From: Marsupella aquatica
Taxonomy: Eukaryota; Plantae; Marchantiophyta
Direction: 5' to 3'
Length of the DNA stretch: 64,000 nucleotides
NCBI GenBank assembly: GCA_973895155.1
Contig: OZ316891.1
Location: 8,433,875-8,497,874, forward strand
Below the pieces are notes generated by a model. It did no database searches and was not told the DNA's origin. It saw nothing but the letters and a program-made list of their open reading frames with translations. Of the stretch, positions 1-64,000 are shown in pieces (position 1 is the stretch's first letter; each line of letters begins with the position of its first letter). Both the position numbers and the translations under genes were made by a program.

Positions 1-90
1 TCTCCTGTAGAGAAACACAAGAAGATGCATGAGCCCGTATGGATGTAGTCACGCGAATGGTCGCGTCACATATTACAAAGAAAACATCCT

Positions 91-798
91 CTACACTCTG
101 GCCATTGATAAGTGACATCTGTTGAAGTGCTTGATAAGAACTTGATCCGCATGTCTCTGCACGTACAGATGCTCCCATATATCCTCGTTCAGATCCCAAT
201 CTCGATGTAGATTTCTAATCGACCAGATGGGATAATCGAACTTGTTAGCGAACGCAAGACAAAGCCCTGAATTTGATAGCTTTCGTAAATATGGAATGAG
301 GTCATCCCTCAAAAAGACATCATCCAACGATCCTTGAAACGACTTAGCGAACAATAATCCGCATACAGCTGTCTGGCATGTATGGGAAGGACAGGCATCA
401 ATCTGGATTATATTCTCTGGTCCATAATCTTGAAACATATCACGTAGTCTCTCGATAGATTTGAAGACAACAGTCTTATAATTTTTCTTCACATAACCAA
501 GATTCCAGCAATGATCCCGCGTGAACACATATATCAGCTGTGACAGGTCGGTGCTCGACAACACTTCTGAAAGTATCTGATAAACCAGTTTATCGTCAAG
601 AATAGACCAGACCATCACATCAAAATGATCATAAGAGAATTTTATAAGATCATGAAGAAGCGGCCTCGGAACGACACATAGAGATCCGATACGAATTCCG
701 GGTGCCGACTTGAGCTGAGGAGTATATTTTGAAACAGAGCACAGGAAGTTTTCCAGTCCTAAAACTAGAAGTTGACGCGATCTGCTCCACTTAGACAC
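91..798 (-). CDS. FCP1/NIF-like HAD phosphatase domain, probably inactive; terminal exon without its own ATG
   Basis: Motifs LLVLGLENFL..PRPLLHDLI..FDVMVWS..VFTRDHC..VFKSI..YGPENIIQIDACP; the DxDxT motif is lost. It is preceded by acceptor catttacag|GTG at 801-799. Confidence 0.7.
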   Translation of the reverse strand: MSKWSRSRQLLVLGLENFLCSVSKYTPQLKSAPGIRIGSLCVVPRPLLHDLIKFSYDHFDVMVWSILDDKLVYQILSEVLSSTDLSQLIYVFTRDHCWNLGYVKKNYKTVVFKSIERLRDMFQDYGPENIIQIDACPSHTCQTAVCGLLFAKSFQGSLDDVFLRDDLIPYLRKLSNSGLCLAFANKFDYPIWSIRNLHRDWDLNEDIWEHLYVQRHADQVLIKHFNRCHLSMARV

Positions 799-923
799 CT
801 GTAAATGAACAATTCGATTCTCATATTATGCAATTGCAAACAACCACGCGACCGGGCGCGTCACTCCCAAAAGTTCAATTTCAATCAATTTATAAATAAT
901 AATTGATAATAAACAATAAATGT

Positions 924-1829
924 TTACTTATTGGACTTATCCCGGGCTTCTATAGCACGGTCTTTTTCGGCAGATAAGTATTTCATAAATTCGTCAAACT
1001 TTTCTAAATGGTCTTTATTTCCCTGATTACGAATGATCACGTTTCTCCTCCAAAGATTTATCTTATCAATATAATCTTTCTCAAGATTTTCTTGAGAGAA
1101 CGTTGGAATCCCATATCCACTAAGGAGCTCGCGGAATGTCAACTTGTCAATTGACATGTCGCATAGATATGGATATAGTTTCTTTCTAAAAAATAGGTCA
1201 TCATCGAGCCCAGAATATGCATCGGGATACAGCGATGAATAGAAGTCATTAAGGCTCGTCTTATATGCAGCGTCATCGATAAGAATGACATTCTCGATGT
1301 TGTAATCTTTAATATCGGTGGCAATGTCCGAGAGATATTTGACAAATAAAGGGATGTCATTATTATTCTTCCCAATAAGTCGAGTTGATTCTTGTCCCCA
1401 TATAAATTTAATACGTTTCAAAACTTCGGGTCGAAGTATCAGCCTTACACAAGATAGAATATTTCGTTTGAACATGCACGACCAGATTGCAATGTCGTAT
1501 AGATCTGCCACCTTCTCAAGAAATTCCATTAAATCAGGCCTTGGATAGATAACCTTGTGCATCTGTCTCACACCCCTTGACCGAATGTGCATCCCAGGGC
1601 TGATCTTATCTGACCAGATAAGTACCCGATTCAGATCGAAAATTACAAGTCTCTTCTGAACCAGTGACTTCTTTGCCGATGGATTAGGCGCCATCTGTAC
1701 CTGTGATTTTTGTGCCGCAGGGTTTGGAGAACGTACTAGAACGGTCTGTTTGTTTCCCGCCTCTGGACGATCACTGGACTTCCGGACTGATGCCTTCGAT
1801 ACTCGATCAGGGGGTTTCAGGATAGGCTT
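924..1829 (-). CDS. FCP1/SCP-like (NIF) CTD-phosphatase domain exon
   Basis: KRLVIFDLNRVLI, YPRPDLMEFL, YDIAIWS, FIWGQE, FVKYL, ENVILIDDAAYK. Open reading frame from the acceptor at 1830. Confidence 0.85.
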   Translation of the reverse strand, partial: KPILKPPDRVSKASVRKSSDRPEAGNKQTVLVRSPNPAAQKSQVQMAPNPSAKKSLVQKRLVIFDLNRVLIWSDKISPGMHIRSRGVRQMHKVIYPRPDLMEFLEKVADLYDIAIWSCMFKRNILSCVRLILRPEVLKRIKFIWGQESTRLIGKNNNDIPLFVKYLSDIATDIKDYNIENVILIDDAAYKTSLNDFYSSLYPDAYSGLDDDLFFRKKLYPYLCDMSIDKLTFRELLSGYGIPTFSQENLEKDYIDKINLWRRNVIIRNQGNKDHLEKFDEFMKYLSAEKDRAIEARDKSNK

Positions 1830-1915
1830 CTGTAAAACATTAAGAAATGAAAATAAGTTTATAACGCGAACGGTCGCGTGACTACAAAGAGAGACACTGA
1901 AATGAAGTGTATTAC

Positions 1916-2704
1916 CTGTACAAGATGGTCGTTCAGTGCTGGAATTCCGCCGGAAATGTCAATCATAGCAGCACGGATCCCGGTAACTAGGTTACTTGCG
2001 GACGTCGGCTTGCGGAAGTCCATGTCAAATAACGACAAGACTATCTCCCTACGGAATTTCTCAATTTGATCCGCGGAAAAATTAATTCCGTTTCCTTGAC
2101 ACAAGCACTTGGCGTATCTCAAGATAAACACACCACAACTGTGGCCGTCACTCTGGTGAGGAATATCATTCCGATATATCCGTTCCCAACCTGAGAGATC
2201 CAAGTTGACACCAATTCTCCAGCCAATTTTGTCAGTGTAGTACTTCCCAACAATATCTAGCACCCCAGGATTTTGTCGATTATGAACTAGAGAATCTAGG
2301 TACTCTAGCCGTTTCTCCTTCGGATACAAGACTACCAATGACCAATGTTCTTTCACAGCATTGTGTACTGGAAAGACCAGTTTCTCGTATTCACTGATTT
2401 TTAGCGAAAACTCCTTTGTCCAAGCTGCTCTCTCCTCGTCGAAAATGGTAGGATCCATGGAGAGAAGCTCAAAATGGTGTGTTTGGAAGAATTTGACAAG
2501 GTCTGACTTTCCAACTCTATCGAGAATCAGTTCGAGAAAACTCAAATAAGCGTTAATTATATCATCGGTGAGCAACTCGCGCGGTCTCAGACACATCATA
2601 TGTTTCCTCTTGATTGAGTGTTGTAAGAACTTGGTCAATAGCTCTTCCATATCCTTAGAAGGATCAAGGCATTGATCTATTCGACTAGCCAAATTTTCAA
2701 AAAA
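1916..2704 (-). CDS. Ulp1/peptidase C48 SUMO-protease domain exon
   Basis: CLRPRELLTDDIINAY, VFPVH..EHWSLVV, YLDSL, PHQSDGHSCGVF: His-Asp-Cys triad and oxyanion Gln intact. Confidence 0.92.
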
Positions 2705-3716
2705 CTGCAAAAAACAGAGATTTCAGTACGCCTTCAAATAACGTACTGAGGTTGTAGCCTAAGGGTTGTAGCCTCAGAAAACAGAAACAATAACAGATCA
2801 ATAATGAGGTCTATAATAGAAACTTTAAGCTTATAGCTTGCGAATGACCTTTGGATTGGGTGGATCCGGCCTTTTTGCAGCTGATCTCTTGGGTGCCTCA
2901 ATCGCAACAACATCCTTCAGCCCTCCTCGAGACCGCAGTGATCGCTCCACCGGACCAGTTTGCGAAGGTTGGAGCGATGAGGCGGGAAGACCTTCAAATG
3001 GTTGTGGCATTTGATTCAAATATTCCACAATCTGGGAATCCGATTCCAAAATATCCGGTGCCACAATTTCTGCGCGAGTCACCTCTGCAATATATCGGGG
3101 TCGAGACCACGAACCCGGTCGCGTCAAGTTAGCTGTTAGTCTCTTAACGACTTGAGCCGAGTCTGGTGCCAAAAACGTTCCCAGGTCTTGCACTCGATTC
3201 TCAGAAAAGCGGACATTATTGATGATTGTCTCCATTCTGGATGCAGTGACAGTCTTCTCCTCGGTAATCAAAAGACCCTTCCAATATTGCAAAGCAAGGA
3301 CTGCCTGGACTCGAAGCTGCTCCGGTGAATATTTATTCCAATCATCCAAACAGACCGTACTTAAGGGTGGATCGTTAAATTCAAACTTCGGGCGAAGAAA
3401 ATAGTCTAATATTTTCTTCTTAACTGCAACTGAGGGTGAAGAAGGCTTCTTCAAATTCAGCCTTATTTTCGGTAGACGTTGTGCCTCAGGAATAAGCGAA
3501 AGATCCTTGGCCCTCTCGGCCTCCTTCCTCGCTGCCTCCAGTCTTGCGGCTTCTTCTCTCTCCAGTCTTGCGGAATCCACCTTTTCCGCCTCCAACTTCT
3601 CCGCCTCCACCCTCTCCGGTCTTGCGGTCTCGTCCGCCATCCTCTCGGCCAGCAGCCTCTCAGCCGCCTCACTCTCCGCCTTGGCCCTATTTTCCTCTGT
3701 CAATAAAAGGACTCTC

Positions 3717-4300
3717 GCAGCCTGGGCTTTCTCAGCCTGGGCTTTCTCAGCCTGGGCTTTCTCAGCCTGGGCTTTCTCCGCCTGGGCTTTCTCGGCCTCC
3801 GCTTTCTCAGCCTGGGCTTTCTCAGCTTGGGCTTTCTCAGCCTCCGCTTTCTCAGCCTGGGCTTTCTCGGCATCCGCTTTCTCCGCCTGGGCTTTCTCAG
3901 CCTGGGCTTTCTCAGCCTGGGCTTTCTCAGCCTGGGCTTTCTCCGCCTGGGCTTTCTCAGCCTCGGCTTTCTCCTTCTTCTTCGCGGCAGTTGCTTTTCT
4001 AGCTACTGCCTTTTTCTTCTTAACCTCCTTCTTTTGAAGCTGCTCTTGCCGGGCCGCCTCTTGTCGGGATGCCTCCTCCTGCCGGGCTGCCTCCTTCTTT
4101 TGAAGCTCCTCTTGCCGGGCCGCCTCCTGCCGGGCCGCTTCCTTCTTTTGAAGCTCCTCTTGCCGGGCCGCCTCCTGCCGGGCCTCCTCCAGCCTGGCCT
4201 CCTCCAGCCTGGCCTCCTCCTGCCGGGCCGCCTCGTGCCGGGCCTCCTCTTGCCGGGCCGCCTCCTCTCTGGCCTCCTCCTGCCGAGCCGCCTCCTCTTG
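3717..4300 (-). repeat. Coding tandem repeats (15-bp AEKAQ/AEKAE units; EEAARQ-type units) forming a charged helical spacer
   Basis: About 16 copies of gcctgggctttctca on +; translation in ORF 2831..4477. Confidence 0.9.
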
Positions 4301-5005
4301 GTCCACCTCATGTCGAGGCTCCTGTGTGGCCTCTTCATCAGAGTCCTCAGCGTCCTCGGAACCCTCAATCTCCTCATCCTCTTCATCAGCGTCCTCAGCG
4401 TCCTTCATCTCCTCTCCGTCACTCTCTTCATCTCCTCTATTGTCGGAATCTCCGACATCGTTCTGCGTATCGGTCATCCACTCTGGATCTTGGTCATTGA
4501 CATCCCCATCCGCGTCACCTTCCGCGTCACCTTCCCCCTCACCATCCGCATCACCATTGCTCCCTGCATCCTCAACATTGAAGCCGTAGTCGACTTGATC
4601 TGAATAAAATCAGATTATTTGATAAGAATGACTCACGCGTGAAAAGAAATGTTATGAATGTCCACGCGCATGTTCGCGTGACGCAATAAAAAGTAAGAGG
4701 TTTCAAAAGTAACTTACCTTGGATTGGCCCACTAGGGTACTCCGTTGGTCGAATGTACAATCGATCGAAATCTTCAGAGAGTGCATACTCTTGCAATAAT
4801 TGATTACAAATATTATCAGGGATATGTTGTTCGTGGAGGACATCCAAAACATCAGCCCTGAGAGCAGTTACGGATGGACGGTACTTCATTAATTTATCTA
4901 TACATTTTTCTATACTAGCCCGTACTGGGTCAATCAATGACAGCGTTGTATCAATTGTCGCTGTGGTGTGTTGCAAGAAACAAGACAACTCCCTATGCGT
5001 TGCCA

Positions 5006-5718
5006 CAGGGCAGTAATATTTTACATTGGATCCAGCATCCTGTAAAAAAAGCCGAAATTAGTTCACAATATTAATTGAGAATATAATAATCTAAATAATC
5101 TTACAATCGAAACCCCAAAATATAAATCAAAAAACTTACCATTAAGCACTGGATCAAGTTCGTTCCCTCACCGAAGCATATAGCCCATTCCCCACATTGG
5201 ACGAATTGACTAACAATACTTTCAAAGAATGGAAGTATCTTTTCTGGGGAAGGTGTCGTGAACTCGCCGCTCTCTTCAAAATTGGCTATCTTCTCAATCT
5301 GATATTTGGAGACCAATTGGAACTCGAGGGCTTGTGGATCGCCCATTGTGCTGAAGGCCAAGCTGTGAAAAGCGTAGGTTACAATAAGCTTCTTCTCCTT
5401 CGGCCTCTTCTGAATATAATGGCTATCGACAGCAACGTAGTGTGTGTACTTCCCTAATTCCCGTTTGATTAAGTAAGACTCAACGGGAGAGGCTACAATA
5501 ATAACCACATGGTGTGGTTTTGCCCCTATCTCGCTAGTAGCACGAAATAACCCCTCATAGAATGAGCAATTTGGCGGACGCAAATCTCCCATTGATGAAG
5601 GATCAAAATAAATCAAGCTCGCAAGGTTCTTGTCTTCACGTATGATACAGTCTGCAAACCCAGCATTTTGTATATCCTGCAGGGATCGCAATTTTAGCCT
5701 CTCACCGACCGGCCGCAC
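5006..5718 (-). pseudogene. Degenerate beta-class N4C/N6A DNA methyltransferase-like domain
   Basis: ADCI..ASLIYFDPSS resembles GDC..VDLIYxDPPY (motif IV). Downstream PSPEKILPFFESIVSQFVQCGEWAICFGEGTN..DAGSN resembles PTQKP..LI...S..GD.VLD.F.GSGT...GR (motif I). The IV-then-I order is that of the beta class. Confidence 0.5.
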
Positions 5719-6542
5719 TAGTTGGTTTCCTTGACTATCAACTGATTTCTATATTCCTTCCACCAACCTGTAGAATATAGGGTCGATCTCCTTCAACAAA
5801 TTATCATTACTAATATTTACATTTAAGCACTTCTTCAGATAACCACTCAACACATCTCTCAACTGCTTCAGCACCATCTTGTCGAGCTTAAAGCGATCAA
5901 TCATTCCTTTGACCCGCAATTTCCGCGCTGAATCTGTCAGACTTTTCAGCTCCGTCCGGGTGGATGTTTCCCCGTTGAGTTTACTCAATAATAAAATCTC
6001 AAACTCAACTTTCGTCTTCTTCTTTCTACAGAATTGCTCCAAACTCATGCTGGTCGTTGACAACACTGGAGCCTCAGAGGACTTCCTCGCCTTCCCAGAT
6101 TTCACTTGATGCTTCGGTTTTTGAGTATAGACAGTCTTCCGCTCAACATATATTCCGCTGCCTTTCGAAGAACCGAGTCTGAGCACCCTTGACAAGAACG
6201 GAACGTCTTCTTCAGAAGATGATAAGCACACGGATTATCCGCAATTTTGACGGCGTCCCTCTGTAAAATTCCGTTGTAAATTACAAGCTCTCCTGTCCTT
6301 GATAGTTCGTAGACCTCCATCCACTTCTTGAATGTTTCGTCCTCCATTGTAAAGAGAAACGGAGCCAATTCTCCAAATTTCATCATTTCGTTCTTCCCCA
6401 TTTGAGCCCATGGGCAGACAAAACTCATAGCTCTCATAAATACCTGAAAAACAATGGAAACATGACAATTCTAAGCTTGACGCGACCGTTCGTGTGACAA
6501 AAGTTTATACGATAATGTGATCGAAGAGGGTTATTTATATAC

Positions 6543-7050
6543 CTTCCAATTTGGATGACGATAATGTGATCCAGGCCGCCCAAATGAGTTCCAGATATTA
6601 CGACACTGTCGTACAATGGTGAGAAACTGTCATTCTTCCATTGATGTTTGATGACAATGGTTCAGAGCTTTCGATAATCCCATCAAATGAACATTATTGT
6701 CGTTGTTGAGCGTTGCCCAAAACATTACAGCTTCTACAGTACCGCAAGCGTCTCGTACAACTTGGCTGACTTTGTCATCCTCTCTCAGCAATTTGTACGC
6801 CATTATTGTGTGCTGGCCTCCGAGTATCCAGAAATGATTGGTCATAATGTCCTCCTCCTTTGGTGATGAATCATAGGGCGTCCCATTGTAGTCGGGATCT
6901 CTGTCGGCCTCCGACTGAACCCACTTCACAGGGACTAAAAAGCAGCATCGCTTCTCGAACTTTATAGCCGAATGAGAGAGGAGTGAATTCTTTAGCCTAT
7001 CTGTGTAATCCTAATTCCACTCTCAGCACTTGATGTGGTCCGGTGCAAGA
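6543..7050 (-). pseudogene. ParB/Sulfiredoxin-like N-terminal domain
   Basis: Read through two stops: IKC*EWN*DYTDRLKNSL...FLVPV...FWILGGQHTIMAYKLL, matching the R..(v..L..Si)...Y.IixGxH/R.xA pattern. Confidence 0.55.
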
Positions 7051-7856
7051 TGACAACGTGATGTCTCAACAAAAAATGACTTGCTGTTAAATATATTCAC
7101 AGCACTATATTCTTTGAGGAAAGAATCGAACAGAGCCCCGACATTCGCTGAGGTAATTACTTTCGGAAGATTCTCCGCCGAGTATACTTCAACCTTGCTC
7201 ACTGGCGGGGCCTTTCCCAAGCGAAATCCCTGGTTGAAAGGAACTCTCTGGAACTCAAGTACGTCAATAATGTATTGACAAATCAAATCTCCCGTTGATG
7301 CCTCTGGATCGGAAGGATATCCCACACTAGTAACCTTTTCCAAGGCGTGCCTTGCACCTAGAAGATCATCGATTCTGGGCTGATTGAAGGTTACATATTG
7401 CGTTCGATCCAAACAAATGCTTATTTTGTCTTCCTGCTGGTCGTCGCTAACTAGCAGAACCAATTCCTCTGTACACTCTTTAACTTTCATGTTCTTCTCA
7501 AAGAAACACCCGAGAATTTTTGATCTCTCCAAAATTGTAGCTTTATCATTTCTTGCCACCACAAGACGGACAGCCCCATTGCGAACGACTATTCCAAAAT
7601 CGGATATCTTAGTCGATTCAAAGAGATGGATACTCTTTGTCTCCGTTGTTCTCTCTCTGATTGACTTTCCTCGATATGCAAGTATGGATGTCTCCGCGGG
7701 AGTCATTTTTGTCTTGGTTTTCTTTCGAGAAGCAGCTTTAGACAAGTCTCTTTTCCGCTTTGAGGTTCCGGTAGGATCCATTCTGAAACAGACAAATATT
7801 GAAAGTTAAATGTTTATTATAAAATACTAACACGTGCATGGTCACGTTGTGCCGAA

Positions 7857-8387
7857 TTACATTTTAGGAATGTTTATCCTGACCCAATCTTCTCGCTCAT
7901 CTTCATCTAACCAAAACCAAAGGTTCCTAAACTTGTCAAGTTCAGATCCTTCAAATCCACCCAGAATGTCCAGCGGCGGGAGAGTTGTGATGGATTCTGT
8001 AAATCTGAATGCTACACTCCGTGAAGTCAAATGCCTTCGAAGCGATTCATATCCTGGTCTATCAGTGAAGTCGTAAGCTACCAAGGTGACCGTCGCCCAA
8101 GTACTACTATAAGTAACTATGTGGCACCACTTCTTACTAACTGTTCGAATGGCGATCAAGTCCATGACCCGATTTTTAATCGCAGTATCCGACAAATTCC
8201 CAAGACAGTGGAAAAACTCTTTGACTAATGGCCAAATATATTTCTCGACAATATCGTCCGGAAGACCGGGTATCAGGTCTTCAGCTTGACTCCATATCAT
8301 GTTTCGGTTCATAACCTTTGCACGTGCAATGCGCTCCATCATCATTTGACGATGAGATTTTCGATTCATGTCAAAGGACTGCAGCAT
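7857..8387 (-). CDS. F-box-like protein, paralog 3
   Basis: LIPGLPDDIVEKYIWP...IRTVSKKWCHIV; resembles the plant F-box motif. Confidence 0.7.
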   Translation of the reverse strand: MLQSFDMNRKSHRQMMMERIARAKVMNRNMIWSQAEDLIPGLPDDIVEKYIWPLVKEFFHCLGNLSDTAIKNRVMDLIAIRTVSKKWCHIVTYSSTWATVTLVAYDFTDRPGYESLRRHLTSRSVAFRFTESITTLPPLDILGGFEGSELDKFRNLWFWLDEDEREDWVRINIPKM

Positions 8388-8421
8388 AATATGGAAAAGA
8401 TTAAGAACAAGAACTTATCCA

Positions 8422-8988
8422 TTAAGAACTAGGACCACCGAGATTCTGAGAAAATCTACCAAACCTTTCGATTAGGACATCTCGTTCTTCCTCATCTAAA
8501 TTGTTATATTTGTTTGTAAACAATGCGATTTCGTCAAAAGTAGTAGTCCCAAGAACATATATTTCTGGAAGCATAGAAATATCCTATCGAATAACTCGAC
8601 AGACTGAGTCAAACTCCAACTCGTCAATTTCGGGTATGTTGTAAAGAGCATCATTTGCGACATCGACAATCCGGTTTGCTTGTTTGAGGATAGCCCATAA
8701 CCTTGTATTTGTAACTAAAAAGTTCCACTTCTTGCTACAAGCTCCAAGCCGAATAAGGTCTCGGACCCTATCGATAACCAAATCGTTATCGAGGTGTCGA
8801 TATCCACGCAATCTTTCAATTGAAATAAAGTGTTTGTAGAGTATTGGCCAAATGTTTGAAATGACCAAAACATCTGGTATTCCTCCAATGAGACTAGAGG
8901 AGGTTTCATCCAGCGTATCCCATATTGTTTTCTGTTGCTTTTCATGAGATGAAAGGAAATCTCGAGCCTCATTCAAAAGTTGGCTCAT
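8422..8988 (-). pseudogene. F-box-like protein, paralog 2 (premature TAG at 8584)
   Basis: LIGGIPDVLVISNIWP...LGACSKKWNFLV. Read-through gives DISMLPEIYVLG...NLDEEERD, homologous to the paralog C-termini. Confidence 0.7.
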
Positions 8989-9053
8989 CCTGCTTTTATC
9001 ATATCACAAAACATTGTTAGAAGACATACGACGCGCTTGGTCACGTAAGTTAA

Positions 9054-9605
9054 CTAGAATTCCTTAAAAGCGTAGATGTCACCCTCAAGGTATCCAACTT
9101 TGTGGCATCTGACTATAAATTTCCATTTTTCAAGAGGGTGAAGAGCATCGTAAGTCTTCGCGAAGAGTTCCCTAAGATCTCTGGACATTGATCCCATGAA
9201 TTTAATTCTTGGGTATTTCTGGAAGAAACTTTGAATTGTCGATGAGAGAGACTCATTTCCGATCGGTTTAGTAGGATTTCCTGGGAAAGCCAAATCTAAT
9301 AAACTCAACTTGATTACACCCAGAAGATAGGTATTCCCAACAAGGTGGCGCCATCTGCGACACACCGAAGATAGTCCTACAAACTCATCCAATTCCTTTA
9401 TTGAGAAATTTCCTGCATTAGCCGAGGAATTAAAAGTCTCCTTGATCCGAGGCCATATCAATTCCACGACAATGAAATCTGGAAGTCCAGGTAGTAGTGT
9501 TTCAACAAATACAGAATATCCCACCAGTAGACCATCTTGGCTTCTGTCCAAAACGTCAAATATTGGGCATAGATATCTGAAGCTCTCCAGACCAGGTTCG
9601 CCCAT
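9054..9605 (-). CDS. F-box-like protein, paralog 1
   Basis: LLPGLPDFIVVELIWP...LSSVCRRWRHLV. Confidence 0.72.
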   Translation of the reverse strand: MGEPGLESFRYLCPIFDVLDRSQDGLLVGYSVFVETLLPGLPDFIVVELIWPRIKETFNSSANAGNFSIKELDEFVGLSSVCRRWRHLVGNTYLLGVIKLSLLDLAFPGNPTKPIGNESLSSTIQSFFQKYPRIKFMGSMSRDLRELFAKTYDALHPLEKWKFIVRCHKVGYLEGDIYAFKEF

Positions 9606-9739
9606 GACTCTTTTCAGCCAAATGATATATCCCAGAGATTATTTTCACGCGACTGGTCGCGTCTACAAATCATAATGCATAAACAATTCTTTGAGAGACT
9701 GATTTTTTCGGGTGACAACGTGAAATCATAAATGTTGCT

Positions 9740-10362
9740 TCGTCCTCTAACAGAACCAGTCAATGAGAGAGCAACCTCAGACGCGACTGGTCGCATCAAC
9801 TGAACCTAAACAACTATATCCACTGAACCTTCTGTGGAGATTTGGATATGGTACGCGCTCAGTAAATCTATCTAGTTTCCTTCTCACACGCGACTGGTCG
9901 CGTCAACTGGTCCTAAAAGGAACCTTACCTCCTCTAACAGAGCCAGTCAATGAGAGATCTACGTCAGACGCGACTAGTCACGTCAACTGATCCTAAAAGG
10001 AACCTTACCTCCTCTAACAGAACCAGTCAATGAGAGAGCAACCTCAGACGCGACTGGTCGCGTCAACTGAACCTAAACAACTATATCCACTGAACCTTCC
10101 TTGTGGAGATTTGGATATGGTACTCGCTCAGTAAATCTATCCAGTTTCCTTCTCACACGTGACTGGTCGCGTCAACTGGTCCTAAAAGGAACCTTACCTC
10201 CTCTAACAGAGCGAGTCAATGAGAGATCTACGTCAGATGCGATTGGTCGCGTCAACTGAACCTAAACAACTATATCCACTGAACCTTCTATGGAGATTTG
10301 GATATGGTACGCGCTCAGTAAATCTATCCAGTTTCCTTCTCACACGCGACTGGTCGCGTCAA
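9740..10362. repeat. Composite tandem array (80-bp and 107-109-bp units), one palindrome per unit
   Basis: Palindromes at 9781, 9888, 9968, 10048, 10157, 10237 and 10344, with near-identical flanks. Confidence 0.92.
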
Positions 10363-12869
10363 CAACTCAAACAACTTTTGGACAATAGGATAATACAGTG
10401 ATACAACTGTGATTACTGACCCGTATGGACAAGGAAATCCGAGTAAGCATGATTTCATTCATTTGTATTCATTCATGAACTTTACAATAATTCAGATGTT
10501 TGAGCTCTGTCATTGTGAAACTATTATATATTAGAAGTTTAGAGAATGATCCAGCTAAGATGATTCAATTTAGCAGTCTACTGGTTGTATTTGTCAATTA
10601 AAGGATTCAGTGTAATGAGATTCACATAACATGAGAGTTTATATGATTAAATTCACATCGTGCAAGTTTGTAATGACTTACTTAAGACGATTCAGGTTGT
10701 ATTTTAATTAGTGAGTTTGTATGATTCACACATATTTGAGTTTACAAACAAACTGCATTATGAAAACTGTGCTTAATAATCAAGAGAAATTTTAGCAAAC
10801 CACAATCAACACCAGCAAAAAATGTAGAAATTACACCTGAATTCTGAAAAATTGATGTAATTGTCTGAGAGATTGACGTCCAAGCGCTTGAACACCTTGC
10901 TGCGGCATTCCAGAAAGTAAATATAAGATTGAAGATATTAATATACTAAGCAACAACAACACAGCTTCTATACTTCTATACATAGAGCTTCGCTGCCATC
11001 AATTGAATAACATGTGCTTAATGCTAAGGAGCTCATTATGTCGAGTTAAAAAGACTCTTTGAGAAGTACAATCAAAGCTGTGGATAGGCAAACTGAGCAT
11101 GAATAAAAGCGCACTAAACCTGAAGATTCAAAGAGGTGAAACAAACCTGAATGCTGAATGGAAGGAGCTAAAACAAGCTGCCAAAAAGTAGTTCGAGCTG
11201 CTGAAACACATTGATCGAGCTGATATGAGCTTAAAATTGGCTGACACGAGCTGATACAAGCACTCCCAAAAAGCTAGCTGCAACGAACTAGCAAACTAGA
11301 AGTGAATACGAGCTGTAAATGCGAGCTGCAATGCGCCAACGAGCTCCTGGTCAAAACGATGGACAACTACTAAGAGCTGCAACGCGCCGACAAGCACCTG
11401 ACCACAACGAACGAGCTGCAACGACAAAAATGAAATCCAGGGCAGGAGCGAGAGCGAGAGCGACGAGAGCGAGAGCAACGAGAGCAGGCACGCAAAAGTC
11501 TAGGGAGCGAGAAACAACAACAATGAACAATGAACTCGAGACCGTGTGCGCCGACACTAAGGAAGGACTAATTAGGGTATTGTTTTAGCATAACCCTAAT
11601 AACAGCCTAGCGACAGGAAGGTTCCAGATGATCTCCGTACACTCCACCATCGACTGAACAAACTATGCAATCGTGAAAAAAAGATTACCGGATTCCTTTT
11701 GATTTTCCGTACTAAAGGAGATTTCTATTTGATGGCCAATTTGAAATTTAAACCGGTAATTATGCAACTGCGAAAGATTGTTAATGGGGACCCCCGGATC
11801 CGTATCTTCACTATATCTGCCAATTCAAATCCAAAATGTGAACGAATGACAACTTTCTCACGATCGTTCCATCACGTAGTGGAGGCAAACTTCAAAATCA
11901 TTCCATTTTGGTAGTGGAGACCGTCGGATCCGGATCCGTACTCCACTCTCTATCTTGCCAATTCAAACCCTTACTCTAAACAACGTAAAATGATTCTCAC
12001 GGTCGGGGAGAACCGATATTCAAAATCAATCCTGTACAATGATTCTCACGACTGGAGACTCAACCAATTTTCAAAATCAAAATCGAGTCCAGATGAACAC
12101 ATCCTCCATGGAGTCAATAGACTGATCTCATTGCTCACGGATCATTCTTCATTTTCAGTTTCTCCTGACCAGGATACTAGCTGGGCTCTCAACGGAGGCT
12201 GATCCAAGGCACATTTGAGGTGGAGCAGATTGGATCATTCGACTATTCCAGTCGGAGGCGGAGCTCATTCAAGCAACGCTGGCGCAGTTCTTGTTGTGTC
12301 ACCTTCAATCTTGGGGAGAGCACATCCGATCAAGCGGGAGAGTTGCGACGAAGTGAGATGACAAACATTTAGAACCTCCATAGTCTGCCTCATTCATCGA
12401 AGCATTCTAGCGGACCAACAAAGAGCGGCTATTCTAAAATCACAGTCTGGTCGAGGATTTTGATCTTGATACGATCAACAAGTTGTCATTCTCTGGTGGT
12501 GGGATTCGATCACGATACTCAAGGAAATTGGAGTTCGAAGGAGGAGGCTTAGTTGGCTGGGACGAGGAGGGTACGCTGGAAGGAAGAGGCTTGGCTGGGA
12601 GGAGGGTTTCCGCCAACATCGGAGGGTTGCCGCCAACATTGCTGAGACCACACGCAACTGAATAACTTGTAAGTATCAATCAGCATTAATTCCACAATAA
12701 ATGAGGAGAGTAGTTGCCTTAAATCACGCATTCAATGCATGAATTGAGTCAATGAAGTTATGGTCCAATTTCTCACTCCGATTTTGATCAATCCGTGTTT
12801 CAAGTCCAATACAGAAGCAATGTATCAGAAGTACTAGTAGAGGATCTGAATGAATTCTCTAGTCTAAAA

Positions 12870-13855
12870 TTGTATGGCGTACGTGTATAGTTGTCTATAC
12901 GTTTTGCTATTGTTTATTGTAGTCGACGGCCTAGCAAAATGAAACGTAATCGAGGTCCATTTTTCAGATCTTCCTGATCTCAACTTGTTAGTACGATGAC
13001 CTGTTTTTTGGTTACACATGCAGTTCGTCACGCGCATAGTCACGTGAACCAATTTATCTCGTGTCTTTTGATATTGTTTATTGTAGTCGACAGCCTAGCG
13101 AATTGGCCAGAAATCTATTTTTAAACCAATGTCTTCGTTTCATCACGCGCACGGTCGCGTTAATGTTTTAGAGGTCAGCGAAAGTTCTGCACTCTTAGAC
13201 GTAATCACCCTTTATTTCAGAGATCTTCCTGATCTCAACTTGTTAGTAGGATGACCTGTTTTTTGGTTACACATGTAGTTCGTCACGCGCACAGTCGCGT
13301 GAACCAATTTATCTCGTGTCTTTTGATAATGTTTATTGTAGTCGAAAGCCTAGAAAATTGGCCAGAAATCTATTTTGAAACCGAGTTCTGATTCACGCGA
13401 TCGGTCGCGTTAATGTTTTAGAGGTCAGCAAAAGCTCTGCACTCTTAGACGTAATCGCCCTTTATTTCTCAGATCTTTCTGATCTCAACTTGTTAGTAGG
13501 ATGACCTATTTTTTGGGTTACACATGTAGTTCATCACGCGCACAGTCGCGTGAACCAATTTATCTTGATATTGTTTATTGTAGTCGACTGCCCAGCGAAT
13601 TGGCCAGAAATATATTTTAAAACCGAGGTCTTCGTTTCATCACGCGCCCGGTTGCATTAATGTTTTAGAGGTCAGCAAAAGCTCTGCACTCTTAGACATA
13701 ATCGCCCTTTATTTCTCAGATCTGCTTGATCTCAACTTGTTAGTAGGATGACCTGTTTTTGGTTACACATGTAGTTCATCACGCGCACAGTCGCGTGAAC
13801 CAATTTATCTTAGGTCTTTTTGATATTGTTTATTGTAGTCGACAGCCTAGCGAAT
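12870..13855. repeat. ~250-bp tandem repeat, about 4 copies, two palindromes per unit
   Basis: Recurrent gatctcaacttgttagtaggatgacctg and ttgtttattgtagtcga; palindromes at 13030, 13145, 13285, 13395, 13536, 13642 and 13781. Confidence 0.92.
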
Positions 13856-14059
13856 TGTCAGTCAGAGGAATCTCGATTTTTCCTTGATTGCAAAAATGGT
13901 TACATCGATCCCGAAGGACTTCGGATGTGGAATCCATATCCACTAGCACTATCCAGGAATTTAAGCTACACAGTATCTATAACAAGTTCTAACTTGAACT
14001 ACTCTTGAATCTGTAGTTCTAATCTTCGACTACTCAAAATATTGTTGACTTCGATCGAG

Positions 14060-14602
14060 TCAGTCATTCCAAGATGAAGGCATCCACTCATCGGTGTCTG
14101 GTGTGGATTCCCTTGAATCCAGAAATTCTTCCTTTGCCCAAGTCCTAACGTCCATAGATTTTCTCGGCTTGCTCTTTCTGTAATACAAATCAGAATCTTT
14201 GTTCATCTCTAATTGCCTTTTCTTCGGTGCGTCCACTTTCTTGGCCTCCTTCTTGACTGTCTTAGTGTCTGCTGCTGCTTCCCCCGAAATGGATTCGATG
14301 CATGCTCTGGCCTTCAACTTCTCCCCCCTTGAAACGGATTCCATGAGGGCTTTGCCCTTTAACTTCTCCCCTGATGCCATCTTTGTAGTCATCTCTGTCG
14401 GATTGGTCTCCATCTGATCTTCCATCGACAAATGTGGCGAACAATATCGTCTCTCACAAAACATTTGACCCGATTTAGTCACCGTAAACATTATATTACA
14501 TCGCTGACACATTCTGTAAGGAGTACCACAAATTTGATACGTCGAACCTTCTGAATCGTCCGTCGAAACATCCTCATTCTTTGAGCTCAGCGGAGTAGTC
14601 AT
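14060..14602 (-). CDS. Small cargo protein with a C4 zinc-finger-like motif and charged tail
   Basis: Intact 180-aa ATG ORF; CQRCNIMF....QMFCERRYC. Confidence 0.5.
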   Translation of the reverse strand: MTTPLSSKNEDVSTDDSEGSTYQICGTPYRMCQRCNIMFTVTKSGQMFCERRYCSPHLSMEDQMETNPTEMTTKMASGEKLKGKALMESVSRGEKLKARACIESISGEAAADTKTVKKEAKKVDAPKKRQLEMNKDSDLYYRKSKPRKSMDVRTWAKEEFLDSRESTPDTDEWMPSSWND

Positions 14603-14919
14603 CGCCCTTCAAACAAGAGATGCTGACCGAGACTAAGAATTGGAAATGAGAGAGCTGATGTGCGAATAGATTATCCAGTAGCTAGAAAGTGGAATGCCTG
14701 GGGGAATGAGCAATAGAGATCATCTCAATACTTTATACTGTTTAGTCTCCACTAGTCATTGTACATAGTGGTTTCTAGAAGAGGGTGCGCGTTTGACTGG
14801 CGCGTATTAGAATTGGCGGGAAGTTCAGTTGTCCTCTAATTATGACTTTAATTTCACGTTTGGCGACCGCCCCGGGAATACTGATTGCTAGTGAAGTACT
14901 GAGATTTCTTATGAAGGTC

Positions 14920-15690
14920 AATAGTTACTGACTGTCCGGTGTCCACTCATTGGTAAACTGGTACTGTCCACTCATTTTTCCTGAGTGGAGTTGAAATGAT
15001 TGTTCGTAATCGATTGTAGTCGTTCTTATTCACTTGAAATGACTGACGGACCATGCATTATCTTTACCGGTATGTGTGATGCCTTTAGATCCGTAATTGT
15101 ATCTTCCTGTCTCGCGCGCAATCGTATCTTACTTATGAAGTACCAATTACGAGCTAGAGTTTGGGCCTAGCCTTCTAGCTTCTACGTCGTAGACCCTGTA
15201 CCCTCTGACTAAGGTCACGCGACATGCCTTTAGATCCGTAATTGTATCTTCCTGTCTCACGCGCAATCGTATCTTACTTATGAAGTACCAAGTACGAGCT
15301 AGAGTTTGGGCCTAGCCTTCTAGCTTCTACGTCATAGACCCTATTATCCCTACACCCTCTGACTAAGGTCACGCGACTAGTCGCGTGCAGGGCAGTGCAT
15401 TGACTACATTCTGCCTACTTATTGACGGTTGTGACAGGACAATGCAGTTCACGGACGTTTTACTGGCGCTTATTAGCACTACTGTCCTCAGTAGTTACTG
15501 ACTGTCCACTCATTTGTTCTAAGTGGATGTGAAATGATTGATCGTAATCGATTGTGGTCATTCTCATTCATTTGACATGACTGACGGACCATGCATAGTC
15601 TGTTGCCGGTATGTGTGGTACCTCTAGGGTCACGCGACCAGTCGCGTGCAGCGCAGTGCATTGACTACATTCTGCTTATTGACCGACGTG
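14920..15690. repeat. Nested direct duplications upstream of the transposase
   Basis: atgcctttagatccgtaattgtatc at ~15079 and ~15224; tagttactgactgtcc..gacggaccatgcat at ~14922 and ~15492; palindrome+gcagtgcattgactacattc at 15371 and 15632. Confidence 0.85.
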
Positions 15691-15774
15691 ACAGGACAGT
15701 GCAGTGAAATTGACGGACGTGACAGGACTATACGCTTACAGTGATATTCTCTGATGTGCAGGATCATAATTATT

Positions 15775-18700
15775 ATGGTGACATCGACAGTCTGGATCAG
15801 GGAAGGCGGACAAGTAATTATAGGCATACGTGAGAAACAGGTTGGAAAAGGTCGCGTGATAAGTCTTGATCCTTCCAGGGTTTGTCACAATGTTCCTCTT
15901 GGGGCGGACAGAGTTCTTCTTCTATTGGAGGAAGTTTTTGACGAGACCATTCTATGCGAAGATGGCAAACTTTTGAAGGACATGATTGGGGGTTACCTTG
16001 TATGGGAAAGGAATCAGCTTTTTTGAGCTCCCATGGAATCGGAGGATGTGTTTGGCACTGTTGGTGATGATCAAGATCCAGTCAATCAAAATTATGATGG
16101 GAACAACCATAATGAGAGTCGGTCTGGTGTGGAAGTAGTTTTACCAAAGGCCTTGTGGATGGGCATGCCTGTAAAGGTGGTGGATGAGAACAAGTTGATA
16201 TTTGCAGTGGCAACTATACATGTTCTAGATCCTATAGTCAAGCTTGGGGATGTCACCCTTGGGAATACACATGTGAGAATTCTGATCAACGATTTTGTCG
16301 AGGGAGCTACCATAGATCATCTGAAGCATAGAGATTGCTTAAAAGCTTGGTCGATGGACCAACTCATTGCCAAGGATGGCAACTTGTTGTCTTTCCACAA
16401 CATCAGGCAAGTTCTGGGAGGGAACACATCTCCAACAAGTGGCAAGCGGTCCTACGTCCATAAAAGTAGGAAAAGAAAGAGTCCATCTTCCCAGACATCT
16501 AGAAGAGACACATCTTTGGCACGTCAAGATGTGTTGTTGATAAACACTAAGGACTGTTGTAGTGAACATTGTTGCCAATATTTGGACCGCAACTTGGTTA
16601 TGGCAATTAGGCAAAAGTGGTGGTCAAAATCTTTTGCGGAGCGCAAGGAGGAGGAAATCAAGGCTATTAAAAATACAATACACTTGGGTACTGGAGAAAG
16701 GATTCTAGCAGTGGAGGGCAAAGTATTGTGCTTGGAGGCATGGAGAATCATTCATTCAAGAGGAAAGACTCAATTTTATGCCTTGAAGAAGACTGTGATG
16801 GCTGGAATGAACATAGGTACCCATGGTAATGCTGGAAAAAGGCGTATGTCCGAGAAAGTATCTCAAGCGTTCATGTCAATGAAAGAGATTATTGAGGAGG
16901 CAGCTGATCATCATCCAGCCAAGTTGAGAACCATGGCAGATAATACAAGGATGGTTTTGAGGGAATTGCCAACAAATCTTACTTGGGAGAATATTAGAAA
17001 CAGGGTTAATGTTGTCAACCACGAGGCTGGTCTTCCTCCAATTTCCCAACCCACCTTGAGTCATCTACATCAGACGTATTTCAGGGAGTTCTCACGTCAC
17101 AAAAAGGGCAACAACTTTTCAAAGTGTACAACTTGTAGTGAGTTGCTTCAACGGAAAGCAAACCTTACAGGAGCTAAGGAAGAGTTAGAGGGCCTAAGGC
17201 GTGACGAGGAGGAACATCACCAAGACCACACACAACAAAGAATGTGCTATCATACCTGGAGATATGAGTCCATCCATCGTCCAAAGGAAGTGTTATGCCT
17301 TATTCATGATAAGATGGATCATTCAAAGACAGCTCTCCCAAGAATGCCCTTCAATCCTAAGCATGTGGATGGTGCCCAAAAGTTCTCAATTACTGTCACT
17401 GGTATCCTTACTCATGGTCATGGTCCCAAGGCCATAGCCCAATATCATGTTGGAGTGTGGCCAGGTGATGTCAACATCACTATTGGGTCAATTGATTCAA
17501 TACTAAGGATGTTGGAAAACCCAATTCCAATGATCAAATCACTTGTGGAGGGGCCAGACTCGACAAGTCTTTTTAAAGACCTCCTTTTTGGGAGAGCAGA
17601 TATCTTGGAGGCAAGTGTCCTTAGAGCATTTGAGGATGACATTGCCTACATCTCAAGCCTAGGTACTTTACTCACAATCCTTTAATTTATTATTATTTAA
17701 TAATATAAGCTCACACACACTGACACTCTACTTTGTGTAGTTGTTGCTCCTCCTAGCCAAGGTTTCATTAATAGGGTTTAAACCCTAAACCCTAAATTGG
17801 GGTTTAGGGTCTGACTAGGGTTTTGTTTAAAAGCATTCTGAGATTGTTACATTGTGATGCAGCACCTGAGGCACCAAAGTTCAGGCCCCTTCCACGAGTA
17901 TTGAAGCTACAACTGGATAATTGTGCCTTAGACAACAAGAATAGATATATGATGGCTTATTTGTCATTGTTGACGGCAAGGGAGGTGTTTGAAGAGGTTC
18001 ATCTTGGTTTTATGGTGGTTGGGCATACTCATGAGGACGTTGACAGTATGTTCGGGCATTTTTCAGAGTCTATGATGCATAACCCCACATACTCATTGCC
18101 TGAGTTAATGTCCTTGTTCATGAGAGCAAGGACACCCAATGCAGTCCCACATTTTCTACAGGAGGTCCCAGATTTCAAAAACTACTTAGCTCCATTCATG
18201 TTGAAGGGCCCTGAGGCATTGGTGGGGCATTTAAAACCCAGGCTGTTTAGGTTCTATGTTCGTCATGATAGTATGCCATGCTTCCAATACAAAATGAAGT
18301 CAACTGATCAGGGATGGTTACCCAAGGAAGGTATTGAAATGTGGTCATGGAAAGATGACAAAAGTCCTCACATCCCAATTGGGGTGCCCAAACGGCTACC
18401 AATGATGGAGTTGAAAATGCTTCCTGAAGTGCTGACAGGGTTGAAGAAGCATGTGTCATTCTTTGAGTTTATTCTAAAGCGAACAAAAGAGGAAGAACCA
18501 AAGCGACGTTGGACAACTCTCATCAATTATTGGAATGACATTGTAGATACTCTACAGGGTGAGCAGGTGCAATATGAACCTGAAGGTGCACACAACTTGG
18601 AATACGGGTTTTGGCCTTTATCAATATGGAGAGAGCACGTTCCACCAGAATATCGAAATGTGGCATGTGAGTTGGAGGCAACAGTGGATTATGTGGGACC

Positions 18701-19151
18701 AGCAAAAGATAAACCTCCTGAGAGTTTTAACCCTAGGGTTGATGTTGTGAAGGGCTATTATGTGTTGGTACGGCCGGACGACTCAGACCTGGATGTTTAT
18801 CCCGTCCATATGGGGTTAGTTGTTACAGATGTGGTAGAAGGACCAGTGAATGAACAAAACCTTCTTACTCATGTATGTGGCGTTGAGTGGTTTAGACCAT
18901 TTATGGCAAAGAAGCAACGTGGTCAATCAGACTGGCAGCCAAGAGAGCGGTGGGCAGATTCTTGGGATAAGAAATGGGAACGTGATCCATCTCCAATATA
19001 CAAGGAAGCTGAGACAATAGATGTTTCCTCTGCCTTGTGGTGTTTCAAAGCACGCAAAGGACCAGTGATAGGGCTGGTAGGAATTCCAAAGAATGTTGTT
19101 GTCAAGGCAAGAGACTATCTCTTGACATGCATAGCAAGTGACAAATCCTAG
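15775..19151 (+). pseudogene. DDD-type transposase (Sola-like/DUF7869-like), spliced, with one premature stop
   Basis: Motifs CCSEHCC, FSKCTTC, LIHDKMD, LKLQLDNCALDNKNRY, FMVVGHTHEDVDSMFG. Exons 15775-17662, (17741-17761) and 17863-19151 are phase compatible. The TGA at 16024 is in frame with ATG 16033. Confidence 0.75.
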
Positions 19152-19246
19152 ACAGTAATGAAGCATGTAGTTTAGCATACAGTTTAAAAGGCAACTCAAA
19201 ATAGTAGTAGCCAGAGAACTCAAGTTTAGACAAGTCTTATCGTCTA

Positions 19247-19805
19247 AGTTAGTTAGTTGGTTAGTTTATTTAAGATATAATATTAGTTAGTGGGGCCTTA
19301 GTTTGGTGATATTAAGGCATGATATTATTGACATTCAACATTGTAATATACAACAATCCTATTAATAAATAATAATTATAGTTACACCCTCAAGTGAACT
19401 CAACTTTCAATGATTTCTGATTTTATATGGTTCCATGCCTGATTGAGTCAAAGCAATAGAAACTAACTAATTAAAGGGTGATACTATAATTGTAGGTCAC
19501 GCACCCTGGTGCGTGTCAATCTTTTTTGTATTCAACCCTATAGTAATTAAATAGACAAGTTAGTTAGTTGGTTAGTTTATTTAAGATATAATATTAGTTA
19601 GTGGGCCCTTAGTTTGGTGATATTAAGGCATGATATTATTGACATTCAAATAAATGTCCAGTAGACATTGTAATATACAACAATCCTATTAATTGTTGTA
19701 AAGAAACTAATTAATTAAAGGGTGGTACTTACTATGATTGTAGGTCACGCACCCTGGTGCGTGTCAATCTTTTTTGTATTCAACCCTATAATAATTAAAT
19801 AGACA
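19247..19805. repeat. AT-rich direct duplication downstream of the transposase
   Basis: aagttagttagttggttagtttatttaagatat at ~19246 and ~19556; tgtaggtcacgcaccctggtgcgtgtcaatc at 19491 and ~19739. Confidence 0.88.
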
Positions 19806-21309
19806 ATTGAAACAATGAATGATAGTTTAATTAAGGATTTGTGCATGGATCAAAAGGTACTTGATGTCATTTAATGATGCATTGTTATAAAGATCTTGTA
19901 ATAAAACATTTGAAATTTTTGACTATCCCATTAAATGTTAAAAAGGTTGATCATTCATTAATTAATAATATTTAGATAAAATTAGAATTAATCTAATACT
20001 TCACTATTCCTTAAATTGGGGTTGTGAGTCCCTCGGTTCTATACACTCGCGAGGTCAGTTGCAGAAAGAGACAATTGAAACGATGTGAGAAATTAGAATT
20101 CCGTCATCCACAGCCGCTTCTCATTTGCTGACGCGAGTTGTAGAAACTTTGGTCTTGAATAGTGGAAAGACACTGAACCGTCTAGTGACACTCTTCTCTG
20201 ATAGGTACCCGGCCGCAACGAATGCATGCCTTTTCCTGTACCGTAAACCCGTCGAGGTGACGGCTGCTTTTGGAAAAGCATCTATAACTTGAGATTAATT
20301 CAGAAGGTGCAATTCGTCCGGAATCCAACGTCAAGGAAATGTGTCGACAGTAAGTCTTGGACAAAATTTCCACATTCCAACGTCACTGTCCCCAATGTGT
20401 TGTGACTACTTAATTACCCTAATAAGAGAATGTTCAGCGTTCCTACACATCCTCCTAAGTCTCTGGAAATCGTCAACGCTACCAGATCGAAGCACTATGC
20501 AGTAGACTGCAGTCCTAGCTTGTCGGTACTTCTCAAGTGGAATGTACCTTCAGAGAATTTCTCAGATGTTGCAGATTGAAGGAGTGCCTCTCATAATACA
20601 CTATACTAAAATGAGAAGATAATTCTAACTTGGAAACAGTTCGAGTGCTACGATCGACCGACCCCTAAGACTTGTCTGCGTTTAACTCAATATCCTCCCT
20701 GGCTGTCAATCATGTCCGGCATTGCGCTAGGCTGACGTTAAGTGAAGAATATTCAGTGCAGCTCACTCAGGGTTTCGAATGATTGTACAGTATTCACTTC
20801 AGCTCCGGGTTTCGACATTTAGGAAATAAATTAAACTTCTTGGACCCTTAGACTGATCTCAAGACCAGCAGAAATCTTTGCCCATAGCTTGTTCACATGA
20901 TGCTAGCTACTCTACATGGCAAACGCTGCAAGGGATTGGGATTCCGTCAGGCCGGGAGAAGTACCTTCCTCTCTCGAAGAACGCATAAATGAACACAAAA
21001 AATACTAGAGTGGTGCCAATTGAGCTACTCAGTCGGATACTCATGCTAATCTTGGAGAATTCAAATTAGAGAACGTTTCCAGCGGCCTGTAGGTAGTAAG
21101 AGCAGTGCTTGTGGGCCTACTCGATCCGGACCCGTCTAGCTTCTAGATTCAAGTGCAAGAAGCTGCTCCTGCTCTGCGATGTACGTACCCAGCTTAATCG
21201 TCAACAAACTCACGAATGATGCCTTTCATGCAGCCAACCGTGTACTAGATTCTGAGGCTTCCATTCAATACACACATCTCAGCGACCTAGCCTAGTTCAT
21301 GAAACTAGC

Positions 21310-21483
21310 CCTGACTACATGTCCTTTGAACCTTAATAGAGTTGAGTACAATAAAGTGTTAAGAAAATATATTCCCTACTGTAATAAAAATAAATAATCC
21401 CGACTACCCTTGCTTTGAACCTGAACAGAGTTGCCGACAATAAAGTGTCAACAAAAAATAATCCCTAGTGTAATAAAAATAAT
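21310..21483. repeat. Diverged ~83-bp tandem duplication
   Basis: gactac..ctttgaacct..agagttg..acaataaagtgt..ccctagtgtaataaaaataa occurs twice. Confidence 0.7.
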
Positions 21484-23528
21484 GTATCAATAAACAAAAG
21501 GAAGCCTCACTTGAAAGATTTCTCCAGCATACAAAGTTTCATGGCTAAAAATTAGTGGCATGGATAAGGAAACTAAACCAGCTGAAAATTAAAACAAATT
21601 GCACAGACTGCAATACCAAACACTTACAGTTTGTTTATGCCTCTATCCGCATTTCCTCTGGGTTGTACTTGCTTGTTATGTTCCATTCTTCCTTTGATAA
21701 TTTGTAAGAAAAGAGATTGTTATGGTTTTGTTTTTATTACAATCACGGGTCCATCAACTGTATTCTTGCCACCGTAGTGTCGAGGAAAAAGCTATTGAGA
21801 TCGGGCCGGCCAGGCATGACAGTGATGGAGTCAAACCTTGAAAACTATGTCTTGCTCACAATTTCTGTTGAAAACGTACAATGCAAGAAGGACCAACCGT
21901 AGAGAGACCGCCATGGTTCCTGATGGAAAGCAAACGTGCGGTCAAGTGCATTGATCTCTGATCTCAAAGCTTAACTTGCATCGTAAGCTTAAAAGCTTAA
22001 CTTACATCGTAAGCTTTGAGATGAATACACTCCTTAACTCCTGGACCACAAGGACCAAGTTGGAAATTTCTACCGCGTAAAGTATTTGGAGTCCAACTGA
22101 ACATCAAAGCTCTGGATCCATGTACACTCTCTCTAAGTGCACTTGTTAAGTACAAAACCTGGCTAACTGCAGTGCGTCCCATTGTTCCCCCTGTTTCAAG
22201 ACAATTTTGCAAAGAGCAAAGAGGGCTCTATTAAACGACAGATATGTAAGTGCGAACTCTTTATAAGAGTTTATGCACGCTTGTGTGTAGCACACAATTT
22301 GATAGATCCGACTCAACCGCATAAATTTAGATACTCTTGCTCACAGTTTTGCTAAACAACATTCAAGCTATAAGTTTGCTGAACTGATGATTGCAAGTTT
22401 TGGTTCATTCTCCGATTGACCATGTCCCTCCAGCCGACACTCCATCCCATTTTTTAGAGTTCTCTACAACGAAATGATGAAGGTTTAGGTCTTTAAGGGC
22501 CTTATTAGGCTTACATGGTAAATGGAACTAAGAATAGATTGCTCAATGCTAAAAACCAAAACAAACCTCAATTTCACTAGGCATGACATATTTTGTACAC
22601 ACCACCTCAAGATATTAGGGCACCTTTCTACCCAAAGGCTGTGCTTGGATTTCTAATTGCATAGATGAAGTAACTCTACTTTGAACGAGTGAAGTCTTTG
22701 CAAAGTGACTTGAAGTTCTTTGCAAAGTGACTTTGCAATATGCAAGGGCACTATTGCAGAATCCTGTTTTTCAAAGAGCATAGCTCTTGTTACAAGTAGT
22801 GCGGCATTCCCATAGATTTTGGTTTGTGTCTCTTTATACTGTAACAGGCACAAAGCAAGAGTGCTTCCTTGCCAGTACTGCAAACTGAAATGAATGTAAA
22901 CAGTTCATGGCAACATATTTTACCTTCACCGTCCATTTGCAACCCATTTCTATCATAATCAGGTGTCAAGACGTCCATGTCACAGTCCATGGGATTGTCA
23001 GGGACAACACCCCGGTCCATCCAGGCTTTGACTCTGCCCAGTGCACATTGAGACCGCGTGTTAAATGTACATCAGTCTTATAACCATAACATAAACCAAG
23101 ATACATGTCATTCAAATCACTTTGATTGTAGATTTGTTTATGTTCTGGTGGACAAGGGGCAATAACTTGACATAGATTTTACACATAGTCACATTGAGGG
23201 CGTAAATACAAGTTTCCCAACTGTTTGCACTTATGACGTAGTGCAAACCCTAGGTAAGTGCACACAGGGAGGTTTGATCTTGGGAGTGTGCACTTAGAGG
23301 GAGACGACGGTAAGGTGAACGTGGATTGTGTATTAGAACCCTCAAGACTCCCGTTGTTCTCGAAGAGATGGACTCTTCTGCGTGACATTCGGTAAACCCT
23401 CGTAACAATTCGTTGGGAGTTGCATTATTGATAGGTCTTGGAGCAGAAGAACTGAGAAGGCTGGCTGCTGCTCAGGAAGAGCGAGGCAGCGGCCGCAGAA
23501 CGAGCAACAGGAGAGAGGCTGGTTCGAG

Positions 23529-26500
23529 ATGGAGGAAGTGGTGGAAGGCAAGGACTACTCCTTCCCCAAGGAGGAGGAGAAAATCATGCAGTTCTGGGAG
23601 CGAGTGGATGCGTTCAAGACGCAGCTGAAATTGAGCGAGGGCCGCCCGGAGTACATCTTCTATGACGGCCCTCCCTTCGCTACCGGACTGCCGCATTATG
23701 GCCACATTCTAGCCGGCACCATCAAGGACGCCGTCACCAGGTTCCAGAGCGCTAACGGGTTTCATGTCACTCGCCGGTTCGGCTGGGACACTCATGGACT
23801 CCCCGTGGAGTACGAAATTGATCAGAAGCTCGGAATTCGGACTCGAGATCAGGTGCTGGCCATGGGAATTGATAAGTACAACGATGAATGTCTGGCAATT
23901 GTCATGCGCTACAGGGAGGAATGGAGGTCGGTTGTCTCCAGAGTGGGCCGCTGGATTGATTTTGATAATGACTACAAAACCCTGGATCCGGAGTACATGG
24001 AGAGTGTTTGGTGGGTTTTCAAAGAACTCCATAAGAAGGGTCTTATTTACCGAGGCTTTAAGGTAAACGTCCAGATTATCGCTTACACAGGAGTACTGCA
24101 CCTTTTGAAGGTCCACTTATCATGTTTTTGTGACTGGGTTTAGCCCTGTTGACGATTCTCTGGAGAGTGCATCGGTTGACGCAGAGGGGTTTATGAGCTG
24201 GATTCCGCGTGCAATTTTTTTCTTCCCTCTATTGGTTTTTTTAATGTAGATCGTGTAGATGATAAGGACTTCCTACCTGGATGGAGCTAGGTCGAGACCT
24301 GGGTTGCAATGTCTTTTCTGTGAGGCACATCAATCTGGTAGTTCATTTCTGTTACCCTAGGTTCAGCCATTAGTAGTGCAGACCATTTGGAAGATGAGAG
24401 AGTTAGATCTCCAAGTTAGCTTGTCTCTTCAACTCGCTGCGCACTTGCTGTGGCTTGTAAGTTTGTTAAAATCGTTCTACAATGCTTGTCCCATGGCCCA
24501 TTTTTGTCACCCTAGGTTTTACATAATTAATTCATTCATTGGCTAAATCTTGGAGGCTATATGTTGAAAGTATGATAAGAGCGTTGGAGGATCTGCGAAA
24601 GAACGATGCCCATTGATCCTATTTTACTTCATTGGGGTTTTTCAGGTGATGCCATACAGTACAGGTTGCAACACTGCAATCTCGAACTTCGAAGCTGGTC
24701 TCAACTTCAAGGTATTGGCTTTGACCTCATTAAGGTGTTGCGTCCCCATAAGATGGAGCTTATGCAGCTAAATTTACGGAAGTGTTTCCGTTTGGTGTCG
24801 AATTCGGCGTTCTGTAGAAGCTTCACTTTCCAGAGATTGAATTTGGTCTCTGATGCGCAGGATGTTTCGGATCCAGCAGTAATGGTAGCATTCCCTGTAG
24901 AGGGAGATGAGGACGGGGCAGCTTTAGTAGCGTGGACGACGACCCCGTGGACGCTGCCCAGCAATCTGGCTTTGTGTGTTAATGGAGACCTCACTTATGT
25001 AAAGGTGAGTGCTTGTTGTCATGTATTGCGGGGAACAACGCAATTTGGGAATCTAGGATAACATAAAGGGGTTGGTGAAGGACGAAATTATAGGGCTCTT
25101 GTTAGGCTCTTTTTTCTTCCATTGTTGTTGACATTTTTGTCTAGAGTCTGTGAACTTTGCGACACCTGTTTTCTGGTCCACCGATAACTTTTCGCTCAAC
25201 TCGGCCTGAGAATTCGTTTGTACAAATCTTTTCAGTATTTTCTGGTCCATCCGGTGATCTCTTATTTGCTGAACTACAGGTCAAGAGCAAAGCAACAGGG
25301 GCTGTATATATCGTAGCAGAGTCCCGACTATCTCAGCTCCCTAGTCCCAAGAAAGCGAAGACAGAGACTCCCAAGGCCGCAGGCGCGAAAAGCACTGAAA
25401 CAAATACTAAGGGACCAGCGAAGAAAGGAGATAAGAAAGGAGACAAAAAGGGTCACAAAGAGGAAGGAGTCCCTGCTGAAGTCGACACCAGCGCCTATGA
25501 TGTTTTGTCCAGATTCAAAGGGGTTGACCTTGTGGGCAAGAAGTGAGTAATAATGAACTTCTTTGATCGCCAACTTGAGCTTCTTTCATTGTCCCCACTA
25601 TCAGTCCAAAGGAAGTGCTTGAAGGAAATCGATTGGATGCCCCCAAGGCCTCAGAATTCATTTTGTTCCGGGTTGAACTATCTCTGATGGGAATATCTTG
25701 TTGATGTGGGCAGGTATACACCTCTGTTTGATTATTATCTCTCGTACTCAAAGGAGGCTTTCAGGGTTGTGGCAGATAGTTATGTCACAGATGATGCTGG
25801 TACTGGAGTTGTCCACCAGGCTCCTGCTTTTGGGGAGGATGATTATCGTGTTACCTTAGCCGCCGGTATCATACAAAAGGTGGCCAACTGTCCATTTTCA
25901 TCTTCGAGGTGCAGGTTGCGTCTTTCATTGTCATAAATTGACTGTTATGTTCATCTGCTATGTTTCAGGGTGCAGAGCTCCCCAATCCAGTTGATGGAAG
26001 TGGGCTTTTCACAGAGAATATCACCGAATTCAAGGGCCGTTATGTTAAGGAGGCCGATAAAGACATCATAGCCATGGTCAAGGTACTTCATTTCCATTTC
26101 CTTTCACCTTCCCACGCATGCTTACATGAAGTTTAATCTCTGATGCTGTGATACTGGTTTACGGTTCCTGACATGGCAAATGGGTAAGCTCGTTCGCCGT
26201 TCACAATCCTGGATGTTTTCGTTGTACAAGTTGGCTCGTATGATTGTTTCTAAGCCATGGAATGGCAGGCTAAAGGGAGGTTAGTGAGCTCAGGCAGCAT
26301 TATGCATTCCTACCCGTTCTGCTGGCGGTCTGATACTCCTCTGCTTTACAAGGCTGTTCCTAGTTGGTGAGTTAATCTTCTTCACTTGAACAGTACACAG
26401 GCGTAGGTTCTCTTCACTTGTAGCCATGCAGAGTAGACTTACGTTTCTCTTGCAGTTTTCCTTTTTCTGCTTATCGTCCAGGGATTCACCGTTGACTGAT

Positions 26501-29500
26501 CCGCTGACTTGTCTTGAAGGTTTGTAGCAGTCGAAACATTCAAAGATAAGCTAGTGGAGAACAACAAACTGACTTATTGGGTCCCAGATAATGTGAAAGT
26601 AAGAAAATTAATACCTGCGTCCTACGTTTTGGCCTGTTTGTCATGTGCACGTTGTTTTTGTGTGATGTCATTCTGTTATGCTCAAAAGCTTTGAAGACTT
26701 GCCACGAGTGCAGTTAGAGCAATCTGATTGACTACCAACAAATTAGTAAGAGTTTGTTTTTTAACTTTTCAGGAGAAGCGTTTTCACAACTGGCTGGAGA
26801 ATGCACGAGATTGGGCAATTAGTCGCAGCCGATTTTGGGGGACACCATTACCAATTTGGATGAGTGAGGATGAGGAGGAGATGGTCGTCATTGGGTCAGT
26901 GAAGGAGCTCGAGGAGCTCTCTGGATTCAAGGTTTGACTTGCATTCTCTGTCCACAAAGCAATCATCCTCTTCTGCATTGTAGTGTGGTTCTCACAGAAA
27001 GGAGGAGGACGTACCTATCCCTCTTTGACTCGCACGGTTTGTAACATGCTAGTGTAAAATAATCAGAAATTCAGCTGTGATTGTTGCTGGGGGTGACTTT
27101 CAAACATTGATTGAGAGAGGTTGGCCTAGTGAGTTAACCGACCAGATATGGAAGAGATATCAAAGCTTCTAATTTGAGATTCGATTGTCAATTACACAGG
27201 CAACAAATCTACATCGACAATATATTGATCATGTCACCATTCCTTCGAAGCGAGGCCCACAATACGGGGTTCTGAAGCGAATTGAAGATGTGAGTATCAA
27301 GTGCTCTGGAGTATTGCAGATTTCGCTATTGTTTCCATTGCTTTACCAGCCCATCTCAATGAACCATGTGACAACCGCTTGGATAATTTCATGATAGAAA
27401 AATTTGACAATTTGACGACCTCTAATTTAATGTAACGGTCTTGTAGGTGTTTGACTGCTGGTTTGAGAGTGGTTCTATGCCATATGGTCAGATACATTAT
27501 CCGTTTGAAAATCAAGATTTATTCGAAAAGAATTTCCCCGGAGATTTTGTTGCCGAGGGTCTCGATCAGACTCGTGGATGGTGGGCTATTTTACCCTTTC
27601 TTGCCACATCGTTTTATACTTGCTAGATAGACCGTGAGACCAATTAATGTGCAAAGCTGGTAGCTCCATATCATTCTATTGGATCCAGTCCGTTGAATGC
27701 TGCATTGCAACCATCAGTCTGTATGGCTTCCAGGACCAGTTTCAAGGATGCTACGTGTTTCCCTCTTTTCAGGTTTTATACTCTGATGGTGTTATCAACC
27801 GCATTATTTGACAAGCCTGCATTCAAAAACTTGGTGTGTAATGGCCTGGTTCTGGCTGAAGATGGAAAGAAAATGTCAAAACGGCTGCGGAATTATCCAG
27901 CCGTGAGTGAAGTGGTCAATGAATATGGTGCTGTAAGTATCACCTCACTTTAGGTTTTAAGTAAATATTTATTATTTTTGCCCTGAGCTTTTTTTTCTTT
28001 TTTCCTCTCATATGGATTCAAGACTCCATCAGGGTTCGGTTGAACTGTGTTCCACACTAAATGATCTTCAATAGCAGAATTTCAAACTTTTCTTGACTTT
28101 TGTGATGAAATCAGTTTCGAGAACCTTCGTTCACGAAGTAGATTAATAGTTTAAATTATCTATATGTGGAACTTTAGGAATCTTTATCAACTATTGTACA
28201 TTCATTCCCTACTGTAATGAGTGGATCTTGAATGGATTACTGGAGGACTGATACAAAGCTGGATCCTTCTGCGATGGACGCAAGTTTTTCTGTTCATGTT
28301 ATCTCCGTGGCATGCGCAGGATGCGTTGAGATTGTACATGATCAATTCGCCAGTTGTACGAGGAGAACCTTTGCGGTTCAGGAAAGAGGGTGTGTTTGCG
28401 GTGGTAAGCTCAGACTCTTGACATTGGATCTGCGTAGTTTGGTGGGTTACCTTTGTTTATATATTTATGTGAGGTGTCACACCTTCACTCAATGGTATTA
28501 GTTTCCGTACAGAAGGGCATGAAATTGTCTGTTTTGGCCTCTTGATCAAAGATATTTCTGTTAAACTTGGTCTCTTCATCAGCGTTTGATGGTAGGATTA
28601 GATCTCAGAAGAATGACTTCGGATCACCAAGTCAGGAATCTTAACACTGTCTTGTAAATGATATGCAGGTGAAGGATGTCTTTCTACCGTGGTACAATGC
28701 CTACCGGTTTTTGGTTCAAAATGCTTTGAGGCTGCAAGCAGAAGGTCTCGCACAGTTTATTCCTCTGGAGCAAAGTTCTCTTCAAACGTCGACCAATGTT
28801 CTCGACAGATGGATCAATTCTGCCAGTCAGAGCTTGGTAAAATTTGTGCGGCACGAAATGGAAGCATATAGACTCTACACTGTACGTATCTCTTGATCTT
28901 CTTCTCAGGCTGCAGAGTCTTATGACTTCGGTTTTCCTCTACAAAACTGGGTGCGGGGAAGCCTTTTGTTGTGCAATTGAACAGATAGACGATTACAGTA
29001 GAAGGGGGAGTTCACGTCACTGCCACTTTTTATGAGGTCAATTGTGATTTCCGAGTGGCGTTTTATTTTTCAGGTTGTGCCCTATCTGCTGAAATTTATT
29101 GATAGTCTGACAAACATTTATGTGCGGTTCAATCGGAAAAGACTGAAAGGTCGCACGGGCGAGGAGGACAGCCGTGTTGCACTCTCGACCCTATACTATG
29201 TATGGTCAGCTTATCCCTTCCAAGACTAGTTGAATATTTTTGGTGCTTGCTACTACCATTATCTCTGCTGATCCCTTATGAAGTCCATCATTTGGATTTA
29301 TTTGAGAGCTGGATCGTTTTTTGACAACATACCTGCCGTAGTTCACTATGGCCTGTTGAAGTTGGAAGGATTTGTACCATCTGCACATGATTACTCTTGA
29401 AATGGAAGTGTTGGATGAAATTGGCAAACTCGACCTTAATATCCATTTGTCTGCGACTCGTACTAAGACTTGCTCCTCTCTGCGCCTCAGGTGTTGCTTA

Positions 29501-32500
29501 CCGCATGCAAGGCAATGGTTCCATTTACCCCTTTCTTCACAGAAGCCCTATATCAAAATCTACGGAAAGTTATCCCATCAGCAGAAGAGAGTATCCACTA
29601 CTGTGCTTTCCCTGAGGTTCAGGGGGAGGTAAATCTTCTACTTCGACCTCTTTGTTGTTGGATGCGGAATGTTATGATATCCACCATCCAGTTGTTTCCT
29701 CGTATTAAGAAATGCCCTGCACCCTTGTGGAAACTTTTAGAAGCAGGAGTGGTGGGTACTGATTGAATGCTTGTGGATGACGTGTAACTCAGACCGACGA
29801 GCGTATTGAGCAAAGTGTAGCACGTATGATGACAGTCATTGACTTGGCACGAAATATCCGTGAGAGGCGCAATAAACCTCTGAAGACTCCACTTTTGTAA
29901 GGATGTGCAATTCATGTCTTGTAAATTGCTCTGATTTACGCGGACGAGTAGACCAAGGTACTAATTTAGCGTCATGGTGTCGCAGAGAAATGGTCGTGGT
30001 CCATCCTGACAAAGACTTCCTTGATGACATTTCCGGCAAGTTAGGAGAGGTGGGTTGCCTACTCTTGTCTTTAGCAAGGGAAGGCCTTCAAATTGTTTAT
30101 TGTTCTTTCTCTCGCACTTATCATGCCTTTGGAACAGTAGAATAAATGTGATCTTCGACCTGGAGATCAGGATCTCTTTGAGACTTCTGGAGGAAGAGGT
30201 TAATAAATCTTCGACAGGAGAACTAGAAGCTTTGTTCGTGCAAGACGTTTGCTGAGGCAACTATCTGTTATGACTACTTTGCAGTATGTCCAAGAGGAGC
30301 TCAACGTCAGGGGCATTGTAGCTTGCAATGATCCTCTGAAGTATGCATGCCTGCGCGCGGAGCCTGATTTCAGGTATAGGATGTGTTTCATTGACAGGCA
30401 TTGAGGTCTTTCCCAAAGTGTTACTTTTTGTTGACCTATCAAGGGAAAGTAGAAAAGATGCGAAGTTGATCATGAGTGAAGCACCTTTTAGAGTTTTTGG
30501 AAACCTCATCCCTATAGATATGAATTACTGTTCCTGCTTGCGTGACTGATGTAGCTGATGCTGTGCCTTGTGAAGCATCGTCTTCACAAGCTTCGTCGTC
30601 TCATTGAAATTATTTATAGTTGTGCGATTCTGGTCAAATCGCTATTTTGGACACACCCTGTTGCTACTCATGACTTGCTAACTTAGCTCTAGCTATATTT
30701 TCTGGTGGTACTGTAGCAATATACAAGCCAGGTCTAAACTACAAGATCCTTCTGCTGAGTTTGAAACTGTATTGGTTTGACTGAAGACTTGTTTTGTTGG
30801 TGATAAACAGTGTTCTGGGGAAGAGATTAGGGAGAGCGATGGGCCTTGTAACAAAGGAGGTGAAAAATCTGGGGCAAAAGGAGATTTTGGCATTTCAGAA
30901 ATCTGGAACCATTACCATCGCTGGCCATGTGTTAACAGCGGGAGACATTAAGGTAATTTAGAGACATGCTGGCTGTGTGCATTTGTTTCATTTAACCTAA
31001 AGGTCCCAAAATTATGCATACCGGTAAATTCAAATTGACCTGGTTTTTAATTGTGATGGGTTTACTTCACTGGACCAGGTTGTTCGAGAATTTAAAGCAC
31101 CTGAAGGATTCAACAACGACGAAATTGATGCTGGTGGTGATGGTAAGTCCGGAACGACTGAGATGGAATGGCTTGTCTTGTCTCTGGACATTCTTCACGG
31201 GGCACACTTGACAATTGCATTTTGCTAGTTGCGTTAAAATTTTATGAAGTCAAGCTGAATTAGAATATATTAGTACCCAATGCAATTGCTCTTGTTGTAT
31301 AAGAATTGCAATGATTTGGTCCTTGCATTACAGGTGATGTTCTTGTTGTCTTGGATCTGCGACCTGATGACAGTCTGCAAGAAGCAGGTGCTGCACGTGA
31401 GGTGCGTACTGCATTGAGTTATCTTTACCTCATTGCGTGCAAGTAGGAGAACCTTAGCGTGTGGGCTTTATTAGCGTATGAGCTTAAACTGAATCTTATT
31501 TGAGAGATGGAGTTGGAAGTCTGGGTTAATTTGAGGACTGTAGAGAGATCAAAACGGAAATTCTCAATTTACCGATCCCCTCGATTTCTGCTGCCAGATT
31601 GTGAATAGGGTGCAGAAGCTTCGTAAGAGGTCTGGGCTGGAGCCAACAGACTCGGTAGAGGTATATTATGAGCTCGCTGGAAACAAGGGTGATAACATCA
31701 CTTTGGAGAAGATTTTCAGATCTCAGGTAAAACATTAAAGAAGGAGCTCCACAAGAAGAGTTCATCAGGGTTTTTAGGTTTTCGTTACAGAAATTTTCGT
31801 GAGGACCTGTACATCATAGTTGTTGTGTCTGTTCCTTTGCTGGATTTGGTTTGGTACTGGGCATGGTTTGAATTGACGAAGTATTTGTTTACACATCACT
31901 ATACAGGCCTCATACATTAAGGAGTGCGTTGGGTCACATGTTTTACCAAATGAGAAGCTTCCTTCACATGCGGTAAGCAAAACAGTGCACCAACACTCTG
32001 GTGACATAGTCCGGACTGGTCGCACTTGTTTAACCGTACTATGTGCATGATACATGTCGACAATAAATTTTTTAGATAGCTGACCGAAGACATTTTGGAG
32101 TGGGAAACTTATCGTATAGTTTGCGAGAGCAGCTTTAAGCTCGCTTTCGCTTTTGGGATGGAAGTATTTATCTTATGTTTTCTTTGTTATGTTCGCCAGG
32201 TGGTAATCGCATTTGAGCAGTTCAGTGGAGTTGCTGGAGGCAGTTTTAAGATTACTCTCGCCAGACCTGCGGTGTCATTTGCATCGGACTTGCTAGTAGA
32301 GCTGTGCTCAGGTACCAAATCTCGCTGGGCATGTTTCTTGTTAAAGTCTCTAGTTGCTATCAGAAAAACCTCTACATTCCCTGGGTACCTATGTACCTAT
32401 GACAAGTGGAAAAGGGCCAACCTCTGTATAAAATTTGACTGAGATCAATGTGATGTCACAGGTAACAAAGAGCATGCAGAGAATATATCTGTGGTTCTCT

Positions 32501-32853
32501 TGTCTCGAGAACCAGCAGCATTGAAATCCTCTTCCACGGTACTATCATGGCTATCTTGATCAGTTTGATTTTTGGATTTCTTTTGGTTGAAGTTGCTTTG
32601 CTGGAAGTGCCCAAGCAATAATATTGAGCCCTTGATGGCAACCTGTCACAATGTTTAAAGGGAGCACGTGAAGAGCAATTTTCTGAAGGAGTGACTGATA
32701 GACTCGCTTGCTTATTGGTGTGGCCTTAATTGATATGGAACATTTCATCTTACGCAGGTGAAAGTAACGATAGATGGGCAAGGAGAGTACGAAGTTGTTC
32801 CAGGAAAGCACTTTTTCCATTCAGTGGGAGAGCATTTGCAAAAAACAACCTGA
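23529..32853 (+). CDS. IARS1: Isoleucyl-tRNA synthetase, cytosolic (eukaryote-type), >20 exons
   Basis: [15 protein letters not shown] (HIGH), [48 protein letters not shown] (KMSKS). Last exon 32758-32853 ends HLQKTT*. Confidence 0.96.
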
Positions 32854-34524
32854 AGGGTTACAGATGTACATGCATTAATTTATTTCGAATATTCTTTACG
32901 GGGCCTTGTGGATATTTTCTTCAAAGCCATCTCCCACCTCCCTCGCCTGGAGTTGTCTTAATGGCTACAGAGTAAGGAGTGATTAAGGATGCCCGATCGG
33001 GTGAAGTTCTCTCCCGAATCCTGAGGGAGTCAATATCATTGGGACAATTTTGTATGCTGGACCAGAATTGGCTGGCTGAGTTTGATAGGCAAATTCGGAA
33101 GCTGGATGCTGTTGACTAGACGATAGATCTAGTCTACCCCCGACAGCCGAGTTGGTGGCTGGATAACTGCCACCTCGACGGAGGTAATTGCAGGCTGGAT
33201 TAGACTGGACAGTGAACTTGCTCGACTGTATTTGAGAGCCGACTTCAATAAAGTAAAAGCAAGACTATTCAAGTTTTAGTTCATGTCTAACGTGGACTCT
33301 CCACTAGATTCGAAGGATGCTAGTTATCGGAAGTTGTCTATCGTTAATACAGGAGTCGCCCTCTGATTTTTCCCGATGATGTTGAGGCTACTATCACAAA
33401 GAAGCTGCTGTCCCGTACATCGGAATGAGGAAGAAAGACTCGTGACAGGTTATTGTCTGATTGCATGTATCTTAATTTTGAAAATGTGGACTTGAATCAA
33501 CCTCCATGAAAAACGTAGAACTATCAACCACTTCAAGAAGCCCCCCTGCTAGTTCTGGGGCTGACTTGTGGCTTTCTGACCAACAACATTCCCTCTGTGC
33601 CCTGTCTTGCTCTCTGTGCATCCATGCAAGCAAACAGTTGCAGTATGCCTGTTGTTGCACCGTCATGAGTATCACGGTACACACTATTATGGCGGGGGTA
33701 TGCCTTCCCTATGATCGTATGATCACAACTACAATCATGCAACAAACAACCTTGGGCTAGTCACTAATAATACTTAACCATCCCAAGTCAAGAGTCCACT
33801 CCTGCAAAGAATCAATGTCCCAGCTAGATTGTTTGCCGCTTTTTCCTTTACTCGATTGGATTCTAAGCTCACTACAACACAAGTTGGACACAAACACATC
33901 TCCTATTTCAGCTTCCTGAACTTCTCTAGCCAGAGCTTCTTGTCAATATAATCCACTGTTCGAACTTCCTGAACTTAGGTAGCTATAGCCACAGTAAAAT
34001 CAATAGTCCCTACAAGTGGTATTGAAAATTCTAAAATCTGATTAGTTTCTAAAATTCTTAAGGTTTCAAAAGTACATCAACGAGAAGTTTAAGATTAAGC
34101 CCATCAAAAATAAACATACCTCTTCAAATCTAGTGGAGGGTTCACGTTAACTAAAATATCTACAGCTCAGGCTGTATCAACGGAATCAGCTTGATGCGTT
34201 CGACTTAAGTGAAAGTTTCTTAGTAAAAGTCTCTTCATCACTCCTGACCGTAGAAGGTATCCATGAGGTGCTGCTCATCAATCTCTGAAAAGTAAACTAT
34301 ACAAACTTCTTCTTGATTTGGATTCTAAATGTTTCATGAAACAGAAGTGCTTGGTCTAGCGGGTGCCTTCTGAACCGTAATCCTTTGGGAATTCCAGGGG
34401 AAATCCTGTCTAAATGCGATCTTCAGTCATTTGCGGTAGCCCCAAGCTTAACCAACACTAGTCCCTGGAATGGTCCCCTAGGTGTACTAGGAATTTCTTC
34501 CAAAATATTTGTCTACAGCTCCTG

Positions 34525-37500
34525 CTAGGATTTCTGCAGGCCTTCTCTTTCAGAAATGAAATCAATAGCCTCCTCAACGTCCTCCACGACTTTATCAGCT
34601 GATATTTCATTGTTTGAAGCTCTCTGAAAGACTCCAGTTCTAGTCAAAATAGAAAACCATGGTTCTCCGGCCAACTTCGCTCCCTTAATATCAGTTGCTG
34701 GGTTATCCCCTATCATATAGATAGTCTTCAAAGGAGCTAACACGGGATGATCAACGCTTGCTGGCGGAGGAAACGATAGACCATGCATTAATTCTTTGGC
34801 CAATCCATGTGGGGTATGAACCATACTCTCTTGAATCTGTTGCAATACTTGCTCAGCGTGTTTGTAGAAACCGGGCTGTGGCTTTCCAAACGTCGTATAG
34901 ATCAAGGGGTCAACGGGCAATTTATTGTAGATGCTCTCCAAGGCAATTCGGAATGCACCCATCCCAAGACGGGGTACTGGAAAAATTGATTGATATTCTA
35001 AATCATCTGCAGCCAAGTAAATGGGCGTCTGAATTCCCCGGGTTCCTCTGGTAGGGTGCCCACCTGATCTGAGGACATCACAAATAACCTGAAATAAAAC
35101 CAGTTGTGGAAGGAAACATTTTTAGAGAAACGGCATGTAAAGTTTGAACTCAAATGCAGGAAGAGAGCAAGAGATTGAATGGCAAATACGTCAACGAGGA
35201 GAAAGTAGACTTACTAATTGAGAATTCAAGCAGTCTTACTCAGCCAATGACCTTAAAAATGCTCAACTCTAATAATCGAAGAGTTGAGGAGCATACTTGC
35301 AGATCTCGTCCCCAGTCGACAGGATCACTGACCACAAACACAGCTGCAACTTCCTCACTGTCATTGCGAGGTAGTCCCATTTCACCGTTTGCCGAGGGAG
35401 GTTTCAGCCAAGGCTTATAGCGAGCTAAGGGGTCGATATGATCGAACTCATTAACATAAGAGTCCAGGTGTACCACGTGCCTGCATCAAGAAACATTTGT
35501 CACAAAATAAATCGTTACTCGGTGCCCTACCGGGTGCCTACCCAAAATAATCTATCTTTACATCTTTGTTCTCCTCGACCATCACATGACAGCCTGACCT
35601 CACTTCCCCAACTTCTCATTTGACCCACCACAATCAATGGCACACCAGCGCAAGTATCAGATCAGTCAGAACTTACTGAAAGCCATAGGATTTCATGACG
35701 ACGTCTGGTTCACCCTTACCAACTGCCAGTACACGATTTTCTCCAAACCTGCATGTCGTGACAAAAATTAGAACTAGCATGCAGCTGAGGCCCTCAGCCT
35801 AGAGATCTGAACCTCGCACTGCCATGGAAACGTCCAAATTCAAGCACTTTTCGTTCACCTAGGCTGGTATTTGAGTAACTCAACGTAATAAAGAAATTAA
35901 TAAATGGCAGTATGGAAGACCCCATCGCAATGAGGTATTGTCATGCTCATTTTGTACTATACTCAGAGTACAGAAAATCGAAGGCCCCTAATCAAAACAA
36001 CCTCGGACAAGTTGAGTCTAAAGCCATGCCGAGAATAGCCCAGCCAACACAAACCTGCCAACAAGGTGCTTGAATGGACTGTGCCCAAGAAGGACCTGTC
36101 ATATCCACCATGATTAGTCCATGTCAGGGGACACAACGACTGGCAATCTCAGACTCACAAATGGGTTATTCTACTATAGGGTAAAGAGTACAAATGAGCA
36201 TCCACCTTTCTTTAGTATGATTTCTTGTGAGGCTATAAGGACTTGATGGTTAGTTGAACGATCTTCTTAAGATAGAAGTGAAGCTGAACTTAGCATTCTT
36301 TAGCATGTATAGTCCTGCATCTTTCGTTCCTACAATGTCGACTCAAATGTTCCTATAGGTCTTCACAAGGTTAAGCCATGATCAGAGAGCATAACAATGA
36401 GCCATTGAGTTCATTTGAGCTGCACTGTAACTCCTGCTTTAAAATCCAGACCTTCTTCCAGTTTGTTTCTTGCAAGCTCTGACAGTACTGTAATCCCTCT
36501 CACCTGTTACCTGGTCAGGGAAAACTGGCACACCAAGTTGATGGCTCAGTTCAATCGCCCTTGTAGCTTCTGTCGTCCCTCCACCTGCTCCACTGTGACA
36601 ATAAGTAACAAGTCTTGCATTGCAACCGCGGGAGATCAAAAAGTTCGTCCCGCTTCAACGACCCAACGGGACTGCACTCACTCTATGAGTAAGACCAAGG
36701 AACAAACACCCAAGGAAGCTGATGAGAAACTGGCAGACGCTCTATTGTCAAAATCAAGAAACTCACCATTGGTAAGAAAAACGTAGGGCACTCGAAGCTG
36801 AGCTGTGCCTAAACCCAAGATAAATTATTAGCATTTGCTTATCCAGTGACAACTGCTCAAGCGCACTGTCATGGCAATCCTTGCAGACAATCTTTCAATG
36901 GGATACTCTACAGTAGCTTTGTGAAATAAAAGTCGCTCTAGAAATCGAAGCGTTTCTGTCATCCTTTTGAAAAGAAGAGGTGTCATGCCTCTACCGGCAT
37001 CAGCAGGGCTGTCATACAACTGTTGAAGAGCTCGCGGCGCACCACCAATTGGCTTGCCACCCCTTAAGAGTACTCCATCAATGTCAAAAGCAATTCCGAA
37101 TCTGAGGGCGTGCCAGTAGTTGCCTGTGTCAGCCCCTAGACTCTTATGAGCATTTTAATATTCGTCCAGGAGACGTTATCACTTAATGGGAAGATCCTGT
37201 TAGCCGACAAGACGCAAACTAGAGGATGGTAAGGAATGTAGACATTGTAGCGAAAAGATCCGAGGGAGAGAGCTTTCATTCACAGGATTTAGTGCAAGAA
37301 TCAGTTCTAAGGCCCCAAGGCATCAACACAGTAATAGCAGATCCAATATGAGCAAAAGATCATTTGGTATATTCGATCTAACTTACTGGACAAAAAGAGC
37401 AGTGGGACTACTCCCCTAAATTCTAATAGCTAAACCTGGGAAACTACTCACGATCCTGGTAAAAGATGTTGTTTTCACTTTATTCATCGTAATTTACAGA

Positions 37501-37883
37501 GATGGCATTTTCTAAGTGGTCAGACGCTCAAGAATCTTCTCAAAAGGCCTCACTTGGCGGAAGTGACAAGAGAGAACTTTGCAAGAATATTGGATAACAG
37601 AGAATTCATTTCTCTCCACCATGGCGAATTTCCCCACTTTCCGAAACGCCTCACACCCTACTACTTTCTAAATACACAGATAATAAATTCAGCAGCGACA
37701 ACAATCCAGCGTAGTGAATTCCACCCAACTGAGCAGACGAACTAACCTTGGCGGAGCAGCTTGATTCGAGAGTTGTCGTTGGGATCTCTGACCCTTAGCG
37801 TTGCCCTGAGTTTGGAGGGACAGTGCATTTCGAAGCGGCCTTCCCCATTGAAGTGCTTTCCTTCGAAGGGGCTGAAGCGCCAT
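34525..37883 (-). CDS. HAD-superfamily IIA hydrolase, HDHD5/CECR5/YKR070W-like, multi-exon, probable organellar presequence
   Basis: FGIAFDIDGVLL (~37070-37100), VFLTNG, VVSDPVDWGRDLQV, PRLGMGAF, FGKP, YMIGDNPATDIKGA, SILTRTGVF. Confidence 0.9.
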
Positions 37884-39935
37884 GGAAATCATTGACTGCT
37901 TCTCACTATTCGTTAGTGGGTCTGCTTGCCAATCAGATTGGCCCCAGCCAGGCCAAATTCTCCTTGAAACAGCTCTCTCTCGCTCTCTATCAACGCATGA
38001 GTCCTCAATTGGAGACAGAGCTGACACCCAGCTGACCTGAATCCATTGCTAGAACTTAGATTGGGCGAATTGCCCTGTTCCCTCTACGAAACCCTTCCTT
38101 CTACTCGGCCTGGCCGCACGGTGATTTCACAGATGGACGTATTGAGAGCAAGCGGAATCCATGCCATTCATCAGCAACGCTGTCCTCCAATTCCTACCCC
38201 CAAAGTTTCGAATATCATTCTGTCATGAAGCAGATCGTGAGGCATTAAATCAGATTTCCTCTCCAACGAGTGCCCAAAAAACTGGCTCTGTCCATCAAAT
38301 ACATGGTGTGGAGGTATTGTATCTCGCTAGCCATCAGGAGTCAATACCTCCACACCATGTATTAGATAGCTAGCGAGATAGCTAGCAAAACGGGGTGTCC
38401 CAAAAATGTATGTTATCAACCAGGTTGTTGTTAGCAAGACAGTTGGATATAGGAAAATTAGAGGTCATGTGAGTAAAATTTTTGCTCGTGCAGGAAAACT
38501 TTTACTGTTTCCTCACAGGCTACACTGACCCCCTAGATCTAGGTGAGCCTGCAAAATGGACACAGTTACTGACCCTACTTGTTTCTGAAAAGATTTTAAC
38601 AACAAAGTTTGACTTTTAATATCTCCCTTGAGACCCAAGAGAATTGGCTTTTCTTGAGCTAATTAGAAGCTGCTTGAAAATATCTTTCCAACCAGTCTGA
38701 GATCTCTAGTTTTCATAAAGAATGGAGAGAGTATGTTGTGAATCTCTAGGGATCACTTCATCACTGAGTGTCCAATTATAGTTATGAATTCCTACAGATA
38801 ACTCCATCACTCGCTGTCCACACTATGAGTTGTTGAAAGTTATCCACACTTTGAGTTGTTTAGAAGCTAATTTGAGATTCAGGATCTACCCCTATATACA
38901 ATTGAATATGATATTTTGGGGATTGCTAGAAACTAACTACTCGGAAAGATCTTTGCAATGAGCCTAAATAATCAGATGCTATTGAGAATTGAAAGACCTA
39001 CTAATTTTCAGAAATGACTGATGTTTTCTTGCCACATTTTACTCACCTAATATGTACTATATGAGCAGAAACAAGGGTTTCACTGCAGTCCATCCGGGTT
39101 GCAAAAAGTATATCCAAGCATTATGGCAACAATGGAGGTCCATCCTGGTTTCAATTTCTCAGAACTTGAACTGATCCCTATGTTGAATTTAACTTGGAGC
39201 CTTGAAACCATCCAAAGCTTGCATTACCATACTGTTTTTTTTAGATCTAATTTCACTCATTCATGTAATAATATGTATATTATAACAAGCTCTAACAAGG
39301 GTTTTACTGTCTAGCCAGGTAGCAAAACATCTATCCAAACATTTTGGCAACCTCATGGTGCAAGATGTATCATATCAGCAGAACTGAGGGTTTCACTACC
39401 ATATAGCTGGGTTGCAAAAGTCTATCCATGGATTGTGGTAAATGTGTTGCTTCATTTTCCTTCAAACTTTCATGTAAGAATTCCAAAAGATGATTGTCTT
39501 GTTTTCTTGCCACATTTCACTCATCATTGTGATAAGTTTTATATGAGAAGAAACAAGAGTTTTGCTGCAGTCCATCAAGGTTTCAAAAGTTTATCCAAGC
39601 ACTAGCAACGTCACCCTACTGCATGAGCAGAAAGAAACAAGGGTTTCACTGCCGTCCATGTGGGTTGCATAAAGTGTATCCAGGCATTTTGTCAAACCTG
39701 GGTGGCAAACGTGAGGCTTCAATGTCCTCCAAACTCAAACTATAACTACACTAGTGTTTGATTTAACTTGGACGTTGAAAATCATCCAAAGATGACAATA
39801 TCTTTCTTTTTTGGGTGTCTCATTTCACTCATCCATGTAATATATGAGCAGAAGCAAGGGTTTCACTGCAGTCCATCCAGGTTGCAAAAAACTCTTCCAA
39901 GCATTTTGGTGACCCCATGGTGTAATATGTAATTA

Positions 39936-41590
39936 CTAGCTCAATACCTGTGCGTTGCACAAAAGAAGTTGTGTCCGCCAAGATGTCATTGAGAAAAATG
40001 ATGTAGTGTCATCCAAGAGGTCGTGGAGAAAAAAGATGTAGTGTTGCCTAGGAGGTCGTGGAGAGAAAAGATGTCGAGTTGCCCAAGAGGTTGTGGAGAG
40101 AAAAGATGTCGTGTTGCCCAAGAGGTCGTTGAGAGAAACGATGTCATGTCGCCCAAAAGGTCGTTGAGAGTAAAGATGTCATGTCGCCCAAGAGGTCATT
40201 GAGAGAAAAGAAGTTGTGTTGGTCAAGAGGTCGTTGAAAGAAAATATGTAGTGTCAACCAAGAGGTCGTGGAGAAAAAAGATGTCTTGTCGCCCAAGAGG
40301 TCATTGAGAAAAAAGAATGTCGTGTCGGCCAAGAAGACGTTGAGAAAAAAAGATGTCGTGTTGGCCAAGAGATCATTGAACAAAAAAATGTCATGTTGGC
40401 CAAGAAGTCGTTGAGAACAAAAACGTTGTGTCGGCCAAGATGTCGTTGAGAAAAAATTGTCATGTTGGCGAAGATGTTGAGAAAAAACGTCATGTCGTCC
40501 AAGACATCGTTCACGAAAAATACCCATGCGTTGCACAAAAGATGTTGTTAAGAAATAAGATGTTGTTAAGTGAAAGATATTACAAAGTAAAAAGATCTCT
40601 TAAGAAAAAGTAGTTTTGCCAAACATGCCATTGTGTGCAAGATGTTATTAAGAAAAAGGTATCATTTTGCCAAAGATATCGTGAAGTAAAAGATGTTAAA
40701 AAAAATGGTGTTATTTCACCCAAGCTATCGTTCTGTGAAAGATGTTATGAAATAAAAAAAATCAAGGAAACTAAGAAGGAGTGAGTCTTTTTCTTTGTTT
40801 TGTTTTTTTACCCAAAATGCCCATGCATTTGAATGACGACCACTATAAATTGGAGCAATGTTATATTATCGGTTTCAGATTTAGTGTTTTAGGGTTTAGC
40901 AAAGATGACCATTCTCTCGATATCCTTTCAATCCCAGTGCGTTGCATAATAGATGTTGTTTGGTTAAAGATGTTGTTGAGAAATAGATCCTACGTGGTGC
41001 AAAAGATAATCGTTGAATAAAACTAATAATTGTTAAAATACATTATTACACAAAAACTTTTGTTCAGTGAAAGATATCATTGTGCAAAATAGAAATTGGG
41101 GTCCATGCAAGATAACTAAAATTTAACTAATTTCCAAAGAGTTAAATATCCTTTTTAAGAGCCAAAGCCAAAATAATATAATGTCAACCTACTCTCTTCC
41201 CCTTAGTGCTCGCTCCCTACCAAAACCATTATCTCAGGTAAATCTTTTCACTTTCATGCCCCATGCCAAATGTACTCTAAATTAATAGACCATAAAATAA
41301 TATACTTACACTTTAATGCTCCATGCCAAAAAGTATTATAAGCAAGCTACAAAATAACTACAGTAGCACATGCAAGTACTCTATGATATATTATATTTAC
41401 CTTGTACTATAACTTACATACTTACCTTGTACTGTAACTTACAGCCAATTTTAGGTTCCCATCTCACTCAATCCAAGAGCCATAAATAATTCAAGAAAAT
41501 ATCTGATGACTTAGCTTTGTTCCCTCCTTTTTCATTTTTGTAACGGGACGAAGGACTAAAACTGGCGGTATTCGTTATTTTAGTAGTAGA
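39936..41590 (-). mobile_element. Non-autonomous Helitron
   Basis: The minus strand starts a|TCTACTACTAAAAT and ends GTGCAACGCACAGGTATTGAGCTAG|t. It is inserted in an A|T dinucleotide, and removing it restores the host repeat atgtaatta/tatgagcagaagcaaggg. Confidence 0.85.
39960..40520. repeat. ~30-33-bp minisatellite inside the Helitron
   Basis: aaagatgtcgtgttgcccaagaggtcgttgaga-like unit, roughly 17 copies. Confidence 0.88.
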
Positions 41591-42439
41591 TATGAGCAGA
41601 AGCAAGGGTTTCACTGCGGTCCATCTGAGTTGAAAAGCCATGTCCAAGCATTTGGCAAACGTGTGGCTTCAATTTTCCTCAAAACTCAAACTACACTAGT
41701 GTTTGGTTCATCTTGGACCTTTAAATCATCCAAAGCTTTACATATTCATTGACAATGACAAACTTTAAGAACCAAAGATGACTATATTTTTTTTTCAGGG
41801 TCTCATTTCACTCATCCATGATATGTACTATATGAGCAGAACAAGGCATCTGAGTTGAAAAACCATATCCAAGCATTTAGCAAACGTGTGCGTTCAATTT
41901 CCTCGAAACTCGAACTCAAGCTTTTCTATTCTCGTGTAAGGATTTCTTCGCTACAAAACTAGTCCGACGGATTTCTGCAGTAGTAGTGGACTACAGTATT
42001 TCTCGAAAGCAAAAGAGGTGTTCAGAAATCGTCGATCACATTTCCCATCGATGACATCTTCGTATCGAGCACAATCATGTCAATTCGCCAATTCCAGTGA
42101 TTCTCTCGAAGAGCTGTGCCGTGACGTGAGTCGAACAGAATGATGTTCGACATCACCAGTTTGGTGTTGTAGTCGAGAGACTGCATGTCGAAGAACTTCA
42201 CTCCTCTTGGCGAGGATTGGTTTCGTGATTCGAGTTGGACGGGATGATGTTCGATGGCATCGGGATTGTGATGTAATCGAGACACTGACTCGAAGTTTTT
42301 ATTCCAACCTTGCGCGAAAACTTCGTGTTGTGTGTCTGTTCCTTTGAGGGGAGAAGCGGTTGAATGCCGTAGAGGCGGGCATTGTGAGCAGATTAAAGCC
42401 TTGGCATCGGAGTGGCGCAGTTACTGTAGTACGGGAGCG

Positions 42440-42856
42440 ATGGCGGAGGGCGGGGGTGGGGGTGCGCAGGCTGATGCAGAAGATGCTGTGCTTATGGACT
42501 TTCTGTCGTCTCTGCAGAATTACACTCCTACCATACCCGATGAGCTCGCGGAGCACTACTTGAGCCGGAGCGGGTTTAGTTGTCCCGACATCAGAGTGGT
42601 GCGGCTGGTTTCTCTGGCTGCTCAGAAGTTTGTCGGTGAGATAGCTAGCGATGCTTTGCAGCACTGCAAAATTCGGCAAGGGTCTGCGAGGACCGGTGAA
42701 AAATCTCGAGGGCACAAGGACAAACGCTTTGTGCTCACGACGGAGGATCTGACAATGGCTCTGCGCGAGTATGGAGTGAATCTGAAGCCGCAAGAGTATT
42801 TTACCGACTCACCTGCACCAGGTGGCGGAGCGTCGAAAGAGAAGACAGATAAATGA
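42440..42856 (+). CDS. TAF10: TFIID subunit 10, intronless CDS
   Basis: LMDFLSSLQNYTPTIPDELAEHYL..SGF..PDIRVVRLVSLAAQKF..DALQHCK..FVLTTEDLTMALREYGVN.KPQEYF. Confidence 0.95.
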   Translation: MAEGGGGGAQADAEDAVLMDFLSSLQNYTPTIPDELAEHYLSRSGFSCPDIRVVRLVSLAAQKFVGEIASDALQHCKIRQGSARTGEKSRGHKDKRFVLTTEDLTMALREYGVNLKPQEYFTDSPAPGGGASKEKTDK

Positions 42857-44150
42857 GGCTCTCAAGACAAAGTCCTGCAACCGCTGCTTCCGACTCCCAA
42901 GCTTAGGATCTCGAGGTCGTTCACCGAACTTGCGTAGCAAATCGTGCCCCTCAACAGTACTAAATCCGCACTTTATGGTCTATGAAAGATGAGTCGTCGG
43001 ATTTCTTGTGGTTGAGAAGTATCTCAAGCTCGCAGTTGATGAGTGGGCGATGTTCCCAACATAGAGGATGATCATGCAGCGTCAAATCTCACAAACAAGA
43101 ACAAATCATCTATACCGCAGATGATCCCTAATGCCACAGACTGCTTGCTGGGCATGTGGAGTATGTAGTGATTTTTCATAGTATGCACTCTAATATTCTG
43201 GATCCGGTATAAGTAACAAGAATGAGGTATCAGTTCCGTAAAGAATTTGTACAGAAGTACACTAAATTTTAGCTTCCATAGTGAAGGATTCGAAGTAGCA
43301 ACCTGCGCTAATGTTTAGGGTTTTCAGTGTGCTCAGAATGAGATTTTTCTAGTGTCAGCTGGAGATTCTGTTCCAAAGCTATGATCATCTTCGTCCGAAA
43401 GTAATCTACAATTTGAGGGCTGCCATAAACTCTTCATCTTTTTTAGTTGATGTTCGATTGTAGTGGTGGTGATAGCTTGAATCAACCAGGAGAGGAACAG
43501 TATTGGCATGCTACCAACCATATTAGCAGAATGTAGTTGGGATTGACACCGGGTTTCTGACCGTCGCCAGATTTGCAGAAATCGCAGTCGTCATTATACT
43601 GTATCTTTATTTCTTGGGACAATATCTCTGGATATATGCTTTGATCCTTTGGGAGAAACAACTTAGTCTCATTTTATATTTCTGTCACTGCCATCCAGAC
43701 AGACATTCATTCTACTGCCAGAGGGACAAACTAAGACACATCTGCCCTAGCGACACGCATCTGTACAGGGTTATTGGAGCTTACCTTGCCGCAGGATGCC
43801 AGTACCACTTGAACGACCCAGGATGAGGCAATGGTTTGCACTTTCTATCCGACCTGTTGTCGCCTAATCCTTGCATGATCTCTCTTGTTCAGAGCCAAGT
43901 TGATCTTTGATCTATCAATCATCTTTGATGTTCAAGTTGTCATCAGGTCAGGCCCCATTTATGCAGTCCGGGTATCACCAGTTAGCAGTGCCAGGAGGGA
44001 TATCATTGTCGAAAGTCTAGTGAACAGATTCAAGATCGACCTCGAGATCGAAGGATATATATGCGAAATTATCTCCATCCAAATCGGGGAGTACGGTATG
44101 CGGAGAAAGGAGCTTACGCATATTGTCCACTGAGTAAAGCAAGCTGGTCC

Positions 44151-44263
44151 ACATCGTACTGAATCTGAACGTCACTCCCATATTAAGGAAATAGATTCTA
44201 AAGCTCAACATCGTACTGAATCTGAACGTCACTCCCATATTAAGGAAATAGGTTCTAAAGCTC
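44151..44263. repeat. 57-bp tandem duplication
   Basis: acatcgtactgaatctgaacgtcactcccatattaaggaaatag at 44151 and 44208. Confidence 0.9.
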
Positions 44264-44493
44264 CAACGAAGCAGAAGTTCACATCAGAGCAGCTCAGCTA
44301 GCATGGAATTCATAAATTAAGAAAAAGCGGTCGCAAGATACCTTCAGGGTGGGGCTCTTAGTCATAGCACATTGATGGCTCCAAAGGATGGGCCTCTTTC
44401 CCAGATCATTAAAAAAAGTAAGCATTACGATTGAGCTCTTACTACACTACAATTATGATGTCCAGTTGAGTCAAAACACAATTGTCAGGACAT

Positions 44494-46472
44494 CTACTTA
44501 ACCCGTCGAGCTCCTTCCTCCTGCCCCAGGCCGATTGATTTTCTAACATTCTGAATACCTCTTGGATCTGCACAGCCGTTGGTGATCTTTTTAGGATGAG
44601 CAGCTAAAAGTACTCATTTCTAGAGAAAGAGGCATAAGATATATGACCTTCGGGAACCACACCATCCTGAGAAATATTACGAATAGAGTTGCAAAGGTGG
44701 ACAGGAGAGGAATACTTTGCGTGCAAATTCACAACTAAAGTATTAATCTAGTATATGCAAAGTGTATAACCGTCACGGACTTGAGATCTCTTTGATTCAC
44801 TTAGATTCTACTCAAATACAAAAGAACAACGTTCTTTACAACAAGACTCTAGACTCGGGCCGATTTATCAGTAGAATGAAGTGTCATTTGAATCGACTCA
44901 CTCACCAAAGAATTGTGTGAAGATACGCGTCAAGAAACCAAAATTGCGTGCCATGGTATTTGCAACTTGTGGAGGAAGAGGCTTGAACAAAGTGTCGAAG
45001 CTGAAAACCCTTCGTAGGAACTGTAAAAGGCAATGTAGTCCATCAGCACATCCTTCAAAACTTTTGCTAACATTTCACGGCTGAAACCGCCATTTCTCAA
45101 AATTTAATGTCTCACATTTCTCGTTCTCCACTTTTCAGAAACTGTTGATGATTAGTTCAGAACTGTTTGGATGTTACCTGGGAAAATGTAATAACAGTGA
45201 ACGGAGGCGTCTTAGTTCTTGTCGGTGCTTATTAAAGAACAGGGTTAGGCCATTAGAGAGATCTCGGTCACGATTCACAAAAGTCACAAACTTATCATCC
45301 AATCCATCACCATCCTACAAGCACCCTTAATCCCGAACATACTTTGCCTCAACACTACAGGAAAGGCTGCCAGAATCGCAGTCCAAAATGGCATCAGAAA
45401 CGGAACGTCTGAATTAATGATCCACCTTGAAAAACTGACCGATGAGGAAAAATAATAAAAAACTTCTTCCGGAAGAGTGCAGATTAGTGGCTATTGAGGA
45501 GAAGCGGGCCAAAGGACAGGACCGATCACAACAAACGATATAAGGACCCTGTACGAAGAGGCTATGGTTCAATAACAACCTATCGTAGACCATAATACGC
45601 ATCGAGAGCGAATCTGTAACTGGACGGTGCAGAGATCTCGTAGACTAAACCAGAAAAAAATCCGTCTTCACGTGTGTGAGAGACTCTGTAAGTCGAGGAC
45701 TCTCTCTTGAGCTCTGAATCGCCCTTGCTACGTCAAAGGTTCAACTTTAAACTCACGAGATAGGACTTTTCATGGTCCATTGTTACACAAGAAAGACGGC
45801 ATGACAACTAAAAAGTGGATTCACCAATTGATGACTCTTGACTTCCCTTGATTGCTTTGTAGCCAGTTATGTAATTTATGTCCAGCGGACTAGTATTGAT
45901 CCACGACTTATGTCAAGAGACGAAGGCCCAAAACCCCGTCATCGTGCTTATCCAGTAGCGCCAACAACACGCCTATGGGATGAACGAACTTAATTAAAAA
46001 TCTCTAAGAACTGAACATGAATACGTGGTCGCAAATGGCGTAGCAAAATCCTTCACCCAATTCCGTAATAAACCTCTTCTCCAAACCAAACTCTTTCGAC
46101 TCACAGAGAAAATTGAGGAGCGCAACCAGCTCGAAACTGGACATCTCAGAAAGGAAAACAACGAAGCGAAGAACCAAAATCCATCCTCACCTGAAAATTC
46201 CGCGCAAATGACATCTTCAATTGCGGGTCAAGTTCAAACATGCTGTCCCCTTCCGGCTTGGACGTCAACCCTGCCCCGGCAGGCGGCGAATACATCATCT
46301 TCCCTTTACCCCCAGGGTCATTGGTGGCCTTCATTTTCAGATGGCTGTGTGTTATCTCCTGCGGCTTCTTCGGCTGCCGCCATGGCGGTACGCTACTGCC
46401 ATTGCTGCTGCTACTCGCCTCACTGCTCTTCTTCTTTTGTCTCCACGGTGCGTCAGGCCCGCCCCTCGGCAT
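44494..46472 (-). CDS. Conserved uncharacterised land-plant protein (~156 aa, 3 exons)
   Basis: Exons 46472-46191, 45020-44906 and 44567-44494 splice in frame: ELDPQLKMSFARNFQ|FLRRVFSFDTLFKPLPP..ARNFGFLTRIFTQFF|DPRGIQNVRKSIGLGQEEGARRVK*. I recall this sequence type from angiosperm unknown proteins. Confidence 0.85.
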
Positions 46473-47282
46473 TACCCTCCTCTCTCCCTCTCTCTCTCTC
46501 TCGTCTCGTTGTACAGTGAAATGATCGCCCTTTCGAGCACACTCTCTTCTCTTATCTCGATCTCTACAGATATGGCAAACAATCCTCGTCTTCGCACGGC
46601 AAGAAAATTGAAATCTGTTGCGAAATCGTGAATGCGAGGCACGCAATTGAGGATTGGGGAATGGGGAATTCGTTAGGGCTGGATCTCAGCTATTCCGTTC
46701 CATACAACGAAACCACAGTAGCCCAGAAAAGAAGGAGCGCTTTCGTTGAGAACACCCGAATTCCAAATGGGATGAGTCGTGAGCAAAAACCCTCTCCCTC
46801 TGCTCTGTGTGGACTAGTCAGGATCAGATCAGGGGTAGGACGGGTATATTGATGACTGGGTTACAGTAAGTAAGCAGGTTCTCTTACACTGTCAAAGCAC
46901 CCCTCACCATAGGGGAGTGTAGCGAGAGGGTGAGGCTCCCATACATCTGGGTTAGTAAGGCTTGTCAAATCACAGCTGTAACTCAGTTATGGCTCAGGAC
47001 ATAAAACGTCGATATGGCCAAGACAAAAACACTCTGGGCTACCAAAATACATACCCCTTAAGGATGATCCGTCCAAAAACACAAAGTCGTAACACTTTGG
47101 TTACAGGAGAACTTTGACACGCCCTAGTGAAGGGTCCGACGAGCTTCCCCTCCCCTCCTGCCTTTCACACTCACCAAAACCTCTGCCAGCAAGTGCATTG
47201 AGTGCACTTGGTGCAACTCCCATATATCCGGGTAGGAAAAATTCCAAACCGTGACATTAAGGTGCATAGGGGTTATGAACTC

Positions 47283-47678
47283 GGGGGGGGGGGGGGGGGG
47301 GGGGGGGGGCTGTTACTATATGGAGAGCCATACATCACATGTAAAGGTTTGGATCATTTATGAACCCCCTAAGTCACTTTATGTAAAAATGTAAAGTCAC
47401 CAATCACGCAATGACATGTATGCATTTGGCAATTAAACGACCTTATATTTTCATTGATAACTTAATAAGTCTTCCATCAAAACCATTTAAATGGCCCTAT
47501 ACTTTGTAGCATTGGATATGTCACCATCAAAACTATTTAAATGGCCCTATACCTTTGTCGCATGGGATATGCCACCATCAAAACTATTTAAACAGCTACA
47601 CTTTGTTGCATGGGATATGCCACTTCCATTGATGATACCCCTCCCCCCCCCCTCCCCTCCCCTCCCCTCCCCTCCCCT
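47283..47678. repeat. Poly-G run, ~50-bp repeat x3 and (CCCTC)n microsatellite
   Basis: G run 47283-47309; ccatcaaaac(c/t)atttaaa..ctttgt..gcat(t/g)ggatatg three times at 47474-47620; ccctc run at 47640-47678. Confidence 0.85.
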
Positions 47679-49619
47679 CGATTCCAAAACTGGGTCTGCA
47701 TGGTAGTCCTGCCATACTTGCTTCTAGCCGGGTCCAACAACGGATTGGTGGAAATGCTCTCACTAGGTTGAAAATTGTCCTCTCTAATGATGCTTGCAGT
47801 GGAATGATGACTTTGTCCAAGAGTAAACAAGGGGTTTGCAGTGCTGTTATAAATATGGGCCCTTGTATGGCATCTCCACTTGTGATATGGTTTAACATAG
47901 AGACTCTTGCTCCACAAAAATGAATGAATGAAATTACAGCCCTTGAATCAATGTGGAAGAAGCTCAAGCCTAGTTGGACAAAGACCTTGAGTGACTAGCA
48001 AGATTACATCAAAAAGATAATTAAGTGAGATTTCTGTCATAAACGAGTTGACTACTTTTTGTTTTTTTTTGTTTTTTTTTGTTTTTTGTCTTTTTGATGA
48101 AGGGTCATGATTGACTACTTTGACCACCTTGTGTAGTAAGTTGGCAATATCGCAAGTTGCATTTTTTAAAATCCCCTAGGCTGTGTAATGTAGCCTGGAG
48201 AAAAATGGAGCTTCTTTGTCTTGAAGCTATGATCTCAGCCCAATTGAAAGCAAGCAAAGTAGATCAGTGAGCTGGAAGGTGATAATGTCTAATCTATTAC
48301 CTGACAAAGTTTGAGAGTTCTATGAGCTCATTTACTCCATTTCCTAGCAACATAGAGATGGTCAAATATGATAAGATCATTATTTCACTTAACACTTACT
48401 CAAGTAGGATCCCTACTCAAGTGAGATACCACATAGCCATGCCTGCTTAGGCAGTAGGCTCTAGTACTTACTGTGCCATTTTCTCAAATTATTTGTGCCA
48501 CTATCACAAATAATAACACTGGCAAAAAAATTATATAATACCTGCTATAGCTATAAGGATTTATGTCATGAAACAAACTACTTGTGTCCCAAGACATAAA
48601 TAGTTATACCTCAAGAGGTGGCTCATGAGATCCGATATGGGGACCAGAAACTAAGGAGCATGGAGTAAGTTCCAGTGTATGGAGCCATTTTGAGCCGGAT
48701 CAAGACCCTAACCAGCAATGCATTGGATCACAAAGGGAGGTTCCTTTATGCTGTCTTTGGAACAGAATGCCAGCCAATTTCCTAGAAATTGATGATCAAA
48801 GGGTAACAAGGGGCCCAAGCAAGGAAGCTTTGGTTTCAATCTCAATTCTAGGTTGGATCAAGAGCACAACTGATTTCCCAAAGCAGTGTAGTGTAGGGTG
48901 ATCCCATCCCATGAGGGGCTATGGGCTGTAATTGCTGCAGGGAAGTCAGCCAAATGGTGAGGGGGTTACAGGCCATGGTCCCCAAAGAGGGGATGTGTTA
49001 CAAAGCATAACCCCATGAATGAATATTGAAAAAAGTTGCAGCCTTGACCAATGCCACTAGCATAGAGGTTTGATATCAGGGAATCTCCTGGCTAAGGGGC
49101 CGAGGGGATTGTGCCTGTACCTTCAATGAAAATAAGAAGGATTATGGTTGCTTGAGGCTAGCGAGCTTAATTCTCCAATCATTATTTAGTCCTTCCCTCT
49201 CCATTTTTCAAGGCTTGTTTTGCTTCAAGCTTTGACTCTAGCTCACATTCTAACCTGCTGCACTTGCTCAACATCTCCATCTTACACACTTCATTGTGAC
49301 AAGGTGGCTTGGAATATTGCCAAAAAGGTATCTCAAATTTCAGCTTTTCAATGTCCTTAACTGCCCAGTTACCCAAAATGTTATGGACTTGGATATCTCC
49401 GATCCATAAGTTTTTCTCAGAAGCCATGTACGTAAGTTATTGCCCTAAGGTCACTAGATAAGTGTGAAAGGGAAGATAGAAAATGTGGTCATGTGACCCT
49501 ACAAAAAGATATGAGCAGAGTGATATGGCCAAAGACCCTTAGCCATACCCTTCAAGGATGGAGAAACCCTAATGAACAGATTGCAATGGAAGCATTATCA
49601 GCGAGATGATCGGCAAAAC

Positions 49620-49965
49620 AAACTTCATCTAGTTTCATACAAACTCATCAGCACTTCATCCAGCTCCACAAAATCTCATTAGCACTTCATCTAGTTCCAT
49701 AAAATCTCATCAGCACTTCATCTAGCTCCAAAAAATCTCATCAGCAACGTAGAAATTTCACATCATCTAGTTACATAAAATCATCAGCAGCACAGAAGTT
49801 TCATACAGTTCCATAAATCTCATCAGCAATAGAGACACTTCATCTAGTTCCATAGACATCTCATCAGCAACACAGAAGTTTCATATAGTTCCATAAAATC
49901 TCATCAGCAACAGACAGAGACATCTAGTTCCATAAAATCTCATCAGGAACACAGAAGTTTCATAT
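49620..49965. repeat. Degenerate minisatellite
   Basis: catctagttccataaaatctcatcagca-like unit, about 9 times. Confidence 0.85.
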
Positions 49966-50248
49966 GCTGTTCAGATAGTTTCATTGACTGGTATAGGCAC
50001 TGGAATCTGCAAGTTCGTGCAAGTAATGCGAAGGCCAATAAACTGACTACTCTGCTGACAACAACTTAACTGAGAGTTAGAAGATGACCACCATGCTCAG
50101 AATGATGGTCCTGACTCTGGACGAGCATCCATTTGCACATTAGCACAATTCATTTCCATTGCAAGCTGAAACCATTCGCCACAATTGGTAAGTGGAAGCA
50201 TACTTTGCTCCAATAGAAACTGAAACGCTGCACAGTTTCAGAGGATTC

Positions 50249-50737
50249 TTAGACGTGCGGTTTCTCAAAGGTATTCGAGTCTCTGAACTCCTGCACCTTG
50301 TATTGAATTGTCTCAGCCATGTTGGCCAATACAAAGATGTGGGTGTCATCAAGTACCTCAAGGATGAACTTTTGTGCATTTGGCATGTTTGCATTGAGAT
50401 TCACTATGAACTGCGCCATCGGTATGTCTCTGCCACAGATCACAAGCATCATGAAACAAATCAGTCTGTCAACGCCATAATCGATGTTCTGCCACCCACA
50501 TCCACAAACCCTAAGCCCTCAATCAACAAACTCGAACAGTAAGCTATGGAAGTAAGGCAAACCCGGTACTTACTGTTCTGCAGAAAAAAAGTAATTACAG
50601 CTTCCTTGTGTTAATGGTGTAGGGAGCCCTAAGATCAGTAGCTAACTAGTGGAGTGGCAAACTGCAGTTGGATTCCAATGAGACAGACAAGGCACTCACG
50701 TTGTGATAAGAAGGCCCTTGATGGCTTCGCAAGCCAT
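50249..50737 (-). CDS. TFB5: TFIIH p8 subunit (GTF2H5/TTDA), 2 coding exons, 72 aa
   Basis: Exons 50737-50700 and 50429-50249: MACEAIKGLLITTDIPMAQFIVNLN..QKFILEVLDDTHIFV..VQEFRDSNTFEKP. Confidence 0.92.
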
Positions 50738-52625
50738 CGTCTTCGTGTCCTTACTTTCTCAACACTTTTCTGGTATTCCTGCCAGAAAGTTGCTGAAAGC
50801 GTCCCGTCGGGTTGATGCTATTCAAAATTTCATAGTACCTTTGTCTCTGTCGTCAAGATGGCACCTGCAGATGAAATTGGAACTTGCGCAATTCGAGATG
50901 GATAGATTTGTCCAATTCTTCAAGGAAGGACGATTCAGTCCAATTTCACAGTATGACATTGACAAGCTCACAATCGTTCAGTCCAGTTCCGATTGAGTAT
51001 CTAGTTAATCCAGGAGAAAACCCTCAGAAAACTAAAGTCTTAGCGTCAGCGTACCTGCCAGAGAACTGATTCGAATGTCAATAGCACTTTTGTGAACGCT
51101 GTGTTACATTGATGGTGGCGATCACTGCTAAGTCAAGTGTCACCAGTACATTACAGAGAAATTCTCGTTCTGTTCAAAACTACAGAACAACAATCGCCGT
51201 CTGGCATTACTTGCTCCAACTGAGGCTCAATTCTGTCTACACATATTCATACAGATATCTCTGTTGAAAGTTGTAAGCTCAACTTAAAAAATGATCAGTT
51301 CGACTTAAAAATTGATCAGTTCTCTGCCTGGTATTGTGCTACAACATAGCTTTTTGTGAGTATTTTACTCTGCCAACCAGATACTCAATGAAATCCTCCA
51401 CCCTGAGAAATATATTTTAATGATGATATGAAGGCACGTGACCTCGGAGAGCGATCAAAGCTGCTAGGTTTGTTTGCTTCCTCAATCACTGCAAATCGAG
51501 AACATACAAGAACCCTTTCTTTGCAAAATGGTAGACCATCTACTAACATAAAAGGGTTGACGACGCACAGAATAGAGGGCAGGAAGGCAGGCAATATCGA
51601 GATGAATTGAAGTGAGATGAGGCGAGGCAAGACGAGGAAGTGCGAGCTCGATCATCACGCACGGCCTCTGCCTGCAACTCCGCTTCGAGAAAGCTGCTCG
51701 TCTCGTCGCGGGCCCTTTTGAGAAAGAACGCACGGGTGTTTCGGGTACTGTACTCAACTACTCATGCCTTTTGGTAATAGACAATTATGTGGGAGCTGTA
51801 CAGTACTAATGTAAAGGTCCCCCCGCAATCATCGCTTCGAGAAAGCTCGTCTGTCGCGGGCCCCACTGACGAATCGGTCTAAGTTAGAGGCTCCTGTTCG
51901 TTTTGGCCCTGGGGAGCTCGAACCCACCCCCCACTTCCCCGGGAAATCCCGACGCGCTGGAGGTTTGAGATGGCCTAGTGATTTCGATTCCAGCCACGTC
52001 ATTTCCATCTACAATCCTGTCCACATTTTTCTACCTCTGCGCTTCTGTGCTGCTCCAGCCAGCCATCCGTGACCGTGAGCTTCATGAGATTCGGATGAGG
52101 AGCGAGGGATTGGCCCGGATGAGGATGTTGGTGACCCTTTTCCACCAGAGGACATAGTTGCGGTAACTCTTCGAGTTTGGTCTATGGCTTCAGTAGTTTA
52201 GTGGACGGCTTGTCTTCCAGTCTTCTGTCGAGAATTTGGTCTAGGAACGTTTCACAGGAGCTTGGAAGGGCTTGAATTGAGGTGTGGCCAGTTTTGTCCA
52301 TTCGATTTCTGGGGCCCTTGTTGACGCACAAGGATGCATCTTGGGCCATGGTCTGAATCTCCTTAAGCATCTAGGTCGTCGGGAATCAGCAGACCAGCTC
52401 GTCAGGTAAGCAGGAGTGCAATGGCTCGCTCTCATTTGGTGTGAGGTTGTCTGTCATTGGTTCCCCTATTTCTACAACCTAGAGAAATTTTTGTGACACT
52501 GTCAAATTGTGGACATTGATTAACGGAATGTGGCAGCAATTTCGTGTCAGTGATTTCGCACCGGCATGGTTGTGCAGGTATAGCAGCGGAAACGGACTAG
52601 GCAGTAGAGCCTCCCCGACTTAGTC

Positions 52626-54083
52626 ATGGCTTCACAAGCAGTCACCGCTCCAATGGCGAGCTGCAGCAGCAGCTTCGCTGCCCGGGCGTCTCAATCTGGT
52701 CAAAGAGCTGCTCTTGTTTCTCCTCCGGCTTGCGTCGCAAACGCCAAAAGGTACGCGAAGGCCGACTAAGTGTTATGACCGACCATTGGTGATTGGTCGT
52801 CTCTGTTGCTGTTCGAGATTGAGTGCTTTGCTGGTGTGAATCGCAGGAGTTGAGAATGACGTTGTGAGAGTTCCTGGCGCGCTGCTCACCCGTTTCTGCG
52901 CCCTTCTATGCAGGCAAACTTTTGGAGACAGCAAAGCACTAGTCAGTGCAACAAGCAGAAGCCAGCTGCGACGGGGCGCATTTGTGGTGAAAGCATATAG
53001 TCCTTACTGGCCGGACCCACAGTTCATCCAAGAAGTCAAAGAAGCTTTTCCAGAAAAAGGTGTGGCAAGCGTCGATGAAGCAAGAGTAAGTATTCAACTG
53101 TGCGTTGAGACTTGAATGCTTTGGCAACATCCACGGTTTATCCCTTCTCGTGTATCGTGCCAGCTTGGCCTGGGCAGTGTAGTGTGGTAAACCAATTATA
53201 CAGAAGGGATATGTTGCATTGAGCACAGTAATACAATCAACGCGGAAATCTCTTGTTGTTTAACTGTGTACTTCCAACAAGCATCAACACAAAGTTGCAC
53301 ATTGCTGTTGGGTCGTTGATGTGTGGGTTTGCTACACTGGTGGCACCACCCATAACCGGTAGTCCTCAGATGTACTATCATTTCCCACCGGCTTCCTTTT
53401 TTGCCTATCCTTTACTGCTGCAATGTTGCAGCCTCTTTGTCCGCTGGATGTTGTAAGATTACCGTTTACATTGTTTGAGATTTTGTTGATAGTTCATGCC
53501 AATGCTGGCTTCCATCCTGACATAGTGGTAGTACGCAGATTAGTCCGTAACGTTGTGGATGGTGCATTCGCAGCTGTAGTAACCATTTTCTCTGCTTGGA
53601 CAGGTTCTATTCACTGAGCTGGGCTACAAATACGTCGATGTGCGACCTCCAGTGGAAGTTGAAGAGATCGGCAAGGTGCCAGGCTCTATCGTCATACCGA
53701 TCAAATTGGGACAAAGGAAGTATGACCCTGAGTTAAAGAAGAAAACTATGGTCAAGACGGATAACCCTGACTTCCTCAAACAAGTAAAGAAGATGTTTCC
53801 AGACCCAGAGACTGCCAAGATCCTTGTTGGCTGCTCAAATGGGAGAACCTACTCTATGGATGCATTGATGGCTCTTGATGAGGCTGGATATGAGAACATT
53901 GTCGGGATAAAGGGAGGCTACTATGCATGGTTCAAGGTGTTCGACAACAAGTTGAGGCGCCGCATGAAAGGTGAGTATACTGAGGATTACATGCATGGTG
54001 CTGATTCTACTGGCATCCACGCATCTGGTGCAGGCTTCGAGAAAGCTGATAAGATCGAGGAATGGGTCCCCCCGGACTACTAG
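52626..54083 (+). CDS. Rhodanese-like domain protein with plastid transit peptide, 3 coding exons
   Basis: Exons 52626-52750, 52914-53085 and 53604-54083. Ser/Ala-rich N-terminus; YVDVRP..GKVPGS, ILVGCSNG, GYENIVGIKGGYYAW. Confidence 0.9.
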
Positions 54084-57000
54084 TCATTTCGAGAACTGAT
54101 TGTGTACCTTCTACATTTACATTCGGTCTGTAAACCTTTATGCACAATCAATCTGGATGGCAGTGTTTAGGATTTAGGGATCACGTTTGAGCACCACAGT
54201 GTCTGCCATGGTGGGCACAATTCTTAGAATGACTTCTTGGGTGACACATTGAAACACCTTTAGTAGCTTCAGCCAGAAATTTCCTTTGCCAGGGCAATGG
54301 AGAGAAGACAAGCCGTTGCAAGTTTGCACAATTGAAATTTGGTCTTAAGTATCCTTGATCCTACAGTTCGTGCTAATTATCTGTTTGCCCGAAGGCTGGG
54401 CTCGTGTGGCTGTAAGCCGATGTTGTGGGAACATAGTGATCATTTGTTGATGAATGTGATTTGAATTCCTGAGGTGGGTCACCGGTAGTGTCGACATCTT
54501 GTACTGTTCTTAGCAAATTTTACAAATCACTTGATTGTGCACTTAACTGCATGATTTTACTACAACCTACTGTAACAGGACAACACTGACAGGTCAATTA
54601 CAGTCTAAACAGACGCCACTCAGTTGACACTCACCCCACTGAGAAGCATTCAGGTACAGGCATTCTGAGGCAGCTGTGTACACTGAACTTAGTAGGACAC
54701 TCGTAGGACAGCAATAAAGCACACTAAGCTTGCACGAGATGAAACTTTGCTACTCGGGGTGTCGCATTCTGCATAAACCACATTATGTAAACTGCATCTT
54801 GTGGTGTGGGCACCTAAACCCATGGGAGACTCACCATATTGAGGCCAACGTGAATTAGCATGCCATTAAGCTCAGGCACTTGGTTTTGACAATTTTGAGG
54901 TCTTGTGGTACAAGATCGTTCACTTTCTCAAGTTTGACAGCTCATTTTGAGTACCCGTTAACCTCTGCATCAACCAAACTTAGCTTGAACATCATTCCTT
55001 ACTCGGAAAGCAGTAAGAGTTCCACCTTCGACCTACTCAAAAAGTGTATCTAACGACGTAACAAACGTCAACCATGGTAGGATGTACGATTCCGCGCAGC
55101 AAGCAAACTACAGTACTGTAGCTACTAATGTAGTGTGAGGAACAGGGAGGGTCGAGAATGCCAGGAGGTCAGCTGGAAAGCTCTTACCAGTCCCAACCGA
55201 CCAGAAACTACCCATGTTGGGACACCAGCTCAGCGAGATGGACAAGCGCTCCATTAACCAGCTAACATTGAAAATTTGAGCCAGTAAGATTTGGAACCAT
55301 TCCTTCTCGTTGATTGGATTCTTTGGAGGTGCCTTCACGTACGCTACGCTTCTATCTGCACTATCCCACTCAATTCCCCAATTTTTCTGATCCAGTATCG
55401 TATCGAAAGGGTTTGGCAGCATTATTTTAGTGCTCTCTATGCCCCAACACAACTAGTCGGAAGTGGCTAGAAATTCGCGTGGCTTCATAATCGCTCTGAC
55501 GAAGCTCGATACCTTGACTCTTCCCCGCCTCACGATAAGGAAGAGAAGAAGACTGCCCAATTGTAACGAAATTTTCTCCCGAATGTAGTGACGACGAATA
55601 AATCCCTGCCAAGCCAACTGCACTCCTTCCAGACTTGGCCTGTGTTGTCCTTAACGTTTAACTTTGAAGGTGACAGTGCACCAAACGCATGTCTGTCTCG
55701 TAAAATAGGTGCTATACAAAATGCTTGCAGCTATTAGAGAGGAATTCTGCTGGAGGGTTAGCACTCCCTGTCAAGTGTACCACTCCTTGTCAAGTGTACC
55801 TTAAACTGATCAACGACCTGGTTTGCCAAAGCTGATCCTCCTCTGACCAACCGAATATCTCGCTTAGCGCTCTGGTCCAAGGCTTTCACTCATGTGCTGC
55901 AAAATCTTTAACTTCATAAGTCAGAGTTAATGAGACATTGAACTGGCTGGTTAAGAGAGCAATCCATCAAGATCTTTCGATGTCGCCAGTTTGAGAAGCA
56001 GAAACGTTCGCGCAGCAACTGGTCAGCGCCACTAGTCCTGCCCAGATTGCCCGGCTTGCATTTGATCGAACAGACAGTGTCACCAATTGTAACGAAGAAA
56101 TGAATGAAATTGATGTCCACAAGTACCGAATGGAGGACCTGCTTCATGATCTGTGGTACAACGCCCTTCCTTCCTCAACCCGCTGCTGGGCAGCTATGAA
56201 CTTTGAAATCACTTCATTGATTCACTGGCTCAGCAAAGTCTTGCGACCTGATCCACTGCAAAGAGGATAGATCACGATTACATAGACATCAAATAAACAC
56301 CCCAATGCTGCTCAAGGTTTTCAAATTCTTCCTGCAATGGATCTGAGCCTGGACCCAAAGTCTTCATCCAATCTTGACACTTTCGAATGAGAAACGTCTA
56401 GAGGAAAGCTGTGCAAGAGCACACGAATTCCAACCCCACTCAGATCAAAGTGGTCAAAGAAAGTTGGTTTGTCATAGCCATACCCTAACTTGGGATGAAG
56501 CTTATGGGAACAGTTACCAAAAGGCTCAAACCCCTCTCCAAGTGTTACATGCTACGATCTACAATCTTCACAGCATGCTTTTCTCTCCCATCTCAGAATT
56601 AACAACAATGTGTCCTGCAGGATGACGCTTACAGATTGGAAACCAGAAGTATCCCCAGCAACCAAGTTCTTACAAACACCTTGAGCACCGTGCTGGAGTC
56701 GTTTCTTATGCTCGAGATATATATATCTCAATTCCTGAAAGCTGTGGAACCTTGTTATCGTCTTGTTCTTCTTCCACTTCCCCATCCAAAATCCTGAGTA
56801 TGACTTTGTCGCAGCTTGGGAATGAAGACGAAGTTCAACTTTTGTCATCTGCATTCCATTCAAAACGTTTAGGAGCCTTCTAAACGTTGAGGCGCCTAAG
56901 AATAAAGGCAAAACCTTCTATCTTTCGCTCATTATGTAGGATTTGGAGGTACGGAAATCCGGCTCAAGAGACCATCGAGGATTATGTAGAAATCGTTATG

Positions 57001-57944
57001 CTACCGGTAGTGGACTTGTTTAAACACAATCTGGCATGCAATTCCTTTCTCTACTCCCCAAAAATTTTAGGCTTTATGACAATCAATTCATTTCCCTTGG
57101 TTACTCATTTGCCTTGGTTAGTGAAATAAACCAAAAAATGTGCTCAAAACAGAAGGGGAAAAAAAAAAGTGCTCTATTTTGTCATCCCCAAACCTGGTGG
57201 ACAGTGGTGGGTTTACGGCTTGTTACACAATCTAAGAATATGACTGTACGCTTAGTTTCAGTCCAACGATGAAGAAATGCTATTGCCAATTCTCAAAACC
57301 TTCACCTGATTGATGTTTGTACTTTGAAGTGCTGTTATATAGTGTCCCTAGTGCGGTTAGAGCAGGACTGCAGGACCTGCGCAAAATATTAGTTACGTTT
57401 GATTCCAGTAAATAACGCAGTGCAAAACTATTATTCTCCTGTTTTTGTATTACGGTTGTGAAAGCAATTTTTACGATGAAAAGTACAGGTTTACATCAAA
57501 GATGCTCGAATATTTTATAAATTCATATCACAATTTCTTTTCAAAGTTTCACAACCACCCTAAAAATTGTTTGTTACTCAGATCCCAATTTTAACAATTA
57601 TTATTTTATTCTGCTAACTGAGATGCACTACGGTAGTGCTCCAGGCAGATGTTCGAAAGCCCTGGGCCGTTTCACAACAGTCAAACATTTAAAATTTTGT
57701 GTTTGGCTCCAAGCACCCTTAAACCCTTTGACAAAAGCAATGTCCCGGCCTGGAAAAGCACCCTGAATCAGACCGCCATGGGGCTTTATCCAGAACAATG
57801 CCTTAGTGATAGGGCCTTAATACTATACACAAACTTGATACCACCAAAGCAATTTTCTCCTACATGGGCAACGAGATGTACTGCAGCTCATTCAACAAAC
57901 AATCTGCAAGCTAGCTCCATGGTTGCTTGAACCACAGTTGCCTG

Positions 57945-58289
57945 TGTTGAGCATAGACAACAATCACAACGGCAAGCCCATGAACCATCCAATGCACAAG
58001 AGTCGACACAGAGAGATACGTGGTTCACCTCCACATGAGGCTACGTTCACGGGAACACACGAGAGCTTTACTGCACTCTAGGCCGACCGACCATACCAAA
58101 CATTCACAGCACAAGTTCTCCTTATCTCTCAACTAGCTCCATAAGAATGAACTTGAGTTCCACCTCTCCAAGCAAACACCGCCTGGTTATAGAGTATGCA
58201 CAACATGACTAATCTAACCAAGTCTGCAACTAAGGTTAGCCTTAACTACGGTAGAGTCGTAACTCTAGACCTAAGAGTAAATCCTAACA
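57945..58289 (-). repeat. 3' LTR of the copia element
   Basis: TGTTGA...TAACA termini, followed on + by atctccccctt (polypurine tract AAGGGGGAGAT on -). Confidence 0.75.
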
Positions 58290-61200
58290 ATCTCCCCCTT
58301 GACTCTGGTCTAGGGGAGGGTAAAGACTGCTACCTATATGATTGCTCAGCGGGAAGTTCTGGAAAGTAAAACCAAACTGGTTTTTCCCTCTTTATACGAG
58401 AGTAGACTAGAACTAAGCCGTAGCCTATACAAGGAATGAGCAAGAGCATATCTCAGTATCTACACAAATGCTAAGTAACCCTACTTGTGAGGCAATTGCA
58501 AAACCTGCAATGCATCACGATGTCTAGAAAAACTCTTCAAAGGAATCACTTTGGTAAAAGCGTCAGCCGGGTTGAGTTTACCATCAATCTTGACTAGCTC
58601 AAATTGATTGTCAGACACAGCCTGTCTGATAAAATGGTACCTGACATCGATGTGCTTCACTCTGCTGTCCATTACCTGGTTCATAGCAAGATGGAGCGCA
58701 CTCTGACTATCACAATGGAGCTTCACATTCCCTTGTGGCAATCACATCTCGATCAGTGATCAGTCTATCCAACTAAATCGCTTCCTTTGCTGCTTCCGCT
58801 GCTGCAATATACTCCGCTTCTGTAGTAGACTAAGCAATACACTTCTGCAGAGTAGACCTCCAACTTATGCATCCACCTCCTAGTGTGAATACATAACCTG
58901 TTGTTGACCTCCTCCGATCCAGATCCTGTGTATAGTCAGCATCTACATAGCCCATCAATGATCTAGCATTATCAACATGTGCATCAAACAATAGACCATG
59001 ATCCACGGTACCCTTCAAGTACCGAATAATCCACTTCACTGCTTCCTTGTGTACCTTCCCTGGATTCGACATGTACCTACTCACCTTGCCCATAACCATG
59101 GCAAGATCAGGTCTAGTGTAGGTCATCAAATACATGAGACTCCCCACTGCCTTGTCATAAGGAACCTTTGACGTCAGCCCTTTCTCTGTCTCATCCGTGG
59201 GACAGAAAGCTGATGATAACTTGAAATGTGGAGCCAACGGGGTACTTATTGGCTTACTCTCCCCCATGTTGAACCTTGCAATTACCTTTCTTGCATAATT
59301 GCTCTACGTCAACCATAGCTTGCCAGCCTCCAAATCCCTAGTGATCTCCATACCCAAAATCCTCTTAGCTGGCCCTAAGTCCTTCATCTTAAACTCTGCA
59401 CTTAGCAGTGCCTTGAGCTTAACAATCTCAGACCTATCGTTGGCCGCAATAAGCATGTCATTCACATAAAGTACTAATTAAAACAATGAACCCAAAGACA
59501 ATATTCTTCACCGGTTTAAGATACACACAAGGGTCAAACACACTCTTGTGAAAGCCTTGTGCACAAATCCAATCATCAAACCGCTTATTCCATTGTCTTG
59601 GTGACTGCTTCAACCCATACAAGGATCTTAACAATCTGCAAACCAAATCCTCTTGCCCTCTCTTCACAAAACCTAGCGGCTGTCTCATGAAGATCACCTC
59701 TTCCAAGGTGCTATAGAGGAAAGCTGTGACAACATCCATCTGATCTAGCAGCAGACCAAACATTACAACAAGCACACACAATAGCCATATTGTTGAGTAC
59801 TTAGCAACTGGTGAGAAGACCTCATTGTAATCCACACATTTTTCCTGTGTGAATCCCTTGGCTACCAACCTAGCCTTGTAGACCTTCGATCCACCTCCTG
59901 TGGACTGTTCCTTCAGCTTGTATATCCACTTGTTGTCCACCACTTGCTGTCCCTCAGACAACTTAACAAGCTCCCAAGTTTTGTTGTCCTTCAATGACTG
60001 CATCTCAGCTTGCATTGCTGCAGTCCACTCCTGCTTCTCCTTAGAAGCACTTACCTCATGAAATGAAGAAGGTTCCCCTTCTTCCAAAATCAACGCATCA
60101 CCCTCATCATCAGTAACAAAATCCTCCTCTTGCAACTGAGATGAATCAACCCACTGTCCATACCTTGGTGGAGCGCGTACAGTGCGACCAGATGTTCTTC
60201 TAACTGATGACTCCGGTTGATCTGCGTGTGCTGGTACAATTTGAAGCTCACCAGCATCAACTTGTTGTTCACCAGCATCAACAAACTCCTTTGGTTCCTC
60301 TAGCACAGGAACCAACTCCATAATTGGAGCAAATCCTTCTCTCCGGTCATGCACCTCATGACCAATCTCCCGGCCCCTCAACGAGATCCGGGATAACAAA
60401 TTTTCCTTTGTCAGTACGGGAGACCTGAGTATTCTCCCCCTCCTTCAATAATCTGGATTCATTGAAGGAAATATCCCTACTAACAATGAGCTTACAAGCA
60501 ATAAGATCCCATAGCCTATAGGCGTTCACACCACTCTGGTACCCAAGAAAAACACATTTCTTGGAGGTAGGATCCAACTTGGTCCTATTCTGCTTCGGTG
60601 TGAGAGCATATGCATCACTTCTAAAAACTACCAAACCATGATAGTCTGCTTGCCGCTTATAGCGCATCTCAAACGGTGTTTTGAAATTGATTGCACTAGA
60701 AGGAGAAAGATTTACCAAATAAGCTGCGGTATTGACAGCTTCTGCCCAAAATGCCTTTGGTAAACCTGATTGGCTCAACATACTCCGTGACCGCTCCAAT
60801 AGTGTCTCATTGAGCCTCTTAGCGACACCATTCTATTGCGGAGTATAAATTGTGGTGAGATGATGTGTTATCCCCTATTCTGAACAATACTCTTCAAATT
60901 CCATTGAAGTGTACTCCCCGCCATTGTCTGACCTCAGACTCTTCACCTTTGTATCCAAACACTTGACCGTGTTTCCAGTCTGATTCTCCACCTGGGCCTT
61001 TCACTTCTTAAAAATGAACAAGACATCAGACTTATGCGTCATAAAATAAATCCACACAAATCTTGAGTAATCGTCAATAAATGATACATAGTATAACTTT
61101 CCAGAGTGTGAGGGAGTCGAGGATGGACCCCACACGTCACTATGTATATACTCAAGAATCGCTTTGGAACGATGAGTTTCAACACCGAAAGCACGACAAT

Positions 61201-62439
61201 GTTGCTTTCCAATAATGCAGTGCTTACAGAATTCTAATTTACAAGATTGTAAATCAGAAATGAGTTCATTCTTCCGCAAGATAGCCAAACTCTTCTCACT
61301 CATGTGGCCTAGCCGTGAATGCCACAGTTGAGTCATCTCTTTGTGAGACTTGGTTACATTGGCCTCTCCACATACAGTATTGCCCTGAAACATATACAAA
61401 TTCTTCTGTCCGCTCCCCTTCAAAATCATTGTCTCTCCTGACCTGATTTGAAGTTCACCATCAATAACGCTCTATTGATGACCATAATTTGAATCCATTA
61501 CACCGAGTGAAATCAGATTCTTACGCATGCCAGGTACATACCTGACTCCGGACACTGTGCCCATAGTGTCATCAAACATTTGAATTTTCATAGACCCAAT
61601 ACCCTCAATTTGACAGGAGTGATCATTTCCCATCAGAACTGAACCGTTTGAAATAGAGTAAGAACTCAAAAACTCACGAATGTAACAAATGTGAACAGAG
61701 CAAGCACAATCAAGAATCCACACATCATCTGCTCTCCTAGATGACGTGCACAGGGCATACCCCTGGCTTCATAATATATACTCATCATTGAGTAAATCAG
61801 CATCTCCATCAGTCCTAGCCACATTTGCCGATGAAGATTAAACTGCCTTTCCCTTACAGTCTCGCTTGAAGTGTCCGACCTGGTTGCACTTCCAACATGT
61901 CACTTGCCTCCTCAGAGGGGATTTGCTCTTGAACTTAGATCTGGATTTAGATCTAAACTGGGTTCTACGGTCCCCAGTTGGTCGCTGCATACTCCTCCCA
62001 CGATTAACATTGAGGGCGACACCAGAGGATGAAGGTTGTGACGTGATGTGCATCTTCTGTTGAAGATCATCACTAAGCAGAGAACTTACCACATCATTGT
62101 ATGAAATGGTATCCCTATCACGATGCAACAACACCCGTGATAGGGATGGGTAATATGGAGGCAATGAACTGAGAAGCTGTAGAGCCTTTGTCTCATCATT
62201 CAAAATCTCCCCAAGGTTTTCCAAGATGAAAGCATCCACATGGTCCTGCAACTTTGTACTGGATTCCTTCATCCTGAAACTCATCAGTTTGTAGGAAGTA
62301 TAGAGCCGATTCAACAACTCCTTGTAGTGATACTTGCTCTGCAATTCCGCAAACAAGGACATGCAGTCCTTATGTGCACCCAACTACTTGATGATGGGAG
62401 GCATGAGATAGAGTGTAACACACCACACTCCCTGCTCCT
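57945..62439 (-). mobile_element. Decayed Ty1/copia LTR retrotransposon (gag-PR-INT-RT-RH), 5' end interrupted
   Basis: CWKCNQVGH zinc knuckle, WILDCACSVH protease, WHSRLGH/IHSDVWGP integrase, YKARLVAKG/QMDVVTAFL/SLYGLKQSPRQW RT, KHIDVRYHF RNase H; many stops and frameshifts. Confidence 0.95.
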
Positions 62440-64000
62440 TGTCACCTGCTTATCAAACAATTTACACAACAATTACGTATTTACTCCTACTGGGTGAGAC
62501 TGTAAGGGAATTTACACGACAATCACGACGCTATTAGGATTCTATTGCATGTAGGATGAGTATGTTTATTTTTTCTCCCGGAAATGTAATTTTTGATCAA
62601 GTCTACCGACTAGTCCCTCTGCTTTTGATCAAGTCCCATGGACTACGCCACACACACTCCTACTGGTCGCTGGTGGAGTGCTGTCACCACCCCCCCTACT
62701 CACACGGTCAACCAATCCGTGCAAGTATTCCTTAGACACTTCTTGGGAAAGAACACAATCGTGAGCCAAAAAAGATAATGCCACACCAAAACTTGAGGAA
62801 TCAAACCAAATCCATATCTTTTGGCAAAAAGTGGTAACACATTGCAAGGACAACCCGGCCTCCTGCCGTCTGCCCAACTCCTGCCTCACTGGGGCAAGCG
62901 CTTCACCTCTACCTCACTACTCTGGCTCTAATTCCCCTTCTGGCTATGAGCTAACTTCCCTAACACCAACACTAGACTGAGTCCCCCCCCCCCTCATTCA
63001 CTACGAGGCTCCCCCCTAAATACTAAAAAAACACCAAAGCACCCCTCACGGAGTGGCAACAACGGCGGCAACCCTAGCAGCGCCGCCAAAAATATCTAAG
63101 AGATAAACTAACCTAAGCGTGCGGCACACACACGCTGTGAAAAACCCTAGCCCACTACGGTACCAGTGGTGCCTTCGCCGGTACTAACATCCAATCCGTA
63201 GTGCATGAAAAGCAAGGGCCCTACACTAGTTTGAAACTGGGAATTACTCCCACTACTCACTAAAGGAACAGGGTAGCCTTCACTAGTCTTCACTGGACTC
63301 ACTTACTGAATCAGGGCTCCACCCCCTGGAATCCTCACCTCCACTGGTAATGATGAGGGTGATGAAATGTTGGTACCATGACTAGCTGATACGGTGGCAC
63401 CGTGACCAGCTTGGGTTTCCCGTGATGACTTACGGGTCTCCCGCAACTATTTCTCCAACATCTTACTCTTCTCCTTCTCCTTCTCCTTCTCACTCACAGT
63501 GCCCTGGCTTGAGCCCCGTGAGTTGGTCTCCTCATCAGTCCTCCTCCTCCTCACTCATGGTGCCTTGGCTTGAGCCCCGTGAGTTGGTCTCCTCATCAGT
63601 CCTCCTCCTCCTCACTCATGGTGCCTTGGCTTGAGCCCCGTGAGTTGGTCTCCTCATCAGCCCTCCTCCTCCTCACTCATGGTGCCTTGGCTTGAGCCCC
63701 GTGAGTTGGTCTCCTCATCGCTCTCCATTGGATTGGATACCACTCCACTAAACAAGGACTCACTTGAGTCCACCACCTCCTATCCTATCTATCTACCCTG
63801 CCTACCAGCCTCAATCCTCCTGATCCCCACCACCGGTTCGTTGTAAAAGGAGGGGACCCCTATAATTGTCGAAACTAAAATTTTCTCAGAATTCACTTCT
63901 GAAAACATATCTGAGGAGCCCTCCTCTTCCTGATCACGGCTCCGTAAACGGTGCACAAAACGGAGGTCAAACGGCCAGGATATGGTCGTTTAAGTTTTCA
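62440..64000. mobile_element. Probable nested insertion (LTR-like start TGTCAC) within copia gag
   Basis: gag-like coding stops abruptly at 62439. The sequence then begins TGTCAC and is non-coding/repetitive. Confidence 0.5.
63489..63719. repeat. 61-bp tandem repeat x4
   Basis: gagccccgtg at 63511, 63572, 63633 and 63694. Confidence 0.93.

Follow-up and report, generated by a model that had tools for sequence, protein, structure and literature searches.

The window analysed here, a stretch of 64,000 nucleotides from the liverwort Marsupella aquatica (contig OZ316891.1), holds a multi-copy DNA transposon, probably Sola1, at 1..20023, whose left end lies beyond the window. Its extent was read from contig depth and loose ends: summed contig depth dropped to host level after bin 19918-20318, and 6 contigs of run X1 had loose ends behind 20023. 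The right end reads ...TTGGGGTT, with the terminus GGGTT at 20023, and the 4 bases after it finish in A, as described for the Ectocarpus element Sola1-1_Ec32. The loose ends begin after 20023, which led us to reject a CACTA/Chapaev-type end at 20026. The DDE-type transposase gene (DUF7869; 15745..19151, plus strand; PF25273, E 1.2e-36) has one intron near 17660-17810 and is CpG-depleted; its stop at 16024 is absent in the majority contigs. Judged by the DUF7869 transposase and the GGTT-type end, the element is probably a Sola1 transposon. The family is young, with near-identical copies, although diverged subfamilies of 80-85% identity also occur, and the window copy is broken and decaying by deamination. 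The giant transposon proposed in the first-pass annotation as the carrier of the sites described below is therefore present.

A spliced accessory gene lies on the strand opposite the transposase. Exon 1 (6543..7781, minus strand) encodes a predicted PH-like fold (residues 36-187) and a predicted ParB/Srx fold (231-381), and contains three in-frame stops in the window copy; a homologue search with it gave 32 matches at E<=0.001, 2 of which (P0013 and P0032) were judged spurious and excluded from the alignments. Exon 2 (5140..6443, minus) encodes a conserved post-ParB region, 41-42% identical to two homologues, and then a region with a by-eye likeness to methyltransferases; one frameshift and one stop interrupt it in the window copy. 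The donor between exon 3 (4718..5039, minus; no known family) and exon 4 (2831..4599, minus) fits, with GT starting at 4717 in phase 1. Exon 4 encodes an acidic stretch, 15-bp coding repeats and a C-terminal region without a known family. An in-frame splice from exon 4, through a weak donor, could lead into a Ulp1/C48 SUMO-protease domain (1916..2704, minus; PF02902, E 9e-18). Two NIF/FCP1-like phosphatase domains follow (924..1829, minus; PF03031, E 6.7e-11; and 91..798, minus; PF03031, E 9.7e-10), the second a possible alternative last exon whose phase fits the Ulp1 donor.

The Ulp1 and phosphatase parts of the fusion described in the first-pass annotation thus hold on a splice-compatible polyprotein, but its methyltransferase-like domain went undetected. 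The words DPSS and FGEG can be picked out by eye in exon 2, in beta-class order. This region scored -2.9 bits with our own profile of 36 methyltransferases and had no match in Pfam, NCBIfam, PHROG, PDB or the Atlas, and its fold model reached a pLDDT of 36. The blank searches neither confirm nor exclude a degenerate domain. Three tandem F-box-like ORFs (7857..9605, minus; PF00646/PF12937, E 0.001-0.04, under the curated cut-offs) and a small ORF with a cysteine cluster (14060..14602, minus; no family) were also found. Related loci were found in neither viral contigs nor genome contigs, and word-index protein searches returned no matches. One metagenome locus (L001) proved to be a false match to a bacterial regulator on its antisense strand; another (L002) was a decayed 1.2-kb piece without the motif.

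Palindromic sites of the element

Scanning the window revealed 27 copies of a 16-bp palindrome with the arms ACGCG..CGCGT (15 exact, 7 with one mismatch and 5 with two), all inside the transposon. These comprise the 26 copies listed in the first-pass annotation, every one of which was present, and an additional copy at 3109 that has two mismatches. The motif is not background: at one mismatch or fewer, 22 matches were counted, compared with a mean of 0.02 and a maximum of 1 in 100 shuffles. When all gapped palindromes with a 5-bp arm and a spacer of 0-20 were counted de novo, the word ranked first with 15 copies; the best word of the flank had 3. The arms were found only at a spacer of 6 among the lengths 0-14. 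Contrary to the earlier description of a free spacer, the central 4-bp positions carry 0.9-1.0 bit. Deamination, offered there as the origin of the variant copies, accounts for at least some of them. The majority contigs of three runs have an extra exact site near 4630, which was lost from the window copy. Viral contigs contained 0 paired palindromic sites, and their 2 lone matches were taken as chance.

The last palindrome ends at 19762, in agreement with the earlier remark that none follows 20 kb, and the 44-kb host flank, which contains at least 4 host genes, has 0 sites at two mismatches or fewer. This confinement bears on the idea that a host transcription factor reads unmethylated CGCG words, the sites having accumulated for transcription or openness. 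CGCG-type words are read by the plant factors CAMTA, FHY3/FAR1 and E2F, and the sites do occupy introns and probable promoter regions. However, the host genes of the flank lack them, and the sole 6-bp spacing is not known from motifs of these three factors; we regard a host reader as quite unlikely.

The sites, which like the element itself carry no strand, differ in their placement. Nine isolated palindromes (51..9662) start at 51, 846, 1864, 3109, 4664, 6480, 7832, 9031 and 9647, and all except 3109 lie in introns or spacers; an intron around 3109 was rejected for want of a convincing donor, and this site was counted as coding. Within 1-9700, where coding sequence makes up 88% of the DNA, 8/9 isolated sites are thus non-coding (P about 4e-7). 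Of the 11 non-coding gaps, 8 contain a site, which bears out the suggested rate of about one per intron or inter-ORF gap. Two tandem arrays hold 14/27 sites: seven palindromes at 9781-10344 (array 9743..10453) and seven at 13030-13781 (array 12902..13857), the latter with a unit of ~250 bp and two sites per unit. Two further pairs lie in local duplications, one between the divergent ORF near 14 kb and the transposase (15371..15647), the other subterminal (19499 and 19747; 19499..19762) in a 248-bp duplication. The arrays and duplications leave only about 14-15 independent site contexts. For 13 independent sites the mean flank similarity was 26.7, compared with 26.1 for shuffles (highest shuffle mean 27.1), so that the isolated copies have unrelated flanks, as had been noted. 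This implies repeated gain or retention of the site in about 14 contexts.

Several properties of the sites bear on a further alternative, in which they would form hairpins in single-stranded RNA or DNA or would be left over from tiny insertions that created the introns, with the CpG step described below reflecting a module joint only. Most isolated sites do sit in short introns, 30-65 nt from the 3' splice site, and accessory genes are said to move between transposon families (10.1101/2025.02.11.637652). But the inner positions paired in 7, 7 and 6 of 14 cases, compared with 7.7, 7.4 and 7.0 for shuffled half-sites; they therefore show no covariation, and about half of the sites mispair beside the arms, which indicates that sequence matters and pairing does not. 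The arms also keep one sequence, beyond mere complementarity, the flanks are unrelated, and Rfam gave no match in 1-21000. We consider this reading highly improbable. The two halves of a site vary independently, which speaks for recognition of duplex DNA by a protein more than for a hairpin.

If a protein reads the sites, it may be another product of the element: the transposase, in end synapsis or self-activation, or the cysteine-rich ORF at 14060-14602, with the ParB-fold protein recruited or separate. Transposases and TnpA have been described to occupy motif clusters and to lower the methylation of the elements that encode them (10.64898/2026.08.24.746577), and the two subterminal sites would suit transposase binding. 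Against the transposase, 25 of the 27 sites are internal, with more than 4 kb separating them from the right end, and sit in accessory-gene introns, whereas the TnpA motifs are described at termini (10.64898/2026.08.24.746577). The subterminal pair is also the degenerate one, the inner CpG of each arm being lost in both sites. Binding by one of these proteins appears unlikely to us, and the product of the accessory gene is the candidate that we prefer.

The predicted ParB/Srx fold

The model of the exon 1 protein had a pLDDT of 81.8. In VIA-align with residues 231-381 the top 7 rows were all ParB/Srx-fold proteins, led by PadC (Z 8.2, rmsd 3.0, 99 aligned) and including KorB (Z 8.0), although a Z of about 8 is close to the level reachable by unrelated models. 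The top 10 Foldseek rows were likewise all ParB/Srx-fold (prob 0.90-0.99, E 0.035-0.14). Among the Atlas neighbours are clusters with DUF3723 (31% of members) and with ParB_N (32%), and Pfam detected ParB only at E 0.09. These results, from a fold check of the kind that the first-pass annotation had called for, led to the prediction that the accessory protein has a ParB/Srx fold.

The likeness to ParB/parS claimed at the outset holds for the predicted fold and for a palindrome, about 16 bp long, carried by the element that also encodes the ParB-fold protein, but not for the CTP-binding patch. Bacterial ParB binds CTP with an arginine-rich GERRxRA patch (PMC7333895). Here this position reads G(G/D)(Q/M)H(T/S) in 18/18 sequences showing the motif, so GERRxRA is replaced. 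Farther upstream, an arginine is retained in those homologues that extend to it. No relevant Pfam or PDB match to a helix-turn-helix was obtained in the conserved post-ParB region, and no ParA ATPase was found in the 30 ORFs scanned, the left part of the element lying outside the window. The palindrome differs in sequence from the parS consensus.

CpG retention and a possible role of the sites

The CpG content changes within the element. With the sites masked, CpG o/e was 0.83 on 1-15900, compared with 0.29 on 15901-20023; the step lies at ~15,950, and its low side covers the motif-free transposase gene (o/e 0.30). CpG at codon boundaries gave 124/141.5 versus 13/49.4 (P 2e-6). On the transposase side retention reaches ~300 bp beyond the final intact site and ends there, while on the other side it spans a site-free gap of 2.6 kb. 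Simple symmetric spreading from the sites fails to explain a step this asymmetric, and a module junction could be an alternative source of it. The cargo arm of the window copy is also deaminated, with 23/49 of the listed C-to-T differences at CpG compared with 17% of cytosines. The host gene TAF10 likewise keeps CpG (o/e 0.98). The step adds support, indirectly, for anti-silencing.

The analysis established where the sites lie and that they are confined to the element, together with its right end, its gene structure and the CpG step at ~15,950. We lean, at slightly better than even confidence, towards an accessory protein of predicted ParB fold that binds the palindromes as a dimer and keeps the cargo arm unmethylated in active copies. 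Such a dimer would sit on the palindrome and contact two arms whose centres are 11 bp apart. The SUMO-protease and phosphatase domains fused to the protein would thereby be delivered to the chromatin of the element, and the bound protein may protect the cargo arm from methylation or silencing in a VANC-like way.

Within this explanation the protein might be a true ParB/parS clamp, which would load at the sites, shut upon binding CTP or some other nucleotide, and then slide along the element. The closest folds (PadC, KorB and ParB), the 16-bp palindromic site, the CpG kept across the 2.6-kb gap and the arginine retained upstream are what such a clamp would lead one to expect. On the other side, the presence of a site in nearly all introns points to a short reach and not long sliding, and because the arginine patch is replaced in all 18 sequences, we do not favour a sliding clamp gated by CTP, possible as it is; we hold it to be very doubtful. 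A fuller version makes the clamp a chromatin tool that would load at palindromes present in almost all introns and travel along the element, carrying with it the SUMO protease and phosphatase, which would keep the 16-kb arm free of CpG methylation, with the same-way polarity of the sites setting the protected side. To us this version is a rather improbable one.

Relation to known systems

The design itself is already published for the Ectocarpus Sola1-1 element and the red-algal PAG3, and what we describe is a land-plant version with a testable site and no new category. Self-binding ParB-like accessory genes were proposed in 2025 for red and brown algae, in descriptions that contain no binding tests as far as the accessible text goes (10.1101/2025.02.11.637652, PMC12477816), and we found no literature report of the element in a bryophyte or of a binding test. 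New here is that CpG is intact over the motif-bearing arm and drops at ~15,950. The element supplies an exactly defined candidate site in a young family, and its CpG step serves as an evolutionary read-out from which the expected limits of protection can be predicted.

Sola1-1_Ec32 is giant at 21.5 kb, as is the element here at more than 20 kb, and both carry the ParB-like accessory gene opposite the transposase strand (PMC12477816). Its accessory protein (1104 aa) was suggested to act on the element that encodes it, by binding and modification, and has a recognisable N4C/N6A methyltransferase, whereas none was detected here; instead the gene runs on into Ulp1 and NIF, with F-box-like ORFs upstream. 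The string 'palindrom' is absent from the main text on Sola1-1_Ec32 (PMC12477816). Sola1-1_Ec32 ends AACCG-CGGTT compared with the GGGTT right end here (one end compared), and its host is a brown alga, ours a liverwort. Green-algal cases are reportedly those of Iyer et al. 2011.

PAG3, from red-algal Plavaka (EnSpm) transposons, resembles our gene in the ParB-like N-terminal domain of an accessory gene, the tandem inverted-repeat arrays beside it and the self-binding proposal (10.1101/2025.02.11.637652). Unlike our gene, PAG3 carries a putative 2OG oxygenase, and its repeats are described as gene-adjacent arrays, whereas here single sites also lie in introns. It belongs to another transposase superfamily, and the text available for it describes no CpG footprint.

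Bacterial ParB/parS, KorB/OB and Noc share the ParB/Srx N-terminal fold and palindromes across their own replicon or element (PMC7333895). In contrast to bacterial ParB, our protein has no GERRxRA and no identified helix-turn-helix, no ParA lies in the window, and a PH-like domain stands in front with eukaryotic chromatin-enzyme domains behind. ParB-HTH-fused methyltransferases represent a different fusion (PMC4738411). If binding and nucleotide-gated sliding both proved true, a ParB clamp would be acting on eukaryotic chromatin.

In placement a close parallel is VANC of the Mu-like VANDAL elements in Arabidopsis, whose short motif occurs in non-coding DNA (introns, intergenic stretches and termini) and is tandem-amplified, as here (PMC5735166). 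VANC is element-encoded, its binding was shown and methylation is lost around its sites; its motifs measure 8-9 bp, compared with the 16-bp palindrome here (PMC5735166). If binding were true, the element would provide a second, independent plant anti-silencing system besides VANC and TnpA, derived from a bacterial fold, and possibly a tool for site-directed protection against silencing. VANC thus comes with shown binding, and the candidate here is a ParB-fold protein with an evolutionary CpG footprint.

Palindromic sites of the element

The palindrome set in the window is a real feature. A scan of the whole window for the 16-bp gapped word ACGCG(A/C)-N4-(G/T)CGCGT recovered 15 exact, 7 one-mismatch and 5 two-mismatch copies, all confined to 51-19762; every one of the 26 sites listed in the first-pass annotation was among them, together with an extra site at 3109. 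With one mismatch allowed, dinucleotide-shuffled sequences matched 0.02 times on average, the word ranked top among gapped palindromes in a blind scan of the window, and the arms were found at no other spacing tested from 0 to 14. Two tandem arrays hold 14 sites and local duplications hold two further pairs, and the set therefore represents about 14-15 independent contexts. As first proposed, the sites have unrelated flanks (likeness no higher than in shuffles) and lie in introns and spacers: 8 of 9 sites in 1-9700 were non-coding though 88% of the DNA there is coding (P ~4e-7), and 8 of the 11 non-coding gaps contained a site. The gap at 8388-8583, which has none, appeared by eye to be the tail of an F-box-like ORF beyond a premature stop. 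Contigs from two public sequencing runs, X1 and X2, showed a 35-bp step back at 6467-6501, consistent with tandem duplication of the intron site 6480 in some copies. Between the arrays, a CpG-rich stretch of 2.4 kb (10500-12900) without ORF family or site is possibly decayed cargo.

The symmetrised half-site read approximately (T)(C/G)ACGCG(A/C)(C/A)(C/T). The spacer, initially described as free, is constrained, since its two positions in the symmetrised half-site carry 0.97 and 0.89 bit. Inner positions matched their mirror partners in 7, 7 and 6 of 14 cases, compared with 7.7, 7.4 and 7.0 in shuffled half-sites. This pairing, no better than shuffled, speaks against a hairpin and for two half-sites that are each read independently in duplex DNA, and an origin of the sites as hairpins or relics is very improbable. 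An inner ACC occurred in the right half (plus strand) of 9/14 sites versus the left half of 2/14 (post hoc P 0.018), a hint that the sites are polar.

The element and its CpG footprint

Summed depth of public-run contigs was high across 1-20 kb and at host level after ~20 kb, and six X1 contigs diverged directly after 20023. In X1, the host flank showed 0 differences at depth 14.2 and long element contigs had depths of 434-743, which suggests some tens of near-identical element copies, contig depth in X1 not being equivalent to copy number. The right terminus is GGGTT, similar to the CGGTT described for Sola1-1_Ec32 of Ectocarpus (PMC12477816), and a DUF7869 transposase lies on the plus strand at 15745-19151 (E 1.2e-36); on these grounds the element is a probable, not proven, Sola1 member. 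Within the transposase intron, the stretch 17760-17830 carries TTTAGGG/CCCTAAA words resembling telomere repeats, as well as one copy of the terminal word AATTGGGGTT.

The element copy in the window is broken: in the minus-strand accessory gene, exon 1 (6543..7781) has three stops and exon 2 (5140..6443) one frameshift and one stop. Majority contigs had neither the stops at 7025 and 16024 nor the frameshift near 6105; their bases at 7835, 13401 and 13653 agreed with the consensus, and they contained one additional exact site near 4630. Among 49 listed C-to-T differences, the best-supported part of several hundred, 23 were at CpG and 13 at CHG, each context comprising 17% of cytosines.

With sites masked, the CpG observed/expected ratio of the host flank was 0.58; within the element it was 0.83 for 1-15900 and 0.29 for 15901-20023, and the best change point was 15,950, ~300 bp beyond the last intact site. 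In the CpG-poor part, neither of the two sites retains its inner CpGs. At codon boundaries, CpG numbered 124 versus 141.5 expected in cargo exons and 13 versus 49.4 in the transposase (P 2e-6). The step is a family trait because one contig of depth 598 (15856-16161) crosses it. The simplest reading of this pattern is that methylation has long spared the motif-bearing arm in the transposing lineage. Three points weigh against escape: a junction of modules with different histories would look similar, certain host genes retain CpG as well, and the step is found on one side only. Homologues diverge widely, at 23-60% identity to the window protein, which speaks against the cassette having arrived very recently, provided that these homologues are from plants, as shown for only two of them.

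The host flank contains genes for a class I (Ile/Leu/Met/Val-type) tRNA synthetase, a HAD hydrolase, TAF10 and a rhodanese (23406-54083), a 35-bp tandem array (39926-40507), 31-40-bp repeats (49622-49976) and a broken, CpG-depleted Copia retrotransposon with gag, integrase and RT (58830-62383, minus strand). Short repeated elements are also suggested by small depth peaks in 21521-23526, where contigs have loose ends at 23122 and 23217.

The accessory gene and its predicted protein

Splice phases were compatible at 7 of 7 junctions tested, the donor from exon 4 (2831..4599) to Ulp1 being weak; therefore the F-box-like, PH-like, ParB-like, middle, Ulp1 and NIF parts can form a single spliced product. 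The Ulp1 donor is in phase with both NIF exons in 91-1915, suggesting alternative last exons, and joints in X2 and a further run, X5, hint at additional NIF copy-number variation. Within 7782-9650, a 3' splice acceptor lies a few bases ahead of the ATG of each F-box-like ORF and of exon 1, a layout that would fit splicing of a single leader to several ORFs. In exon 4, 15-bp coding repeats (3667-4320) encode long AEKAQ and EEAARQ runs.

Exon 1 had 32 matches among 1.84 billion representatives (2 spurious), and among 20 matches looked up (1 spurious), the only two with a species name came from Calypogeia fissa, which makes a liverwort host likely. The ParB-like domain claimed from the sequence was supported by the exon 1 model (27 sequences, pLDDT 81.8), in which the predicted fold of residues 231-381 was closest to PadC (Z 8.2) and KorB (Z 8.0), followed by SerK, Atu1540, SbnI, Pnob8 ParB and sulfiredoxin. 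Residues 36-187 matched PH folds (Z up to 5.0). Foldseek supported the ParB/Srx fold by its ranking but not by its E-values (0.035-0.14), and Atlas neighbours were eukaryotic clusters, DUF3723 and ParB_N. The conserved region after the ParB-like domain (41-42% identity to homologues) occupies the position of the helix-turn-helix in ParB; neither a helix-turn-helix nor another known family was identified in it by Pfam and PDB searches. As for the other domains initially named, the Ulp1 and NIF phosphatase parts are splice-compatible, but no methyltransferase was detected: the likeness amounts to two short words noted by eye, the region scored -2.9 bits against a profile built from 36 methyltransferases, and a single-sequence fold gave no usable model.

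Candidate binders and known systems

We consider it somewhat better than an even chance that the accessory protein binds the palindromic sites as a dimer and that, once bound, it would hold the cargo arm open, its SUMO-protease and phosphatase domains assisting the opening. Binding by the transposase or a small cysteine-rich ORF instead is unlikely, and a host CGCG reader is slightly less likely again. A true sliding clamp, as a sub-case of accessory-protein binding, is doubtful, rating just below the host reader.

The arginine patch of bacterial ParB is described as GERRxRA (PMC7333895), and this position reads GGQHT or close in 18/18 sequences. The ParB part of the original ParB/parS-like proposal holds as a predicted fold; judged by the arginine patch, the system falls outside bacterial ParB/parS. 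A literature search found no bryophyte case, Ulp1-NIF fusion or site-linked CpG footprint, and the Ectocarpus and bioRxiv supplements may already show such sites in algal elements. The proposed mode of action would work like that of VANC, which is reported to lower methylation and to bind motifs located in introns, in spacers and within tandem repeats (PMC5735166). In Bostrychia, PAG3 is described with a ParB-like domain and adjoining inverted-repeat arrays, and binding to its own element was proposed (10.1101/2025.02.11.637652); Sola1-1_Ec32 of Ectocarpus is described with a ParB and methyltransferase gene opposite its transposase (PMC12477816). The accessory gene belongs with these algal ParB-like accessory genes.

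Follow-up and report, generated by a model that had tools for sequence, protein, structure and literature searches.

What does the minus strand of a liverwort genome encode where nine apparently separate ORFs follow one another, interrupted by stops, a change of frame and short AT-rich gaps? The DNA analysed here (the window) is 64,000 nt from Marsupella aquatica (GCA_973895155.1, OZ316891.1:8,433,875-8,497,874, forward strand), and a preliminary description had joined the nine ORFs of its positions 924..7781 (minus strand) into one gene through five phase-compatible GT-AG introns (6542-6444, 5139-5040, 4717-4600, 2848-2705 and 1915-1830). Coordinates and phases both hold: the introns are 86-144 nt long with 23-37% GC, and the frame is kept across all of them. 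In frame-blind splice scoring, which used generic splice-site frequencies and zones centred on the proposed junctions, each intron ranks first of the GT..AG pairs in its zone (167, 135, 190, 209 and 233 pairs, respectively). With introns in phase and all top-ranked, chance assembly of ORFs was rejected, and we consider the five-intron anatomy confirmed, at the level of sequence, as real and beyond chance. The spliced model has a coding length of 526 + 1,577, or about 2,100, codons, with stops at 7025, 7013, 6632 and 5751; it changes frame once, between 6237 and 6104, and is then open as far as the stop at 926-924.

Are these breaks read through in life? The preliminary description had called the stops read-through stops, but that part of it fails. 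At the three exon-1 stop columns (7025, 7013 and 6632) the relatives are open in every case (12, 12 and 17 relatives, respectively), and relative P0041 has a single open frame over nearly the whole of exon 2, through both the frameshift and position 5751 (50% identity, 323 columns). Other copies carry different letters at 7013 in four of four sequencing runs and at 7025 in all three covering runs, and have one additional base at 6105 in four of four. Relatives being open at all five breaks, with other copies unlike this one at 7013, 7025 and 6105, all four stops and the frameshift are, as judged from these alignments, damage specific to the present copy, and programmed read-through or recoding is rejected. 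A single spliced gene behind the nine ORFs is supported. The copies themselves are numerous (439-1,302 contigs aligned per run in X1-X3, 61-163 of those less than 90% alike), and the element is likely to be repeated in the genome.

Homologues speak directly to the first two introns. The exon-1 search returned 32 matches, two of which (P0012 and P0031) look unrelated and repeat-driven and were excluded from the alignments. Nine of the 32 end at the intron 1 donor with a W..G.P..[WY]xV pattern and a short tail, P0026 and P0027 continue from exon-1 into exon-2 sequence, and the match to P0041 ends at the intron 2 donor. The three indel rows in intron 2 all come from one diverged contig. Since intron 1 is common to relatives that are only 19-60% identical, the gene has long resided in intron-bearing genomes. 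The relatives are known solely as unnamed exon-sized fragments, and it was right to say that annotation at the level of ORFs misses the architecture: it misses the gene entirely. No relative was present in viral contigs (0/83), and neither of the two candidates left by a metagenome scan (2/39) has tblastx similarity to the element, L001 being a bacterial antisense chance match and L002 a short degraded piece.

What would the protein have been? Exon 1 (6543..7781) is predicted to encode a PH-like fold (about 7670-7230) followed by a ParB/Sulfiredoxin fold (about 7090-6640), the comparisons having been made with a model of relative P0001 (pLDDT 77) and not of the window protein. In the VIA structure comparison the best eight rows are all of the ParB/Srx family, among them PadC (Z 7.8, rmsd 3.0, 99 aligned) and KorB (Z 7.7), and the next, unrelated row has Z 4.7; in Foldseek the best ten rows are all ParB/Srx/Noc at E 0.01-0.04. 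These scores are moderate, with no Foldseek row at E 0.001 and VIA Z staying below 8, but the family is consistent, and a ParB-like N-terminus is upheld as a predicted fold. An arginine ahead of the ParB-like core is invariant in 12 of 12 relatives. No DNA-binding domain was identified in the protein.

Exon 2 (5140..6443) and exon 3 (4718..5039, 107 codons) flank the 100-nt intron 2 (5040..5139) and have no match in Pfam, NCBIfam or PDB, although conservation in P0041 points to domains in exon 2. The portion of exon 2 beginning near 5600 had been described as MTase-like, a claim that gained no support from a profile comparison with (D/S)PP(Y/W) and DxFxGxG motifs: the beta-class N6/N4 MTase profile scores -2.4, inside the shuffle range (equalled by 85 of 200 shuffles), the hhalign probability is 0.9%, and in P0041, the sole relative, the candidate motif DPSS is replaced by DCSV and FGEG by FSEG. 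The motif order and the 142-residue spacing do resemble those of true enzymes (149-200 in the 6 of 13 with both patterns), which leaves room for a dead, diverged MTase fold. A single-sequence fold of 5140-5748 reached pLDDT 38. The segment had no usable match in the ESM Atlas, where the best match to P0002 was a fungal DUF3723 cluster at 0.78, below the lead threshold. Profiles A1 and A6 gave nothing under E 0.2 against solved structures, and NCBIfam gave one weak chance row for 11 proteins.

Exon 4 (2849..4599) encodes an acidic stretch, a long Glu/Ala/Lys/Arg-rich helix coded by 15-nt tandem repeats (families D1, D3 and D5) and then a region without assignment; these repeats support the long charged linker that had been described as a helix. 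Exon 5 (1916..2704) matches the Ulp1/SENP-type (C48) protease family PF02902 above cut-off (E 9e-18) and SENP2/SENP1 at E 2e-17 to 5e-17, with the His-Asp-Cys triad aligned and intact, so that the proposed SUMO protease domain stands as Ulp1, SUMO cleavage itself being predicted. Exon 6 (924..1829) had been called a CTD phosphatase. Its NIF/HAD domain is well supported (PF03031, E 6.7e-11, 42.6 bits against a cut-off of 21.8) but its identity as a phosphatase is doubtful: the catalytic motif of FCP1/SCP enzymes is DxDx(T/V), exon 6 reads DLNRV, and among solved structures it matches UBLCP1 alone, at E 0.016. A second NIF-like ORF (91..798, minus strand; PF03031 E 1e-9), 23% identical to the first, has lost the motif (GLENF); a strong acceptor (799) precedes it and another (5) follows. 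Upstream of the gene lie three paralogous F-box-like ORFs (7857..9638, minus strand), 25-34% identical to one another, with F-box matches (E 0.001-0.01) below the Pfam cut-off.

Do all these domains belong to one chain? Introns 1 and 2 are supported by homologues; introns 3-5, and hence the full 2,100-aa join, we infer from splice signals. We found no homologue spanning junctions 3, 4 or 5, and searches of longer proteins with exon 1 and with Ulp1, which are weak tests, gave no match. Intron 3 (4600..4717, 118 nt) has at 4564 an in-frame acceptor that scores almost as well, intron 5 (1830..1915) is the shortest at 86 nt, and intron 4 (2705..2848, 144 nt), across which GC drops and T climbs, has the weakest donor of the five (2.8 bits) and holds a TAA (2833-2831), five codons past the donor and in frame, that ends the frame if unspliced. 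That donor and that stop are what one would expect if a single transcription unit yielded separate proteins by alternative splicing and polyadenylation (the three F-box proteins, a ParB-linker protein terminating at 2831, Ulp1, NIF1 and NIF2, used together), with the 2,100-aa chain minor or absent. Strong acceptors immediately before the ATGs of F-box ORF 2, F-box ORF 3 and exon 1 (8988, 8369 and 7781) fit such an arrangement as well, as do the best splice pairs from F1 to F2, from F2 to F3 and from NIF1 to NIF2, all of which are out of frame. Against it, introns 3, 4 and 5 all rank first and are in frame, as compared with none of the three ORF-to-ORF pairs, 144 nt leaves little room for the end of one gene plus a new start, and the first Met of the Ulp1 exon comes 19 codons in. 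We regard the separate-protein arrangement as rather improbable and the splicing of introns 3-5, judged by their signals, as probable, so that Ulp1 and NIF are predicted to lie on the same chain as ParB. The gene model is uncertain at both ends: an in-frame intron of equal quality at 7860-7783 (rank 1 of 202) could add the upstream F-box ORF, and a possible donor ahead of the second NIF ORF overlaps the final TAA.

The preliminary description did not mention the transposon context, a palindrome or the retention of CpG, and it is these three together that suggest a likely target and purpose for the protein. The gene sits in a 16-kb arm with the F-box-like ORFs and the second NIF ORF, and is adjoined by a DUF7869 transposase-like gene (15745..19151, plus strand; PF25273 E 1.2e-36). 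The latter has motifs (CxxC, HxxxH and D..D..GHTHExxD) that we take to be a transposase core, and it may resemble Sola transposases. It matched no MULE family by Pfam and none of the CMC Pfam families in PMC5751038. Beyond it, an AT-rich duplicated block (19200..19800) contains two variant palindromes, ACGCA-N6-TGCGT, at 19499 and 19747, and is possibly a subterminal region. We found no terminal repeat or target duplication in the window, and the left end of the element falls outside it.

The palindrome itself, ACGCG-N6-CGCGT, occurs 22 times at no more than one mismatch between 51 and 15647, always with a spacer of six, and in the remaining 48 kb (15.7-64 kb) not once; shuffles gave a mean of 0.115 copies and a maximum of 2 (200 shuffles). 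The sites are not independent, as 14 lie in two tandem arrays (9647-10360 and 13030-13797), and there is a pair at 15371 and 15632. All 22 are non-coding although 9,055 of the 16,000 arm bases are coding; one further site with two mismatches lies in exon 4 (3109). Three of the gene's five introns have one (intron 1, 6444..6542, 99 nt, at 6480; intron 3 at 4664; intron 5 at 1864), and two more accompany the second NIF ORF (846 and 51). Other copies are nearer to the consensus at 4635 and 7835, a 10-base insertion at 4635 in X1, X2 and X5 completing a second full site in intron 3, and in relative P0010 the motif lies ahead of exon 1, as read-through in the translated sequence.

CpG observed/expected ratios are 0.75-1.03 in the six exons versus 0.29-0.33 for the ORFs of the transposase and 0.41 for a copia element, a signature consistent with low methylation of the arm. 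Unlike the CG effect of VANC, which is described as local (PMC5735166, PMC10398659), CpG retention extends over exons as well as motif regions, a point against our preferred explanation below. The ratio falls sharply at 16,000, from 0.87 to 0.29, and the transposase gene, being CpG-depleted, is possibly a separate element, an observation that also counts against that explanation. Could the arm, then, be a repeated host cluster or another mobile or virus-like remnant beside an older, methylated transposon, its CpG content reflecting origin and not active protection? The drop at 16,000 and the missing termini would suit this, but the transposase frame begins within the CpG-rich part (15745-16023, in the same frame, with one stop at 16024), variant palindromes lie beyond the transposase, no viral hallmark family is found among the ORFs scanned and no relative in viral contigs, and intron 1 is shared with relatives 19-60% identical. 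We consider this very improbable, an endogenous virus being rejected for want of a hallmark among the ORFs scanned, and arm and transposase to be probably one mobile unit, likely a large, repeated plant DNA transposon.

Our best explanation, to which we give about an even chance, is that the locus is a decayed accessory gene of this likely repeated transposon, the product of which binds palindromes of its own element and works against silencing. The N-terminus of that product, with PH-like and ParB/Sulfiredoxin folds, would be joined via the long charged linker to Ulp1 and NIF. Bacterial ParB carries a helix-turn-helix after the ParB fold, and whether the present protein would bind ACGCG-N6-CGCGT through the unassigned region past that fold, at the start of exon 2, probably as a dimer, we judge to be evenly balanced. 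Somewhat less probable is that Ulp1 would strip SUMO from silencing factors, with NIF a weak enzyme or decoy, and that the arm would thereby be left unmethylated.

Other candidate readers of the palindrome are the transposase and a small Cys-rich ORF at 14063-14599, which also counts against the explanation we prefer. The gene would then still be accessory, with the transposase or some other protein of the element reading the palindrome, or with the palindrome serving end pairing or promoter control, and the polyprotein would act elsewhere, for example in clearing SUMO from the transposition complex. Transposases and TnpA are described as activating their own elements, the transposase start has a site on either side and there are two variants at the far end, the Cys-rich ORF is next to the 13-kb array, and Ulp1 cargo is reported as recurrent in many transposon classes (PMC13317346). 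However, the sites cluster within and near the accessory genes, three of this gene's five introns among them, and are absent from the transposase gene, and ParB-fold proteins are described as typically serving inverted repeats (10.1101/2025.02.11.637652, PMC7333895). We give another reader little probability.

A wider form of our preferred reading, that a bacterial ParB-type clamp was turned into a self-addressing chromatin tool in a land-plant transposon lineage, is speculative and on balance unlikely. Dimers would load on sites in introns and spacers and spread through the arm in the way that ParB spreads from parS, delivering a deSUMOylase and a phosphatase decoy while F-box proteins of the same transcript removed host factors, and 16 kb would be kept free of CG methylation. 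If true, this would be an anti-silencing system that evolved independently of VANC, with links to ParB-like accessory genes in elements of red algae and fungi. In transposons with anti-silencing proteins the function of the Ulp1 domain is described as unknown (PMC13317346). Here the site is defined, the candidate reader has a known fold, and the enzymes are named and predicted to share a chain, which makes binding, spreading and deSUMOylation each open to test. If our explanation is right, eudicot VANDALs are not the only transposons with sequence-specific self-recognition, and in plants ParB-type domains have a function in chromatin.

How does the gene compare with known systems? Its enzymes resemble the C48 and FCP1/SCP/UBLCP1 NIF families, with Pfam scores above cut-off and the protease triad intact, but the NIF motifs are deviant (DLNRV; GLENF) and the predicted chain places both enzymes after a ParB-like domain. 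With ParB/parS, KorB, PadC, Noc and Sulfiredoxin it shares the predicted N-terminal fold, the invariant arginine ahead of the core and a 16-bp inverted-repeat site; it differs from bacterial ParB in that the arginine patch GERRxRA (PMC7333895) is replaced by GGQHT, invariant in seven of seven aligned sequences, in lacking an identified helix-turn-helix and a ParA, and in its eukaryotic introns and fusion to chromatin-type enzymes. The giant Plavaka elements (EnSpm/CACTA) of the red alga Bostrychia are described as 17-19 kb DNA transposons likewise with accessory genes, PAG2 and PAG3. As published, PAG3 has an N-terminal ParB-like domain, adjoins tandem inverted-repeat arrays that it is proposed to bind, and carries a putative 2OG oxygenase that InterPro missed, and PAG2 is an N6-adenine methylase with SET (10.1101/2025.02.11.637652). 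Exons 2-3 of the present gene gave no match that would point to such an oxygenase. The likeness, which rests on that description and not on sequence comparison, is in the ParB-like domain beside inverted-repeat arrays; here a PH-like domain precedes it and is joined as partner by Ulp1, NIF and the F-box ORFs, the transposase-like gene belongs to DUF7869, the sites are scattered through introns over 16 kb, and the host is a land plant. PF01555 and SET had no match in the ORFs scanned, and the arm continues past the window's left edge. VANC proteins are described as dicot-specific, derived from MAIN-like proteins and binding non-palindromic 8-9-mers in Mutator-like elements, the motifs being non-coding tandem repeats of the element (PMC5735166, PMC10398659), and KIU is a VANC that carries Ulp1 (PMC13317346, PMC13547354). 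Like VANDAL/VANC, the present element has an accessory gene with internal repeats, a short motif accumulated in non-coding tandem arrays and a CpG pattern that fits low methylation, and like KIU it has a Ulp1 domain in that gene, attached to the N-terminal half as the splice signals suggest. It differs in a candidate reader of ParB/Srx fold, a spaced palindrome with four CpGs and a transposase that is not MULE by Pfam. The MAIN-like core domain, which we take to be DUF1985, had no Pfam match in any piece, and with neither that domain nor a Mutator-like transposase, membership of VANC was rejected. We conclude that the gene falls within the full definition of neither family, but resembles PAG3 of Plavaka in its make-up and VANC in its proposed manner of working.

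The spliced minus-strand model (7781-924) comprises about 2,100 codons and is interrupted by stops at 7025, 7013, 6632 and 5751 and by a single change of frame within 6237-6104, after which it stays open to 924. A preliminary description had taken these for four read-through stops and one frameshift; all five are indeed present, but they are damage to this copy rather than read-through sites, as at these positions other copies differ or protein relatives stay open. Other copies were compared in four sequencing runs over 4400-9700, and six of the seven listed runs contain the stretch in whole or in part. Among the 40 of 804 read-level rows listed, the entire depth reads another letter at 7013 in all four runs and at 7025 in all three covering runs, and an extra base is found at 6105 in four of four (438 of 472, 807 of 923, 5,430 of 10,171 and 13 of 13 depth units). 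Those 40 rows concern positions other than the stops at 6632 and 5751, which are covered by protein relatives: a search with exon 1 gave 32 matches, a residue is present at its three stop columns in 12, 12 and 17 relatives, respectively, and the relative P0041 (50% identical) is a single open frame spanning the frameshift and 5751. Among the 12 of 21 indels listed, eight lie in the gene, of which five are intronic, two offset one another within exon 4 and one is at the frameshift site. Hundreds of distinct contigs, many less than 90% alike, point to a repeated family, although depth does not equal copy number. Upstream, the second of the F-box-like ORFs (minus) has an internal stop at 8584-8586 that is probably another lesion, since similarity to its paralogs resumes beyond it.

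The five phase-compatible GT-AG introns described earlier (minus strand; 6542-6444, 5139-5040, 4717-4600, 2848-2705 and 1915-1830) were confirmed in coordinates, ends and frame; they are AT-rich, 86-144 nt long, and each is the top-scoring of 135-233 candidate GT..AG pairs within roughly 400 nt when scored blind to frame. The scoring used general plant splice frequencies; five in-frame winners would be a chance outcome about once in 240, a figure weakened by the centering of the zones on the proposed junctions. Identical scoring gave out-of-frame winners at the F-box 1-2, F-box 2-3 and NIF1-NIF2 boundaries and an in-frame winner between F-box 3 and exon 1. For intron 1, nine of the 32 exon-1 matches stop at that very donor apart from a tail of 2-45 residues (four more were seen by eye), and two relatives, P0026 and P0027, run from exon-1 sequence on into exon-2 sequence; for intron 2, the end of P0041 coincides with the donor. 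The claimed joined frame of about 2,100 residues therefore stands in length and, through homologs, at its first two junctions, whereas for introns 3-5 the support consists of splice signals, for which reason we regard it as likely, and not more, that the ParB half is joined on one chain to the enzyme domains. The competing explanation, that separate proteins are made through alternative splicing, we judge improbable. Strong acceptors (7783-7860, 8379 and 8990, minus) sit directly ahead of the start codons of exon 1 and of F-box ORFs 2 and 3, a pattern resembling an extended unit in which alternative 3' splice sites are used; a putative intron, 7860-7783 (minus), is in frame and contains a degenerate palindrome at 7832. 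At the other end (5-927, minus), the TAA that closes the gene overlaps a donor-like AA|GTAAAC and the second NIF ORF follows an acceptor at 799; in this copy the best donor-acceptor pair between the two breaks the frame, and a further acceptor at 5 suggests another exon past the window edge.

The ParB-like N-terminus was borne out by a predicted fold. In a two-domain model of a relative, P0001, for which 31 aligned sequences were used (pLDDT 77), the ParB/Sulfiredoxin family fills the top eight VIA rows for residues ~250-398 (PadC Z 7.8, rmsd 3.0, 99 aligned; KorB 7.7; SerK 7.0) and the top ten Foldseek rows, none reaching E 0.001, and residues 51-204 match PH-type folds weakly yet uniformly (Z 4-4.7). 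Where ParB proteins carry the arginine patch GERRxRA (PMC7333895), the domain reads GGQHT, making CTP hydrolysis doubtful. At the sequence level the SUMO protease also held: Ulp1 passes the Pfam cut-off, and its alignment to SENP1/2 keeps the His, Asp and Cys positions. The CTD phosphatase survived in part, as the NIF domain passes the cut-off but has a deviant motif (DLNRV) and a sole solved-structure match, UBLCP1, at E 0.016. The methyltransferase-like part found no support: against a profile of 13 beta-class enzymes the segment scored -2.4, equaled by 85 of 200 shuffles, profile-profile comparison gave a probability of 0.9%, and the candidate motifs are absent at the matching place in P0041. 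A catalytically dead methyltransferase-related fold there is possible.

What might such a protein recognize? With at most one mismatch, ACGCG-N6-CGCGT occurs at 22 sites in 51-15647 and at none in the other 48 kb (200 shuffles: mean 0.115, maximum 2), although two tandem arrays account for 14 of them, which lowers the number of independent sites. Spacings of 3-5, 7 and 10 gave no site, 8 gave four and 9 gave one. All 22 are non-coding, though 9,055 of the arm's 16,000 bases code; against such confinement stands one palindrome-like site with two mismatches in exon 4. Introns 1, 3 and 5 hold three of the sites, and in other copies a second full site is completed in intron 3 and the site at 7835 is nearer the consensus. 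Of 40 relatives examined, one, P0010, carries the palindrome in translated form, within read-through sequence preceding its exon 1.

The six exons have a CpG observed/expected ratio of 0.75-1.03, against 0.29-0.33 for the transposase ORFs and 0.41 for the copia element, and the ratio falls abruptly at 16,000; elsewhere, a block at 48-50 kb is strongly depleted (0.14). The DUF7869 gene (15745-19151, plus; E 1.2e-36) has Cys/His and acidic motifs that we take to be a transposase core. That the CpG-rich arm has no tie to this transposon is very unlikely in our estimation: the transposase reading frame starts on the CpG-rich side of the step, and past the transposase gene are two variant palindromes, features that favor, on sequence grounds, a single element. 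The start of that frame (15745-16500, plus) has two similar beta-rich segments parted by a single stop at 16024, the first with a weak eIF-1a match and nothing else, and telomere-like CCCTAAA/TTTAGGG repeats lie between the two transposase ORFs (17770-17810). Within the arm, three paralogous F-box-like ORFs (minus; 25-34% identical, below the Pfam cut-off) lie upstream of the gene, and a second NIF ORF (minus), a Pfam match that has lost its motif and is catalytically dead, lies downstream. The rest of the window has, within 23406-54080 and 58833-62383, genes of host type (Ile/Leu/Met/Val tRNA synthetase, HAD hydrolase, TAF10, rhodanese) together with a disrupted copia retrotransposon, which along with the intron signals and the telomere-like repeats point to a plant as host. 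It also contains unrelated tandem arrays at 39926-40507 (35 nt), 49622-49976 (31-40 nt) and 63478-63719 (61 nt), and a HicB-like antitoxin match at 31777-32172 (minus; E 0.015, below cut-off) that is probably chance.

We give roughly even chances to the whole reading in which the protein is the self-recognition factor of its element, acting through deSUMOylation and methylation escape. The two-fold palindrome would suggest a protein dimer, which might contact DNA through the conserved exon-2 region that follows this fold, the position at which ParB proteins have a helix-turn-helix. The long charged helix would extend the protein's reach, the intact-triad Ulp1 protease could deSUMOylate proteins of silencing or repair, and the NIF domain, with its deviant motif, may have weak activity or serve as a decoy. 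The arm would thereby be spared CG methylation, an outcome at which its CpG content hints. The specific version in which a ParB-type dimer loads on palindromes and spreads along the arm, carrying the deSUMOylase, is more tentative and in our view doubtful. Another protein of the element might instead read the palindrome, which we think unlikely; a candidate reader is the product of a 179-codon ORF (14063-14599, minus), immediately upstream of the palindrome array near 13 kb, with a CxxC...C...C cluster, a lysine-rich tail and no match in a Pfam search.

For a self-recognition factor of this kind, each single ingredient has precedent. In the open literature (subscription journals and Repbase entries being outside its scope), we found no report of a moss or fern transposon that combines ParB with Ulp1 and no naming of DUF7869, and the combination of PH-like, ParB, Ulp1 and NIF domains with F-box neighbors and an intron-borne CpG palindrome is without precedent there, although the Plavaka supplementary table of PAG elements may list plant cases. 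VANC binds short motifs within non-coding tandem repeats and hypomethylates its own elements (PMC5735166, PMC10398659), some VANC genes contain Ulp1 in an unknown role (PMC13317346), and VANC is dicot-specific and derived from MAIN-like proteins (PMC13547354); the gene described here resembles VANC by signature but departs from it in the domain and transposase tests. The nearest architecture is that of the red-algal giant Plavaka elements, in which a ParB-like accessory gene adjoins inverted-repeat arrays and is accompanied by an adenine methylase gene (10.1101/2025.02.11.637652), although its enzyme partners are unlike those found here.

Follow-up and report, generated by a model that had tools for sequence, protein, structure and literature searches.

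A putative ParB-like and pseudo-methyltransferase accessory gene in a giant transposon of the liverwort Marsupella aquatica

Described systems and the present element

Sola1-1_Ec32 of the brown alga Ectocarpus is a 21.5-kb DNA transposon with an opposite-strand gene for a 1104-aa ParB-like and N4C/N6A methyltransferase protein (Dinatale et al. 2025, PMC12477816); similar ParB-methyltransferase proteins are reported by its authors from green and red algae. The Ectocarpus protein is predicted to methylate and is proposed to bind its own element. For green algae, Iyer et al. 2011 is reportedly the source. Red-algal Plavaka carry PAG2 with a PF01555 methylase and PAG3 with a ParB-like domain, with inverted-repeat arrays adjoining (Petroll et al., bioRxiv 10.1101/2025.02.11.637652). 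In separate genes, ParB is fused there to a 2OG-oxygenase and the methylase, which is Pfam-detectable, to SET. VANC21 binds VANDAL21 within introns and between genes and removes methylation, with local CG hypomethylation (PMC5735166). VANDAL/VANC is named in the Plavaka preprint as the sole system for which binding and modification of its own transposon sequence are known (bioRxiv 10.1101/2025.02.11.637652), and the algal accessory genes are proposed to act on their own element, like VANC (PMC12477816; bioRxiv 10.1101/2025.02.11.637652).

Prokaryotic beta-class amino-methyltransferases (M.MboIIA, M.BceJIV, CcrM, M.RsrI, M.PvuII; PF01555) have a permuted fold with motif order IV...X-I. The amino-methyltransferase mechanism is defined by the prolines and the stacking aromatic of [DNSH]PP[YFW] (PMC4738411). 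Beta-class enzymes are co-opted in Marchantia (DN4MT1) and bdelloids (N4CMT); both are described as active and host-domesticated, with SPPY in N4CMT. DUF3723 is a conserved Starship cargo of unknown function (10.1101/2021.12.13.472469).

The window is a stretch of 64,000 nucleotides of Marsupella aquatica (GCA_973895155.1 OZ316891.1:8433875-8497874). Its accessory gene sits in a >20-kb, multi-copy DUF7869 transposon, transposase and cargo being assigned to one element on account of adjacency and of palindrome variants. The plant-transposon setting proposed in the preliminary description is upheld. The gene fits the algal-type ParB-methyltransferase accessory gene by design, with the ParB half putative. 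As in Sola1-1_Ec32, it lies opposite the transposase in a giant transposon and its protein is proposed to bind its own element; unlike it, the host is a land plant, the catalytic motifs are lost family-wide and Ulp1, NIF and F-box cargo is present in addition. In contrast to Plavaka, both domains occur in one gene and neither scores in Pfam. VANC of Arabidopsis VANDAL, likewise element-encoded, targets short motifs of its element that lie in introns, in tandem repeats and between genes, and the site layout here is alike; binding and demethylation are shown for VANC, whereas both are proposed from sequence for the Marsupella aquatica protein. The VANC protein and the VANDAL superfamily are presumably unrelated to this protein and its transposon. 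With DN4MT1 and N4CMT the likeness is limited to the fold, predicted here, the motifs being lost. Fungal DUF3723, the best look-alike of the GGQH domain, is also cargo of giant eukaryotic transposons; in DUF3723 proteins no methyltransferase fusion was seen.

The design is already published for algae; the land-plant pseudo-enzyme variant is new here. Neither a liverwort member nor a catalytically dead version was found in the papers searched, and subscription papers and supplements may cover land-plant members. The main text of PMC12477816 does not contain 'palindrom', and DUF7869 is absent from the papers listed for it. The element extends the algal ParB-methyltransferase design to land plants and supplies a candidate binding site together with a CpG footprint that stops with the sites.

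Table 1. Features of the element in the window (positions counted from the first nucleotide of the window)
Feature	Position	Strand	Remarks
Two NIF-phosphatase-like exons	94..1830	-	E 6.7e-11, 9.7e-10; apparently spliced after Ulp1
Ulp1/Peptidase_C48 exon	1915..2704	-	E 9e-18; HWSL and QSDGHSCG motifs (His, Cys) present
Accessory gene, exon 4	2834..4599	-	Acidic tract and EAARQ/AEKAQ repeats; in frame with exon 3
Intron 3	4600..4717	-	GT-AG, 118 nt; contains palindrome 4664-4679
Exon 3	4718..5039	-	Follows intron 2
Intron 2	5040..5139	-	GT-AG, 100 nt, phase 0; divergent copies joined 5032-5152
Exon 2	5140..6443	-	Conserved middle region, then pseudo-methyltransferase
Beta-class amino-methyltransferase fold (predicted), dead motifs	5140..5700	-	Motif IV DPSS 5604-5593; X PEK; I ICFGEGT
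Intron 1	6444..6542	-	GT-AG, 99 nt, phase 0; contains palindrome 6480-6495
Exon 1	6543..7781	-	ATG 7781; 48% identity to P0001 over exon
Putative ParB/DUF3723-like domain	~7085-6560, GGQHT 6821-6807	-	Within exon 1
Conserved N-terminal region, ~230 aa	Start of exon 1	-	Weak PH-fold hints
Three F-box-like ORFs	7860..9638	-	Weak matches below Pfam cut-off; separated by palindromes 7832, 9031, 9647
Tandem array, 8 palindromes	9647..10359		<=2 mismatches
Second tandem array, ~250-bp unit, 6 palindromes	13030..13796		<=2 mismatches
Two perfect palindromes	15371..15647		Directly upstream of transposase
DUF7869 transposase-like gene, two ORFs	16027..19151	+	PF25273 E 1.2e-36; opposite strand to accessory gene
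Two variant palindromes ACGCAC-N4-GTGCGT	19499..19762 (19499, 19747)		Behind transposase
Candidate right end, ending in CTC	20011-20034		Left end beyond window

The DNC/GHT motifs of the transposase and the candidate GAG..CTC end at 20034 are taken to be Sola-like. DxDxT, the NIF-phosphatase motif, is absent from both NIF-like exons. The Ulp1 and NIF exons have splice-like ends (window 94-2722, minus strand), and a palindrome lies in each gap (1864, 846, 51); from sequence, a single Ulp1-NIF-NIF gene is possible, as is a continuation of the ParB-methyltransferase gene. A 182-aa ORF that has no Pfam match but a CxxC-like cluster of cysteines is found at 14060-14608 on the minus strand, between the second array and the transposase. 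Two short related beta-rich segments precede the transposase (15745-16400, plus strand).

Structure and relatives of the accessory gene

Minus-strand gene with exons 1 to 4, starting at an ATG (7781) beyond the segment 5006..7050 described initially. Predicted protein of ~1,540 aa, provided that the gene ends with exon 4; the start of exon 3 is likely to supply the last Rossmann strand. The motifs of the preliminary description are all located as reported, on the minus strand: LIYFDPSS at 5616-5593, PEK at 5247-5239, ICFGEGT at 5181-5161 and GGQH at 6821-6810.

A phmmer search of 1.84 billion representatives gave 14 matches, 13 of them true relatives at 26-52% identity; the only named relatives among the matches are from the liverwort Calypogeia fissa (P0005, P0010, P0012). 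No prokaryotic sequence relative occurs among these representatives, and no Marchantia protein among the homologue matches. Twenty-nine proteins were collected, of which 18 cover motif IV and 9 are fragments that miss it; P0013 and P0018 are unrelated repeat proteins (spurious match, E 4.4e-6) and were excluded from the counts. No relative of the methyltransferase exon was detected among longer proteins in the first homologue search, no usable match in the ESM Atlas, and, as weak negatives, no relative in the metagenome, prokaryote-genome and phage collections scanned.

Intron 1 is supported by P0005, whose spliced protein reads WK and then EFY across the joint, and by divergent copies, which skip 6451-6541. 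The position of intron 2 is common to all homologues extending to the end of exon 2. Two subfamily levels are distinguished among the copies, near-identical and 80-90% identical; the divergent copies drop introns 1 and 2 and retain the exons. Homologues at 21-52% identity keep the frame and the intron positions, and the methyltransferase-like domain stays an open frame in relatives at 21-47% identity.

The Marsupella aquatica copy is disrupted by three stops in exon 1 (7025, 7013, 6632) and, in exon 2, by a 1-base frameshift (6105/6106) and a fourth stop (5751). Among public runs, four share 58-65% of the words of the region and a fifth 11%. Contigs of runs X1-X3 have a sense codon at 7025, 7013 and 6632 in nearly all depth, and the base missing at 6105 is present in most of the X1 and X2 depth and in about half of that of X3. 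Sister copies thus read through four of the five lesions, which appear to be mostly private to the Marsupella aquatica copy. At 5751 the reads list no change, the covering contigs end <=30 bases away and homologues carry a residue. A 72-nt intron ending at the 5751 TAG is disfavoured because homologues align through the stretch. The joining of a GGQH domain and a methyltransferase-like domain in one gene, claimed earlier from this broken copy, is accepted on account of the homologues: P0005 takes in the end of the ParB-like part and, beyond intron 1, the methyltransferase-like part, and so spans both, and a residue stands in homologues in place of the 5751 stop.

Methyltransferase-like and GGQH domains

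Pfam, NCBIfam, PHROG and PDB sequence searches with the window and the homologues gave no ParB or amino-methyltransferase match; one homologue matched FtsJ (E 0.0023). The AlphaFold model of 5140-5748 (16-row alignment) has a pLDDT of 82.6 and a pTM of 0.82. Its best Foldseek matches are beta-class N6-adenine methyltransferases, M.BceJIV (8urk) at E 3.5e-6, CcrM at 4.8e-6 and M1.HpyAVI at 6.5e-6, with MT-A70 proteins near behind (3.4e-5) and METTL14 chains among the fold matches. VIA-align comparison over 48,161 chains ranked M.MboIIA first (Z 12.8, rmsd 3.0, 161 aligned), followed by M.BceJIV (12.4), CcrM (12.3), M.RsrI (11.9) and M.PvuII (10.9); the best MT-A70 rows (METTL3/MTA1, 10.1-10.3) and rotifer N4CMT (8s9n, 10.2) stand below the bacterial N6 enzymes, and folds beyond the beta class reach Z <=7.7. 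By these structure searches of the model the fold is closest to prokaryotic enzymes.

In the predicted structure the Rossmann fold is circularly permuted, with motif IV ahead of X and I. The homologue profile was aligned by hhalign with a beta-class profile of 12 fetched enzymes, of which 9 have a [DSN]PP[YFW] match (phage locus L013, a split gene, was dropped). DPSS falls opposite DPPY, PSPEK opposite HPTQKP and AICFGEGT opposite VLDPFAGS; column shuffles score 12.4+-2.0, and the highest-scoring local stretch reaches 30.2 (0/100 shuffles as high), with an hhalign probability of only 18%. Foldseek (E 3.5e-6), VIA (Z 12.8) and motif register agree on the beta-class amino-methyltransferase fold named in the preliminary description, which had staked that proposal on a Rossmann methyltransferase match; with the model 5140-5748, such a match was obtained in both structure searches. 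Compared with prokaryotic beta-class methyltransferases and ParB-methyltransferase fusions, the domain has 8-13% identity, lacks DPPY/SPPY and DPFxGxG and gives no Pfam, NCBIfam or PHROG match to those families; its gene has spliceosomal introns.

The loss of DPPY and FxGxG, first seen in this copy, extends to its relatives. [DNSH]PP[YFW] is found at motif IV in none of the 18 homologues covering the site, which read D-C-S-V, D-S-T-L, D-A-T-L, D-S-S-I, D-G-T-I, D-F-S-A etc., with Asp in 17/18; the Marsupella aquatica copy has DPSS. Among near-identical copies Ser replaces Pro in about a third to half of the X1, X2 and X4 depth and in none of X3, and the divergent subfamily reads D-S-A-S (translated by hand). 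DPSS has therefore not arisen by recent decay of DPPY. At motif I, 14/14 homologues and the window have [CI]F[GS][EK][GS], and 0/14 have DPFxGxG; a 2-residue gap stands opposite DP in the alignment, and the GxG spacing is lost. The representatives lacking the motifs form 10 separate 50%-identity clusters. As judged from these sequences, the catalytic residues are absent family-wide rather than through decay of the Marsupella aquatica copy, and the protein very probably writes no 4mC or 6mA. Family-wide motif loss suggests that methyl transfer is dispensable and that binding, not writing, is the conserved job; evidence for a new plant 4mC/6mA enzyme is not provided.

A ParB identity of the GGQH domain is plausible. 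In the ESM Atlas, where likeness is a language-model feature score that gives no alignment, residues 200-408 of P0001 are nearest to fungal DUF3723 clusters (0.95, 174-185 of 256 features shared); a ParB_N cluster with PF02195 on 35% of its members is at rank 27 (0.91). PF12520 (DUF3723) gives no Pfam match to the domain. The exon-1 model is poor (pLDDT 37.5), and for this reason the missing ParB match in fold searches is uninformative. By eye the motif order resembles YbdM; hhalign against 74 ParB sequences of the YbdM family alone was in the wrong register, with 1/80 shuffles as high. The Box II GxxR arginine is required for NTP binding (PMC12704722). At the GxxR position, in a register assumed from motif likeness, the window and P0001, the two sequences covering it, have Thr (G-Q-H-T), which makes a CTP-clamp mechanism doubtful; this domain also may be catalytically dead, provided that GGQHT is Box II. 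Residues 46-136 of P0001 (window 7350-7650, minus strand) are conserved and beta-rich in the low-confidence model, and several PH/PTB-fold rows at Z ~4 are a lead from that model.

Palindromes, CpG content and possible role

The 16-bp palindrome ACGCGA-N4-TCGCGT (<=2 mismatches) has 22 matches against 0.66 expected, all within 1-15650 and none of them (0/22) in coding sequence. Positions 1-9700 are 92% coding and 8% non-coding, and 8 of the 11 gaps between coding blocks contain a palindrome, counting the 3-mismatch site 7832. The layout is ParB/parS-like, with candidate 16-bp palindromic sites in cis to which binding is proposed from that layout. Measured per kb, CpG observed/expected ranges from 0.75 to 1.26 in the first 16 kb and from 0.22 to 0.38 between 16 and 20 kb. 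The ratio at codon junctions amounts to 0.89 for 11 cargo blocks (the repeat exon, at 0.65, being excluded), compared with 0.26 for the transposase and 0.32 for Copia (Fisher p 3.5e-9). The last consensus palindrome falls at the CpG step, ~15.7-16 kb.

The explanation put first, with chances judged to be just short of even, is that the accessory protein is a non-enzymatic DNA-binding module that recognises its own palindromes and keeps the cargo arm unmethylated and transcribed. The ParB-like and pseudo-methyltransferase protein would bind the non-coding palindromes of the element and, once bound, would coat it and preserve the cargo arm in an unmethylated, expressed state; the adjacent Ulp1 SUMO protease, which looks intact, might be brought to the chromatin of the element. 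Binding of the palindromes by the accessory protein is itself somewhat favoured. An anti-silencing effect, possibly through recruitment of the Ulp1 SUMO protease, is advanced more tentatively. The transposase or another cargo gene product could be the palindrome binder instead, and CpG retention could be due not to protection but to the origin of the cargo, or to selection against CpG acting on the transposase. Two stops of the Marsupella aquatica copy are C-to-T changes in CG/CHG context, which suggests that this copy at least was probably methylated and counts against protection. The anti-silencing idea is testable in a bryophyte and could give a sequence-specific anti-silencing tool.

Docking sites for transposition are the next candidate: the ends of the >20-kb element would be joined at the palindromes, either by the accessory protein, in the manner of CACTA TnpA, or by the transposase, with methylation unaffected. 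Arrays and variant sites do flank the transposase near the candidate right end, and ParB-type proteins bridge and compact DNA. Docking is nevertheless considered unlikely, since single sites occur inside the element, in small introns and gene gaps well away from the right end, where coating of the whole element fits better, and since the CpG step at ~15.7-16 kb matches the last consensus site.

An active methyltransferase with a non-canonical site, or an inactive partner of an active enzyme, would mark the palindromes with 4mC or 6mA. METTL14 and MTA9 are inactive partners of active methyltransferases, and METTL14 chains are among the fold matches; the motif IV Asp is kept in 17/18 homologues and followed mostly by Ser/Thr, and the algal counterpart bears an N4C/N6A methyltransferase annotation. 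The two prolines and the stacking aromatic are missing, however, motif I lacks DP and the GxG spacing, and an active paralogue was not seen in 1-20 kb or among the 14 representative matches, which makes marking by either route improbable.

Little credence is likewise given to a neutral passenger cargo without present role, with the palindromes as remnants of repeat expansion. The Marsupella aquatica copy is indeed broken at five places, but sister copies are open at four of these, relatives at 21-52% identity keep the frame and the intron positions, and the palindromes avoid coding DNA where 92% is coding.

The suggestion that a bacterial or phage ParB-methylase, acquired horizontally and inactivated recently, has active plant-transposon relatives that supply enzymes like DN4MT1 draws on the prokaryotic best fold matches and on the beta-class enzymes co-opted in Marchantia and bdelloids, and is very improbable: inactivation is common to 10 separate 50%-identity clusters and is therefore old, the 1.84 billion representatives hold no prokaryotic sequence relative, no Marchantia protein is among the matches, the closest look-alikes of the GGQH domain are fungal, and the active versions foreseen in related elements did not appear, 0/18 homologues having [DNSH]PP[YFW], which within the limits of the searches run counts against a reservoir. 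Other eukaryotic transposon cargo is more likely as the proximate source than direct prokaryotic origin.

The non-enzymatic DNA-binding module may be placed in a wider frame, which is rather doubtful as a whole. In giant transposons of liverworts a bacterial-type ParB-methyltransferase would have become a double pseudo-enzyme, a reader of palindromes placed in nearly every intron, that carries or recruits a SUMO protease and keeps ~16 kb free of CG methylation over evolutionary time. It would then be a second, independent VANC-like anti-silencing system of land plants, related to the ParB-like cargo of fungal Starships and algal transposons.

Outside the element, the window has a 35-bp tandem array and a dispersed 75-bp repeat family at 39052-40507, unrelated to the palindrome. 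The Copia control of the CpG counts is a fragmented Ty1/Copia retrotransposon on the minus strand (58830-62383). Host exons at 23406-25546, 42272-42856 and 53583-54083 presumably belong with isoleucyl-tRNA synthetase, TAF10 and a rhodanese-like protein, which they resemble.
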